Source: Escherichia coli (lineage in GTDB: Bacteria; Pseudomonadota; Gammaproteobacteria; Enterobacterales; Enterobacteriaceae). Taken from it: a stretch of DNA of 64,000 nt. Below the pieces are notes generated by a model. It ran no database searches and was not told where the DNA came from. It was given only the letters and a program-made list of their open reading frames with translations. Of the stretch, positions 1 through 64,000 are shown one piece after another. The translations under genes were made by a program, and so were the position numbers. Every line of letters begins with the position of its first letter. The first letter of the stretch is position 1. The stretch lies in assembly GCF_003018235.1 (NCBI RefSeq), contig NZ_CP027437.1, one strand, 5' to 3'.

Positions 1-1
1 T

Positions 2-940
2 ACTGCACGCAAAAATCCAAAGTACCGCGATGCGCAACATACAGTATTGCAACAGGTTGAGTATCTGGCGCTGGATAATTCGGTCACCGGCTATAACCGC
101 TATCGCGCGGGAGAGGTCGATCTCACCTGGGTTCCGGCGCAGCAAATTCCCACCATTGAAAAATCACTGCCTGGCGAGCTACGAATTATCCCGCGTCTGA
201 ACAGCGAATATTACAACTTTAACCTTGAGAAACCGCCATTTAACGATGTGCGGGTGCGTCGGGCGCTATATCTTACGGTTGATCGACAGCTTATTGCGCA
301 AAAGGTACTGGGGTTGAGAACGCCCGCAACCACGCTGACGCCGCCAGAGGTAAAAGGCTTTAGCGCGACGACGTTCGATGAACTGCAAAAGCCAATGAGT
401 GAGCGTGTCGCGATGGCAAAAGCCTTGCTGAAACAGGCGGGATACGACGCCTCTCATCCGCTACGCTTTGAGCTGTTCTACAACAAGTACGATCTGCATG
501 AAAAAACCGCGATAGCGTTGTCTTCCGAATGGAAAAAATGGCTGGGTGCACAGGTGACGCTGCGCACAATGGAGTGGAAAACTTATCTTGATGCCCGACG
601 AGCCGGTGATTTCATGCTGTCGCGGCAGTCGTGGGATGCGACGTATAATGATGCTTCCAGCTTCCTGAACACGCTCAAAAGCGATAGTGAAGAAAACGTC
701 GGTCACTGGAAAAATGCGCAGTATGACGCCTTACTAAACCAGGCCACGCAGATCACTGATGCGACAAAGCGTAATGCGTTGTATCAGCAGGCAGAAGTGA
801 TCATCAACCAACAGGCACCGCTGATTCCTATCTACTATCAGCCGTTAATCAAACTGCTTAAACCCTACGTTGGCGGTTTTCCGCTGCATAATCCCCAGGA
901 TTATGTCTACAGCAAAGAGTTGTATATCAAGGCACATTGA
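2..940 (+). CDS. ygiS: Periplasmic solute-binding protein of an ABC transporter (oligopeptide-type), C-terminal part; 5' end lies upstream of the window
   Basis: Frame is open from base 2 with no start; translation resembles family-5 SBPs; position upstream of parC matches E. coli synteny. Confidence 0.7.
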   Translation, partial: TARKNPKYRDAQHTVLQQVEYLALDNSVTGYNRYRAGEVDLTWVPAQQIPTIEKSLPGELRIIPRLNSEYYNFNLEKPPFNDVRVRRALYLTVDRQLIAQKVLGLRTPATTLTPPEVKGFSATTFDELQKPMSERVAMAKALLKQAGYDASHPLRFELFYNKYDLHEKTAIALSSEWKKWLGAQVTLRTMEWKTYLDARRAGDFMLSRQSWDATYNDASSFLNTLKSDSEENVGHWKNAQYDALLNQATQITDATKRNALYQQAEVIINQQAPLIPIYYQPLIKLLKPYVGGFPLHNPQDYVYSKELYIKAH

Positions 941-1077
941 TGCCTTTATCGCCGTCGGAGCACGTCCGGCGGCGCTATTCACGCTGATCTCCTGTGACTC
1001 GACGCGGCAGATAATGTAGTATCTCCGGCAATATTGCCCCTTTGAAGGCTGGCGAATAAGTTGAGGAATCAGAATTA

Positions 1078-3336
1078 ATGAGCGATATGGCAGAGCGCCT
1101 TGCGCTACATGAATTTACGGAAAACGCCTATTTAAACTACTCCATGTACGTGATCATGGACCGCGCGTTGCCGTTTATTGGTGATGGTCTGAAACCTGTT
1201 CAGCGCCGCATTGTGTATGCGATGTCTGAGCTGGGCCTGAATGCCAGCGCCAAATTTAAAAAATCGGCCCGTACCGTCGGTGACGTACTGGGTAAATACC
1301 ATCCGCACGGCGATAGCGCCTGTTATGAAGCGATGGTCCTGATGGCGCAGCCGTTCTCTTACCGTTATCCGCTGGTTGATGGTCAGGGGAACTGGGGCGC
1401 GCCGGACGATCCGAAATCGTTCGCGGCAATGCGTTACACCGAATCCCGGTTGTCGAAATATTCCGAGCTGCTATTGAGCGAGCTGGGGCAGGGGACGGCT
1501 GACTGGGTACCAAACTTCGACGGCACTTTGCAGGAGCCGAAAATGCTACCTGCCCGTCTGCCAAACATTTTGCTTAACGGCACCACCGGTATTGCCGTCG
1601 GCATGGCGACCGATATTCCACCGCATAACCTGCGTGAAGTGGCTCAGGCGGCAATCGCATTAATCGACCAGCCGAAAACCACGCTCGACCAGCTGCTGGA
1701 TATCGTGCAGGGGCCGGATTATCCGACTGAAGCGGAAATTATCACTTCGCGCGCCGAGATCCGTAAAATCTACGAGAACGGACGTGGTTCAGTGCGTATG
1801 CGCGCGGTGTGGAAGAAAGAAGATGGCGCGGTGGTTATCAGCGCATTGCCGCATCAGGTTTCAGGTGCGCGCGTACTGGAGCAAATTGCTGCGCAAATGC
1901 GCAACAAAAAGCTGCCGATGGTTGACGATCTGCGCGATGAATCTGACCACGAGAACCCGACTCGTCTGGTGATTGTGCCGCGTTCCAACCGCGTGGATAT
2001 GGATCAGGTGATGAACCACCTCTTCGCAACCACCGATCTGGAAAAGAGCTATCGTATTAACCTCAATATGATCGGTCTGGATGGTCGTCCGGCGGTGAAA
2101 AACCTGCTGGAAATTCTCTCCGAATGGCTGGTGTTCCGCCGCGATACCGTGCGCCGCCGACTGAACTATCGTCTGGAGAAAGTCCTCAAGCGCCTGCATA
2201 TCCTCGAAGGTTTGCTGGTGGCGTTTCTCAATATCGACGAAGTGATTGAGATCATTCGTAATGAAGATGAACCGAAACCGGCGCTGATGTCGCGGTTTGG
2301 CCTTACGGAAACCCAGGCGGAAGCGATCCTCGAACTGAAACTGCGTCATCTTGCCAAACTGGAAGAGATGAAGATTCGCGGTGAGCAGAGTGAGCTGGAA
2401 AAAGAGCGCGACCAGTTGCAGGGCATTTTGGCTTCCGAGCGTAAAATGAATAACCTGCTGAAGAAAGAACTGCAGGCAGACGCGCAAGCCTACGGTGACG
2501 AACGTCGTTCGCCGTTGCAGGAACGCGAAGAAGCGAAAGCGATGAGCGAGCACGACATGCTGCCGTCTGAACCTGTCACCATTGTGCTGTCGCAGATGGG
2601 CTGGGTACGCAGCGCTAAAGGCCATGATATCGACGCGCCGGGCCTGAATTATAAAGCGGGCGATAGCTTCAAAGCGGCGGTGAAAGGTAAGAGCAACCAA
2701 CCGGTAGTGTTTGTTGATTCCACCGGTCGTAGCTATGCCATCGACCCGATTACGCTGCCGTCGGCGCGTGGTCAGGGCGAGCCGCTCACCGGCAAATTAA
2801 CGTTGCCGCCTGGAGCGACCGTTGACCATATGCTGATGGAAAGCGACGATCAGAAACTGCTGATGGCTTCCGATGCGGGTTACGGTTTCGTCTGCACTTT
2901 TAACGATCTGGTGGCGCGTAACCGTGCAGGTAAGGCTTTGATCACCTTACCGGAAAATGCCCATGTTATGCCGCCGGTGGTGATTGAAGATGCTTCTGAT
3001 ATGCTGCTGGCAATCACTCAGGCAGGCCGTATGTTGATGTTCCCGGTAAGCGATCTGCCGCAGCTGTCGAAGGGCAAAGGCAACAAGATTATCAACATTC
3101 CATCGGCAGAAGCCGCGCGTGGAGAAGATGGTCTGGCGCAACTGTACGTTCTGCCGCCGCAAAGCACGCTGACCATTCATGTTGGGAAACGCAAAATTAA
3201 ACTGCGTCCGGAAGAGCTACAGAAAGTCACTGGCGAACGTGGACGCCGCGGTACGTTGATGCGCGGTTTGCAGCGTATCGATCGTGTTGAGATCGACTCT
3301 CCTCGCCGTGCCAGCAGCGGTGATAGCGAAGAGTAA
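1078..3336 (+). CDS. parC: DNA topoisomerase IV subunit A
   Basis: 752-aa ORF; GyrA/ParC N-terminal motifs (AMSELGL, YHPHGD); length matches E. coli ParC. Confidence 0.95.
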
Positions 3337-3377
3337 TATGCCGGGGAGGGCGCTGTTTCCTCCCGCTTGCAAGGAAC

Positions 3378-3407
3378 GCCGGATGAAACGTTAAGTCGTC
3401 ATCCGGC
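3378..3407. repeat. REP-like palindromic hairpin (gccggatga...tcatccggc) downstream of parC; likely terminator/REP
   Basis: Inverted repeat with 9-bp arms read directly from sequence. Confidence 0.5.
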
Positions 3408-3569
3408 AGCGTATTCAACCCCCGGAAACGATAAAAATTCCCTTGAAACCGTTGTTTATTCATGCGTTGCGATTAACAATACGCTTTTCCAGAGAGCGGC
3501 TTTTAACAATGCCCTAACCTGATTTCAGGTGACGTACAATGCCAGTCTCTCAGACCTTCAGAGGGTGTT

Positions 3570-4307
3570 ATGCTATATATCTTTCGTCTTATTATTACCG
3601 TGATTTACAGCATCTTAGTCTGTGTATTCGGCTCCATTTACTGCCTTTTCAGCCCGCGTAACCCGAAACATGTGGCCACCTTTGGGCATATGTTTGGTCG
3701 TCTTGCACCGCTGTTCGGCCTGAAAGTTGAGTGCCGCAAACCTGCGGATGCTGAAAGCTACGGCAATGCTATTTATATCGCTAACCACCAGAACAACTAT
3801 GACATGGTGACAGCATCGAACATTGTGCAACCGCCGACGGTGACGGTAGGTAAAAAGAGCTTGCTGTGGATCCCCTTCTTCGGGCAGTTGTACTGGTTAA
3901 CCGGCAACTTATTGATCGACAGAAACAATCGCACTAAAGCTCACGGCACTATTGCGGAAGTCGTGAATCACTTCAAAAAACGCCGCATTTCCATCTGGAT
4001 GTTCCCGGAAGGAACTCGCAGCCGTGGTCGCGGCCTGCTACCGTTCAAGACCGGGGCATTTCACGCGGCAATTGCGGCGGGCGTCCCGATTATTCCCGTG
4101 TGCGTCTCTACAACTTCGAATAAGATTAATCTTAATCGTCTACACAACGGTCTGGTGATTGTCGAAATGCTGCCACCAATTGACGTCAGTCAGTATGGCA
4201 AAGATCAGGTTCGCGAGTTGGCTGCCCATTGTCGTTCGATAATGGAACAAAAAATCGCTGAGCTCGATAAAGAAGTCGCAGAGCGCGAAGCCGCCGGAAA
4301 AGTTTAA
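3570..4307 (+). CDS. plsC: 1-acyl-sn-glycerol-3-phosphate acyltransferase
   Basis: 245-aa ORF with acyltransferase HxxxxD motif (NHQNNYD) and FPEGTR motif. Confidence 0.9.
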   Translation: MLYIFRLIITVIYSILVCVFGSIYCLFSPRNPKHVATFGHMFGRLAPLFGLKVECRKPADAESYGNAIYIANHQNNYDMVTASNIVQPPTVTVGKKSLLWIPFFGQLYWLTGNLLIDRNNRTKAHGTIAEVVNHFKKRRISIWMFPEGTRSRGRGLLPFKTGAFHAAIAAGVPIIPVCVSTTSNKINLNRLHNGLVIVEMLPPIDVSQYGKDQVRELAAHCRSIMEQKIAELDKEVAEREAAGKV

Positions 4308-4381
4308 GTCGGCAATCTGTATTTTTGCGGGGAACACTTTCCTGCACGGTATTACTTTAGCCAGTTTTACATGGAGCAAAT

Positions 4382-5794
4382 ATGTCACTCAGTCGGCGTC
4401 AGTTCATTCAGGCATCGGGGATTGCACTTTGTGCAGGCGCTGTTCCCCTGAAGGCCAGCGGAGCCGGGCAACAGCAACCGCTACCCGTTCCGCCGCTGCT
4501 TGAATCTCGCCGTGGGCAACCGCTGTTTATGACTGTACAACGTGCGCACTGGTCATTTACGCCAGGGACACGCGCGTCGGTTTGGGGAATCAATGGTCGT
4601 TACCTGGGGCCGACTATCCGCGTCTGGAAGGGCGACGATGTTAAGCTTATTTACAGCAACCGCCTGACAGAAAATGTCTCAATGACGGTGGCCGGGCTAC
4701 AGGTACCTGGCCCGCTGATGGGCGGTCCGGCACGCATGATGTCGCCAAACGCTGACTGGGCACCCGTACTGCCTATTCGCCAGAACGCAGCTACTCTGTG
4801 GTATCACGCCAATACTCCCAACCGCACGGCTCAGCAGGTCTATAACGGCCTTGCCGGAATGTGGCTGGTGGAAGATGAAGTCAGCAAGTCGCTGCCTATC
4901 CCCAACCATTATGGTGTGGATGATTTTCCGGTCATTATCCAGGATAAACGGCTGGACAACTTTGGTACGCCAGAATACAACGAACCGGGAAGCGGCGGCT
5001 TTGTTGGTGACACACTGCTGGTTAACGGTGTACAAAGCCCGTACGTTGAAGTCTCGCGTGGCTGGGTGCGCTTGCGTCTGTTGAACGCGTCGAACTCTCG
5101 ACGCTATCAACTACAGATGAGCGATGGTCGCCCGTTACATGTGATTTCTGGCGATCAGGGATTCCTGCCCGCTCCTGTATCGGTGAAGCAACTTTCGCTA
5201 GCACCGGGCGAGCGTCGTGAGATTCTGGTGGATATGAGCAACGGTGATGAAGTGTCGATCACCTGTGGCGAAGCGGCGAGCATTGTTGATCGTATTCGTG
5301 GCTTCTTTGAGCCATCCAGCATTCTGGTTTCTACGCTGGTGCTAACGCTGCGCCCAACCGGCCTTCTGCCGCTGGTCACAGACAGTCTTCCGATGCGCTT
5401 GCTGCCAACTGAAATCATGGCTGGTTCGCCGATTCGCAGTCGTGATATCAGTCTGGGTGATGACCCGGGTATTAATGGACAACTGTGGGACGTTAACCGT
5501 ATTGATGTCACCGCGCAGCAAGGAACGTGGGAACGCTGGACGGTACGCGCGGACGAGCCGCAAGCGTTCCATATTGAAGGCGTGATGTTCCAGATCCGTA
5601 ACGTGAATGGCGCGATGCCGTTCCCGGAGGACAGAGGCTGGAAAGATACCGTTTGGGTTGACGGACAAGTGGAGCTGCTGGTTTATTTCGGTCAGCCTTC
5701 CTGGGCGCACTTCCCGTTCTACTTCAACAGTCAGACGCTGGAAATGGCGGACCGTGGCTCGATAGGGCAACTGTTGGTCAATCCGGTACCGTAA
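4382..5794 (+). CDS. ftsP: Cell division protein FtsP (SufI), multicopper-oxidase fold, Tat-exported
   Basis: 470-aa ORF; twin-arginine signal MSLSRRQFIQASG; synteny after plsC. Confidence 0.9.
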   Translation: MSLSRRQFIQASGIALCAGAVPLKASGAGQQQPLPVPPLLESRRGQPLFMTVQRAHWSFTPGTRASVWGINGRYLGPTIRVWKGDDVKLIYSNRLTENVSMTVAGLQVPGPLMGGPARMMSPNADWAPVLPIRQNAATLWYHANTPNRTAQQVYNGLAGMWLVEDEVSKSLPIPNHYGVDDFPVIIQDKRLDNFGTPEYNEPGSGGFVGDTLLVNGVQSPYVEVSRGWVRLRLLNASNSRRYQLQMSDGRPLHVISGDQGFLPAPVSVKQLSLAPGERREILVDMSNGDEVSITCGEAASIVDRIRGFFEPSSILVSTLVLTLRPTGLLPLVTDSLPMRLLPTEIMAGSPIRSRDISLGDDPGINGQLWDVNRIDVTAQQGTWERWTVRADEPQAFHIEGVMFQIRNVNGAMPFPEDRGWKDTVWVDGQVELLVYFGQPSWAHFPFYFNSQTLEMADRGSIGQLLVNPVP

Positions 5795-5799
5795 TCTTC

Positions 5800-5824
5800 A
5801 TACTCGCCCGAGGAGGGCGAGTAT
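5800..5824 (+). terminator. Stem-loop after ftsP (tactcgccc-gagga-gggcgagta)
   Basis: 9-bp perfect stem immediately 3' of the ftsP stop; T-rich tail is weak. Confidence 0.45.
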
Positions 5825-5904
5825 GGAATACCTTTCGATTTCTCTTTCGTTCCGGCTTATAATCCCCGGCCTTTGATTATTTTTTTATCATTTCTGGAAG
5901 CAAA

Positions 5905-8124
5905 ATGAGCTCTATCTCCCTGATCCAACCGGATCGCGACCTGTTCTCCTGGCCGCAGTACTGGGCCGCCTGTTTTGGACCGGCACCGTTTTTGCCGATG
6001 TCTCGTGAAGAGATGGATCAACTTGGCTGGGATAGCTGCGACATCATTTTGGTTACTGGCGACGCGTATGTCGATCACCCAAGCTTCGGGATGGCGATTT
6101 GCGGTCGTATGCTGGAAGCGCAGGGCTTTCGCGTCGGGATCATCGCCCAGCCGGACTGGAGCAGCAAAGACGACTTTATGCGTCTGGGTAAACCGAATCT
6201 GTTTTTTGGTGTTACTGCTGGCAACATGGATTCGATGATCAACCGCTATACCGCCGATCGCCGTTTACGTCATGACGATGCCTACACGCCGGATAACGTC
6301 GCGGGTAAGCGACCGGATCGCGCCACACTGGTTTATACCCAGCGTTGTAAAGAGGCGTGGAAAGATGTGCCGGTGATCCTCGGCGGTATTGAGGCTAGTC
6401 TGCGCCGTACCGCGCATTATGATTACTGGTCCGATACCGTGCGCCGTTCCGTGCTGGTGGATTCCAAAGCCGACATGCTGATGTTCGGTAACGGTGAGCG
6501 TCCGTTGGTGGAGGTGGCGCACCGTCTGGCGATGGGCGAGCCGATTAGTGAAATCCGCGATGTGCGTAATACTGCGATTATCGTAAAAGAGGCGTTGCCA
6601 GGCTGGAGCGGCGTGGATTCCACCCGTCTCGATACCCCAGGGAAAATCGACCCGATCCCGCATCCGTATGGCGAAGATCTGCCGTGCGCGGATAACAAAC
6701 CTGTTGCGCCGAAAAAGCAGGAAGCGAAAGCCGTAACCGTGCAGCCGCCGCGCCCGAAACCGTGGGAAAAAACCTACGTATTGCTGCCTTCTTTCGAGAA
6801 AGTGAAGGGCGATAAAGTGCTGTACGCCCATGCTTCGCGTATTCTGCACCACGAAACTAACCCAGGCTGCGCCCGCGCATTGATGCAAAAACATGGCGAC
6901 CGCTATGTGTGGATCAACCCGCCTGCTATTCCGCTCTCTACCGAAGAGATGGACAGCGTTTTTGCGCTGCCGTACAAGCGCGTGCCGCATCCGGCCTATG
7001 GCAATGCTCGTATTCCGGCTTACGAAATGATCCGTTTCTCGGTCAACATTATGCGTGGCTGCTTTGGCGGCTGCTCTTTCTGTTCTATCACCGAGCACGA
7101 AGGGCGCATTATTCAGAGCCGTTCGGAAGATTCGATCATCAATGAGATCGAAGCGATCCGCGACACCGTTCCAGGTTTTACGGGCGTAATTTCCGATCTC
7201 GGTGGGCCAACTGCCAACATGTATATGTTGCGCTGCAAATCGCCACGCGCTGAGCAAACCTGCCGTCGTTTGTCGTGCGTTTATCCGGATATTTGTCCGC
7301 ATATGGACACTAACCACGAACCGACGATCAACCTCTATCGCCGTGCGCGTGATCTGAAAGGCATTAAAAAGATCCTGATCGCTTCCGGCGTACGTTATGA
7401 CATAGCCGTGGAAGATCCGCGCTATATCAAAGAGCTGGCGACCCATCACGTCGGCGGTTATCTGAAGATTGCCCCGGAACATACCGAAGAAGGGCCGTTG
7501 TCGAAGATGATGAAGCCGGGTATGGGCAGCTATGACCGCTTTAAAGAGTTGTTCGATACCTACTCGAAACAGGCAGGTAAAGAGCAGTATTTGATCCCGT
7601 ATTTCATCTCGGCACACCCCGGTACGCGCGATGAAGATATGGTGAATCTGGCGCTGTGGCTGAAAAAGCACCGCTTCCGCCTCGACCAGGTACAGAACTT
7701 CTACCCGTCGCCGCTGGCTAACTCGACCACTATGTATTACACCGGCAAAAACCCGCTGGCGAAGATTGGTTATAAAAGTGAAGACGTCTTTGTACCGAAG
7801 GGCGACAAGCAGCGTCGCCTGCATAAAGCGTTGTTGCGTTACCACGATCCGGCAAACTGGCCGTTAATCCGCCAGGCGCTAGAAGCGATGGGCAAAAAGC
7901 ATCTGATTGGCAGCCGTCGCGATTGCTTAGTGCCTGCGCCAACCATTGAAGAGATGCGTGAGGCTCGTCGCCAGAACCGCAATACCCGTCCGGCGTTGAC
8001 TAAACATACGCCGATGGCGACCCAGCGTCAGACGCCTGCTACGGCAAAAAAAGCGTCGTCTACGCAATCTCGTCCGGTGAATGCTGGTGTGAAGAAACGC
8101 CCTAAAGCGGCGGTTGGACGTTAA
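5905..8124 (+). CDS. ygiQ: UPF0313-family radical SAM protein
   Basis: 739-aa ORF; CxxxCxxC cluster (CFGGCSFCS); length and synteny match E. coli YgiQ. Confidence 0.85.
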
Positions 8125-8130
8125 AAAATA

Positions 8131-8165
8131 TCCCCGGTAACAGAATGCTACCGGGAATTTTTTTA
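8131..8165. terminator. Bidirectional rho-independent terminator between convergent ygiQ and yqhH
   Basis: Hairpin cccggta-N9-taccggg flanked by an A-run upstream and a T-run (aattttttt) downstream. Confidence 0.7.
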
Positions 8166-8423
8166 TCATTCTGCGTACATACGCAAGCAGCGCAGGCAAT
8201 CAAAATAGTCCTGAGCATCAAGACGCGTATTGGCTCTGTTAGCGTCGGATTTGGCAGCATAGATTTGTGGGCGTAATGCTTTCATATCCTGCTCAAGCCG
8301 GGCGATTTTGGCATTTAATGTTTGCACATTGCTCGCCAGCTGATTGACCTTTTGCTCATTGACGCAGCCACTGAGCAAGCAGGTTGCCAGAACAACAGCT
8401 CCCACGGTGAAAATCGTTTTCAT
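8166..8423 (-). CDS. yqhH: Small lipoprotein, Lpp paralogue
   Basis: 85-aa ORF with lipobox LLSGC and coiled-coil-like repeats resembling Braun lipoprotein. Confidence 0.8.
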
Positions 8424-8473
8424 ATAGTGTTCCCTTTTATTTATTGTTCCGGCTAATTGTTATTTAACTCAGC

Positions 8474-9400
8474 TCATTGTTTTAATCTGGCGGCGGTTTT
8501 TGCCTCAATCTGCTTAAGTAGGCTGCCGCTGTTCGGGCGGATAAAATCAGCGATTTCCCACTTACCTTCGCGCCGCTGTAAAATCAGTTCTTGCTCTTCG
8601 TTGTTGCCATTGGTCAGCGTAAAACGAACATGAATGCGGGCGGAATCGGTGGTTTTCTCCAGGACTCGAATTTCATCAACGCGGGAAAATAACGACTCTT
8701 CGCCAAAACAGATCGGATTGTCGTAAATAAATTGCCGTTCTATTTGCATATCTTCATCGGGATTGTTGGCAGTCTTGAAGGTGGTTTTATAGAAGGCATT
8801 GACCGCCTGGCGGTAAGAGTCGGAAACCACCCACGTCCACGGCCAGCTATAATCAGCAATATGTTCAAAGAGTTCGGCAACAAAGGCTTCCGGCTGTTCT
8901 TTTTGCAACGAAGCTATAGCGGCCAGCGTTTTTTCATTCTCGCTATTAACTGCTTGTAAGACGCTGCCATGATTGCTGACAATATCGTCAATGACCCAAC
9001 GACCATTTTCCGCCACCATTTTCAGTGTCTGCATGGTCTTTTCTTTGTCGTCTTTAAAGATACGAAAGCGCACAACGGCATCGGCATGATCGGCGTCAGG
9101 TTGTGTTATCGCTACGCTTTCTAACACCAGATCGCCAAAATCCTGACAATCACAAACCGGATCATAATCCAGCCAGCCAATATTGCCCGGTAGTGTAAGA
9201 TTGTCGTTCAGCGTAAGCGCCTGTTGAATACGCGCAGAAGTTATCGCTCGCTCCCCGGTTTCACCAAAATAAGGCGTACTGGCATCTGATTTATAGTTCT
9301 GATAAATCTGCCGGACTGTTTGTTCTACGGTCTGTGAAGGAGGCTGCGCCTGTACGGTAAAACTTGCCAGGGCTGCTAAAAACAGAAGTATTATTTTCAT
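8474..9400 (-). CDS. yqhG: Secreted protein of unknown function (DUF3828-like)
   Basis: 308-aa ORF with N-terminal signal peptide; synteny next to yqhH and dkgA. Confidence 0.75.
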   Translation of the reverse strand: MKIILLFLAALASFTVQAQPPSQTVEQTVRQIYQNYKSDASTPYFGETGERAITSARIQQALTLNDNLTLPGNIGWLDYDPVCDCQDFGDLVLESVAITQPDADHADAVVRFRIFKDDKEKTMQTLKMVAENGRWVIDDIVSNHGSVLQAVNSENEKTLAAIASLQKEQPEAFVAELFEHIADYSWPWTWVVSDSYRQAVNAFYKTTFKTANNPDEDMQIERQFIYDNPICFGEESLFSRVDEIRVLEKTTDSARIHVRFTLTNGNNEEQELILQRREGKWEIADFIRPNSGSLLKQIEAKTAARLKQ

Positions 9401-9599
9401 CTGTTTTTCACCTCTCCGTTGCGTTTATCCCGGGTGTAGATGAATTGTTCCTTTAAGAGCTTCCGGCTCTGCATGATGATATCCTTATATTTGGCATTCC
9501 TGAACAAGGAAGAGTAACAATGGGCAGGACGCGAGGGGAATAAATGATTTCTGAAAAGTCCGGTAGCGGAACATTACCGCCACCGGGAGAATTTGCACG

Positions 9600-10427
9600 T
9601 TAGCCGCCAAACTGGTCAGGATCGGGACCGAGACGCTTGCCCTGATCGAGTTTTGCAATTTCGCCGAGTTCGTCTTTGTCGAGACGGAAATCCCAGACAT
9701 CAAAGTTTTCGGCAATACGTGAAGGTGTGACCGATTTCGGGATCACCACCAGGCCGCTATCCAGATGCCAGCGGATAACAATCTGCGCCGGGGTTTTGCC
9801 GTATTTATCTGCCAGATCGCGAATGACTTTCTGATCGAAAACGCCTTTCCCTCCTTGCGCTAATGGGCTCCAGGATTCGGTCTGGATTTTGTGTGTCGCG
9901 TTCCAGGCATGTAGCTGGCGTTGTTGCATCAGCGGGTGAAGTTCGATCTGGTTTATCACAGGCGTCACGCCAGTTTCATCAATCAGGCGTTGCAAGTGAT
10001 GGATCTGGAAGTTGCACACGCCGATGCTTTTGATTAATCCCTCTTTTTGCAATTCGATCATGCCTTTCCATGCTTCGACATAATGGTCGATAGCGGGAAC
10101 GGGCCAGTGCATTAAGTAGAGGTCGATATAATCAAGCTGGAGTTTTTTCAGGCTGTCGAGCAGGGCTTCGCGGGGGCGCTTGTGGTCGTCGTTCCACAGT
10201 TTAGTGGTGATGAACAGTTCTTCTCTGTTGACTGAGGCATTTTTCAGGGCTTTGCCGACACCTTCTTCGTTCTTATAGGCCGCGGCGGTATCAATCGAGC
10301 GATAACCCACGTCTAACGCTTTTTGAATGGCGGTGATTACTTCCTCATTACTTGCTTGCCAGACGCCCAGTCCCAACTGGGGCATGACATTGCCATCCTG
10401 TAGCTTAATAACGGTTGGATTAGCCAT
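9600..10427 (-). CDS. dkgA: 2,5-diketo-D-gluconate reductase A / methylglyoxal reductase (aldo-keto reductase)
   Basis: 275-aa ORF of the AKR family; synteny with yqhD and yqhC. Confidence 0.9.
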   Translation of the reverse strand: MANPTVIKLQDGNVMPQLGLGVWQASNEEVITAIQKALDVGYRSIDTAAAYKNEEGVGKALKNASVNREELFITTKLWNDDHKRPREALLDSLKKLQLDYIDLYLMHWPVPAIDHYVEAWKGMIELQKEGLIKSIGVCNFQIHHLQRLIDETGVTPVINQIELHPLMQQRQLHAWNATHKIQTESWSPLAQGGKGVFDQKVIRDLADKYGKTPAQIVIRWHLDSGLVVIPKSVTPSRIAENFDVWDFRLDKDELGEIAKLDQGKRLGPDPDQFGG

Positions 10428-10531
10428 ACGTTCCTCCTTTATATGAACTCACCGGAGCAGGCTCCGGTGAGGTGTTGTGAACTTAAGTCTGGACGAAATG
10501 CCCGAAAACGAAAGTTTGAGGCGTAAAAAGC

Positions 10532-11695
10532 TTAGCGGGCGGCTTCGTATATACGGCGGCTGACATCCAGCGTAATGTCATGATTTTCGCCCAGTTGGGT
10601 CATACCGTGCTCTTCCAGTTTTTTCAACAAAGCCGGGATGGAGCTGCCGTCCAGACCGTAGTCGGAGAGGTGGGTCGGCACGCCTAATTGCTCAAAGAAA
10701 TTGCGGGTTGCGGCAATCGCGGCGTCAATACGCTCATCGTCGGAACCTTCTGTGATGTTCCAGACGCGTTCAGCATATTGCAGCAGCTTAGCGCGCTTGG
10801 TATCGCGTTTTTCATTCCACAGTGCAGGCAGGACGATAGCCAGTGTTTGTGCGTGATCCAGACCGTGCATCGCAGTCAGTTCGTGGCCTAGCATATGCGT
10901 TGCCCAGTCCTGCGGTACGCCAGCGCCAATCAAACCGTTCAGCGCCTGAGTCGCCGCCCACATAACGTTGGCGCGCACATCGTAGTTTTCTGGCTCTTTC
11001 AGGGCTTTCGGACCATCTTCGATCAGCGTCAACAAAATGCCTTCTGCGAAACGGTCCTGAATTTTGGCATCAACCGGTTTGGTAACATACTGTTCCACGG
11101 TGTGCACAAAGGCATCCACTACACCGTTAGCCACCTGACGCGGCGGCAGAGTGTAGGTATAAACCGGATCGAGCACGGCAAATACGGGTTGAACATGGGC
11201 AGAATGGAATGCCTGCTTGTCGCCTGTGGTTTTACGGGAGATCACCGCGCCTGCGTTGGATTCTGAACCGGTTGCTGGCAGCGTCAGCACACAGCCCATC
11301 GGGATGGCGCTTTTAATTTCTTTACCGCCCGTTTGTAGAATGTGCCACGGATCGATATTTTCCGGATAATTAGCCGCTGCGGCGATAAATTTGGTGCCGT
11401 CCAGTACAGAACCGCCGCCAACCGCCAGCAGGAAAGTCACTTTTTGTTCGCGAACCAGTTTCACGGCGTTCATCAGCGTTTCATAAGCCGGGTTTGGCTC
11501 AATACCGCCAAATTCCAGCACGTCCATGCCTTTCAGGGCATCCAGAACTTGATCGAGAACGCCGGTTTTTTTCACGCTGCCGCCGCCGTAGGTAATCAAT
11601 ACGCGAGCATCGTGAGGAATTTGTTCGCGTAAACCAGCGATTGCGCCTTTACCAAAAAGAATGCGGGTTGGGGTGTGCAGATTAAAGTTGTTCAT
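10532..11695 (-). CDS. yqhD: NADPH-dependent aldehyde reductase (iron-containing alcohol dehydrogenase family)
   Basis: 387 aa from ATG at 11695 ([17 protein letters not shown]); the longer ORF upstream is an in-frame extension. Confidence 0.9.
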
Positions 11696-11831
11696 TACTT
11701 GCTCCCTTTGCTGGGTCAATATGAGGGCAGAGAACGATCTGCCTGATGTTTTTCATTGTGGTCGCCAGCGCCGTACCTCTCAATGCTCATTTCTGCCAAT
11801 GTCTTGCCTATTTCTCCAGAGTGCTGGAGAA

Positions 11832-12788
11832 ATGCTACAAAATTGCGCACAATCAAATTGCCGCATTATTCCTAAGAAATTACGCGATATGAAACGTGAA
11901 GAGATTTGCCGCTTGCTGGCGGATAAAGTTAATAAACTGAAAAATAAAGAAAATGAATTGTCAGAGCTGTTGCCCGATGTGCGTTTGTTGTATGGCGAGA
12001 CGCCTTTCGCACGTACACCGGTAATGTACGAGCCTGGCATCATAATTCTCTTTTCCGGGCATAAAATCGGTTATATCAATGAACGCGTGTTTCGTTATGA
12101 TGCCAATGAATACCTGCTGCTGACGGTGCCGTTGCCGTTTGAGTGCGAAACCTATGCCACGTCAGAGGTGCCGCTGGCAGGGTTGCGTCTCAATGTCGAT
12201 ATTTTGCAGTTACAGGAACTGTTGATGGACATTGGCGAAGATGAGCATTTCCAGCCGTCGATGGCAGCCAGCGGGATTAACTCCGCCACGTTATCAGAAG
12301 AGATTTTATGCGCGGCGGAGCGGTTACTCGACGTGATGGAGCGACCACTGGATGCGCGTATTCTCGGCAAACAGATCATCCGTGAAATTCTGTACTACGT
12401 GCTGATCGGACCTTGCGGCGGCGCGTTACTGGCGCTGGTCAGTCGCCAGACTCACTTCAGCCTGATTAGCCGCGTGCTGAAACGGATTGAGAATAAATAC
12501 ACCGAAAACCTGAGCGTCGAGCAACTGGCGGCAGAAGCCAACATGAGCGTATCGGCGTTCCACCATAATTTTAAGTCTGTCACTAGCACCTCGCCGTTGC
12601 AGTATTTGAAGAATTACCGTCTGCATAAGGCGCGGATGATGATTATCCACGACGGCATGAAAGCCAGTGCGGCAGCGATGCGCGTCGGTTACGAAAGCGC
12701 ATCGCAATTTAGCCGTGAGTTTAAACGTTACTTTGGTGTGACGCCGGGGGAAGATGCGGCAAGAATGCGGGCGATGCAGGGGAATTAA
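11832..12788 (+). CDS. yqhC: AraC-family transcriptional activator of yqhD-dkgA
   Basis: 318 aa from internal ATG at 11832; C-terminal AraC HTH; divergent from yqhD. Confidence 0.85.
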
Positions 12789-12792
12789 ATAC

Positions 12793-12816
12793 GTTCCCGG
12801 TACAGCAACCGGGAAC
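12793..12816 (+). terminator. Stem-loop after yqhC (gttcccgg-N8-ccgggaac)
   Basis: 8-bp perfect inverted repeat directly 3' of the yqhC stop. Confidence 0.5.
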
Positions 12817-12834
12817 GGGGAAAATCGTCAGGCG

Positions 12835-13488
12835 TTACAGTATTTTTTTTTTAATCACCACAAACAGCGTGCCTAACAAGCCAGCGGTTAACAAGGCAAT
12901 TGGCAGGATCATCAGGAACGTCATTACCTGATCTTCATGGCGTTTAACGAACGGAATCATACTTAAGGCATAGCCGAAACTGGTTACCACGCTGACCCAC
13001 AGCAATCCGCTTAACCAGTTGAAAAACTGGAAACGGCGGTTTGGCAAACCGGAAATTCCCGCCATGGTTGGCAGCAGCGTACGGACAAATGCAAGAAAAC
13101 GTCCAGCCAGCAGCGCCAACAGACCGTGGCGGTCAAACATGCAGGTGGCGCGCTGGTGATATTTAGCGGGAAGCTGTGCCAGCCAGCCTTTCACCGTTTT
13201 GGTATTCCCTAACCAGCGCCCCTGAATATAACTTAACCAGCAGCCCAGACTTGCTGCGGCGGTCAGAATCGCAATCGTAGGCAGAAAATCCATAACCCCC
13301 TGGGCAATCAATGCGCCAGCCAATATCAACAAGCTGTCGCCTGGCAAAAATGAGGCGGGCAGCAGGCCGTTTTCTAAAAACAGCGTGGCAAACATGACAA
13401 AGTAAACAACGCTAACAATATGAGGATCCGCCAGCGCGGCAAAGTCGTGTTGCCAGAGCGCAGCGATGATATCTTGAATAACAGCCAT
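12835..13488 (-). CDS. yghB: DedA-family inner-membrane protein; C-terminus altered relative to the expected form (see findings)
   Basis: 217-aa ORF ending KKKIL; a 10-nt homopolymer lies at the 3' end and the adjacent frame gives KKKYCNA-stop (219 aa). Confidence 0.85.
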
Positions 13489-13627
13489 GGACTTTCCTGT
13501 GGAACAGCGTTTAAGCCTTTATCTGCCTATTGTACTCCTGAATCGTCCGGGACGCCTTGATCCCGGACGCAACAATTTAAGACTTTTCACAATAAAATGT
13601 CTGCAAAATTGTCCAAAAGTGGCAATG

Positions 13628-14815
13628 TTATACAATTCGCGCAAAACCGGCGTCCAGATCGGCAATCAGATCGTCGACATCTTCCAGACCAATATGCAGG
13701 CGAATCAAGGTCCCGCTAAAATCGATCTCGCCTTGCGGGCGAATGGCGGCGATATGTTCTGGTTGATTTGCCAGGATCAACGATTCATAACCGCCCCACG
13801 AGTAGGCCATGCTGAATAAACTGAAGTTATCCAGATAGTTCGCCAGCTCTTCATCATTGAGCTTTTTCTTAAGCACAAAGGAAAATAGCCCGCTGCTACC
13901 TGTAAAGTCTCGTTTCCAGAATTCGTGGCCTTTACTGCCAGGCAGAGCAGGGTGGTTAACTCGCGCTACTTGCGGATGTTCTGCCAGCCATTTGGCCACT
14001 TTCAGACTGCTTTCATGATGTTGACGCAAACGCACACCTAATGTGCGCAGGCCACGGCTGGTTATATAGGCGGTATCGGCATCGACCATCTGGCCCATCA
14101 GGTAGGCATTCTCCCGTAGTTGCTCCCAGCAACGGGCATTGCACACCGCAGTGCCAATCATCGCATCTGAATGCCCAACCAGATATTTGGTGGCGGCCTG
14201 AATAGAAACATCGATGCCAAAATCCAGCGCCTTAAACAGCACACCGGCTGCCCAGGTGTTGTCGATCATAATGATGGCATCCGGCACCACACTGCGTACG
14301 GCGGCAACAATCGCCGGAACGTCGTGGACTTCCATGGTGATGGATCCTGGGGATTCCAGAAATACGATTTTGGTGTTTGGCTGTAGATACTTAACGATAT
14401 CGGCACCAATCAGCGGATCAAACCATGATGTCGTTACGCCCAGTTTGCTGAGGATTTTGCTACAGAAATCCTGGCTCGGTTCGTAGGCGGTATTGGTCAT
14501 CAACACATGATCGCCCTGTTCAACAAAAGCAAGAATGGAATTGGCAACCGCAGCCGCCCCGCAAGGAAACAGCACGCAACCTGCGCCACCTTCCAGTTCG
14601 CACATCGCTTCTTGTAATGAGAAGTGCGTTAGCGTTCCGCGCCGTCCATAGAACAACTCGCCATTGGCGCGATTGCGCGTCGCATGTTTTTTGGCTTCCA
14701 CACTGTCAAAGACCAGCGAAGAGGCGCGCTGAATCACGCTATTTACCGCGCCGAGAGTGTATTTTTTGCTGCGTCCTGCATTGACCAGTTGAGTATCAAG
14801 TTGTTTGTCTGCCAT
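13628..14815 (-). CDS. metC: Cystathionine beta-lyase (PLP-dependent)
   Basis: 395 aa from ATG at 14815 ([15 protein letters not shown]); PLP-enzyme motifs. Confidence 0.9.
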
Positions 14816-14833
14816 GTTGGGATTCCTGTTTTT

Positions 14834-14857
14834 ATACGTCTGGATGTCTAAACTAGC
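14834..14857 (-). promoter_or_regulatory. Putative MetJ operator (tandem met boxes) upstream of metC
   Basis: Minus strand reads agacatcc agacgtat, two tandem 8-mers near the AGACGTCT consensus; metC is known to be MetJ-regulated. Confidence 0.45.
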
Positions 14858-14977
14858 ACGAATGAGGTCATGCGCATCCTGAAGAATTGGCATAAAGCAG
14901 AAAAATTTCGCAAAAGGTGTACTGGTGACTTTTTTACTGCGTAAACGCAAAGAAAAGAAAGCAAAGGTACGGCAGTA

Positions 14978-15006
14978 TGCAAATAGTAATGAGAACGACT
15001 ATCAAT
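14978..15006 (+). promoter_or_regulatory. Possible Fur box in the exbB promoter
   Basis: aaatagtaatgagaacgactatc loosely resembles GATAATGATAATCATTATC; exbBD is known to be Fur-regulated. Confidence 0.3.
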
Positions 15007-15066
15007 TCGACGTCGTTTTGATATTATTGTGCGCAGATTTTGTGACTTGCGTCCTGGAGATACACA

Positions 15067-15801
15067 GTGGGTAATAATTTAATGCAGACGGACCTTTCCG
15101 TCTGGGGTATGTATCAGCACGCCGATATTGTTGTTAAGTGCGTGATGATTGGGCTGATTCTGGCCTCCGTAGTCACCTGGGCAATCTTCTTCAGTAAGAG
15201 CGTAGAGTTCTTCAACCAGAAGCGTCGCCTGAAGCGCGAACAGCAACTTCTGGCTGAAGCACGCTCCTTAAACCAGGCCAATGATATCGCCGCTGATTTT
15301 GGTAGCAAAAGCTTAAGCCTGCATTTGCTCAATGAAGCGCAGAATGAGCTGGAACTGTCAGAAGGCAGCGACGATAACGAAGGTATTAAAGAACGTACCA
15401 GCTTCCGTCTGGAGCGTCGGGTCGCCGCAGTAGGTCGTCAAATGGGCCGCGGTAACGGTTATCTGGCAACCATCGGCGCGATTTCGCCGTTCGTTGGTCT
15501 GTTTGGTACGGTCTGGGGCATCATGAACAGCTTTATTGGTATCGCGCAAACGCAGACCACTAACCTGGCAGTCGTTGCGCCGGGTATTGCAGAAGCTCTG
15601 TTAGCAACGGCAATCGGCCTCGTGGCAGCGATTCCGGCGGTCGTTATCTATAACGTATTTGCACGTCAGATTGGCGGCTTTAAAGCGATGCTGGGTGATG
15701 TCGCAGCGCAGGTATTGTTGCTGCAAAGCCGTGACCTGGATCTGGAAGCCAGCGCCGCTGCGCATCCGGTTCGTGTCGCACAAAAATTACGCGCAGGATA
15801 A
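15067..15801 (+). CDS. exbB: Biopolymer transport protein ExbB (TonB energising complex)
   Basis: 244-aa ORF, GTG start, MotA/TolQ/ExbB family. Confidence 0.9.
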   Translation: MGNNLMQTDLSVWGMYQHADIVVKCVMIGLILASVVTWAIFFSKSVEFFNQKRRLKREQQLLAEARSLNQANDIAADFGSKSLSLHLLNEAQNELELSEGSDDNEGIKERTSFRLERRVAAVGRQMGRGNGYLATIGAISPFVGLFGTVWGIMNSFIGIAQTQTTNLAVVAPGIAEALLATAIGLVAAIPAVVIYNVFARQIGGFKAMLGDVAAQVLLLQSRDLDLEASAAAHPVRVAQKLRAG

Positions 15802-15807
15802 TGTCCG

Positions 15808-16233
15808 ATGGCAATGCATCTTAACGAAAACCTCGACGATAACGGCGAAATGCATGATATCAACGTGACGCCGTTTATCGACGTGATGTTGGTTTTGCTG
15901 ATTATCTTTATGGTGGCGGCACCGTTAGCGACGGTAGATGTGAAGGTGAATTTGCCTGCTTCTACCAGCACGCCGCAGCCGCGCCCGGAAAAACCGGTTT
16001 ATCTGTCGGTGAAAGCAGACAACTCGATGTTTATTGGTAACGATCCGGTCACCGATGAAACAATGATTACGGCGTTGAATGCGTTAACCGAAGGCAAGAA
16101 AGACACCACCATCTTCTTCCGAGCGGACAAAACCGTCGATTACGAGACGTTGATGAAGGTAATGGATACGCTGCATCAGGCGGGTTACCTGAAAATAGGT
16201 CTGGTCGGCGAAGAAACTGCGAAAGCGAAATAA
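15808..16233 (+). CDS. exbD: Biopolymer transport protein ExbD
   Basis: 141-aa ORF immediately downstream of exbB. Confidence 0.9.
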   Translation: MAMHLNENLDDNGEMHDINVTPFIDVMLVLLIIFMVAAPLATVDVKVNLPASTSTPQPRPEKPVYLSVKADNSMFIGNDPVTDETMITALNALTEGKKDTTIFFRADKTVDYETLMKVMDTLHQAGYLKIGLVGEETAKAK

Positions 16234-16237
16234 AAAT

Positions 16238-16273
16238 GATGCCCGGTTGCTTTTCACAACCGGGCATTTTTTT
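16238..16273. terminator. Bidirectional rho-independent terminator between exbD and yghA
   Basis: atgcccggttg-N7-caaccgggcat followed by ttttttt. Confidence 0.75.
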
Positions 16274-17156
16274 AACCTAAATGCTCGCCGCCGCAGACAC
16301 CGTGCACTTCTGCGGTGACGTAGCTCGACTCCTGACTTGCCAGGTAAACATATACAGGGGCCAGTTCCGCCGGTTGCCCCGCACGCTTCATCGGCGTTTT
16401 CTGACCAAACTGCGGGATCTTATCCTGCGTCTGTCCGCCGGAAATTTGCAGTGCTGTCCAGATCGGCCCTGGCGCAACAATATTCACCCGAATACCTTTC
16501 TCTGCGACCTGTTTTGCCAGGCCACGGCTGTAGTTCAGAATCGCCGCCTTCGTAGCCGCATAGTCCAGTAAATGCGGGCTTGGCTGGTATGCCTGGATTG
16601 ACGAAGTGGTGATGATACTGGCACCTTTCGGTAGCAGGGGGATCGCTTCCTGGGTTAGCCAGAACAGCGCGAAAACGTTAATGGCAAAGGTCTTTTGAAA
16701 CTGTTCGCTGGTGAGGTCTGCAATATCAGGAATGGCAACCTGTTTCCCGGCGACCAGCACCATAATATCCAGCCCGCCTAACGCCTTGTGCGCTTCGTGA
16801 ACCAGCGAACGGGCGAATTTCTCATCGCTTAAATCGCCTGGCAGCAGGACGGCTTTGCGTCCGCATTCTTCAATGATCTTTTTCACATCCTGAGCGTCTT
16901 CTTCTTCCACGGGAAGATAACTGATCGCCACGTCAGCCCCTTCACGCGCGTAAGCAATGGCGGCAGCGCGACCGATTCCGGAATCGCCCCCTGTCACCAG
17001 GGCTTTACGATCTTTCAGGCGACCGCTACCAACATAGGTTTTCTCGCCGCAATCCGGCACCGGTGTCATTTTCGCCTGGATGCCTGGCGTCGGTTGTTTC
17101 TGTTTGGGATATTCACCAGTGTAATACTGCGTGGTCGGGTCTTTTAAATGAGACAT
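16272..17156 (-). CDS. yghA: NAD(P)-dependent short-chain dehydrogenase/reductase
   Basis: About 294 aa; SDR glycine motif TGGDSGIG. Confidence 0.85.
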
Positions 17157-17277
17157 CATTTTTCTCCCTTCAGGTTCAACGTCCTTTAAGGGTAGACGCT
17201 CTCGATGCGTTGATAAGGGAACCAGGAAGATCCCTAACCCTCAGAATTATGCGACAAAGGTTTAACGGATATGTTGA

Positions 17278-17841
<564 letters not shown>

Positions 17842-17849
17842 TCTGATTC

Positions 17850-17868
17850 GGGCGCGGTTCTCGCGCCC
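17850..17868. terminator. Stem-loop between convergent yqhA and yghZ (gggcgcg-gttct-cgcgccc)
   Basis: 7-bp GC-rich perfect stem. Confidence 0.5.
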
Positions 17869-17880
17869 GTTATTAACAGA

Positions 17881-18921
17881 TCATTTATCGGAAGACGCCT
17901 GCCACAGATTCAGCTCGCCATCGGCGATATGCTGATCAATCTGCGCCAGCTCCTCGGTGCTAAATGTCAGATTATTCAGCGCCTGCACGTTCTCCTCAAG
18001 TTGCTCCGCGCGGCTGGCACCAATCAATACCGACGTCACGCGATCATCTTTCAGCAACCAGCTTAACGCCATTTGCGCCATTGATTGTCCACGTTGCTGT
18101 GCCATTTCATTTAATAACCGCAGGCTGTTGAGGTTGGCTTCGGTGAGCATTTTCGGCGTCAGACCACGAACTTTATTCCCTTCACGATGCATCCGTGAAT
18201 CTTGCGGAATGCCGTTGAGATATTTCCCGGTCAGCAATCCCTGAGCCAGAGGAGTAAAGGCAATGCAGCCCACGCCGTTATTTTGCAGGGTATCCAGCAG
18301 GCCGCTTTTATCCACCCAGCGGTTCAGTAAATTGTAAGAAGGTTGATGAATTAACAGCGGAATTTTCCACTCGCGCAGTAACTCGACCATTTTTTGCGTC
18401 CGCTCTGGCGAGTAAGAGGAGATCCCGACATACAGCGCCTTACCGCTTTGTACCGCATGGGCCAGCGCAGAGGCGGTTTCTTCCATCGGCGTATTTTCAT
18501 CGACGCGATGAGAGTAAAAGATATCGACATACTCAAGCCCCATACGCTTCAGGCTTTGGTCGAGGCTGGCGAGCAGGTATTTACGTGAACCGCCAGAGCC
18601 GTAAGGGCCGGGCCACATATCGTAGCCAGCCTTGGTAGAGATAATCAGTTCATCGCGATAAGCGGCAAAATCCTCCCGCAGCAGGCGACCAAAGTTCTCT
18701 TCTGCGCTTCCTGGAGGCGGCCCGTAATTGTTGGCTAAATCAAAGTGCGTAATGCCTAAATCAAACGCTTTACGCAGGATCGCACGCTGTGATTCCAGCG
18801 CGTTAACGTGACCGAAATTGTGCCATAAACCGAGCGATAACGCGGGCAGGCGTAAACCGCTTTTTCCGCAATAACGGTACTGCATCTGCCCGTAACGCTC
18901 GGGATTCGCTAACCAGACCAT
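17881..18921 (-). CDS. gpr: L-glyceraldehyde-3-phosphate reductase (aldo-keto reductase)
   Basis: 346-aa ORF of the AKR family (yghZ). Confidence 0.85.
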   Translation of the reverse strand: MVWLANPERYGQMQYRYCGKSGLRLPALSLGLWHNFGHVNALESQRAILRKAFDLGITHFDLANNYGPPPGSAEENFGRLLREDFAAYRDELIISTKAGYDMWPGPYGSGGSRKYLLASLDQSLKRMGLEYVDIFYSHRVDENTPMEETASALAHAVQSGKALYVGISSYSPERTQKMVELLREWKIPLLIHQPSYNLLNRWVDKSGLLDTLQNNGVGCIAFTPLAQGLLTGKYLNGIPQDSRMHREGNKVRGLTPKMLTEANLNSLRLLNEMAQQRGQSMAQMALSWLLKDDRVTSVLIGASRAEQLEENVQALNNLTFSTEELAQIDQHIADGELNLWQASSDK

Positions 18922-19074
18922 GACCTCTCCTTTCCACCGTTCAATTTCGAAACAATGTTTCTAGTTTAGCGATTCATCAGCGCGTATCCCGTAGTCTGGC
19001 TCACAGAGTGACGAAAAACTGGGCAAAAACACGTGCTTATGCTTTGCTTAAAAAAACACCAATTGAGGAGTGCA

Positions 19075-19965
19075 ATGATGCCGCGTCTGACCGCTAAAGA
19101 TTTCCCACAAGAGTTGCTGGATTACTACGACTATTACGCTCACGGGAAAATTTCGAAACGTGAGTTCCTCAACCTTGCGGCGAAGTATGCGGTAGGCGGG
19201 ATGACGGCATTAGCGTTGTTTGATTTGCTCAAGCCAAATTATGCGCTGGCGACTCAGGTAGAGTTTACCGACCCGGAAATTGTTGCTGAGTACATCACGT
19301 ATTCTTCACCAAATGGTCACGGCGAGGTGCGGGGTTATCTGGTGAAGCCCGCAAAGATGAGCGGCAAAACGCCAGCCGTAGTGGTGGTGCATGAGAATCG
19401 TGGACTGAATCCGTATATCGAAGATGTGGCACGGCGAGTGGCGAAGGCGGGGTATATCGCCCTGGCACCTGACGGCTTAAGTTCCGTTGGAGGTTATCCG
19501 GGTAATGATGATAAAGGTCGTGAGCTGCAACAGCAGGTTGATCCAACCAAACTGATGAATGATTTCTTTGCCGCAATTGAGTTTATGCAACGCTATCCGC
19601 AAGCGACAGGCAAAGTGGGTATTACCGGATTTTGCTATGGCGGTGGCGTATCGAACGCGGCGGCTGTCGCGTATCCGGAACTGGCCTGCGCGGTGCCGTT
19701 TTATGGTCGACAGGCACCCACCGCCGATGTGGCGAAGATTGAAGCGCCTTTACTGCTGCACTACGCGGAACTGGATACCCGAATCAACGAGGGCTGGCCC
19801 GCTTACGAGGCGGCGTTGAAAGCCAATAATAAGGTCTATGAGGCGTATATCTATCCGGGGGTTAATCACGGATTCCATAATGATTCCACGCCCCGTTATG
19901 ACAAATCTGCCGCCGATCTTGCCTGGCAAAGGACGCTGAAATGGTTCGATAAATATCTCTCCTGA
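19075..19965 (+). CDS. yghX: Dienelactone hydrolase-family protein, intact
   Basis: 296 aa from ATG at 19075, preceded by RBS gaggag; alpha/beta-hydrolase motif GFCYGG. Confidence 0.75.
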   Translation: MMPRLTAKDFPQELLDYYDYYAHGKISKREFLNLAAKYAVGGMTALALFDLLKPNYALATQVEFTDPEIVAEYITYSSPNGHGEVRGYLVKPAKMSGKTPAVVVVHENRGLNPYIEDVARRVAKAGYIALAPDGLSSVGGYPGNDDKGRELQQQVDPTKLMNDFFAAIEFMQRYPQATGKVGITGFCYGGGVSNAAAVAYPELACAVPFYGRQAPTADVAKIEAPLLLHYAELDTRINEGWPAYEAALKANNKVYEAYIYPGVNHGFHNDSTPRYDKSAADLAWQRTLKWFDKYLS

Positions 19966-20046
19966 TAGGTTTATCTCTTACGGGATTACGTCTTAAACAA
20001 GCATGAAAAAATAGCGTGCGCAAAAGTCGTTCTTTGCCTAAAATAT

Positions 20047-20070
20047 CGCTATATATGGCAATATATAGCG
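20047..20070. promoter_or_regulatory. Perfect 24-bp palindrome (cgctatatat-ggca-atatatagcg) 14 bp upstream of yghW
   Basis: 10-bp arms with a 4-bp spacer read directly; the location suggests an operator. Confidence 0.4.
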
Positions 20071-20083
20071 AATGAGGTGAACG

Positions 20084-20371
20084 ATGAATAACCATTTTGG
20101 TAAAGGCTTAATGGCGGGATTAAAAGCAACGCATGCCGACAGTGCGGTTAATGTGACAAAATACTGTGCCGATTATAAACGCGGTTTTGTATTAGGCTAC
20201 TCACACCGGATGTACGAAAAGACCGGAGATCGCCAGCTTAGCGCCTGGGAAGCGGGTATTCTGACGCGCCGCTATGGACTGGATAAAGAGATGGTAATGG
20301 ATTTCTTTCGTGAGAATAATTCCTGTTCTACGTTGCGCTTTTTTATGGCCGGTTATCGCCTCGAAAATTGA
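20084..20371 (+). CDS. yghW: Small protein of unknown function (DUF2623-like)
   Basis: 95-aa ORF; position between yghX and hybO. Confidence 0.7.
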
Positions 20372-20559
20372 TCAAACATACGTATTATCTTGCTTTAATT
20401 AATTACACTAATGCTTCTTCCCTTCGTTTTAGCGCCCCGCCGCAGTATCATGATATCGATAACCATAATAAATGTGTGGTAAATGGCGCATCGATCGCAT
20501 TATTGATTTTGCGATTGAGGCAAAATATATGCCAGGTCTTCGCAACGGAATAACTATAA

Positions 20560-21678
20560 ATGACTGGAGATAACACCCTCATCCATTCTCACGGCATTAA
20601 CCGTCGTGATTTCATGAAGCTTTGTGCAGCATTAGCCGCCACCATGGGGTTAAGTAGCAAAGCCGCGGCAGAGATGGCCGAATCGGTTACTAACCCGCAG
20701 CGTCCGCCAGTTATCTGGATTGGCGCGCAGGAGTGTACCGGTTGTACGGAATCTCTGCTTCGTGCAACGCATCCAACGGTAGAAAACCTCGTGCTGGAGA
20801 CTATCTCTCTGGAATATCACGAAGTGCTTTCCGCCGCCTTCGGTCATCAGGTCGAAGAGAACAAACATAACGCTCTCGAGAAGTACAAAGGGCAGTATGT
20901 GTTAGTGGTGGATGGTTCCATCCCATTAAAAGATAATGGTATTTATTGCATGGTTGCCGGTGAGCCGATTGTGGATCACATCCGCAAAGCGGCGGAAGGC
21001 GCAGCAGCCATTATCGCTATCGGTTCCTGCTCTGCGTGGGGCGGTGTTGCCGCGGCTGGGGTTAACCCAACTGGCGCAGTCAGCCTGCAAGAAGTTCTGC
21101 CTGGCAAAACCGTTATCAACATTCCGGGCTGCCCGCCGAACCCGCACAACTTCCTCGCGACCGTTGCGCACATTATCACTTACGGCAAGCCGCCGAAACT
21201 GGATGACAAAAACCGTCCGACCTTCGCCTATGGCCGTCTGATTCACGAACACTGTGAACGTCGCCCGCACTTCGATGCTGGTCGCTTTGCGAAAGAGTTC
21301 GGCGACGAAGGCCACCGTGAAGGCTGGTGCCTGTACCACCTCGGCTGTAAAGGGCCAGAAACTTACGGCAACTGCTCAACGCTGCAATTCTGCGACGTTG
21401 GCGGCGTGTGGCCGGTGGCGATTGGTCACCCGTGCTATGGCTGTAACGAAGAAGGTATCGGCTTCCATAAAGGCATCCATCAGCTTGCCAACGTCGAAAA
21501 TCAGACTCCGCGTTCACAGAAACCGGACGTTAACGCTAAAGAAGGCGGCAACGTCTCTGCGGGCGCTATTGGTTTGCTCGGCGGTGTGGTTGGGCTGGTT
21601 GCCGGTGTCAGCGTGATGGCGGTGCGTGAACTGGGTCGTCAGCAAAAGAAAGATAACGCTGACTCACGGGGAGAATAA
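20560..21678 (+). CDS. hybO: Hydrogenase-2 small subunit (NiFe), Tat signal
   Basis: 372-aa ORF; RRDFMK twin-arginine signal and Cys-rich Fe-S motifs. Confidence 0.95.
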
Positions 21679-21680
21679 CC

Positions 21681-22667
21681 GTGAACAGACGTAATTTTAT
21701 TAAAGCAGCCTCCTGCGGGGCATTGCTGACGGGCGCGTTGCCGTCTGTCAGTCATGCGGCTGCTGAAAACCGCCCGCCAATTCCGGGATCGCTGGGGATG
21801 TTGTACGACTCGACCTTGTGCGTAGGCTGCCAGGCTTGCGTCACCAAGTGTCAGGATATCAACTTCCCTGAACGTAACCCGCAAGGGGAACAGACCTGGT
21901 CGAACAACGACAAACTGTCGCCGTATACCAATAACATCATTCAGGTGTGGACCAGCGGCACGGGTGTCAACAAAGACCAGGAAGAGAACGGCTACGCGTA
22001 CATTAAGAAACAGTGTATGCACTGCGTCGATCCGAACTGTGTCTCCGTGTGTCCGGTCTCTGCGCTGAAAAAAGATCCGAAAACCGGCATTGTCCATTAC
22101 GACAAAGATGTGTGCACTGGCTGCCGTTACTGCATGGTCGCCTGCCCATACAACGTGCCGAAGTACGACTACAACAACCCATTTGGTGCGCTGCATAAGT
22201 GTGAACTGTGCAACCAGAAAGGTGTGGAACGTCTTGATAAAGGCGGTCTGCCTGGCTGCGTAGAAGTGTGCCCGGCGGGCGCGGTGATTTTTGGTACGCG
22301 TGAAGAGCTGATGGCTGAGGCGAAAAAACGTCTGGCGCTGAAGCCAGGCAGCGAATACCACTATCCGCGTCAGACGCTGAAATCTGGCGACACTTACCTG
22401 CATACGGTGCCGAAATATTATCCGCATCTGTACGGCGAGAAAGAGGGCGGCGGTACTCAGGTTCTGGTACTGACCGGTGTGCCTTACGAAAATCTCGACC
22501 TGCCGAAACTGGACGATCTTTCTACCGGTGCGCGTTCCGAAAATATTCAACACACCCTGTATAAAGGCATGATGCTACCACTGGCTGTGCTGGCGGGCTT
22601 AACCGTGCTGGTTCGTCGCAACACCAAAAACGACCATCACGACGGAGGAGACGATCATGAGTCATGA
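21681..22667 (+). CDS. hybA: Hydrogenase-2 ferredoxin-type Fe-S subunit
   Basis: 328-aa ORF; Tat signal [11 protein letters not shown]; several CxxCxxC motifs. Confidence 0.95.
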
Positions 22668-23835
22668 TCCACAACCGCTGGGCGGCAAAATCATCAGTAA
22701 ACCGGTCATGATTTTTGGACCGTTAATCGTCATCTGTATGCTCCTGATTGTGAAGCGTCTGGTGTTCGGTCTGGGCTCTGTCTCTGACCTGAACGGCGGC
22801 TTCCCGTGGGGCGTGTGGATCGCGTTTGACCTGCTGATTGGCACCGGCTTTGCCTGTGGCGGCTGGGCGCTGGCGTGGGCGGTATACGTCTTTAACCGTG
22901 GGCAATACCATCCGCTGGTGCGTCCGGCGCTGTTGGCGAGTCTGTTTGGTTACTCACTGGGTGGCTTGTCGATCACTATCGACGTGGGTCGCTACTGGAA
23001 CCTGCCGTACTTCTACATTCCGGGTCACTTCAACGTGAACTCGGTACTGTTCGAGACGGCGGTCTGTATGACCATCTATATCGGCGTGATGGCACTGGAG
23101 TTTGCTCCGGCACTGTTTGAACGTCTGGGCTGGAAGGTGTCGCTACAGCGTCTGAACAAGGTGATGTTCTTCATCATTGCACTTGGCGCGCTGCTGCCGA
23201 CTATGCACCAGTCTTCAATGGGGTCGCTGATGATCTCGGCGGGCTACAAGGTGCATCCGCTGTGGCAGAGCTATGAAATGTTGCCGCTGTTCTCGCTGCT
23301 GACGGCGTTCATAATGGGCTTCTCGATTGTCATCTTTGAAGGTTCGCTGGTGCAGGCGGGTCTGCGTGGCAACGGTCCGGATGAAAAGAGTCTGTTCGTT
23401 AAGCTGACCAACACCATCAGTGTGTTGCTGGCGATTTTCATCGTGCTGCGCTTTGGCGAGCTTATCTATCGCGACAAGCTGTCGTTAGCGTTTGCCGGTG
23501 ACTTCTATTCCGTGATGTTCTGGATTGAAGTCCTGCTGATGCTCTTCCCGCTGGTCGTTCTGCGTGTGGCGAAGCTGCGTAATGATTCCCGCATGCTGTT
23601 CCTGTCAGCACTGAGCGCGCTGTTAGGTTGTGCAACCTGGCGTCTGACCTATTCGCTGGTGGCATTCAACCCGGGCGGCGGTTACGCCTACTTCCCGACC
23701 TGGGAAGAACTGTTGATTTCTATTGGTTTTGTGGCTATTGAGATTTGCGCTTACATCGTACTCATTCGTCTACTGCCGATACTTCCTCCTTTAAAACAAA
23801 ACGATCATAATCGTCATGAGGCGAGCAAAGCATGA
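22657..23835 (+). CDS. hybB: Hydrogenase-2 integral membrane subunit
   Basis: 392-aa hydrophobic ORF overlapping the hybA stop. Confidence 0.9.
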
Positions 23836-25535
23836 GCCAGAGAATTACTATTGATCCGGTAACCCGTATTGAGGGGCATTTACGCATCGATTGCGAAATC
23901 GAAAATGGCGTCGTTTCGAAAGCATGGGCTTCCGGTACCATGTGGCGCGGCATGGAAGAGATCGTGAAAAACCGCGATCCGCGCGATGCATGGATGATTG
24001 TGCAACGTATCTGTGGCGTATGTACTACCACTCACGCGCTGTCTTCCGTTCGTGCGGCAGAGAGTGCGCTGAATATCGACGTTCCGGTTAACGCGCAATA
24101 CATCCGTAACATCATTCTGGCTGCGCACACCACGCATGACCATATCGTTCATTTCTATCAACTTTCGGCGCTGGACTGGGTGGACATCACTTCTGCACTG
24201 CAAGCTGACCCAACCAAAGCCTCCGAAATGCTGAAAGGCGTTTCGACCTGGCATCTGAACAGTCCGGAAGAGTTCACTAAAGTTCAGAACAAGATCAAAG
24301 ATCTGGTTGCCAGCGGTCAGTTGGGAATTTTCGCCAATGGCTACTGGGGTCACCCGGCGATGAAACTGCCGCCGGAAGTGAACCTGATTGCGGTAGCGCA
24401 CTACCTGCAGGCGCTGGAGTGCCAGCGTGACGCTAACCGCGTCGTGGCGCTGCTGGGCGGTAAAACGCCGCACATTCAGAACCTGGCAGTAGGTGGGGTC
24501 GCTAACCCGATCAACCTCGACGGTCTGGGCGTGCTGAATCTTGAGCGTCTGATGTACATCAAGTCCTTCATCGACAAGCTGAGCGACTTTGTTGAGCAGG
24601 TTTATAAGGTTGATACCGCGGTTATCGCCGCGTTCTACCCGGAATGGCTGACGCGCGGTAAAGGTGCGGTGAACTACCTGAGCGTGCCGGAATTCCCGAC
24701 CGACAGTAAAAACGGCAGCTTCCTGTTCCCGGGCGGCTACATTGAGAATGCGGATCTGTCCTCGTATCGTCCGATCACTTCTCATTCCGATGAATACCTG
24801 ATCAAAGGCATTCAGGAAAGCGCGAAGCACTCCTGGTATAAAGACGAAGCGCCGCAGGCACCGTGGGAAGGCACCACCATTCCGGCTTATGATGGTTGGT
24901 CTGACGACGGGAAATATTCCTGGGTGAAATCACCGACTTTCTACGGCAAAACGGTAGAAGTGGGTCCGCTGGCTAATATGCTGGTGAAACTGGCGGCAGG
25001 TCGCGAATCTACCCAGAATAAACTGAATGAAATCGTTGCGATTTATCAGAAACTGACTGGCAACACGCTGGAAGTGGCGCAGCTGCACTCCACGCTGGGC
25101 CGTATTATTGGTCGTACCGTTCACTGCTGCGAATTGCAGGATATCCTGCAAAATCAATACAGTGCACTGATCACCAATATCGGCAAAGGCGATCACACCA
25201 CCTTTGTTAAGCCGAACATTCCGGCAACGGGTGAGTTCAAAGGTGTTGGCTTCCTCGAAGCGCCGCGCGGTATGCTCTCTCACTGGATGGTGATCAAAGA
25301 CGGTATTATCAGTAACTACCAGGCAGTTGTTCCATCAACCTGGAACTCTGGCCCGCGTAACTTCAATGATGACGTCGGTCCTTACGAGCAGTCGCTGGTG
25401 GGTACACCGGTTGCCGATCCGAATAAACCGCTGGAAGTGGTGCGTACCATTCACTCCTTCGACCCGTGCATGGCCTGTGCGGTACACGTAGTGGATGCCG
25501 ACGGCAACGAAGTGGTTTCAGTGAAGGTTCTGTAA
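23832..25535 (+). CDS. hybC: Hydrogenase-2 large subunit (NiFe)
   Basis: 567-aa ORF; N-terminal RICGVC and C-terminal DPCMACAVH nickel-binding motifs. Confidence 0.95.
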   Translation: MSQRITIDPVTRIEGHLRIDCEIENGVVSKAWASGTMWRGMEEIVKNRDPRDAWMIVQRICGVCTTTHALSSVRAAESALNIDVPVNAQYIRNIILAAHTTHDHIVHFYQLSALDWVDITSALQADPTKASEMLKGVSTWHLNSPEEFTKVQNKIKDLVASGQLGIFANGYWGHPAMKLPPEVNLIAVAHYLQALECQRDANRVVALLGGKTPHIQNLAVGGVANPINLDGLGVLNLERLMYIKSFIDKLSDFVEQVYKVDTAVIAAFYPEWLTRGKGAVNYLSVPEFPTDSKNGSFLFPGGYIENADLSSYRPITSHSDEYLIKGIQESAKHSWYKDEAPQAPWEGTTIPAYDGWSDDGKYSWVKSPTFYGKTVEVGPLANMLVKLAAGRESTQNKLNEIVAIYQKLTGNTLEVAQLHSTLGRIIGRTVHCCELQDILQNQYSALITNIGKGDHTTFVKPNIPATGEFKGVGFLEAPRGMLSHWMVIKDGIISNYQAVVPSTWNSGPRNFNDDVGPYEQSLVGTPVADPNKPLEVVRTIHSFDPCMACAVHVVDADGNEVVSVKVL

Positions 25536-26029
25536 TGCGTATTTTAGTCTTAGGGGTCGGCAATATTTTGCTGACCGATGAAGCCATCGGCGTGCGGATT
25601 GTCGAAGCGTTAGAGCAACGATACATTCTGCCGGATTATGTTGAGATCCTCGATGGCGGCACGGCGGGAATGGAGCTGCTTGGCGACATGGCAAATCGCG
25701 ATCATCTGATTATTGCGGATGCCATTGTGTCGAAAAAGAACGCGCCGGGAACGATGATGATCCTGCGGGATGAAGAAGTTCCGGCGTTGTTTACCAACAA
25801 AATCTCTCCGCATCAGCTTGGCCTGGCCGACGTATTGTCGGCCCTGCGCTTCACCGGTGAGTTTCCGAAAAAGCTGACGCTGGTCGGCGTGATCCCGGAA
25901 TCGCTGGAGCCGCACATCGGCTTAACGCCGACGGTCGAAGCGATGATTGAACCTGCGCTTGAGCAGGTTCTGGCTGCGCTGCGCGAATCAGGCGTGGAAG
26001 CCATCCCACGGGAGGCGACTCATGACTGA
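25535..26029 (+). CDS. hybD: Hydrogenase-2 maturation endopeptidase
   Basis: 164 aa from ATG at 25535 (MRILVLGVGN), overlapping the hybC stop (TAATG). Confidence 0.9.
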   Translation: MRILVLGVGNILLTDEAIGVRIVEALEQRYILPDYVEILDGGTAGMELLGDMANRDHLIIADAIVSKKNAPGTMMILRDEEVPALFTNKISPHQLGLADVLSALRFTGEFPKKLTLVGVIPESLEPHIGLTPTVEAMIEPALEQVLAALRESGVEAIPREATHD

Positions 26030-26510
26030 AGAGATAGCAGGTTTCCAGACCTCCCCGAAGGCGCAAGTACAGGCAGCTTTTGAAGAAATTGCCCGGCGTT
26101 CGATGCATGATCTCTCTTTTCTGCATCCTTCAATGCCGGTGTATGTTTCTGACTTTACGCTGTTCGAAGGTCAGTGGACGGGGTGTGTGATCACCCCGTG
26201 GATGCTGAGTGCAGTTATCTTCCCCGGCCCGGATCAACTCTGGCCGCTGCGCAAAGTGAGTGAAAAAATTGGTCTGCAACTGCCGTATGGCACCATGACC
26301 TTTACCGTTGGCGAACTGGACGGTGTTTCGCAATACCTCTCCTGCTCGCTGATGTCGCCGCTTTCGCACAGCATGTCGATTGAAGAGGGCCAACGCCTGA
26401 CGGATGACTGCGCACGAATGATCCTTTCGCTGCCAGTCACGAATCCGGATGTACCACACGCAGGGCGTCGCGCCCTGCTGTTTGGCCGCAGGAGTGGCGA
26501 AAATGCATGA
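26022..26510 (+). CDS. hybE: Hydrogenase-2 operon chaperone
   Basis: 162 aa from ATG at 26022 (MTEEIAGFQ). Confidence 0.85.
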   Translation: MTEEIAGFQTSPKAQVQAAFEEIARRSMHDLSFLHPSMPVYVSDFTLFEGQWTGCVITPWMLSAVIFPGPDQLWPLRKVSEKIGLQLPYGTMTFTVGELDGVSQYLSCSLMSPLSHSMSIEEGQRLTDDCARMILSLPVTNPDVPHAGRRALLFGRRSGENA

Positions 26511-26844
26511 GTTGTCGCTTTGCCAGAGCGCCGTTGAAATTATCCAACGGCAGGCGGAGCAGCACGATGTTAAGCGCGTCACCGCCGTGTGGCTGGAAAT
26601 TGGCGCGCTCTCCTGCGTTGAGGAGAGCGCCGTCCGTTTTAGTTTTGAAATTGTCTGCCACGGAACGGTGGCGCAAGGGTGCGATTTACATATCGTCTAT
26701 AAACCCGCCCAGGCCTGGTGCTGGGATTGCAGCCAGGTGGTGGAGATTCATCAGCACGATGCGCAGTGTCCGCTCTGTCATGGCGAGCGGTTGCGTGTCG
26801 ATACCGGCGATTCGCTGATCGTCAAAAGTATTGAAGTTGAATAA
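26503..26844 (+). CDS. hybF: Hydrogenase nickel-incorporation protein (HypA paralogue)
   Basis: 113 aa from ATG at 26503; CxxC...CxxC zinc motif. Confidence 0.9.
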   Translation: MHELSLCQSAVEIIQRQAEQHDVKRVTAVWLEIGALSCVEESAVRFSFEIVCHGTVAQGCDLHIVYKPAQAWCWDCSQVVEIHQHDAQCPLCHGERLRVDTGDSLIVKSIEVE

Positions 26845-26856
26845 CCGGAGTTAACA

Positions 26857-27105
26857 ATGTGTATTGGCGTTCCAGGCCAGGTGCTGGCTGTCGGTGAAGA
26901 TATTCACCAGCTTGCGCAGGTTGAAGTATGTGGTATCAAGCGCGACGTGAATATCGCCCTGATTTGTGAAGGTAACCCTGCCGATCTGCTGGGCCAGTGG
27001 GTGCTGGTACACGTCGGATTTGCCATGAGCATCATCGACGAAGATGAAGCCAAAGCCACATTAGACGCGCTGCGCCAAATGGATTACGACATTACCAGCG
27101 CGTGA
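26857..27105 (+). CDS. hybG: Hydrogenase maturation factor (HypC paralogue)
   Basis: 82-aa ORF beginning MCIGVPGQV, the HypC-family signature. Confidence 0.9.
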
Positions 27106-27113
27106 TGATTAAA

Positions 27114-27130
27114 GCCGGATGCGGCGTAAA
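27114..27130. repeat. Left half of a REP palindromic unit (gccggatgcggcgtaaa) split by the IS insertion
   Basis: Matches the first half of the E. coli REP consensus; the complementary half (gctttatccggctaca) lies at 28568-28583 beyond the IS. Confidence 0.7.
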
Positions 27131-27655
27131 TTGAACTGCACCCCAAATGTTGGACACAATCTGACATCTGAAGGTGCAGTTTATGAAACATTCATTTGAA
27201 GTAAAACTTGCCGCTGTAAATCATTACCTGGCCGGTCATGCAGGCATCATTTCTACGGCAAAACTCTTTCAACTTTCTCACACCAGCCTCTCACACTGGA
27301 TTAATCTTTTTCTTCTTCACGGTCCTCAGGCACTGGATTGCAGACACAAGCGTAGCTATTCTCCTGAAGATAAACTTTGCGTGGTTCTTTATGCTCTCGG
27401 GCATTCTGAGTCTCTACCCCGGGTAGCTGCCCGGTTTAACATTCCCAGCCACAACACGGTTAAAAACTGGATAAAAGGCTACCGCAAATCTGGTAATGAG
27501 GCCTTTATCAGGCGCAGGAAGGAGAAAAGCATGACCCGTTCTGATGATACCCATGAAAACGAGGCAAACATGACGCCGGAAGAGATGAAGAATGAGCTGC
27601 GTTATCTTCGCGCAGAAAATGCATATCTGAAAGCCATGCAGGAGCATCTCCTGGA

Positions 27656-28563
<908 letters not shown>

Positions 28564-28610
28564 AAATGCTTTATCCGGCTACATAGCGATAAGCCTGCCA
28601 ATGTTGCGAC

Positions 28611-29477
28611 TTACCCCTGACGCTTATCTTCCGTATTCGTCTCGAAATCACTGGCGTCATGGCGTTCATGCAACTGCTCGTTCAGCGGTCCGTTGGTGCG
28701 GTTAACAATACGCCCACGCTTCACCGCCGGACGTTCGCCCACTTCTTTCGCCCAGCGTTGTACGTGTTTATAACTACCTGCATCAAGAAACTCTGCGGCA
28801 TCATACACGCCGCCTAACACCACGTTGCCAAACCACGGCCAAATCGCCATATCCGCAATGGTGTACTCATCGCCCGCAACAAACTTATGCTGCGCCAGTT
28901 GCTTATCCAGCACGTCGAGCAGGCGCTTGGCTTCCATAGTAAAGCGGTTGATGGCGTACTCAATTTTCACCGGCGCGTAATGGTAAAAGTGACCAAAACC
29001 ACCGCCGAGGAACGGCGCGGCACCCTGTAACCAGAACAGCCAGTTCAGCGTTTCAGTCCGTTTTGCCAGATCCTGCGGCAGGAAGTAGCCAAATTTCTCC
29101 GCCAGATAAAGCAGAATCGATCCAGACTCAAACACGCGGATCGGCGGAGTATGGGTATGGTCGCGCAGCGCCGGGATCTTCGAGTTTGGGTTCACTTCGA
29201 CAAAGCCGCTGGAGAATTGATCGCCATCGCCAATACGAATCAGCCAGGCGTCGTACTCTGCACCAGTAACGCCCAGCGCCAGCAGCTCCTCAAGCATAAT
29301 CGTTACTTTCTGACCGTTCGGCGTTCCCAGTGAATAGAGTTGCAGCGGATGTTTGCCCACCGGCAGCGTTTTTTCATGCGTCGGACCAGAAACCGGGCGA
29401 TTGATATTGGCGAACGCGCCGCCAGCGGATTTATCCCACGTCCAGACTTTCGCGGGCTGATAAGTATTGTCTGTCAT
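28611..29477 (-). CDS. yghU: Glutathione S-transferase-like protein
   Basis: 288 aa from ATG at 29477 (MTDNTYQPAKVW). Confidence 0.85.
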   Translation of the reverse strand: MTDNTYQPAKVWTWDKSAGGAFANINRPVSGPTHEKTLPVGKHPLQLYSLGTPNGQKVTIMLEELLALGVTGAEYDAWLIRIGDGDQFSSGFVEVNPNSKIPALRDHTHTPPIRVFESGSILLYLAEKFGYFLPQDLAKRTETLNWLFWLQGAAPFLGGGFGHFYHYAPVKIEYAINRFTMEAKRLLDVLDKQLAQHKFVAGDEYTIADMAIWPWFGNVVLGGVYDAAEFLDAGSYKHVQRWAKEVGERPAVKRGRIVNRTNGPLNEQLHERHDASDFETNTEDKRQG

Positions 29478-29681
29478 AGTGAGTTGCCTTCTCAGTGGTA
29501 GTGTTGAAGCAGTGTAGCAGGTCACTTGCTGTACAGAATGTGAATTTTTTAACCCTTTGCGCCAGCCGCTGCGATGAGGTGTATGATTAGTCTGACCTCT
29601 GTCCGGTTAATGTCGCTGAGCAGGTAATCAGAGCACAACAATTACGCCAACTGCTTAGGTTGTATTGTTAAAGGTAAAGTG

Positions 29682-31541
29682 ATGAGCAAAGGAACGACCA
29701 GCCAGGATGCCCCGTTCGGGACATTATTGGGCTACGCCCCAGGTGGGGTAGCAATCTACTCTTCAGATTACAGTTCTCTCGATCCGCAGGAATACGAAGA
29801 TGACGCCGTATTCCGTAGCTATATCGACGACGAATATATGGGCCACAAATGGCAATGCGTTGAATTTGCTCGCCGTTTTCTCTTTCTGAATTACGGTGTG
29901 GTCTTCACTGACGTGGGTATGGCGTGGGAGATTTTCTCGCTGCGCTTCCTGCGTGAAGTGGTTAATGACAACATCCTGCCATTGCAGGCATTTCCTAATG
30001 GCTCGCCGCGTGCACCGGTCGCGGGCGCGCTTCTTATCTGGGATAAAGGCGGTGAATTTAAAGACACTGGCCATGTCGCCATCATTACCCAATTGCATGG
30101 CAACAAAGTCCGTATTGCGGAACAGAACGTGATTCATTCCCCGTTACCGCAAGGGCAACAGTGGACACGCGAGCTGGAGATGGTGGTCGAAAACGGCTGC
30201 TATACCCTTAAAGACACGTTTGATGACACCACCATTCTCGGCTGGATGATCCAGACGGAAGATACTGAATACAGCTTACCGCAGCCGGAAATTGCAGGCG
30301 AGCTGCTGAAAATCAGCGGAGCGCGCCTGGAAAACAAAGGTCAGTTTGACGGTAAATGGCTGGATGAAAAAGATCCGCTACAAAACGCCTATGTGCAGGC
30401 CAACGGTCAGGTGATCAATCAGGATCCGTATCATTACTACACCATTACCGAGAGTGCCGAGCAGGAGCTGATTAAAGCCACCAACGAGCTGCACCTGATG
30501 TATCTTCACGCCACCGACAAGGTGCTGAAAGATGACAACCTGCTGGCGCTGTTCGACATCCCAAAAATCCTCTGGCCACGTTTGCGTCTCTCCTGGCAGC
30601 GTCGCCGTCACCATATGATCACCGGTCGTATGGATTTCTGTATGGACGAACGTGGCCTGAAGGTCTACGAATACAACGCCGATTCCGCCTCCTGTCATAC
30701 CGAAGCGGGCTTGATCCTCGAACGTTGGGCGGAGCAGGGCTATAAAGGCAACGGCTTCAATCCGGCGGAAGGGCTGATTAACGAACTGGCTGGTGCCTGG
30801 AAACACAGTCGTGCACGTCCGTTTGTCCATATCATGCAGGACAAAGATATCGAGGAAAACTATCACGCGCAGTTTATGGAGCAGGCGCTGCACCAGGCGG
30901 GCTTTGAAACGCGTATCTTGCGCGGGCTGGATGAACTGGGCTGGGATGCTGCCGGGCAACTGATTGATGGGGAAGGGCGACTGGTTAACTGCGTGTGGAA
31001 AACCTGGGCGTGGGAAACCGCGTTTGATCAGATTCGTGAAGTTAGCGACCGTGAGTTTGCTGCGGTGCCGATCCGTACCGGTCATCCGCAAAATGAAGTG
31101 CGTCTTATCGACGTATTGCTGCGCCCGGAAGTGCTGGTCTTTGAACCTCTGTGGACAGTGATCCCCGGCAACAAAGCGATTCTGCCGATCCTCTGGTCGC
31201 TGTTCCCGCACCATCGTTACCTGCTGGATACCGATTTCACTGTTAATGATGAACTGGTAAAAACAGGTTACGCAGTGAAACCGATCGCCGGTCGCTGTGG
31301 CAGTAACATCGACCTCGTCAGCCATCATGAAGAGGTGCTGGACAAAACCAGCGGTAAATTTGCCGAGCAGAAAAACATCTATCAGCAACTGTGGTGTTTG
31401 CCGAAAGTGGACGGTAAATACATTCAGGTATGTACCTTCACCGTTGGCGGCAACTACGGTGGGACGTGTTTGCGCGGTGATGAATCACTGGTCATTAAAA
31501 AAGAGAGTGATATTGAACCGTTAATTGTGGTGAAAGAGTAA
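29682..31541 (+). CDS. gss: Bifunctional glutathionylspermidine synthetase/amidase
   Basis: 619 aa; N-terminal CHAP amidase and C-terminal ATP-grasp synthetase; MSKGTTSQDAPFGTLLGY. Confidence 0.9.
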   Translation: MSKGTTSQDAPFGTLLGYAPGGVAIYSSDYSSLDPQEYEDDAVFRSYIDDEYMGHKWQCVEFARRFLFLNYGVVFTDVGMAWEIFSLRFLREVVNDNILPLQAFPNGSPRAPVAGALLIWDKGGEFKDTGHVAIITQLHGNKVRIAEQNVIHSPLPQGQQWTRELEMVVENGCYTLKDTFDDTTILGWMIQTEDTEYSLPQPEIAGELLKISGARLENKGQFDGKWLDEKDPLQNAYVQANGQVINQDPYHYYTITESAEQELIKATNELHLMYLHATDKVLKDDNLLALFDIPKILWPRLRLSWQRRRHHMITGRMDFCMDERGLKVYEYNADSASCHTEAGLILERWAEQGYKGNGFNPAEGLINELAGAWKHSRARPFVHIMQDKDIEENYHAQFMEQALHQAGFETRILRGLDELGWDAAGQLIDGEGRLVNCVWKTWAWETAFDQIREVSDREFAAVPIRTGHPQNEVRLIDVLLRPEVLVFEPLWTVIPGNKAILPILWSLFPHHRYLLDTDFTVNDELVKTGYAVKPIAGRCGSNIDLVSHHEEVLDKTSGKFAEQKNIYQQLWCLPKVDGKYIQVCTFTVGGNYGGTCLRGDESLVIKKESDIEPLIVVKE

Positions 31542-31556
31542 TACATGTTGTAGCAA

Positions 31557-31591
31557 CCCTGCACTGATTATGAAGAATAATCAGTGCAGGG
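31557..31591 (+). terminator. Perfect 15-bp-stem hairpin after gss (ccctgcactgattat-gaaga-ataatcagtgcaggg)
   Basis: Read directly; no U-tract follows, so it may be a terminator or an RNA-stability element. Confidence 0.5.
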
Positions 31592-31832
31592 ATTAATCAA
31601 AATATTCAATATTTATATATTCCAATATTTATTCATTTCATATGTGAATGTATTAACCAGTGGAATACCTGTGTTTTGATTATTTCTAAAGGTTTTGAAT
31701 GAATGCTTATTATCTGATACACAAGAAATAACACTCTTTTTATCGTTAAAAAATGATATTTCACTTTGCCCACGCCGTTAAAGTCACTGATAATGCGTCC
31801 GTTCGTAAATTCAAAATGGCGTAATCTAATAT

Positions 31833-33332
31833 ATGCTAAATTTATTTGTTGGCCTTGATATATACACAGGGTTTTTGTTATTACTTGCTCTGGCATTTGT
31901 GTTGTTCTACGAAGCAATCAATGGTTTTCATGACACGGCGAATGCGGTGGCAACCGTTATTTATACTCGTGCCATGCAGCCACAGCTTGCCGTGGTGATG
32001 GCGGCATTTTTTAACTTTTTTGGCGTATTGCTAGGCGGACTTAGCGTTGCCTATGCCATTGTCCATATGTTGCCAACCGATTTGTTGCTGAATATGGGGT
32101 CAACTCACGGCCTGGCGATGGTCTTTTCCATGCTGCTGGCGGCGATTATCTGGAACCTGGGAACGTGGTTCTTTGGTTTACCGGCCTCCAGTTCGCATAC
32201 CTTGATTGGTGCGATTATCGGCATCGGTTTAACCAACGCGCTGTTAACCGGCTCATCGGTGATGGATGCGTTAAACCTGCGTGAAGTGACCAAAATTTTC
32301 TCCTCGCTGATTGTTTCCCCTATCGTCGGCCTGGTCATTGCGGGAGGCCTGATATTCCTGCTGCGCCGCTACTGGAGCGGGACGAAAAAGCGTGACCGTA
32401 TTCACCGCATTCCGGAAGATCGCAAAAAGAAAAAAGGCAAACGTAAGCCACCATTCTGGACGCGTATTGCGCTGATTGTTTCCGCTGCGGGCGTGGCGTT
32501 TTCGCACGGCGCGAACGACGGGCAGAAAGGGATCGGCCTGGTGATGCTGGTACTGGTGGGGATTGCCCCTGCTGGTTTCGTCGTCAATATGAATGCGTCC
32601 GGCTATGAAATTACCCGTACCCGCGATGCCGTCACCAACTTTGAACACTATCTGCAACAGCATCCTGAACTGCCGCAGAAGTTGATTGCGATGGAACCTC
32701 CATTGCCTGCGGCATCGACTGATGGCACGCAAGTAACGGAGTTTCACTGTCATCCGGCAAATACCTTTGATGCGATTGCGCGCGTTAAAACGATGCTGCC
32801 AGGCAATATGGAAAGTTACGAGCCGTTAAGCGTGAGTCAGCGCAGCCAGCTGCGCCGCATTATGCTGTGCATCTCTGATACCTCCGCGAAGCTGGCGAAA
32901 CTGCCAGGCGTCAGTAAAGAAGACCAGAACCTGCTGAAAAAACTGCGCAGCGATATGTTAAGCACCATTGAGTACGCTCCGGTGTGGATCATCATGGCAG
33001 TAGCTCTGGCGCTCGGCATTGGCACCATGATTGGCTGGCGTCGTGTAGCGATGACCATCGGTGAGAAGATTGGTAAGCGCGGCATGACGTATGCGCAAGG
33101 CATGGCGGCACAAATGACGGCGGCAGTGTCTATCGGCCTTGCCAGTTATATTGGGATGCCCGTCTCCACAACACACGTCCTCTCGTCTGCGGTAGCAGGG
33201 ACGATGGTGGTGGACGGCGGTGGGTTACAGCGTAAAACGGTAACCAGCATCCTGATGGCGTGGGTGTTTACTTTACCGGCGGCGATTTTTCTTTCTGGTG
33301 GGTTGTACTGGATAGCATTGCAGTTGATTTAA
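31833..33332 (+). CDS. pitB: Low-affinity inorganic phosphate transporter
   Basis: 499-aa hydrophobic ORF of the PiT family; synteny. Confidence 0.9.
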
Positions 33333-33342
33333 TCTTCCTGAA

Positions 33343-33370
33343 AATGCCCGGTCCTGGCGATCGGGCATTT
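33343..33370. terminator. Stem-loop between convergent pitB and yghT (aatgcccg-N12-cgggcatt)
   Basis: 8-bp perfect stem followed by tccattttt. Confidence 0.55.
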
Positions 33371-33380
33371 CCATTTTTGA

Positions 33381-34073
33381 CTAGTGATACCCACGCGCGG
33401 TCATAAAATCCGTAATCGCTTTTTCTGCATCAACCAGTACCTTTTCCAGTGGCTGATTGGCGTCGATATCAACCAGTTGTGCACCACCAAAGGTTAACTG
33501 TGGCGTTATGGCTATCTTTCTTGCCAGCGATTCCCTTTTGTGGTCAGGCTTACGCGCGCAGGCCACGTCTAGATCGACATTGAGTTTGATGACCAGATCA
33601 GGTTTATGGCTCGCCATCCAGTGAAACGCTTTACGTTCCTGGCTTGCCAGCCATGAGACAAAACGACCACCTTCAATGTTAGGTGGGAACACTGTACCAT
33701 CGTAAGCGCCAGGAATTTGGTCCTGAGGATAACGGTCGGTTAGAACAATTAACCCGCGACGACGACAGGCAAGCATATGACGAAAGCGCAGTAAGCGACG
33801 GGCGACAAACGCTGTAATTACCAGCGCCGGAACAGGGCCAGGCAATTTTTTTGCTGTTTTCACCTGATTTCGTTCAATTGTTTTATGTAAGGATTTTCCC
33901 ATCAACGGTAATTTTGTCACTGCACGACCGACATTTCCGGCCTGTTTTCCTAAATGAACTCTTTCGGCTGCACCATATTTTTCGACAACGGTAATGAGAT
34001 GTTCACACACCGTTGACTTGCCTGAACCATCGCTACCAATAACGGCAATTAATGGAGGTGTTATTGACTGCAT
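33381..34073 (-). CDS. yghT: P-loop NTPase, kinase-like; paralogue of YghS and YghR
   Basis: 230-aa ORF; Walker [10 protein letters not shown]; shared C-terminal motif RKPDH with YghS/YghR. Confidence 0.8.
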
Positions 34074-34246
34074 GAATATATCCTTTAATTTAAATATCCA
34101 TTAAAAATATTTATTTGGTTAATATGTTTTTATGAAAGCGTAATTCAGGTCAATGTCACAATTAACCATTGTCACAATAAGGTTGAACGGATATTCTGAG
34201 CACGGACCACGTAATATTCAATACATTATTTGCTGCCGGGTTTTTC

Positions 34247-34960
34247 GTGAATCAACGTAATATGTCAATAATTAATTCCACGCCAGTGCGTGTTATTGCC
34301 ATTGTAGGATGTGATGGTTCAGGTAAATCGACCCTCACGGCAAGCCTGGTAAATGAACTGGCAGCAAGAATGCCAACAGAACACATTTATCTCGGGCAAT
34401 CGTCCGGGCGAATTGGCGAATGGATTTCACAGCTCCCTGTTATTGGCGCACCTTTTGGGCGTTATTTGCGAAGTAAAGCGGCACATGTGCACGAAAAGCC
34501 CTCAGCACCGCCTGGCAATATTACTGCGCTGGTTATCTATCTGCTTTCCTGCTGGCGGGCGTACAAGTTTCGCAAAATGTTGTGTAAAAGCCAGCAAGGC
34601 TATCTGCTCATCACCGACCGCTACCCGCAGGTTGAAGTGCCGGGTTTTCGCTTTGATGGCCCGCAATTGGCAAAAACCACGGGCGGTAACGGTTGGATAA
34701 AAATGTTAAGGCAGCGCGAGCTGAAGCTGTACCAATGGATGGCGTCTTATTTGCCCGTATTGTTGATTCGTCTTGGCATTGATGAACAAACCGCGTTTGC
34801 GCGTAAACCTGACCACCAACTGGCAGCGTTACAGGAAAAAATCGCCGTTACGCCGCAACTGACATTCAATGGCGCAAAGATCCTTGAACTGGATGGTCGG
34901 CAACCAGCCGATGAAATTATGCAAGCGTCACTACGCGCAATTCACGCCGCGCTTTCCTGA
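34247..34960 (+). CDS. yghS: P-loop NTPase, kinase-like; paralogue of YghT and YghR
   Basis: 237-aa ORF; Walker A GCDGSGKST. Confidence 0.8.
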   Translation: MNQRNMSIINSTPVRVIAIVGCDGSGKSTLTASLVNELAARMPTEHIYLGQSSGRIGEWISQLPVIGAPFGRYLRSKAAHVHEKPSAPPGNITALVIYLLSCWRAYKFRKMLCKSQQGYLLITDRYPQVEVPGFRFDGPQLAKTTGGNGWIKMLRQRELKLYQWMASYLPVLLIRLGIDEQTAFARKPDHQLAALQEKIAVTPQLTFNGAKILELDGRQPADEIMQASLRAIHAALS

Positions 34961-34991
34961 TCACCAAAATGGATAGGGGATGATTTAACGA

Positions 34992-35748
34992 ATGGATGCA
35001 CTACAAACACAAACTGTTAAGAGTACAACCGCGCCGCAGCCCAACTACATTCCGGGGCTGATTGCGGTGGTCGGGTGTGATGGCACCGGTAAATCCACGC
35101 TGACCACCGACCTGGTGAAATCGCTGCAACAACACTGGCAAACCGAGCGGCGCTATCTGGGGCTGCTCTCCGGCGAAGACGGCGACAAAATCAAACGATT
35201 GCCGTTGGTTGGCGTCTGGCTGGAACGGCGGCTGGCGGCCAAATCCTCGAAAACCCAAAGCATGAAAACCAAATTTCCAGCGCTATGGGCGGCGGTGATT
35301 ATGTACTGCTTCTCGCTGCGAAGAATGGCGAATCTACGCAAGGTTCAGCGACTGGCGCAAAGTGGCGTTCTGGTGGTCAGCGATCGCTTCCCGCAGGCTG
35401 AAATTTCGGGCTTTTATTATGACGGACCGGGGATCGGCGTCGAACGTGCGACCGGGAAAATCAGCATGTTTCTGGCGCAGCGCGAACGGCGTTTATACCA
35501 ACAAATGGCGCTACCGTCCTGAATTAATCATTCGCCTGGGCATTGATATTGATACTGCCATCTCCCGCAAGCCTGACCATGACTATGCCGAGCTGCAGGA
35601 CAAAATCGGCGTCATGTCGACGATTGGCTATAACGGCACAAAAATTCTTGAGATTGATTCCAGAGCGCCTTACAGCGAGGTGCTGGAACAGGCACAGAAG
35701 GCGGTTTCTCTGGTTGCCATCGTTTCTGACCGCCGAAGTTTAACTTAA
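34992..35748 (+). pseudogene. yghR: P-loop NTPase YghR interrupted by a frameshift near 35511 (two ORF pieces, 34992-35522 and frame +1 to 35748)
   Basis: Alignment to YghS/YghT (…LYQWMASYLP… / …FHWMASHKP…) shows the frame changing after QQMA; the repaired product would be 252 aa. Confidence 0.7.
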
Positions 35749-35793
35749 GGCAGGCGGGATACTTTTTACTATCAACGATAAGGTCAGGCTGAA

Positions 35794-37143
35794 TTGGCGG
35801 GTTTTAACATCAAACATTGGTTTGCAGATGGCGCGTTTCGCACCATTATTCGCAATAGCGCCTGGTTAGGCTCCAGTAATGTCGTGAGCGCCTTGCTGGG
35901 TCTGTTGGCGCTCTCGTGTGCCGGTAAAGGGATGACGCCCGCCATGTTTGGCGTACTGGTGATTGTGCAATCGTACGCCAAGTCGATCAGCGATTTTATT
36001 AAGTTTCAGACATGGCAGCTGGTGGTTCAGTACGGAACGCCAGCCTTGACCAACAATAATCCGCAGCAATTTCGCAATGTTGTCTCATTTTCCTTCTCGC
36101 TGGATATCGTCAGCGGCGCGGTGGCGATTGTCGGCGGCATTGCCTTACTGCCATTCCTTTCCCATTCATTAGGTCTGGATGACCAAAGCTTTTGGCTGGC
36201 GGCGCTCTATTGCACGCTCATTCCTTCAATGGCTTCCTCCACGCCGACCGGCATTCTGCGTGCGGTAGATCGCTTTGATTTGATTGCTGTACAGCAGGCG
36301 ACGAAACCTTTTCTGCGCGCAGCGGGGAGCGTCGTAGCCTGGTATTTTGACTTTGGTTTTGCGGGTTTTGTTATTGCCTGGTACGTGTCGAATCTGGTTG
36401 GCGGCACCATGTACTGGTGGTTTGCCGCGCGCGAATTACGCCGCAGAAATATCCATAACACCTTCAAATTGAATCTGTTTGAGTCTGCCCGACACATTAA
36501 AGGCGCGTGGAGTTTTGTCTGGTCAACCAACATTGCCCACTCCATCTGGTCGGCACGTAACTCGTGCAGCACAGTGCTGGTGGGGATCGTGTTAGGACCC
36601 GCTGCCGCCGGGTTATTTAAAATCGCCATGACATTCTTCGACGCCGCCGGAACGCCAGCGGGTTTACTGGGTAAAAGTTTTTACCCAGAGGTGATGCGTT
36701 TAGATCCGCGCACCACCAGACCGTGGTTGTTAGGCGTGAAGTCCGGTTTACTGGCGGGCGGAATCGGTATTCTGGTGGCGCTCGCGGTGTTGATCGTCGG
36801 CAAGCCGCTCATTTCGCTGGTGTTTGGCGTTAAGTATCTCGAAGCGTATGACCTGATTCAGGTGATGCTGGGCGCAATTGTGATTTCGATGCTGGGCTTC
36901 CCACAGGAGTCATTGCTATTGATGGCGGGAAAACAGCGCGCTTTTCTCGTGGCGCAAACCATCGCCTCAATCGGCTACATCGTATTGCTGTTCATGTTCT
37001 GTCATCTGTTTGGCGTGCTGGGGGCTGCATTTGCTTACTTCGCTGGGCAATGTCTGGATGTGGTGTTCTCGCTAATTCCAACCTTAAAGGCATTTTTTCA
37101 GCGCCATTCCTTGCTTTATAACGCAGCCGGAGAGAAATCCTGA
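35794..37143 (+). CDS. yghQ: Multi-pass membrane protein of the MOP/Wzx-like flippase superfamily; start codon uncertain
   Basis: 449-aa ORF (maximal), highly hydrophobic; K-12 annotation is shorter, to my recollection. Confidence 0.7.
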   Translation: MAGFNIKHWFADGAFRTIIRNSAWLGSSNVVSALLGLLALSCAGKGMTPAMFGVLVIVQSYAKSISDFIKFQTWQLVVQYGTPALTNNNPQQFRNVVSFSFSLDIVSGAVAIVGGIALLPFLSHSLGLDDQSFWLAALYCTLIPSMASSTPTGILRAVDRFDLIAVQQATKPFLRAAGSVVAWYFDFGFAGFVIAWYVSNLVGGTMYWWFAARELRRRNIHNTFKLNLFESARHIKGAWSFVWSTNIAHSIWSARNSCSTVLVGIVLGPAAAGLFKIAMTFFDAAGTPAGLLGKSFYPEVMRLDPRTTRPWLLGVKSGLLAGGIGILVALAVLIVGKPLISLVFGVKYLEAYDLIQVMLGAIVISMLGFPQESLLLMAGKQRAFLVAQTIASIGYIVLLFMFCHLFGVLGAAFAYFAGQCLDVVFSLIPTLKAFFQRHSLLYNAAGEKS

Positions 37144-37967
37144 TGATGAGAAAATATTTCCCGCTTGAGGCTAGCGAGCGTCTATTTGTTGCGATTGAAG
37201 AAGATGATGTCGTTGATGCACAGGTCAGTTTGCCGCCGACTATCGCACTAAGTTGTACCACCGAAATCATCCATGATAATTACGCGTTATGCCTGAAATT
37301 CTGGCTGGATGGTGTTAATCGTCAGGAGCTACTGCGTTTAATCCGCAAACAGGCGAAAGGCGATGAGCTGACGACAGACGAGCGCAAAAAGTATAAATAC
37401 ATGCGAGCGCGCTACAAGCATCTGCGCTTTGCGCAACGGCTGTATTTAAAGAAGCATCAGGCCGGATTTTTATTCGGCAAAACGACCGTTTTTTTGGGGC
37501 GTTTTCAGGACGGCTTTCGTAACGGTAAGAAAAATATTGTGTCGTATTACGGCAACCTGTTACGGGTTTATTTAAGCTCTCCGGTCTGGTCGTTGGTGAA
37601 CTATTCATTACGCCATAGCCAGTTAGAAAGCGTAAGCGGTTTTATTGCCTATCGGCAAAAGCAAATGCATACCCTGAAAGAGATAATTGCCAAACCGCGA
37701 CTAACTGGCAGGGAATTTCATGATGTGCGAAAAATCATCAGCCAGCAGGTTTCTTATTACGACACCCTAAGATCGCTTGATCCTGAAAATAAAGAGGCGT
37801 TACAGATTTCCCGCTTCCTCGCCGCCATTAATGGCCTGATGGGGGATAAACACGACGACATGGTGGCGGATGATATGGAAAACCGCCAGTCGTATGATGC
37901 ACCGGTGGCGCTGGATAGCGATATTCGCCAGCGCTTAGAGCTGCTGATTTCGCGTTTTCCGCTATAA
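37143..37967 (+). CDS. Hypothetical protein, 274 aa, no recognisable domain
   Basis: Start overlaps the yghQ stop (TGATG); charged, non-membrane. Confidence 0.55.
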   Translation: MMRKYFPLEASERLFVAIEEDDVVDAQVSLPPTIALSCTTEIIHDNYALCLKFWLDGVNRQELLRLIRKQAKGDELTTDERKKYKYMRARYKHLRFAQRLYLKKHQAGFLFGKTTVFLGRFQDGFRNGKKNIVSYYGNLLRVYLSSPVWSLVNYSLRHSQLESVSGFIAYRQKQMHTLKEIIAKPRLTGREFHDVRKIISQQVSYYDTLRSLDPENKEALQISRFLAAINGLMGDKHDDMVADDMENRQSYDAPVALDSDIRQRLELLISRFPL

Positions 37968-37975
37968 CCGGAGCA

Positions 37976-38539
37976 ATGATGTCATCTCGTTTGATTATTG
38001 CGCTGATTATCATGCTCTTAGCCCCGGGTGTGCAGGCACACAATTTCGTCACTGGCAAAACGGTTACCCCTGTTTATATCCAGGAAGGCGGCGAGCTGCT
38101 TCTGAATAGCGACGACGAAATTCACTACCAAAAGTGGAACAGCACACAGCTGGCGGGAAAAGTTCGCATTATTCAGTATATCGCCGGGCGTAAGTCGGCG
38201 AAGAAAAAGAACTCACTGTTAATTAAAGCGGTTGAAGCGGCAAACTTTCCGCAGGATCGTTTTCAGCCCACCACCATTGTGAACACCGATGATGCCATTT
38301 TTGGTACTGGCTATTTTGTCGTTGGCAAAATCGAAAAAAATAAACGCCGCTATCCGTGGGCGCAATTCGTTATTGACGGCAATGGACAGGGACGCGTTGC
38401 CTGGCGGTTGCCGGAGCAGAGTTCAACCATTCTGGTGCTGAATAAAGCCGGGCAAATTCAGTGGGCAAAGGACGGCAGCCTGACGCCGGAAGAGGTAGAA
38501 CATGTCATTGCGCTGGCGCAGAAACTGATCAATGAATAA
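37976..38539 (+). CDS. YtfJ-family periplasmic protein
   Basis: 187-aa ORF; signal peptide MMSSRLIIALIIMLLAPGVQA; conserved TTIVNTDDAI and WAKDGSLTPEEV blocks recalled from E. coli YtfJ. Confidence 0.55.
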   Translation: MMSSRLIIALIIMLLAPGVQAHNFVTGKTVTPVYIQEGGELLLNSDDEIHYQKWNSTQLAGKVRIIQYIAGRKSAKKKNSLLIKAVEAANFPQDRFQPTTIVNTDDAIFGTGYFVVGKIEKNKRRYPWAQFVIDGNGQGRVAWRLPEQSSTILVLNKAGQIQWAKDGSLTPEEVEHVIALAQKLINE

Positions 38540-38569
38540 AAAATTCAAAGGATTGAGGGCGTTAGTGAG

Positions 38570-39640
38570 ATGAAGCTGGTTGAACACTACATCATGCGTG
38601 GTACGCGCCGTCTGGTGCTGATTATCGTCGGTTTTCTGATCTTTATTTTCGCCAGCTACTCCGCACAGCGTTATCTGACCGAAGCGGCAAATGGGACATT
38701 AGCTCTTGATGTTGTGCTGGATATTGTTTTCTACAAGGTGCTGATTGCACTGGAGATGTTGTTACCTGTTGGACTGTATGTGTCAGTTGGCGTGACGCTA
38801 GGGCAGATGTATACCGACTCGGAAATTACCGCTATTTCTGCGGCGGGGGGCAGTCCGGGACGCTTGTACAAAGCCGTTCTTTATCTGGCGATACCGCTAA
38901 GTATTTTTGTCACCCTTCTGTCGATGTATGGTCGTCCGTGGGCTTATGCGCAGATTTATCAACTGGAGCAACAGTCACAGTCGGAGCTGGATGTTCGCCA
39001 GTTGCGGGCAAAGAAATTTAACACTAACGATAACGGACGAATGATCCTTTCGCAGACGGTTGATCAGGATAATAATCGCCTGACTGACGCGCTGATTTAT
39101 ACTTCTACTGCCAATCGAACCCGCATTTTCCGCGCCCGTTCGGTTGATGTGGTTGACCCATCACCTGAGAAACCGACCGTTATGTTGCATAACGGGACCG
39201 CCTATCTTCTCGATCATCAGGGGCGTGACGACAACGAACAGATCTACCGTAATCTGCAATTACATCTGAATCCGCTGGATCAAAGCCCTAACGTCAAACG
39301 CAAAGCAAAATCGGTCACGGAGCTGGCGCGCTCCGCCTTTCCTGCCGATCATGCCGAACTGCAATGGCGACAAAGCCGTGGCCTGACAGCATTGTTGATG
39401 GCGCTGCTGGCCATTTCATTAAGTCGGGTAAAACCGCGGCAAGGGCGATTTTCAACGTTATTGCCACTGACGTTGCTGTTTATTGCCATTTTTTATGGCG
39501 GCGACGTCTGCCGTACGCTGGTGGCTAACGGCGCGATTCCCCTCATTCCTGGTTTGTGGTTAGTACCCGGACTCATGCTAATGGGCCTGCTGATGCTGGT
39601 CGCACGCGACTTCTCATTGCTGCAGAAATTTTCCCGATGA
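38570..39640 (+). CDS. LptF-like permease (YjgP/YjgQ family)
   Basis: 356-aa ORF; N-terminal TM helices, periplasmic beta-jellyroll-like insert, C-terminal TM helices. Confidence 0.65.
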   Translation: MKLVEHYIMRGTRRLVLIIVGFLIFIFASYSAQRYLTEAANGTLALDVVLDIVFYKVLIALEMLLPVGLYVSVGVTLGQMYTDSEITAISAAGGSPGRLYKAVLYLAIPLSIFVTLLSMYGRPWAYAQIYQLEQQSQSELDVRQLRAKKFNTNDNGRMILSQTVDQDNNRLTDALIYTSTANRTRIFRARSVDVVDPSPEKPTVMLHNGTAYLLDHQGRDDNEQIYRNLQLHLNPLDQSPNVKRKAKSVTELARSAFPADHAELQWRQSRGLTALLMALLAISLSRVKPRQGRFSTLLPLTLLFIAIFYGGDVCRTLVANGAIPLIPGLWLVPGLMLMGLLMLVARDFSLLQKFSR

Positions 39641-40716
39641 ATGTTTTCAGTCGCTATTTAATCCGTCATCTCTTTCTCGGTTTTGCCGCCGCCGCAGGGC
39701 TATTGCTGCCGCTTTTTACCACCTTCAACCTGATTAACGAACTGGATGATGTCAGCCCGGGCGGTTATCGCTGGACTCAGGCGGTGCTGGTGGTGCTGAT
39801 GACCTTACCGCGTACACTGGTCGAACTTTCGCCGTTTATCGCATTATTGGGAGGGATTGTTGGCCTGGGGCAGTTATCGAAAAACAGTGAGCTTACCGCC
39901 ATTCGCAGCACGGGGTTTTCTATCTTCCGTATTGCACTAGTGGCGCTGGTTGCCGGGATATTGTGGACTGTTTCGTTAGGCGCGATAGATGAGTGGGTGG
40001 CGTCGCCATTGCAGCAACAGGCGCTGCAAATCAAATCGACTGCCACCGCGTTGGGGGAGGACGATGACATTACCGGCAATATGCTTTGGGCCAGGCGCGG
40101 TAATGAATTTGTGACGGTGAAATCGCTGAACGAGCAGGGCCAGCCTGTGGGCGTGGAGATATTTCATTATCGCGACGATCTCTCGCTCGAATCCTACATT
40201 TTTGCACGCAGTGCCTCCATTGAAGACGACAAAACATGGATCCTGCATGGTGTGAATCATAAAAAATGGTTGAATGGCAAGGAAACGCTGGAAACATCAG
40301 ATAATCTTGCCTGGCAATCGGCCTTCACCAGTATGAATCTTGAAGAGTTATCGATGCCGGGAAATACTTTTTCTGTCCGTCAACTTAATCATTACATCCA
40401 TTATTTGCAGGAAACTGGGCAACCCAGCAGCGAATACCGCCTTGCACTGTGGGAAAAACTGGGACAACCCATCCTGACCCTGGCGATGATTTTGCTGGCT
40501 GTGCCGTTTACCTTTAGTGCCCCGCGTTCGCCTGGGATGGGTAGCCGTCTCGCTGTAGGCGTCATCGTGGGCTTACTTACCTGGATCAGCTATCAAATCA
40601 TGGTCAATCTGGGATTGCTATTTGCGTTGAGCGCACCTGTTACCGCGCTCGGTTTACCGGTAGCGTTTGTGCTGGTGGCGTTGAGCCTGGTGTATTGGTA
40701 TGACAGACAACATTAA
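39637..40716 (+). CDS. LptG-like permease (YjgP/YjgQ family), paired with the upstream gene
   Basis: 359 aa from ATG at 39637 (MNVFSRYLIRHLF), overlapping the upstream stop (ATGA). Confidence 0.65.
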   Translation: MNVFSRYLIRHLFLGFAAAAGLLLPLFTTFNLINELDDVSPGGYRWTQAVLVVLMTLPRTLVELSPFIALLGGIVGLGQLSKNSELTAIRSTGFSIFRIALVALVAGILWTVSLGAIDEWVASPLQQQALQIKSTATALGEDDDITGNMLWARRGNEFVTVKSLNEQGQPVGVEIFHYRDDLSLESYIFARSASIEDDKTWILHGVNHKKWLNGKETLETSDNLAWQSAFTSMNLEELSMPGNTFSVRQLNHYIHYLQETGQPSSEYRLALWEKLGQPILTLAMILLAVPFTFSAPRSPGMGSRLAVGVIVGLLTWISYQIMVNLGLLFALSAPVTALGLPVAFVLVALSLVYWYDRQH

Positions 40717-40746
40717 ACCCGCCGTGGCGCAACACCACAGCGGGCT
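40717..40746. terminator. Hairpin between the convergent permease and lipid-synthesis operons
   Basis: cccgccgtgg-N7-ccacagcggg, 10-bp stem with one mismatch. Confidence 0.4.
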
Positions 40747-40750
40747 CACA

Positions 40751-41923
40751 TTACTGCTTCAGAGTAGCGAACGCTTGAATGATGGCATCAATTTGCTCAC
40801 GACTGTGGGCAGCGTTTACGCTACAGCGCAGCAGCGTGATGCCTGCAGGCGCGGCAGGTGGCAGGATAAGATTCACATAAACGCCCAGCGAAATAAGCTC
40901 GCGCCAGATGCGTAAACCTTCCTCTTTCGAACCGATTATTACTGGCACTACCGGGCTAATATGTGAACTTAACTCATAATCCAGTTTTTGCAGACCGTCA
41001 TACAGATGGTTGGCATTATCCATCAGCTTTTGCCGCAACTCTGGTTGTGAGACAATGGTTCTTAACGACGAGCGCACGGTCGCAATGCAGGACGGAGAAG
41101 GAGAGGCGGTAAAAATATACGGGCGGCTGCCGTAGCGCAACACTTCCATCGCTTCCGAACCGACAGCAAAACCGCCAATCGAGGCCAGGCTTTTACTGAA
41201 GGTACCAACGATAATATCCACATCATCTTCAACGCCAACGGCTTCAGCCAGTCCGCGCCCCGTTGCGCCTAACACGCCAAACGAATGCGCTTCATCGACA
41301 ATCAAATAACCACCGAGACGACGTTTGATATCAACAATTTCCGCCAGCGGCGCAACGTCACCGAGCATACTGTAGATGCCTTCAACGATGATAATCGCCT
41401 CTTTTGCCCGTTCACCGAGGCGAACCATGCGCCGTTCCAGATCTTTAGCATCGTTATGGCGGAAACGAATAATTTCCGCGCCACCGAGAGAACAGGCGTC
41501 ATAAATACTGGCGTGGCTGTCGGCATCCAGTAACACCACGGCGTTATGGTCGGCAAGTGCGCTGATGACGCCTAAATTAGCGGTATAACCGGTTGAAAAA
41601 ACGATAGCGGTAGGGCGATTAAAAAACTCGGCGATCTCTTTCTCTAACGCCAGATGCGGCGCATAACTGCCGTTTGCCATACGAGAACCGGTGGTGCCGG
41701 TGCCTTGGGCCGCTAACGCTGCCTGACCTTCGGCGATGGCATCATGATTAAAGGTTAAACCGAGATAATTATTGGTCCCGGCCAGAATCACTTTTTTATT
41801 GCCGATCCGACCTTCGGTGGCGGAATACACTTCATCAATACAGGTGCCAAACGGTGTTAACCCGTTGTCACTAAATTGCAGTCGCTCGCCAGCAAGGCGC
41901 GCATATTTATCGTATAGCCCCAT
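40751..41923 (-). CDS. PLP-dependent alpha-oxoamine synthase, serine palmitoyltransferase-like
   Basis: 390-aa ORF; PLP-lysine motif GTFSKSLASIGG (SPT-like rather than BioF GTFGKA or Kbl GTLGKA) and DADSHAS histidine motif. Confidence 0.75.
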   Translation of the reverse strand: MGLYDKYARLAGERLQFSDNGLTPFGTCIDEVYSATEGRIGNKKVILAGTNNYLGLTFNHDAIAEGQAALAAQGTGTTGSRMANGSYAPHLALEKEIAEFFNRPTAIVFSTGYTANLGVISALADHNAVVLLDADSHASIYDACSLGGAEIIRFRHNDAKDLERRMVRLGERAKEAIIIVEGIYSMLGDVAPLAEIVDIKRRLGGYLIVDEAHSFGVLGATGRGLAEAVGVEDDVDIIVGTFSKSLASIGGFAVGSEAMEVLRYGSRPYIFTASPSPSCIATVRSSLRTIVSQPELRQKLMDNANHLYDGLQKLDYELSSHISPVVPVIIGSKEEGLRIWRELISLGVYVNLILPPAAPAGITLLRCSVNAAHSREQIDAIIQAFATLKQ

Positions 41924-42171
41924 TATTTATTCTCCAGCCATGGAAGTAGTGTTTCCATTAATTGCGCAGGGGTTTTGACATCCAGCAGAATATTAATAGG
42001 AATGGAAATATCGAATCTGTCTTCCAGCATCATTAAGAGATCCATCACTTTGATCGACTCCAGGCCAAGATCGTTGACGAGATCGCTGTCGGGCTTAATT
42101 TCCACACCGTTTTCGACCAAATCCTGTAAACAGGAAAGGATGTAATCCATTACTATTTCACGATTTACCAT
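41923..42171 (-). CDS. Dedicated acyl carrier protein
   Basis: 82-aa acidic ORF with phosphopantetheine-site-like DLGLESIKVMDL; stop overlaps the downstream start. Confidence 0.7.
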   Translation of the reverse strand: MVNREIVMDYILSCLQDLVENGVEIKPDSDLVNDLGLESIKVMDLLMMLEDRFDISIPINILLDVKTPAQLMETLLPWLENK

Positions 42172-42202
42172 AGAAACGTTAACACACCTTTAAACAAGAC
42201 AA

Positions 42203-43117
42203 TCAAAATAGCCCGTTGCGTAATGCGTGTTCCAGGCTAATCCCGGGAAACCAATTAATATCTTCAGAAATACGGTTATTACTTGCCGACCAGTCGGCAT
42301 GAGTTAATTCACGGATTTTCGAACGAGTCAGCATCGGTTCTTTACCCGCCAGACGGCTCAACGCGGTACTGATATCCGCAAGGCAGGTGAGTAGCGGCAG
42401 AGGAATACCGACCATCCGCACGGAACCGCAACGGGCGTCGGCGGCAAGCTGTCTTACGCGTTGCCAGTCATAGCCTCCGGCGACGCCATCGCATAATTCA
42501 TAGGTTTGCGTCTGTACAGTTTCGGCGCTTAACCACTGACCCACTGCTTGCGCAAAATCGGTGACGTGAAGAAAAGAGAGCTGTGTCTCTGGCGTGCCAA
42601 GTCGTGGCAGCAGGCCGCGCAGCATCCAGTCAAACAGCGGTTTTAACTCTTTATCGCCGGGACCATACACGGCTGTCGGGCGAAAAACGCCCAGCGTAAT
42701 TTCATCAGCCATTGCAGTCAGCCGTTGTTCGGCGACGTGTTTGGAATTTGCGTACCAGGAGAGTTCGGGATGGCGCGCCGCCAGCGAAGAGATAAACAGA
42801 AAACGTTGGCAAAAGCCGCTCTCTTTTGCCGCTTGCATCAGGCGCAGGCTGCCGTCAACGTTACAGCGGGTAAAAATCTCTTCTTTGTGTCCGCGCACTT
42901 GTCCGGCGCAATGGACCACCGCGCTGGCTCCGGCAACCAGTTCGCTAAGCGAATGTGTATCTTCCAGCGAACCGCGCACCCAGATGAGATTATCATTGAC
43001 GTGAGCGCGGGCAGTACGCGTCAATGCGCGAACGTGAAAGCCGCGGGCGAGCAGGTTATCGATAATATATTTACCGATAAACCCGGTAGCGCCCGTCACC
43101 GCGACAGTTTGATTCAT
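42203..43117 (-). CDS. NAD(P)-dependent epimerase/dehydratase-fold reductase (extended SDR)
   Basis: 304-aa ORF; Rossmann motif GATGFIG; catalytic YANSK (YxxxK). Confidence 0.7.
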   Translation of the reverse strand: MNQTVAVTGATGFIGKYIIDNLLARGFHVRALTRTARAHVNDNLIWVRGSLEDTHSLSELVAGASAVVHCAGQVRGHKEEIFTRCNVDGSLRLMQAAKESGFCQRFLFISSLAARHPELSWYANSKHVAEQRLTAMADEITLGVFRPTAVYGPGDKELKPLFDWMLRGLLPRLGTPETQLSFLHVTDFAQAVGQWLSAETVQTQTYELCDGVAGGYDWQRVRQLAADARCGSVRMVGIPLPLLTCLADISTALSRLAGKEPMLTRSKIRELTHADWSASNNRISEDINWFPGISLEHALRNGLF

Positions 43118-44850
43118 GCCAGGGATTCCTGCACATGAAGGCTTGCAGCATAACGTTTTTTCGCTTCCGCACGGGCAGGCTTGCCGGAGGACGTTCGGGG
43201 AATACTGTGGGGCGGCAACAGATCGATAGCCGCTGTTACGCCAAATTCGCTTTGGATCCGTGCTACCAGTGCGTGGATAAGCTGCCCACGACGTTCTTCG
43301 TCGCTGATCCTACACTGGATCTGCAGAATGATTTTTTCCTGGGCGGTAACAAAAGCAATCGCATCGCCAGAATGAATTTCCGGTTCCTGTTCCGCAATAT
43401 ATTCAATATCCTGCGGCCAGATATTACGGCCACGAATAATAATCAGATCTTTAATGCGTCCGGTGACATACAGATAACCGTCCAGCAGATAACCGAGGTC
43501 GCCGGTGTCTAACCAGCCCGTCGCGGCAATCTCGTCTTGTGAAATCTGGTCGCCAAAGTAACCGCTCATCAGGCTAGGGCCGGAGATGCAAATATGGCCT
43601 ACCACACGTTCCGCGACAGGTATACCTGCTTCATTGCGGATTTCAATGCCATGTTCCGGCAACGCTTTACCGCAGTTGACGAAAGTCGATACGGCGCGTG
43701 TTTCAGCATCCGGCGCGACGGCTTTGCCCTGATATTCGAGGATGTCGCGATCCACTTCGTTAACCACAACCCCGGAAGCTTCATCAGAGAAGCTGACAGC
43801 CAGCGCATTTTCTGCCAGTCCGTAGCACGGCATGAAAGTTTTATCGTCAAAGTTGACCTGACGGAAACATTCAGCGAATTGATGGAGTTGTTCTGCGGAG
43901 ATGGGTTCTGCACCAATACCAGCGACGCGCCAGCAGGAAAGATCCAGTTCAGCGAGATCTTTTTCATTCACGCGGCGCTGGCACAATTCATAGCCAAACG
44001 GCGGCGCAACGGAAACGGTGCCGCGATTTTTACTGATCAATTTAAGCCATTGCAGAGGACGCATGGCAAAATCCTGAGTGCGCAAATAATCTACTGAAAG
44101 CTGCGTGGCGACGGGGGGCAGGAGAAAGCCGACCAGTCCCATATCATGGTAGAAAGGCAGCCAGGAGACGCAGCGGTCGCCAGGGCGTAATTTAATGCCA
44201 TCGTGGCTTATAGCACGTAGATTAGCCATCACTTCGCGATGGGTGATAATGACGCCACGGGGAAAACGGGTGCTGCCGGAGGTGTACTGGAGGTAGGCGA
44301 TATCGTTCGGAACTGGACGCTGGAGCGCAACATCGGCTTCCGGTAATGCCTTAAACCAGGCGTGGCTTAAAACATGTAATTCGGGGTTGTTATGCGTAGC
44401 GGCATTGACCAGTGGCAACCACTCATCACCAGTGATAATGGCTGCGGGCTGGCAACTTGCCAGTAAACCCTGCAGTTTGGCGCTCCAGGAATCCCGCTGA
44501 CCGACGCCCATTGGAATCGCCAACGGGACGGCGACTAAGCCGGCATACTGGCAGGAAAAAAAAGCCTCTACGAACCCGCTACTGGTTTCGGCAATCAGCG
44601 CCACGCGATCGCCTTTTTTCAGGTTCAGCGATAACAACCGCTTCGCACCAGCTTCGGCACGCGCTTTTAACGTCTGATATTCCAGTTGATCTTCAAGTTG
44701 GCAACGTCTGTCATAAAAATTCATTCCGGCGCTACTCAGAGCGGCGTAGTCCAAAGCATCAACCAGCGTTGGAAAATCGGCATAGCGCATAGGTAGGGAA
44801 TGCGTAAAGATTTTATTAGACATATACACCACGAAAAAATTGGATATCAA
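43114..44850 (-). CDS. Adenylate-forming acyl-AMP ligase / acyl-ACP synthetase-like enzyme; start uncertain
   Basis: 578-aa ORF; AMP-binding motif YTSGSTRFPRG; 4-nt overlap with the downstream reductase gene. Confidence 0.7.
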   Translation of the reverse strand: MISNFFVVYMSNKIFTHSLPMRYADFPTLVDALDYAALSSAGMNFYDRRCQLEDQLEYQTLKARAEAGAKRLLSLNLKKGDRVALIAETSSGFVEAFFSCQYAGLVAVPLAIPMGVGQRDSWSAKLQGLLASCQPAAIITGDEWLPLVNAATHNNPELHVLSHAWFKALPEADVALQRPVPNDIAYLQYTSGSTRFPRGVIITHREVMANLRAISHDGIKLRPGDRCVSWLPFYHDMGLVGFLLPPVATQLSVDYLRTQDFAMRPLQWLKLISKNRGTVSVAPPFGYELCQRRVNEKDLAELDLSCWRVAGIGAEPISAEQLHQFAECFRQVNFDDKTFMPCYGLAENALAVSFSDEASGVVVNEVDRDILEYQGKAVAPDAETRAVSTFVNCGKALPEHGIEIRNEAGIPVAERVVGHICISGPSLMSGYFGDQISQDEIAATGWLDTGDLGYLLDGYLYVTGRIKDLIIIRGRNIWPQDIEYIAEQEPEIHSGDAIAFVTAQEKIILQIQCRISDEERRGQLIHALVARIQSEFGVTAAIDLLPPHSIPRTSSGKPARAEAKKRYAASLHVQESLA

Positions 44851-45194
44851 AAATAAAATGACAATAATGCGGTGGATTATATAGGCATAAAAGATAAATG
44901 AGATAGTATTTTCATCAGTGTGAAAATGAACATTGATTTAAATAATGAGTTTGAGTTTTTTTGTTTTTATTGTGAATGATATTTAATTTATGAATGTATT
45001 AAGAAGAAGCCTTGTCCGGTCGCCTTAAATCGACAAAAGGCATTGTGGCGCTTCTGTGTAGTCTCTGACCTTATCGTAATCATTAATAAATGCTATTTAT
45101 TCGTCGTTTGTATTCATTGGGTTGATTATTAAGGTGCCGTTCGTTGCTGTTGCAACCTGTTTGTCACCGTTAATTATTTGTTACCCACAGAACT

Positions 45195-46337
45195 ATGGAA
45201 TGCGATCTGCTGATGATTAAAATTGAAAAAGTAATTAATAAAAATGACCTTAAGGCATTTATCGCTTTTCCGTCATCACTTTATCCCGACGATCCAAACT
45301 GGATACCCCCTTTATTCATTGAACGCAACGAGCATTTGTCTGCGAAAAATCCGGGGACGGACCATATCATCTGGCAGGCGTGGGTGGCAAAAAAAGCCGG
45401 GCAGATAGTTGGGCGAATTACCGCGCAAATCGATACCTTGCACCGTGAGCGTTACGGTGAAGATACCGGTCATTTCGGCATGATTGACGCCATTGATGAT
45501 CCGCAGGTTTTTGCCGCGTTGTTTGGCGCAGCGGAAGCGTGGTTGAAGTCACAAGGAGCAAGTAAGATCAGCGGGCCTTTCAGCCTGAATATCAATCAGG
45601 AAAGCGGATTACTGATTGAAGGTTTCGATACACCACCCTGTGCGATGATGCCGCACGGTAAACCGTGGTATGCCGCGCATATTGAACAATTGGGTTATCA
45701 CAAAGGCATTGATTTACTGGCGTGGTGGATGCAGCGAACCGATCTCACTTTCTCTCCGGCGCTAAAAAAACTGATGGATCAGGTGCGTAAGAAGGTGACC
45801 ATTCGCTGCATCAATCGCCAGCGGTTTGCCGAAGAGATGCAGATCCTGCGTGAGATTTTCAACTCTGGCTGGCAGCACAACTGGGGATTTGTGCCGTTTA
45901 CCGAACATGAATTCGCGACCATGGGCGATCAACTTAAATATCTGGTGCCGGACGATATGATCTACATCGCTGAGATTGATTCTGCACCCTGCGCGTTTAT
46001 TGTCGGCTTGCCAAACATCAACGAGGCGATTGCCGATCTGAACGGATCGCTCTTTCCCTTCGGCTGGGCAAAATTGCTGTGGCGTTTAAAAGTCAGCGGT
46101 GTGCGAACTGCGCGAGTACCGCTGATGGGCGTGCGGGACGAGTATCAGTTTAGCCGCATCGGCCCGGTGATTGCGCTGTTATTGATTGAAGCCTTACGCG
46201 ATCCGTTTGCCCGCCGGAAGATCGATGCGCTGGAAATGTCATGGATCCTCGAAACCAATACAGGCATGAATAACATGCTGGAACGCATTGGGGCGGAGCC
46301 GTACAAGCGTTACCGATTGTATGAAAAGCAGATTTAA
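45195..46337 (+). CDS. yghO: GNAT-fold acyltransferase-like protein, intact
   Basis: 380-aa ORF, divergent from the lipid operon across an AT-rich region; GNAT assignment is from recollection of this family, not a motif scan. Confidence 0.6.
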   Translation: MECDLLMIKIEKVINKNDLKAFIAFPSSLYPDDPNWIPPLFIERNEHLSAKNPGTDHIIWQAWVAKKAGQIVGRITAQIDTLHRERYGEDTGHFGMIDAIDDPQVFAALFGAAEAWLKSQGASKISGPFSLNINQESGLLIEGFDTPPCAMMPHGKPWYAAHIEQLGYHKGIDLLAWWMQRTDLTFSPALKKLMDQVRKKVTIRCINRQRFAEEMQILREIFNSGWQHNWGFVPFTEHEFATMGDQLKYLVPDDMIYIAEIDSAPCAFIVGLPNINEAIADLNGSLFPFGWAKLLWRLKVSGVRTARVPLMGVRDEYQFSRIGPVIALLLIEALRDPFARRKIDALEMSWILETNTGMNNMLERIGAEPYKRYRLYEKQI

Positions 46338-46343
46338 TACCAG

Positions 46344-47108
46344 CTAACTCTGGTTCATCTCCAGCGGCACCGCCGAGCGAATCAAATGGTGGCCTTCCAG
46401 CTCGATATCGTGGAGATTCTTTTTCACGGTCCGCACATGATCGCGTGCTGCGCGCTGGGCGACGTGCGGCAGCCGCTGCAACACCGCGTTGTAGATCCGC
46501 GCATGCTGGCGATCGATCTGCTTTTTTTGCTGTGGTCGATGGTAGAGATTATTTACGCTGGCAAACACTGAATTAAACATCAGGTCGGTCAATGATTGCA
46601 GTGTAAACACCAACACCTGATTGTGAGAAGCCTGACAAATGGCGAGATGGAAAGCGTGATCCAACTGCGCATGTTCGATCAGCGAAATCTCTTTGTTGTT
46701 CTCACTGGCGGCGAGCATTTTTTCATAACAGCGGGTTATCACAACAAAATCAGCCTGCGTTCCCAGCGTTGCCGCCAGCCTTGCCGATTCGCCCTCCAGC
46801 AATGCGCGAACGTCGAGCAGATCATACAGCGTTCGCGGCTGCGTACTGAACAGATGGATCAGCGGGCTGGTGTCCTGCACCCGATTAAGCCGTGCGACAC
46901 GAGAATCGCGACCCTGCGCCGTTTCAATAATCCCGCGCCCGCGCAGCACGGTCAGCCCTTCACGCAGTGCGGAGCGTGAGAAGCCGAGCTTTTCACACAG
47001 TCGACGTTCCGAGGGAAGCGGCTGACCGACCTTCAGTACGCCGTCGATAATTAACCGTTCGATACTCTCTGCAACCACTTCGCAAATAGGGCGACGTTCA
47101 TCTTTCAT
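46344..47108 (-). CDS. glcC: GntR/FadR-family transcriptional activator of the glc operon
   Basis: 254 aa from ATG at 47108 (MKDERRPICEVVAESIE); divergent from glcD. Confidence 0.9.
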   Translation of the reverse strand: MKDERRPICEVVAESIERLIIDGVLKVGQPLPSERRLCEKLGFSRSALREGLTVLRGRGIIETAQGRDSRVARLNRVQDTSPLIHLFSTQPRTLYDLLDVRALLEGESARLAATLGTQADFVVITRCYEKMLAASENNKEISLIEHAQLDHAFHLAICQASHNQVLVFTLQSLTDLMFNSVFASVNNLYHRPQQKKQIDRQHARIYNAVLQRLPHVAQRAARDHVRTVKKNLHDIELEGHHLIRSAVPLEMNQS

Positions 47109-47358
47109 TCCCGGACCTCGTGCACAGGTAGGACCAATTTTTCTGTTCTTGACTCGCAAAACACGCACATCACGTAAGTGATTATGTTACATCAATTTAA
47201 CATTAAGTTAACCAAGACAAGGTCACAGAGCTGGAAAAAAAATGGTCTGACCGGTAGCTAAAGAGATAGACGAAAACGAAAAGCCCGCTTAATAACTGTT
47301 CACAGAAGCAGCGCGCAAAAATCAGCTGCCACACAACACAACAAAGCGAAGCCTACTC

Positions 47359-48858
47359 ATGAGCATCTTGTACGAAGAGCGTCTTGATGGCGCTTTACCC
47401 GATGTCGACCGCACATCGGTACTGATGGCACTGCGTGAGCATGTCCCTGGACTGGAGATCCTGCATACCGATGAGGAGATCATTCCTTACGAGTGTGACG
47501 GGTTGAGCGCGTATCGCACGCGTCCATTACTGGTTGTTCTGCCTAAGCAAATGGAACAGGTGACAGCGATTCTGGCTGTTTGTCACCGCCTGCGTGTACC
47601 GGTGGTGACCCGTGGTGCAGGCACCGGGCTTTCTGGTGGCGCGCTGCCGCTGGAAAAAGGTGTGTTGTTGGTGATGGCGCGCTTTAAAGAGATCCTCGAC
47701 ATTAACCCCGTTGGTCGCCGCGCGCGCGCGCAGCCGGGCGTGCGTAACCTGGCGATCTCCCAGGCCGTTGCGCCGCATAATCTCTATTACGCGCCGGATC
47801 CTTCCTCACAAATCGCCTGTTCAATTGGCGGCAATGTGGCGGAAAATGCCGGTGGCGTCCACTGCCTGAAATATGGTCTGACCGTACATAACCTGCTGAA
47901 AATTGAAGTGCAAACGCTGGACGGCGAGGCGCTGACGCTGGGATCGGACGCGCTGGATTCGCCTGGTTTTGACCTGCTGGCGCTGTTCACCGGATCGGAA
48001 GGTATGCTCGGCGTGACCACCGAAGTAACGGTGAAGCTGTTGCCGAAGCCGCCCGTGGCGCGGGTTCTGTTAGCCAGCTTTGACTCGGTAGAAAAAGCCG
48101 GACTTGCAGTTGGTGACATCATCGCCAATGGCATTATCCCCGGCGGGCTGGAGATGATGGATAACCTGTCGATCCGCGCGGCGGAAGATTTTATTCATGC
48201 CGGTTATCCCGTCGACGCCGAAGCGATTTTGTTATGCGAGCTGGACGGCGTGGAGTCTGACGTACAGGAAGACTGCGAGCGGGTTAACGACATCTTGTTA
48301 AAAGCGGGCGCGACTGACGTCCGTCTGGCACAGGACGAAGCAGAGCGCGTACGTTTCTGGGCCGGTCGCAAAAATGCGTTCCCTGCGGTAGGACGAATCT
48401 CCCCGGATTACTACTGCATGGATGGCACCATCCCGCGCCGTGCCCTGCCTGGCGTACTGGAAGGCATTGCCCGTTTATCGCAGCAATATGATTTACGTGT
48501 TGCTAACGTCTTTCATGCCGGAGACGGCAACATGCACCCGTTAATCCTTTTCGATGCCAACGAACCCGGTGAATTTGCCCGCGCGGAAGAGCTGGGCGGG
48601 AAGATCCTCGAACTCTGCGTTGAAGTTGGCGGCAGCATCAGTGGGGAACATGGCATCGGGCGAGAAAAAATCAATCAAATGTGCGCCCAGTTCAACAGCG
48701 ATGAAATCACGACCTTCCATGCGGTCAAGGCGGCGTTTGACCCCGATGGTTTGCTGAACCCTGGGAAAAACATTCCCACGCTACACCGCTGTGCTGAATT
48801 TGGTGCCATGCATGTGCATCACGGTCATTTACCTTTCCCTGAACTGGAGCGTTTCTGA
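47359..48858 (+). CDS. glcD: Glycolate oxidase FAD-binding subunit
   Basis: 499-aa ORF; FAD-binding PCMH fold. Confidence 0.9.
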   Translation: MSILYEERLDGALPDVDRTSVLMALREHVPGLEILHTDEEIIPYECDGLSAYRTRPLLVVLPKQMEQVTAILAVCHRLRVPVVTRGAGTGLSGGALPLEKGVLLVMARFKEILDINPVGRRARAQPGVRNLAISQAVAPHNLYYAPDPSSQIACSIGGNVAENAGGVHCLKYGLTVHNLLKIEVQTLDGEALTLGSDALDSPGFDLLALFTGSEGMLGVTTEVTVKLLPKPPVARVLLASFDSVEKAGLAVGDIIANGIIPGGLEMMDNLSIRAAEDFIHAGYPVDAEAILLCELDGVESDVQEDCERVNDILLKAGATDVRLAQDEAERVRFWAGRKNAFPAVGRISPDYYCMDGTIPRRALPGVLEGIARLSQQYDLRVANVFHAGDGNMHPLILFDANEPGEFARAEELGGKILELCVEVGGSISGEHGIGREKINQMCAQFNSDEITTFHAVKAAFDPDGLLNPGKNIPTLHRCAEFGAMHVHHGHLPFPELERF

Positions 48859-49910
48859 TGCTACGCGAGTGTGATTACAGCCAGGCGCTGCTGGAGCAGG
48901 TGAATCAGGCGATTAGCGATAAAACGCCGCTGGTGATTCAGGGCAGCAATAGCAAAGCCTTTTTAGGTCGTCCTGTCACCGGGCAAACGCTGGATGTGCG
49001 TTGTCATCGCGGCATTGTTAATTACGACCCGACCGAGCTGGTGATAACCGCTCGTGCCGGAACGCCGCTGGTGGCGATTGAAGCGGCGCTGGAGAGCGCC
49101 GGGCAAATGCTCCCCTGCGAGCCGCCACATTATGGTGAAGAAGCCACCTGGGGCGGGATGGTCGCCTGCGGGCTGGCGGGGCCGCGTCGCCCGTGGAGCG
49201 GTTCGATCCGCGATTTTGTCCTCGGCACGCGCATCATTACCGGCACTGGAAAACATCTGCGTTTTGGTGGCGAAGTGATGAAAAACGTTGCTGGATACGA
49301 CCTCTCACGGTTAATGGCCGGAAGCTACGGTTGTCTGGGTGTGCTCACTGAAATCTCGATGAAAGTGTTACCGCTACCACGCGCCACCCTGAGTCTGCGT
49401 CGGGAAATCAGCCTGCAAGAAGCCATGAATGAAATCGCCCAGTGGCAACTCCAACCATTACCCATTAGTGGCTTATGTTACTTCGACAATGCGTTGTGGA
49501 TCCGCCTTGAGGGCGGCGAAGGATCGGTAAAAGCAGCGCGTGAACTGCTGGGGGGCGAAGAGGTTGCGGGTCAGTTCTGGCAGCAATTGCGTGAACAACA
49601 ACTGTCGTTCTTCTCGTTACCAGGTACCTTATGGCGCATTTCCTTACCCAGCGATGCGCCGATGATAGTTTTACCCGGCGAGCAACTGATCGACTGGGGC
49701 GGGGCGCTACGCTGGCTGAAATCGACAGCCGAGGACAATCAAATCCATCGCATCGCCCGCAACGCTGGCGGTCATGCGACCCGCTTTAGTGCCGGAGATG
49801 GTGGTTTTGCCCCGCTACCGGCTCCTTTATTCCGCTATCACCAGCAGCTTAAACAGCAGCTCGACCCTTGCGGCGTGTTTAATCCCGGTCGCATGTACGC
49901 GGAGCTTTAA
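48858..49910 (+). CDS. glcE: Glycolate oxidase FAD-binding subunit
   Basis: 350-aa ORF; start overlaps the glcD stop. Confidence 0.9.
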   Translation: MLRECDYSQALLEQVNQAISDKTPLVIQGSNSKAFLGRPVTGQTLDVRCHRGIVNYDPTELVITARAGTPLVAIEAALESAGQMLPCEPPHYGEEATWGGMVACGLAGPRRPWSGSIRDFVLGTRIITGTGKHLRFGGEVMKNVAGYDLSRLMAGSYGCLGVLTEISMKVLPLPRATLSLRREISLQEAMNEIAQWQLQPLPISGLCYFDNALWIRLEGGEGSVKAARELLGGEEVAGQFWQQLREQQLSFFSLPGTLWRISLPSDAPMIVLPGEQLIDWGGALRWLKSTAEDNQIHRIARNAGGHATRFSAGDGGFAPLPAPLFRYHQQLKQQLDPCGVFNPGRMYAEL

Positions 49911-49920
49911 GGAGCAGGCT

Positions 49921-51144
49921 ATGCAAACCCAATTAACCGAAGAGATGCGGCAGAACGCGCGGGCGCTGGAAGCCGACAGCATCCTGCGCGCCTGTGTTCA
50001 CTGCGGATTTTGTACCGCAACCTGCCCAACCTATCAGCTTCTGGGCGATGAACTGGACGGGCCGCGCGGGCGCATCTATCTGATTAAACAGGTGCTGGAA
50101 GGCAACGAAGTCACGCTTAAAACACAGGAGCATCTCGATCGCTGTCTCACTTGCCGCAATTGTGAAACCACCTGTCCTTCTGGTGTGCGCTATCACAATT
50201 TGCTGGATATCGGGCGTGATATTGTCGAGCAGAAAGTGAAACGCCCACTGCCGGAGCGAATGCTGCGCGAAGGATTGCGCCAGGTAGTGCCGCGTCCGGC
50301 GGTCTTCCGTGCGCTGACGCAGGTAGGGCTGGTGCTGCGACCGTTTTTACCGGAACAGGTCAGAGCAAAACTGCCTGCTGAAACCGTGAAAGCTAAACCG
50401 CGTCCACCGCTGCGCCATAAGCGTCGGGTTTTAATGCTGGAAGGCTGCGCCCAGCCTACGCTTTCGCCCAACACCAACGCGGCAACTGCGCGAGTGCTGG
50501 ATCGTCTGGGGATCAGCGTCATGCCAGCTAACGAAGCAGGCTGTTGTGGCGCGGTGGACTATCATCTTAATGCGCAAGAGAAAGGGTTAGCGCGGGCGCG
50601 CAATAATATTGATGCCTGGTGGCCCGCGATTGAAGCAGGTGCCGAGGCAATTTTGCAAACCGCCAGCGGTTGCGGCGCGTTCGTTAAAGAGTATGGGCAG
50701 ATGCTGAAAAACGATGCGTTGTATGCCGATAAAGCGCGTCAGGTCAGTGAACTGGCGGTCGATTTAGTCGAACTTCTGCGCAAGGAACCGCTGGAAAAAC
50801 TGGCAATTCGCGGCGATAAAAAACTGGCCTTCCACTGCCCGTGTACCCTGCAACATGCGCAAAAGCTGAACGGCGAAGTGGAAAAAGTGTTACTTCGTCT
50901 TGGATTTACCTTAACGGACGTTCCCGACAGCCATCTGTGCTGCGGTTCAGCGGGAACATATGCGTTAACGCATCCCGATCTGGCACGCCAGCTGCGGGAT
51001 AACAAAATGAATGCGCTGGAAAGCGGCAAACCGGAAATGATCGTCACCGCCAACATTGGTTGCCAGACGCAGCTGGCGAGCGCCGGTCGTACCTCTGTGC
51101 GTCACTGGATTGAAATTGTAGAACAAGCCCTTGAAAAGGAATAA
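49921..51144 (+). CDS. glcF: Glycolate oxidase iron-sulfur subunit
   Basis: 407 aa from ATG at 49921; motifs CxxCxxCxxxCP (CVHCGFCTATCP, CLTCRNCETTCP). Confidence 0.9.
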   Translation: MQTQLTEEMRQNARALEADSILRACVHCGFCTATCPTYQLLGDELDGPRGRIYLIKQVLEGNEVTLKTQEHLDRCLTCRNCETTCPSGVRYHNLLDIGRDIVEQKVKRPLPERMLREGLRQVVPRPAVFRALTQVGLVLRPFLPEQVRAKLPAETVKAKPRPPLRHKRRVLMLEGCAQPTLSPNTNAATARVLDRLGISVMPANEAGCCGAVDYHLNAQEKGLARARNNIDAWWPAIEAGAEAILQTASGCGAFVKEYGQMLKNDALYADKARQVSELAVDLVELLRKEPLEKLAIRGDKKLAFHCPCTLQHAQKLNGEVEKVLLRLGFTLTDVPDSHLCCGSAGTYALTHPDLARQLRDNKMNALESGKPEMIVTANIGCQTQLASAGRTSVRHWIEIVEQALEKE

Positions 51145-51148
51145 CAAA

Positions 51149-51553
51149 ATGAAAACTAAAGTCATTCTTAGCCAGCAAATGGCGAGTGCAATTATTGCCG
51201 CAGGTCAGGAAGAGGCGCAGAAAAATAACTGGTCTGTTTCCATTGCTGTTGCCGATGACGGCGGTCATCTGCTGGCGTTAAGTCGCATGGACGATTGCGC
51301 GCCGATTGCGGCTTACATCTCCCAGGAGAAAGCGCGTACCGCCGCGCTGGGGCGTCGTGAAACTAAGGGCTATGAAGAGATGGTGAACAACGGACGTACC
51401 GCGTTCGTGACTGCGCCGTTATTAACGTCGCTGGAAGGCGGCGTACCGGTTGTTGTGGATGGGCAAATTATTGGTGCCGTGGGCGTTTCTGGTTTAACCG
51501 GAGTACAGGATGCGCAGGTCGCGAAAGCGGCAGCAGCGGTGTTGGCGAAATAA
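51149..51553 (+). CDS. glcG: GlcG (heme-binding-like, DUF336)
   Basis: 134 aa from ATG at 51149 (MKTKVILSQQ). Confidence 0.85.
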   Translation: MKTKVILSQQMASAIIAAGQEEAQKNNWSVSIAVADDGGHLLALSRMDDCAPIAAYISQEKARTAALGRRETKGYEEMVNNGRTAFVTAPLLTSLEGGVPVVVDGQIIGAVGVSGLTGVQDAQVAKAAAAVLAK

Positions 51554-51574
51554 GCGAAAACGAGGAGATAAACA

Positions 51575-53746
51575 ATGAGTCAAACCATAACCCAGGGCCG
51601 TTTACGCATTGACGCCAATTTTAAACGTTTTGTGGATGAAGAAGTTTTACCGGGAACAGGGCTGGACGCTGCGGCGTTCTGGCGCAATTTTGATGAGATC
51701 GTTCACGATCTGGCACCAGAAAATCGTCAGTTGCTGGCAGAACGCGATCGCATTCAGGCGGCGCTTGATGAGTGGCATCGCAGCAATCCGGGGCCGGTAA
51801 AAGATAAAGCGGCCTATAAATCTTTCCTGCGTGAACTGGGCTATCTCGTGCCGCAGCCTGACCACGTTACGGTGGAAACCACGGGCATCGACAGCGAAAT
51901 CACCAGTCAGGCGGGGCCACAGCTGGTGGTTCCGGCAATGAATGCCCGCTACGCGCTGAACGCGGCGAACGCTCGCTGGGGCTCACTGTACGATGCGTTA
52001 TACGGCAGCGACATCATCCCGCAGGAAGGGGCGATGGTCAGCGGCTACGATCCGCAGCGCGGTGAGCAGGTTATCGCCTGGGTTCGGCGTTTCCTCGATG
52101 AATCTCTACCGCTGGAAAACGGCAGCTATCAGGATGTCGTGGCGTTTAAGGTGGTCGACAAACAATTACGTATCCAGTTGAAAAATGGTAAAGAAACCAC
52201 GTTACGTACCCCGGCACAGTTTGTCGGTTATCGTGGCGATGCTGCTGCGCCGACCTGCATTTTGCTGAAAAATAACGGCCTGCATATTGAGCTACAAATC
52301 GATGCCAACGGGCGGATTGGTAAAGACGATCCGGCGCATATCAACGACGTAATCGTCGAAGCTGCCATCAGTACCATTCTCGACTGCGAAGATTCGGTCG
52401 CTGCGGTTGATGCGGAAGATAAAATCCTGCTGTACCGCAACCTTCTGGGCCTGATGCAGGGGACTCTGCAAGAGAAAATGGAGAAAAACGGTCGGCAAAT
52501 CGTGCGTAAACTGAATGACGATCGTCAGTACACCGCCGCCGATGGCTCTGAAATTTCTCTGCACGGACGCTCGTTGCTGTTTATCCGCAACGTGGGTCAT
52601 TTGATGACCATTCCTGTGATTTGGGACAGCGAAGGCAATGAAATCCCGGAAGGCATTCTTGATGGCGTCATGACTGGCGCGATTGCCCTCTATGATTTAA
52701 AAGTGCAGAAAAACTCGCGCACTGGCAGCGTCTATATTGTGAAACCGAAAATGCACGGTCCGCAGGAAGTGGCGTTCGCCAACAAACTGTTTACCCGCGT
52801 TGAGACAATGCTCGGCATGGCGCCGAATACCCTGAAAATGGGCATAATGGATGAAGAACGCCGGACCTCGCTGAACTTGCGTAGCTGTATCGCTCAGGCG
52901 CGCAACCGCGTGGCGTTCATCAATACCGGTTTCCTCGACCGTACCGGCGATGAAATGCATTCGGTGATGGAAGCGGGCCCGATGCTGCGTAAAAACCAGA
53001 TGAAATCGACGCCGTGGATCAAAGCCTACGAGCGTAATAACGTGCTTTCCGGTCTGTTCTGTGGGCTGCGTGGCAAAGCGCAAATCGGTAAAGGCATGTG
53101 GGCAATGCCGGATCTGATGGCAGACATGTACAGCCAGAAGGGCGACCAACTGCGTGCCGGGGCAAACACGGCCTGGGTTCCGTCGCCAACTGCCGCTACG
53201 CTCCATGCGCTGCACTACCACCAAACCAACGTACAGAGCGTGCAGGCCAACATTGCCCAGAGCGAGTTCAATGCTGAATTTGAACCGCTGCTGGACGATC
53301 TGCTGACTATTCCGGTGGCTGAAAACGCTAACTGGTCGGTGGAAGAGATCCAACAAGAGCTGGATAACAACGTGCAGGGGATTCTGGGGTACGTGGTGCG
53401 TTGGGTGGAGCAGGGGATTGGTTGTTCAAAAGTGCCGGATATTCACAACGTGGCGCTGATGGAAGACCGCGCAACGCTGCGCATCTCCAGCCAGCATATC
53501 GCCAACTGGTTACGTCACGGTATTCTGACCAAAGAACAGGTGCAGGCGTCGCTGGAGAATATGGCGAAAGTGGTTGATCAGCAAAACGCTGGCGATCCGG
53601 CTTATCGTCCGATGGCGGGGAATTTCGCTAACTCGTGTGCTTTTAAAGCTGCCAGCGATTTAATCTTCCTCGGCGTGAAACAGCCAAACGGCTATACCGA
53701 ACCGCTATTACACGCCTGGCGTTTACGCGAAAAAGAAAGTCATTAA
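51575..53746 (+). CDS. glcB: Malate synthase G
   Basis: 723-aa ORF; size and synteny. Confidence 0.95.
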
Positions 53747-53758
53747 TAGCGTCAAAAA

Positions 53759-64000: not shown

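What the first reader, a model, noticed from the sequence alone, without database searches (positions are those of the whole stretch)
44851..45194. AT-rich divergent control region between the lipid operon and yghO
This roughly 340-bp region is strongly AT-rich, with runs such as aaaaataaaatgacaataat and tttttttgtttttattgtgaatgatatttaatttatg, unlike the flanking coding GC. It separates two divergent transcription units of the island. AT-rich curved DNA of this kind is typical of H-NS-silenced loci, which would explain why the pathway product has not been seen in standard cultures.
Basis: inference. Interest (0 to 1): 0.35.

Follow-up and report, generated by a model that had tools for sequence, protein, structure and literature searches.

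The report
AT-rich promoter region of ceramide genes
This is the A+T-rich stretch between two back-to-back transcription units of E. coli's dormant ceramide (sphingolipid) pathway; it almost certainly holds their promoters, part of it is strongly conserved, and silencing by the nucleoid protein H-NS is plausible but unproven.

Summary
Window 44824-45194 (371 bp) is the gap between aasR (minus strand, first gene of aasR-cerR/epi-acpR-spt) and yghO (plus strand, ceramide-synthase-like acyltransferase). GC is 32% overall, 24% in the aasR-proximal half and 40% in the yghO half, against 52% for the window. Fewer than 1% of equal-sized windows are as AT-rich.

Predicted curvature is no higher than in composition-matched shuffles. 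The published H-NS nucleation motif is not enriched. The flanking genes have normal GC, and the cluster sits at this locus in about 77% of complete E. coli genomes and in other Escherichia lineages, so it is not a classical AT-rich foreign island.

An experimentally proven H-NS/StpA target in the same window, the sslE promoter, has the same size and composition, so H-NS binding remains plausible.

New here: the AT-rich DNA is a mosaic. A 117-bp block next to aasR is about five times less variable than synonymous sites. It contains a perfect TATAAT with a poor -35. A central 70 bp is hypervariable.

Published BL21(DE3) work shows no chromosomal Spt activity in LB, which fits a silent operon. 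This is an ordinary control region with unknown regulators. No H-NS data exist for it.

The parts
44824..45194 (.). Intergenic control region between aasR and yghO (371 bp, GC 0.32)
   Evidence: The RefSeq annotation of the identical strain ST2747 sets the boundaries.
44765..45320 (.). Full AT-rich tract in which 100-bp GC stays below 0.35 (556 bp, GC 0.336, 9.0 TpA steps per 100 bp against 4.4 for the window)
43114..44823 (-). aasR (fatty acyl-AMP ligase / acyl-AcpR synthetase), first gene of aasR-cerR(epi)-acpR-spt
   Evidence: AMP-binding, E 1.9e-57. PMC9386255 names the BL21 ortholog ECD_02851. The start at 44823 is supported by the conserved N-terminus. A GTG at 44832 aligns with the ATG used in Citrobacter and Pseudocitrobacter.
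45195..46337 (+). yghO (aca / ceramide-synthase-like N-acyltransferase)
   Evidence: PMC9386255 lists yghO ECD_02850 as the homolog of CC_1154. Orthologs in other genera start at the ATG that aligns with 45213, so the gap may extend to 45212.
44824..44940 (-). Conserved block A: the predicted aasR 5' UTR, core promoter and about 60 bp upstream. Mean pairwise difference is 0.036, with 9 variable sites in 117.
   Evidence: Fisher test against third codon positions of aasR and yghO (319 of 880 variable) gives p = 1e-11.
44876..44881 (-). Perfect -10 hexamer TATAAT for aasR, with a predicted transcription start near 44869
   Evidence: TATAAT is also present at the aligned place in Hafnia, and TATAAC in Pseudocitrobacter. 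No mapped transcription start is available.
44899..44904 (-). Poor -35 (ATCTCA, 3 of 6), 17 bp upstream of the -10
   Evidence: combined score 8.8 bits.
44840..44868 (+). Promoter-like TTGGAT-17-AATAAT pointing towards yghO, about 320 bp upstream of it and overlapping the aasR leader. Significance unknown.
   Evidence: (top score, 9.3 bits). It is invariant among the nine Escherichia sequences aligned; BL21/C41(DE3) carries A to C at 44849, in its spacer.
44966..45005 (.). Conserved block B (mean pairwise difference 0.085)
45006..45075 (.). Hypervariable, GC-richer centre (mean pairwise difference 0.44). It comes in two haplotype classes and is single-copy in each genome.
45074..45098 (.). Block C (TCGTAATCATTAATAAATGCTATTT), the only yghO-side block that still aligns with Pseudocitrobacter
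45150..45177 (+). Weak candidate yghO promoter TTGCAA-16-AATTAT (predicted start near 45184). The -35 lies in a 7-bp indel in some Escherichia lineages.
   Evidence: 7.2 bits.

Best explanation
The region is the shared control region of the E. coli ceramide (sphingolipid) biosynthesis cluster.

The aasR-proximal half carries the promoter and about 46-nt leader of the aasR-cerR-acpR-spt operon. The promoter has a perfect TATAAT at 44881-44876, a poor -35, and a predicted start near 44869. Roughly 60 bp of conserved upstream sequence probably serves as an operator or UP-like element.

The yghO-proximal half carries one or more weak yghO promoters. Between the two halves lies a fast-evolving spacer.

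Because the -35 is poor and the translation-start signals are weak, I infer that the operon needs an activator or a specific signal. The 556-bp AT-rich tract is very likely also coated by H-NS/StpA, which would keep basal transcription low in laboratory media.

Shown here: composition, gene arrangement, the conservation pattern, and promoter-like elements.

Inferred: promoter usage, dependence on an activator, and any H-NS contribution.
For: - Divergent start codons flank the gap.
- The arrangement yghO <-> aasR-cerR-acpR-spt, with a gap more AT-rich than its flanks, recurs in about 40 loci spanning more than a dozen Enterobacterales genera and in Pseudomonas.
- Block 44824-44940 has a mean pairwise difference of 0.036, against 0.15-0.18 at third codon positions. 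The equally AT-rich neighbouring segment 44941-44965 reaches 0.35, so the low variation is selection and not composition (Fisher p = 1e-11).
- The perfect -10 is retained in Hafnia and nearly so in Pseudocitrobacter.
- Promoter-like sites scoring 7 bits or more are about seven times denser in the gap than in the window overall, but none reaches 10 bits.
- The chromosomal pathway is not detectably active in BL21(DE3) in LB (PMC9386255), and the BL21-lineage gap is nearly identical to the window.
- The AT-rich tract matches the proven H-NS/StpA-bound sslE promoter in the same window in length and GC (PMC5012682).
Against: - No transcription start, ChIP or hns-mutant data exist for this DNA. Every promoter assignment is a consensus match in AT-rich sequence, where such matches are common (2 found against 2.2 expected).
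- Curvature and the H-NS motif give no support.
- PMC9386255 suggests that chromosomal ECD_02852 and yghO may convert 3-oxo-sphinganine in BL21. That would mean some basal expression.
- No candidate regulator was identified. No regulator gene is conserved next to the cluster across genera.
Confidence: 0.6

Rival explanations
1. The region is generic AT-rich, curved DNA that nucleates an H-NS filament, and H-NS silencing of a horizontally acquired island is the main reason the lipid is never seen.
For: - 76% A+T over 187 bp, within a 556-bp AT-rich tract.
- Same size and GC as the H-NS/StpA-repressed sslE promoter.
- The pathway is silent in BL21 in LB.
- Two independent IS-associated deletions end at the edges of the tract: IS5 at 45235 in K-12 and IS1 at about 44784 in EC0026B_C. 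IS5 is reported to prefer AT-rich, H-NS-bound DNA (PMC11677980).
Against: - Curvature does not exceed shuffles, and the nucleation motif is not enriched.
- The AT-rich tract is confined to the gap and about 60-125 bp of each gene. The coding DNA is 50-53% GC, so a filament has little AT-rich DNA to spread over.
- The cluster is ancestral to Escherichia rather than recently acquired.
- Its GC tracks the host genome in other genera, from 0.45 to 0.63.
- The strong conservation of block A implies specific sites.
Confidence: 0.3
2. H-NS plays no important role. The AT-richness is only what promoters, UP elements and leaders look like. The operon is off because a required activator or signal is absent in laboratory media, or because transcription and translation initiation signals are intrinsically weak.
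For: - Poor -35, and no promoter match of 10 bits or more.
- No good Shine-Dalgarno sequence at a proper distance from ATG 44823 or from either candidate yghO start.
- The leader can pair the start region with codons 8-15: MFE -13 kcal/mol, z = -1.9, with 8 of 200 shuffles folding as well.
- Conserved blocks A to D look like specific sites.
- Other genera have a different, nearly invariant box on the yghO side, which implies sequence-specific control in this gene family.
Against: A 556-bp tract at 33% GC in E. coli is the kind of DNA H-NS binds, as at sslE. No activator site was recognised.
Confidence: 0.3
3. The gap hides an unannotated small gene, a small RNA, a structured leader or a mobile-element scar.
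For: The gap is long (371 bp) and contains conserved blocks. The orthologous gaps in other genera are 475-1095 bp.
Against: - No Rfam match better than E = 2.4.
- A putative long yghO leader folds no better than shuffles, z = -0.29.
- No ORF is conserved in the long gaps, and indels disrupt the short E. coli ORFs.
- The centre is single-copy in each genome.
- The conserved element of other genera has no consensus RNA structure.
Confidence: 0.05

Closest known systems
sslE (yghJ) promoter region of E. coli, an H-NS/StpA-repressed, temperature-dependent promoter (Yang et al. 2007 as summarised in PMC5012682); it lies in this window at about 55752-56339
   Same: An AT-rich tract of nearly identical length and GC (588 bp at 0.32, against 556 bp at 0.34) in front of an envelope-related operon that K-12 has lost or degraded.
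   Different: For sslE, H-NS and StpA binding and derepression have been shown experimentally, and the region is predicted to be more curved (maximum 55 against 46 degrees per 31 bp; mean 22.8 against 17.3). Nothing has been measured for the aasR-yghO gap.
Rhodobacterial-type ceramide synthesis cluster: Caulobacter crescentus CC_1154 and CC_1162-CC_1165; E. coli BL21(DE3) ECD_02850-02854 (PMC9386255)
   Same: The flanking genes are these genes: spt, acpR, epi/cerR and aasR in one operon, with aca/yghO alongside.
   Different: That work characterised the enzymes. The control region and its regulation are not described in any paper I could find.
AT-rich divergent regulatory regions of core E. 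coli loci that are H-NS targets and also bind specific regulators, such as csgD-csgB, or the promoters of proU and bgl (from general knowledge, not tested here)
   Same: A long AT-rich gap between divergent units, many promoter-like sequences, low basal expression, and conserved specific sites embedded in AT-rich DNA.
   Different: Those regions have mapped promoters and known regulators. This one has neither.

Membership tests
H-NS-silenced locus | AT-rich tract of hundreds of bp, well below genome GC | tested here: met
   GC is 0.32 over 371 bp and 0.24 over 187 bp. The 556-bp tract is at 0.336 against a window mean of 0.516.
H-NS-silenced locus | Intrinsic DNA curvature above what composition alone gives | tested here: not met
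   Wedge-model calculation with parameters recalled from the literature. Mean curvature equals the window mean, and 47% of shuffles reach the peak value.
H-NS-silenced locus | High-affinity nucleation motif (TCGATAAATT-like) | tested here: not met
   One match with 2 mismatches, at 44985-44994. Across the window there are 71 matches against 63 expected.
H-NS-silenced locus | Xenogeneic signature: AT-rich coding DNA and recent acquisition | tested here: not met
   Coding GC is 0.50-0.53. The cluster is at the same locus in 77% of complete E. coli genomes and in four other Escherichia lineages.
H-NS-silenced locus | H-NS/StpA occupancy (ChIP, EMSA) and derepression in hns mutants | not testable with these tools
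   K-12 lacks this DNA. No dataset or paper was found.
Divergent sigma-70 promoter region | Lies between two divergently oriented first genes | tested here: met
   aasR is on the minus strand and yghO on the plus strand. The arrangement is conserved across genera.
Divergent sigma-70 promoter region | -10 and -35 elements at a suitable distance from each gene | tested here: inconclusive
   aasR side: perfect TATAAT with a 3-of-6 -35. yghO side: only weak matches. The generic scan found no more sites than in shuffles.
Divergent sigma-70 promoter region | Purifying selection on the non-coding sequence | tested here: met
   Block A has a mean pairwise difference of 0.036, against 0.15-0.18 at third codon positions (p = 1e-11).
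Divergent sigma-70 promoter region | Mapped transcription start sites | not testable with these tools
   The EDL933 supplementary tables held in the library are truncated and had no match.
Bacterial ceramide synthesis cluster (the flanking genes) | spt, a dedicated ACP, an acyl-ACP synthetase, an epimerase-family reductase and an N-acyltransferase | tested here: met
   Pfam hits: Aminotran_1_2, PP-binding, AMP-binding and Epimerase. yghO has no Pfam hit, but PMC9386255 assigns it as the aca homolog.

The most novel reading that the evidence does not exclude
The nearly invariant 117-bp AT-rich block (44824-44940) is a dedicated switch for a dormant ceramide pathway carried by about three quarters of E. 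coli strains. It would be an operator or anti-silencing site for an unidentified regulator, possibly combined with a leader that occludes the start codon. On this reading, Escherichia has replaced the control region built around the GCATT(A/T)AGTGGTAAAA box that most other Enterobacterales use on the yghO side. Finding the inducing signal would reveal when E. coli makes sphingolipids.
Probability: 0.25. Interest if true: 0.55.

Novelty: new member of a known kind. Interest (0 to 1): 0.25.

Why it matters
Most E. coli strains, including BL21, pathogens and commensals but not K-12, carry a complete bacterial ceramide pathway whose product has not been reported from normal cultures. This gap is where that pathway is switched on or off.

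The analysis narrows the search in three ways:
- a specific candidate aasR promoter;
- a 117-bp block under strong selection that can be mutated or used as bait for regulators;
- a clear statement that H-NS involvement is a reasonable but untested hypothesis, not something the sequence shows.

In itself the feature is ordinary: an AT-rich divergent promoter region.

Tried and rejected
- Curvature. A wedge model showed nothing beyond composition.
- H-NS nucleation motif. Not enriched.
- Known RNA families. Nothing in the window gap or in seven orthologous loci.
- RNA structure. The aasR leader is marginal (z = -1.9). A long yghO leader shows nothing (z = -0.29).
- Small ORFs. None is conserved in the long gaps of other genera.
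- Repeated or mobile element in the hypervariable centre. It is single-copy.
- Internal repeats. Only short AT-rich matches of the kind expected by chance.
- The conserved box of other Enterobacterales. Absent from the E. coli gap by profile search and by pattern search.
- A conserved neighbouring regulator gene. None found. The commonest neighbour downstream of yghO, in 10 loci, is a roughly 119-aa membrane protein that I judged by eye, without a database search, to resemble diacylglycerol kinase.
- By-eye comparison with CRP, FNR, Fur, PhoP/PhoB, FadR and sigma-E consensus sequences. Only partial matches, and several fall on positions that vary within Escherichia. I treat none as evidence.
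- Literature.
- Supplementary tables. Those of the O157 Sakai H-NS/Pch paper and of two EDL933 transcriptome and start-site papers were absent, truncated or without matches. Two 'silent' EDL933 genes, Z4320 and Z4327, could not be mapped to this locus, so I make no claim from them.

Full report
**What the window is.**
The window is E. coli and is 100% identical to strain ST2747 over the tested stretch. RefSeq annotation of that strain places the finding between a fatty acyl-AMP ligase gene on the minus strand and yghO on the plus strand.

The ligase gene heads a four-gene operon: ligase, NAD-dependent epimerase-family protein, acyl carrier protein, serine palmitoyltransferase. Pfam agrees for all four.

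Padilla-Gomez et al. 2022 (PMC9386255) studied the BL21(DE3) orthologs. They are aasR (ECD_02851), epi (ECD_02852), acpR (ECD_02853) and spt (ECD_02854). That paper lists yghO (ECD_02850) as the homolog of the Caulobacter N-acyltransferase needed for dihydroceramide. The 'lipid operon' is therefore the bacterial ceramide pathway, and the finding is its divergent control region.

**Checking the observation.**
- Boundaries. The annotated start is ATG 44823, or 44790 in some records. A conserved N-terminus, MSxxxxTHSLPM, in other genera supports 44823. The gap is therefore 44824-45194, 371 bp.
- Composition. GC is 0.32 overall against 0.516 for the window, and under 1% of equal-sized windows are as AT-rich.
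- Unevenness. GC is 0.24 for 44824-45010 and 0.40 for 45011-45194.
- Extent. The tract with 100-bp GC below 0.35 spans 44765-45320.
- Comparators. Tracts of similar size and GC in the window lie upstream of pitB and upstream of sslE, with a shorter one (about 210 bp) between yghT and yghS.

It is a feature of a kind that occurs several times in 64 kb.

**Testing 'curved, H-NS-type DNA'.**
- Curvature. I used a dinucleotide wedge model with parameters recalled from the literature. Mean curvature equals the window average. The one peak, at 44899, is matched by 47% of shuffles of the same bases, and the A/T tracts are not phased.
- Motif. The published 10-bp H-NS nucleation motif has a single 2-mismatch match in the gap and is not enriched in the window.
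- Coding DNA. The flanking genes are 50-53% GC.
- Distribution. The region is present in 4172 of 5426 complete E. coli genomes. It sits next to glcC in four other Escherichia lineages. K-12 lacks it because of an IS5-associated deletion from yghQ into codon 14 of yghO.
- Other genera. The cluster's GC follows the host genome, from 0.45 to 0.63.

This is not a recently acquired AT-rich island. What remains in favour of H-NS is AT-richness itself, which is the main determinant of H-NS binding. There is also a useful internal control. The sslE promoter tract in this same window has the same length and GC, and it is reported to bind H-NS and StpA and to be repressed by them (PMC5012682).

**What is new: the AT-rich DNA is a mosaic under selection.**
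I aligned six Escherichia lineages whose flanking genes differ at 15-18% of third codon positions.

| Segment | Mean pairwise difference |
|---|---|
| 44824-44940 (117 bp next to aasR) | 0.036 (9 variable sites) |
| 44941-44965 (equally AT-rich) | 0.35 |
| 44966-45005 | 0.085 |
| 45006-45075 (centre) | 0.44 |
| 45076-45100 | 0.16 |
| 45121-45150 | 0.12 |

The centre comes in two haplotype classes that do not follow strain names. The contrast between the 117-bp block and synonymous sites gives Fisher p = 1e-11.

The conserved block contains a perfect TATAAT on the aasR strand (44881-44876), 17 bp downstream of a poor -35 (ATCTCA). This predicts a start near 44869 and a leader of about 46 nt. 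The same hexamer is present in Hafnia, and TATAAC in Pseudocitrobacter.

On the yghO side only weak candidates exist, such as TTGCAA-16-AATTAT at 45150-45177, whose -35 falls in a 7-bp indel. A promoter-like TTGGAT-17-AATAAT on the plus strand at 44840-44868 is conserved, with no change in the nine Escherichia sequences aligned and one spacer substitution in BL21. Its role is unknown.

Promoter-like sequences are about seven times denser in the gap than elsewhere, but none is strong.

**Related loci.**
The divergent architecture is conserved in about 40 loci spanning more than a dozen Enterobacterales genera, and in Pseudomonas. The gaps range from 270 to 1095 bp and are always more AT-rich than their flanks.

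In 20 of these loci, from about a dozen genera, an almost invariant box, AAAGCATT(A/T)AGTGGTAAAA, lies 100-570 bp upstream of yghO. It reads like an extended -10 with an invariant spacer. It has no consensus RNA structure and no Rfam match. Escherichia, Pseudocitrobacter and C. youngae lack it. Sequence-specific control is therefore the rule in this gene family, and Escherichia has its own version.

**Is the pathway silent?**
In BL21(DE3), empty-vector cells show no 3-oxo-sphinganine and their extracts show no Spt activity. Expressing SptEc alone does not help. Plasmid-borne AasREc, AcpREc and SptEc are all required (PMC9386255). The BL21-lineage gap differs from the window by three substitutions and a 5-bp insertion.

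This fits an operon that is off in LB at 30 C. The authors do suggest that chromosomal epi and yghO may act on the product, which would imply some basal expression.

I found no data on H-NS, transcription starts or regulation at this locus.

**Mechanism I commit to (confidence 0.6).**
This is an ordinary, conserved divergent promoter and operator region. The aasR operon promoter has a good -10 but a weak -35, and its translation signals are weak. The start region can pair with codons 8-15, though the support is marginal (z = -1.9). I infer that it needs an activator or a signal. H-NS/StpA probably bind the AT-rich tract and lower basal transcription.

The pure H-NS-silencing reading and the no-H-NS reading each keep about 0.3. 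A hidden gene or RNA is unlikely (0.05).

**Verdict.**
The feature is a new member of a known kind and of modest interest. Its value lies in pointing to the exact DNA that should be tested to learn when E. coli makes ceramide.

Noticed in passing
Loci L011-L051, e.g. L011:3666-3682, L030:3728-3744, L026:3698-3714: An almost invariant box, AAAGCATT(A/T)AGTGGTAAAA, lies on the yghO strand 100-570 bp upstream of yghO in 20 loci from about a dozen Enterobacterales genera. It sits in a partly conserved stretch of about 150 nt. It has no Rfam match and no consensus RNA structure, and it is absent from Escherichia. It is probably a promoter plus operator for an unknown regulator.
   Followed up: partly
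window 45235 (K-12 junction; L006:2952-3932) and window ~44784 (L053:2288-2985): Two independent IS-associated deletions remove the ceramide cluster and end at the two edges of the AT-rich tract. One is IS5 in K-12, running from yghQ' to yghO codon 14. The other is IS1 in the laboratory-derived strain EC0026B_C, running from yghS' into the aasR 5' end. This is circumstantially in line with IS targeting of AT-rich or H-NS-bound DNA.
   Followed up: partly
window 55752-56339: The AT-rich tract upstream of sslE (588 bp, GC 0.32, highest predicted curvature of the AT-rich tracts compared) corresponds to the promoter reported to be repressed by H-NS and StpA in a temperature-dependent way. I used it here as a positive control.
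   Followed up: partly
window 31480-31936 and 34009-34218: Two further AT-rich tracts: one upstream of pitB and one between divergent yghT and yghS. The second heads the plus-strand operon yghS-yghR-yghQ-(hypothetical)-ytfJ-like-lptF-like-lptG-like, which converges on spt.
   Followed up: no
window 35782-40704: The genes that converge on spt encode a flippase-like YghQ, a YtfJ-family protein and paralogs of the LPS-export permeases LptF and LptG. This suggests a dedicated export route for the cluster's lipid, and most of it is deleted in K-12.
   Followed up: no
window 44790-44832 and 45195-45213: Start codons are uncertain. For aasR, RefSeq records use 44823 or 44790. A GTG at 44832 aligns with the ATG of Citrobacter and Pseudocitrobacter, and most other genera have a further upstream ATG with a GGTGA Shine-Dalgarno sequence. 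For yghO, orthologs begin at the ATG aligned with 45213, not at the annotated 45195. BL21-lineage strains carry a 5-bp ACAGA duplication just upstream, after 45186.
   Followed up: partly
window 45006-45075: The GC-richer centre of the gap exists in two very different haplotype classes. Strains named E. coli (88COLEC, SCPM-O-B-8794) share one class with a cryptic-clade Escherichia, which suggests recombination across lineages. Both versions can form a short hairpin, but in different registers.
   Followed up: partly
Loci L015, L016, L022, L024, L029, L039, L041, L043, L044, L049, about 5170-5740: In 10 non-Escherichia loci the gene just downstream of yghO encodes a membrane protein of about 119 aa. 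By eye, without a database search, it resembles diacylglycerol kinase, so it could be a lipid kinase acting on the ceramide. E. coli has glcC at that position instead.
   Followed up: no

What the first reader, a model, noticed from the sequence alone, without database searches (positions are those of the whole stretch)
45195..46337. YghO as the candidate N-acyltransferase of the pathway (bacterial ceramide-synthase-like role)
YghO is intact here (380 aa) and divergently transcribed from the four-gene lipid operon across an AT-rich control region. I recall it as a GNAT-fold family member, which makes it a candidate for N-acylating the amino-lipid intermediate, analogous to GNAT-type bacterial ceramide synthases. 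My recollection is that K-12 carries only a remnant of this gene.
Basis: inference. Interest (0 to 1): 0.6.

Follow-up and report, generated by a model that had tools for sequence, protein, structure and literature searches.

The report
E. coli YghO, bacterial ceramide synthase orthologue
The gene is real and very probably makes the enzyme that attaches the second fatty chain in a sphingolipid pathway carried by about three quarters of E. coli strains, but this role was already proposed in print in 2022, so the finding is correct rather than new.

Summary
Window 45195-46337 (+) is an intact yghO ORF of 380 aa. The conserved start is Met7 at 45213, which gives 374 aa. It is transcribed divergently from aasR-cerR-acpR-spt across 389 bp of 33% GC DNA.

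YghO is an orthologue of the GNAT-type bacterial ceramide synthase, not just an analogue.
- It keeps all 33 columns that are at least 90% conserved in the family, and it is under strong purifying selection.
- Its homologues sit next to spt/acpR/cerR/aasR or a second lptF/lptG pair in 52 of 56 long loci from many phyla.
- Padilla-Gomez et al. 2022 (PMC9386255) already list "aca: CC_1154, yghO ECD_02850" and report 44% identity over 98% coverage to the Caulobacter enzyme.

The K-12 "remnant" claim is overstated. K-12 keeps residues 14-380. An IS5-associated deletion removed the 5' end, the promoter and about 10 kb upstream.

The four-gene operon is present in 4067 of 5426 complete E. coli genomes. 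Direct enzymology of E. coli YghO is still missing.

Verdict: already known, low interest.

The parts
45195..46337 (+). yghO: tandem-GNAT N-acyltransferase and orthologue of bacterial ceramide synthase (bCerS/CerS/Aca). The longest ORF is 380 aa. The conserved start is Met7 at 45213, giving 374 aa. N-terminal GNAT domain about residues 1-175 and C-terminal GNAT domain about 195-374 (374-aa numbering).
44824..45212 (.). AT-rich divergent intergenic region (389 bp, 33% GC) between aasR and yghO. It presumably carries both promoters. No regulator site was identified.
   Evidence: Composition; sequence. The consensus promoter scan was not above shuffled expectation. The equivalent spacer is AT-rich (26-42% GC) in nine other Enterobacterales loci (eight other genera), but no 10-mer is shared across all genera.
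43114..44850 (-). aasR: fatty acyl-AMP ligase / specialised acyl-ACP synthetase. The likely true start is near 44823 (MSNKIF...).
   Evidence: NCBIfam NF006624, 867 bits against a cutoff of 600. The BL21 orthologue ECD_02851 was shown to acylate AcpR (PMC9386255).
42203..43117 (-). cerR/epi: NAD-dependent epimerase/dehydratase-family reductase (keto-sphinganine or oxidised-ceramide reductase). No signal peptide.
   Evidence: NCBIfam SDR/epimerase hits; the N-terminus begins with the Rossmann motif; listed as epi ECD_02852 in PMC9386255
41923..42171 (-). acpR: specialised acyl carrier protein
   Evidence: ACP family hits. The BL21 orthologue ECD_02853 was shown to carry 4'-phosphopantetheine (PMC9386255).
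40751..41923 (-). spt: serine palmitoyltransferase
   Evidence: NCBIfam NF047599 equivalog, 594.9 bits against a cutoff of 500; annotated 'spt' in RefSeq. The BL21 enzyme is active and prefers acyl-AcpR.
38570..40716 (+). Second copies of lptF (38570-39640) and lptG (39637-40716). Candidate export module for the lipid.
   Evidence: TIGR04407 and TIGR04408 above cutoff. LptF/LptG paralogues accompany YghO homologues in 43 of 56 long loci. Caulobacter LptF2/LptG2 lie next to cerS (PMC11324152).
35794..38539 (+). yghQ (MOP/Polysacc_synt-type flippase-like, 35794-37143), a 274-aa ORF (37143-37967) and a YtfJ-family gene (37976-38539). These travel with the cluster in other Enterobacterales. Whether they belong to the pathway is inferred only.
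   Evidence: ORFs; YtfJ TIGR01626; the same genes occur in Pluralibacter and others; K-12 yghQ is truncated by the same IS5 event
46344..47168 (-). glcC, the right-hand boundary. It is not part of the module. In Serratia and Pluralibacter the genes to the right of yghO are different.

Best explanation
YghO is the ceramide synthase (N-acyltransferase) step of a Caulobacter-type bacterial sphingolipid pathway encoded at this locus.

Proposed pathway:
- AasR loads a fatty acid onto the dedicated carrier AcpR.
- Spt condenses acyl-AcpR with serine to give 3-ketosphinganine.
- YghO transfers a second fatty acyl chain from an acyl thioester onto the C2 amino group of the long-chain base. The base is 3-ketosphinganine in the Klein-lab order, or sphinganine in the Geiger-lab order.
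- CerR carries out the keto reduction, giving dihydroceramide.
- The neighbouring LptF2/LptG2 pair, and possibly YghQ, would export the lipid.

YghO is a soluble or peripheral two-domain GNAT enzyme. Its C-terminal GNAT domain carries the acyl-thioester-binding motifs.

Shown here: the fold, retention of conserved residues, purifying selection, conserved synteny and distribution among E. coli genomes.
Taken from papers: orthology to the genetically required Caulobacter CC_1154, the activities of E. coli AasR, AcpR and Spt, and ceramide-like products in BL21.
Inferred: the actual substrate, the acyl donor and the order of steps for the E. coli enzyme.

For: Orthology: CC_1154 vs BL21 YghO gives 44% identity, 98% coverage and E 1e-107, and yghO is named 'aca' in PMC9386255. 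I measured 49-50% identity over residues 2-374 to the Nitrosomonas eutropha locus, a species listed in that paper. CC_1154 is required for dihydroceramide formation in Caulobacter (PMC11324152).

Context: an ACP-Spt-YghO operon occurs in a vent MAG. The same divergent aasR-cerR-acpR-spt <> yghO module occurs in Serratia and Pluralibacter with different right flanks and in two unrelated genomes. Of 56 loci of at least 18 kb, 52 carry a synthesis gene or LptF2/G2 within 10 kb, and 31 carry Spt. The divergent AasR<>YghO pairing is seen in 24 of 80 loci. A natural YghO-FAAL fusion protein exists.

Integrity: all 33 columns that are at least 90% conserved are kept, and dN/dS is far below 1.

Experiment: BL21(DE3) expressing AcpR, AasR and Spt forms compounds that migrate like sphinganine and ceramide. 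The authors attribute these to the chromosomal ECD_02852 and ECD_02850.
Against: E. coli YghO has not been tested directly. The BL21 evidence is TLC co-migration, and the attribution to YghO is the authors' suggestion. Empty-vector controls gave no 3-oxo-sphinganine in cell-free extract assays, so I infer the cluster is silent or weakly expressed in the laboratory; native sphingolipid in E. coli was not reported in the papers I read. I could not retrieve the Caulobacter sequence or Stankeviciute et al. 2022, so the comparison with the validated enzyme rests on a published table. The canonical GNAT pyrophosphate-binding loop is poorly conserved in sequence, and YghO itself has no Pfam GNAT hit. 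The acyl donor (CoA or AcpR thioester) and the order relative to CerR are unresolved.
Confidence: 0.85

Rival explanations
1. YghO N-acylates the long-chain base as proposed, but its physiological donor is acyl-AcpR made by AasR rather than acyl-CoA. One ligase/carrier pair would then supply both chains of the ceramide. This is a variant of the main mechanism and not a different role.
For: aasR and yghO share a divergent promoter region in 24 of 80 loci, spanning several orders. A 940-aa natural fusion joins a YghO domain to a fatty acyl-AMP ligase. Rhodobacterial Spt prefers acyl-AcpR to acyl-CoA.
Against: PMC9386255 calls the enzyme an acyl-CoA N-acyltransferase. From my own recollection of Stankeviciute et al. 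2022, which I could not check here, Caulobacter bCerS used acyl-CoA in vitro. In many genomes yghO homologues lie far from aasR, for example in Nitrosomonas. The fusion is a single metagenomic representative with no spt nearby.
Confidence: 0.2
2. YghO is a GNAT with an unrelated substrate, such as a protein lysine, an aminosugar or an antibiotic, and its position next to the lipid operon is incidental.
For: The closest solved folds acetylate small amines and aminoglycosides. K-12 studies have treated YghO as a candidate lysine acetyltransferase.
Against: Association with sphingolipid genes is conserved across phyla, in 52 of 56 long loci. The module moves as a unit with different flanks. In the lysine-acetyltransferase screen, YghO is not among the GNATs that produced acetylated bands, though that test used the IS5-altered K-12 allele.
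Confidence: 0.05
3. YghO is a DNA-binding or biofilm-associated transcriptional regulator, as older annotations and some papers state.
For: Database names such as 'DNA-binding protein' and 'DNA-binding transcriptional regulator' persist. One preprint repeats this description.
Against: The whole chain is modelled confidently as two GNAT domains, leaving no segment for a DNA-binding domain. No Pfam HTH hit was found. The synteny is with biosynthetic genes.
Confidence: 0.01
4. The cluster is a silent relic in E. coli and YghO has no current function.
For: Empty-vector BL21 controls gave no 3-oxo-sphinganine. The control region is AT-rich. The cluster has been lost or disrupted in K-12 and in some ST131 isolates. 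yghR is frameshifted in this window.
Against: The operon is retained in 4067 of 5426 complete genomes. yghO is under strong purifying selection. The E. coli Spt, AcpR and AasR proteins are active when expressed.
Confidence: 0.08

Closest known systems
Bacterial ceramide synthase of Caulobacter crescentus (CC_1154 = CerS/bCerS/Aca)
   Same: Full-length homologue: 44% identity and 98% coverage in PMC9386255 Table S2. It has the same size class and no transmembrane segment. It has the same partners, Spt, AcpR, AasR and CerR, and it lies near a second LptF/LptG pair.
   Different: In E. coli yghO is directly divergent from aasR. In Caulobacter cerS lies eight genes from spt, next to lptG2. The E. 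coli cluster lacks the ceramide-phosphoglycerate genes listed for Caulobacter (CC_1158-1161, 1152, 1153). E. coli CerR has no signal peptide, whereas Caulobacter CerR is reported to be periplasmic. The E. coli enzyme has not been assayed.
Tandem-repeat GNAT acyltransferases with solved structures (MAB_4324 7q3a, MshD 1ozp, clavulanate ORF14 2wpw, glucosamine N-acetyltransferase 5kf1, Eis)
   Different: Sequence identity is only 13-17%. Those enzymes transfer acetyl groups to small polar amines, whereas YghO is expected to transfer a long acyl chain to a lipid amine. YghO is about 40-80 residues longer than most of them.
Eukaryotic ceramide synthases (Lag1/CerS, TLC domain)
   Same: The proposed overall reaction is the same: N-acylation of a sphingoid base.
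   Different: The fold and topology are unrelated. Eukaryotic CerS enzymes are intrinsic membrane proteins. YghO is a soluble GNAT with no transmembrane segment. This is the convergence described in the literature (one search gives the reference).

Membership tests
Bacterial ceramide synthase (bCerS/CerS/Aca; type member Caulobacter CC_1154 = CCNA_01212) | Full-length sequence homology to the experimentally validated Caulobacter protein | not testable with these tools
   I could not obtain the CC_1154 sequence. It was not among the 80 loci returned, the named clusters or the top AFDB50 hits, and Stankeviciute 2022 is not held. The published value is E 1e-107, 44% identity, 98% coverage for CC_1154 vs BL21 YghO.
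Bacterial ceramide synthase (bCerS/CerS/Aca) | Full-length homology to other proteins that the literature assigns to the family | tested here: met
   49-50% identity over residues 2-374 to the Nitrosomonas eutropha locus L072 and 43-46% to Roseovarius, Acidocella and Robiginitomaculum loci. The paper lists the N. eutropha aca orthologue as Neut_1100. The family is full-length, with 1128 representatives at E<=1e-30.
Bacterial ceramide synthase (bCerS/CerS/Aca) | Genomic association with spt, acpR, aasR and cerR, and/or the second lptF/lptG pair | tested here: met
   In the window itself. In 52 of 56 loci of at least 18 kb from other species, with Spt itself in 31.
Bacterial ceramide synthase (bCerS/CerS/Aca) | Soluble or peripheral protein without transmembrane segments | tested here: met
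   The maximum 19-residue Kyte-Doolittle mean is 1.36. Caulobacter bCerS has no predicted transmembrane region and is peripheral.
Bacterial ceramide synthase (bCerS/CerS/Aca) | Retention of the family's conserved residues | tested here: met
   YghO has the consensus residue in all 33 columns that are at least 90% conserved across 86 diverse homologues.
Bacterial ceramide synthase (bCerS/CerS/Aca) | Catalyses N-acylation of a sphingoid long-chain base and is required for ceramide formation | not testable with these tools
   Only indirect evidence exists: ceramide-like TLC spots in BL21 expressing AcpR, AasR and Spt.
GNAT superfamily (tandem-repeat subgroup) | GNAT alpha/beta fold, present twice in one chain | tested here: met
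GNAT superfamily (tandem-repeat subgroup) | Recognisable acyl-CoA binding motifs A (beta4-alpha3) and B | tested here: inconclusive
   The family profile aligns positions 311-380 to motifs A and B of 3tt2 (E 0.002) and 2ge3 (E 0.017). YghO alone has no Pfam GNAT hit even at E<=10. Only 8 of 86 homologues reach PF00583 at E<=1e-3. The Q/R-x-x-G-x-G/A loop is not conserved in sequence.
Eukaryotic-type ceramide synthase (Lag1/TLC) | Multi-pass membrane protein with a TLC/Lag1 domain | tested here: not met
   No Pfam hit, no transmembrane segment, and a GNAT fold.
Protein lysine acetyltransferases of E. coli | Overexpression raises protein lysine acetylation | not tested
   From the literature only. 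YghO (K-12 ASKA clone) was in the panel of 25 GNATs but is not among those that gave acetylated bands. That allele has an IS5-derived N-terminus.

The most novel reading that the evidence does not exclude
The physiological acyl donor of the YghO/bCerS family is acyl-AcpR loaded by AasR, not acyl-CoA. A single dedicated ligase/carrier pair would then feed both chains of the ceramide and keep the pathway separate from bulk acyl-CoA and acyl-AcpP pools. If so, most E. coli strains (about 75%) would carry a complete but conditionally silent ceramide pathway with its own Lpt-like exporter. The hints are the widely conserved divergent aasR<>yghO pairing (24 of 80 loci) and a natural YghO-FAAL fusion.
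Probability: 0.2. Interest if true: 0.5.

Novelty: already known. Interest (0 to 1): 0.25.

Why it matters
E. coli is usually described as having no sphingolipids. This locus gives most strains the genes for making a ceramide and possibly for exporting it to the outer membrane. YghO would be the step with no eukaryotic counterpart.

The assignment itself was published in 2022.
- a confident structural model showing a tandem GNAT, for a family that has no Pfam or NCBIfam model of its own and is still named 'N-acetyltransferase', 'DNA-binding protein' or 'dATP pyrophosphohydrolase' in databases;
- a quantified synteny test across phyla;
- the corrected start codon;
- the count showing that the cluster is the majority state in E. 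coli and that K-12 is a recent IS5 deletion variant.

The open experimental gaps are direct enzymology of YghO, its acyl donor, and the conditions under which E. coli expresses the cluster.

Tried and rejected
- Sequence-library identification failed. Pfam gave nothing for YghO even at E<=10, NCBIfam gave nothing, and PDB sequences gave nothing meaningful. The fold had to come from structure prediction.
- I tried to get the Caulobacter CC_1154 sequence for a direct comparison, without success. Two cluster look-ups on 20 representatives returned no Caulobacter names. The genome scan returned 80 loci with no Caulobacter. AFDB50 showed none in its top 50. Stankeviciute et al. 2022 is not held. 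The ISME J supplement has no sequences.
It was repeated with 21 sequences.
- I looked for a conserved regulatory motif in the divergent intergenic region across Enterobacterales. No 10-mer is shared across all genera, and the promoter/terminator consensus scan was not above shuffled expectation. I make no claim about regulation.
- I rejected the transcription-regulator reading on the fold. I rejected the lysine-acetyltransferase reading on synteny and on the negative published screen.
- I rejected 'K-12 has only a remnant', because 367 of 380 codons are intact.

Full report
WHAT IS THERE

Window 45195-46337 (+) is a single uninterrupted ORF of 380 aa. A 99.9% identical E. coli chromosome (strain EFF60) annotates the same 1143-nt gene as yghO, 'protein YghO'.

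Genes to the left, on the opposite strand:
- a fatty acyl-AMP ligase at 43114-44850 (NF006624, 867 bits against a cutoff of 600);
- an NAD-dependent epimerase/dehydratase-family reductase at 42203-43117;
- an 82-aa acyl carrier protein at 41923-42171;
- a serine palmitoyltransferase at 40751-41923 (NF047599 equivalog, 594.9 bits against a cutoff of 500).

Further left, on the + strand, are second copies of lptF and lptG (38570-40716) and a YtfJ-family gene. To the right are glcC and glcDEFGB.

The spacer between the ligase and yghO (44824-45212, 389 bp) is 33% GC. The flanking genes are 50-55% GC.

START CODON

Homologues in Serratia, Pluralibacter, Erwinia, Tatumella, Pseudocitrobacter, Rosenbergiella, Hafnia and Pseudomonas are 374 aa long. 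They begin at the residue equivalent to Met7 of the E. coli ORF, and an AAGG motif lies 7-9 nt upstream. In E. coli the same position reads ATGGAA, which creates the extra in-frame ATG. The conserved protein therefore starts at 45213. Residue numbers below use the 374-aa numbering.

IS IT A REAL, FUNCTIONAL GENE?

An exhaustive HMMER search finds 6489 cluster representatives at E<=1e-3 and 1128 at E<=1e-30. Nearly all are full-length proteins of 370-400 aa. YghO carries the consensus residue in all 33 columns that are at least 90% conserved in an alignment of 86 diverse members. Nei-Gojobori estimates are dN 0.0012 / dS 0.093 against K-12 and dN 0.020 / dS 0.324 against another E. coli. Between genera dN is about 0.13 and dS is saturated. 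This is strong purifying selection.

FOLD

Sequence libraries do not recognise the protein. There is no Pfam match even at E<=10, no NCBIfam family and no meaningful PDB sequence hit. An AlphaFold2 model built on the 86-sequence alignment is very confident: mean pLDDT 96.6, pTM 0.93, and 367 of 374 residues at or above 90.

The protein is thus two GNAT domains in one chain, at roughly residues 1-175 and 195-374.

A profile of the family aligns its positions 311-380 with motifs A and B of the tandem GNAT 3tt2 (E 0.002) and of 2ge3 (E 0.017). The segments concerned are 'mGVrkkYq..lGaalaallie' and 'ElSWiLedNkamnrlieklG'. This places the acyl-thioester site in the C-terminal domain, as in MshD-type enzymes. 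The placement is an inference from alignment and not a demonstrated binding site. 8 of 86 homologues reach Pfam PF00583 at E<=1e-3, and 31 of 86 at E<=0.1. No transmembrane segment is predicted. The fold is GNAT.

LINK TO THE LIPID PATHWAY

The literature already makes this link. Padilla-Gomez et al. 2022 (PMC9386255) studied the same cluster in E. coli BL21(DE3). They showed that ECD_02853 is a phosphopantetheinylated carrier (AcpR), that ECD_02851 acylates it (AasR), and that ECD_02854 is an Spt that prefers acyl-AcpR. They list 'aca: CC_1154, yghO ECD_02850' among the five dihydroceramide genes. [quoted passage not shown] They also note that compounds migrating like sphinganine and ceramide appear in BL21 when AcpR, AasR and Spt are expressed. 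Their Table S2 gives CC_1154 vs ECD_02850 as E 1e-107, 44% identity, 98% coverage.

CC_1154 is one of the five genes required for dihydroceramide formation in Caulobacter. The Klein laboratory calls it bCerS and the Geiger laboratory calls it CerS. It is cytoplasmic and peripherally membrane-associated. In the held library, PMC9386255 is the only paper that mentions both yghO and sphingolipids.

INDEPENDENT TEST BY GENE NEIGHBOURHOOD

Individual contexts:
- A hydrothermal-vent MAG has ACP-Spt-YghO in one operon, and the depositor named the protein 'Hypothetical protein associated with Serine palmitoyltransferase'.
- Deltaproteobacterial contigs have the order YghO, nucleotidyltransferase, LptF, LptG, then further on a DAGK_cat kinase.
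- Serratia liquefaciens and Pluralibacter gergoviae have the same divergent aasR-cerR-acpR-spt <> yghO module as E. coli, but with different genes to the right. The module therefore moves as a unit independently of glcC.
- Two unrelated genomes with about 44% identical homologues show the same divergent ligase <> yghO pairing, followed by LptF/LptG and a DAGK_cat kinase.

These range from Enterobacterales (76-96% identity) through Pseudomonas (60-70%) and Nitrosomonas (about 49%) to Nitrospira, Roseovarius, Acidocella, Robiginitomaculum, Desulfopila and others.

I ran tblastn with the window's own proteins against these loci. Of the 56 loci with at least 18 kb of sequence:
- 52 have a sphingolipid-synthesis gene or an LptF2/LptG2 pair within 10 kb;
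- 31 have Spt itself;
- 43 have LptF2/LptG2.

The divergent AasR <> YghO arrangement, with a 236-833 bp gap, occurs in 24 of the 80 loci.

One representative protein of 940 aa is a natural fusion of a YghO domain (residues 5-374) with a fatty acyl-AMP ligase (386-933).

DISTRIBUTION IN E. COLI AND THE K-12 STATE

The four-gene operon is present at 80% coverage or more in 4067 of 5426 complete E. coli genomes. The yghO-ligase junction is present in 4144. The cluster is therefore the majority state and is not a peculiarity of B strains.

In K-12 an IS5 sits immediately upstream of yghO, and similarity to the window begins at 45235. Everything between the 3' part of yghQ and codon 13 of yghO is missing, including lptF2/lptG2 and the operon. 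The remaining 367 codons are 98% identical at the protein level, and PGAP still calls a 378-aa CDS with an IS5-derived N-terminus. That N-terminus replaces beta-strand 1 of the first GNAT domain. The K-12 protein used in published screens may therefore not be native.

One ST131 isolate shows the opposite loss. The operon and lptF/lptG are kept, while yghO and the glc region are replaced by IS1 and a pap island.

MECHANISM AND WHAT REMAINS INFERRED

The best-supported reading is that YghO N-acylates the long-chain base made by Spt. Three things are not settled for E. coli.

(a) Substrate. It is unclear whether YghO acts on 3-ketosphinganine or on sphinganine, and the two Caulobacter groups disagree on the order of steps. 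E. coli CerR starts directly with its Rossmann motif and has no signal peptide. The compartment argument used for Caulobacter therefore cannot be carried over.

(b) Acyl donor. The papers call the enzyme an acyl-CoA N-acyltransferase. The conserved pairing with aasR and the ligase fusion leave open acyl-AcpR as the donor.

(c) Expression. It is not known whether or when E. coli expresses the cluster. Empty-vector controls gave no 3-oxo-sphinganine in cell-free extract assays. I found no conserved regulatory motif in the AT-rich spacer.

RIVAL READINGS

A transcription-factor role persists in database names and in a preprint. It is excluded by the fold. A lysine-acetyltransferase role is unsupported: YghO was in a panel of 25 GNATs and is not among those that gave acetylation signals, with the caveat that the K-12 allele was used. 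An unrelated small-molecule substrate is made unlikely by the synteny statistics.

VERDICT

It is already in the literature as an explicit, named proposal, resting on a genetically validated orthologue. What is new here is supporting detail: the tandem-GNAT model, quantified synteny, the start codon, prevalence in E. coli, the precise K-12 lesion, and the absence of any dedicated Pfam or NCBIfam model for the family. I found no experiment in the held literature that tests E. coli YghO directly.

Noticed in passing
window 34992-35748 (+): yghR appears frameshifted in this strain. The ORF ends at 35522 ('...QQMALPS*'), while the rest of the K-12 YghR sequence ('YRPELIIRLGID...') continues in another frame (35362-35748). 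This is either a pseudogene or a sequencing error.
   Followed up: partly
window 42203-43117 (-): The CerR-like reductase begins directly with its Rossmann motif (MNQTVAVTGATGFIGKY), so there is no room for a signal peptide. Caulobacter CerR is reported to be periplasmic (PMC11087976). The compartment-based argument for the order of steps may not apply to E. coli.
   Followed up: partly
window 35794-40716 (+): yghQ (a MOP/Polysacc_synt flippase-like gene), a 274-aa ORF, a YtfJ-family gene and second copies of lptF and lptG sit between yghRST and spt. They recur with the cluster in Pluralibacter, Pseudocitrobacter, Hafnia and Erwinia persicina. This looks like a dedicated export module, comparable to Caulobacter LptC2/F2/G2 plus a putative flippase.
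   Followed up: partly
L001 (K-12) 3738-5967; window about 37100-45234: A single IS5-associated deletion in K-12 removed about 10 kb. It truncated yghQ at its 3' end and yghO at its 5' end. The literature still describes K-12 yghO as an IS5 target or as a 'biofilm-associated transcriptional regulator'.
   Followed up: yes
L007 (E. coli ST131 isolate) 9085-11538: In this ST131 chromosome the spt operon and lptF/lptG are intact, but yghO and the glc genes are replaced by IS1 and a pap fimbrial island. That strain would have the pathway without its N-acyltransferase.
   Followed up: no
P0191 / L010 8001-10823: A 940-aa metagenomic protein fuses a YghO-type tandem GNAT (residues 5-374) to a fatty acyl-AMP ligase (386-933). 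No spt is nearby and an MGDG-synthase-like glycosyltransferase is next to it. Other long family members were not analysed: P0121 (784 aa, two YghO-like halves) and P0132 (630 aa, unknown N-terminal 264 aa).
   Followed up: partly
family-wide: The YghO/bCerS family has no dedicated Pfam or NCBIfam model. Databases name its members inconsistently, as 'N-acetyltransferase', 'DNA-binding protein', 'dATP pyrophosphohydrolase' or 'virulence-associated protein VagC'. The published function has not propagated into annotation.
   Followed up: partly
L003, L004, L008, L009: In distant lineages the YghO homologue is followed by an NTP_transf_3 nucleotidyltransferase, a metallophosphatase, a DAGK_cat kinase and a Tam41-like gene. 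These may be head-group (ceramide phosphate type) genes. The E. coli cluster lacks them.
   Followed up: no
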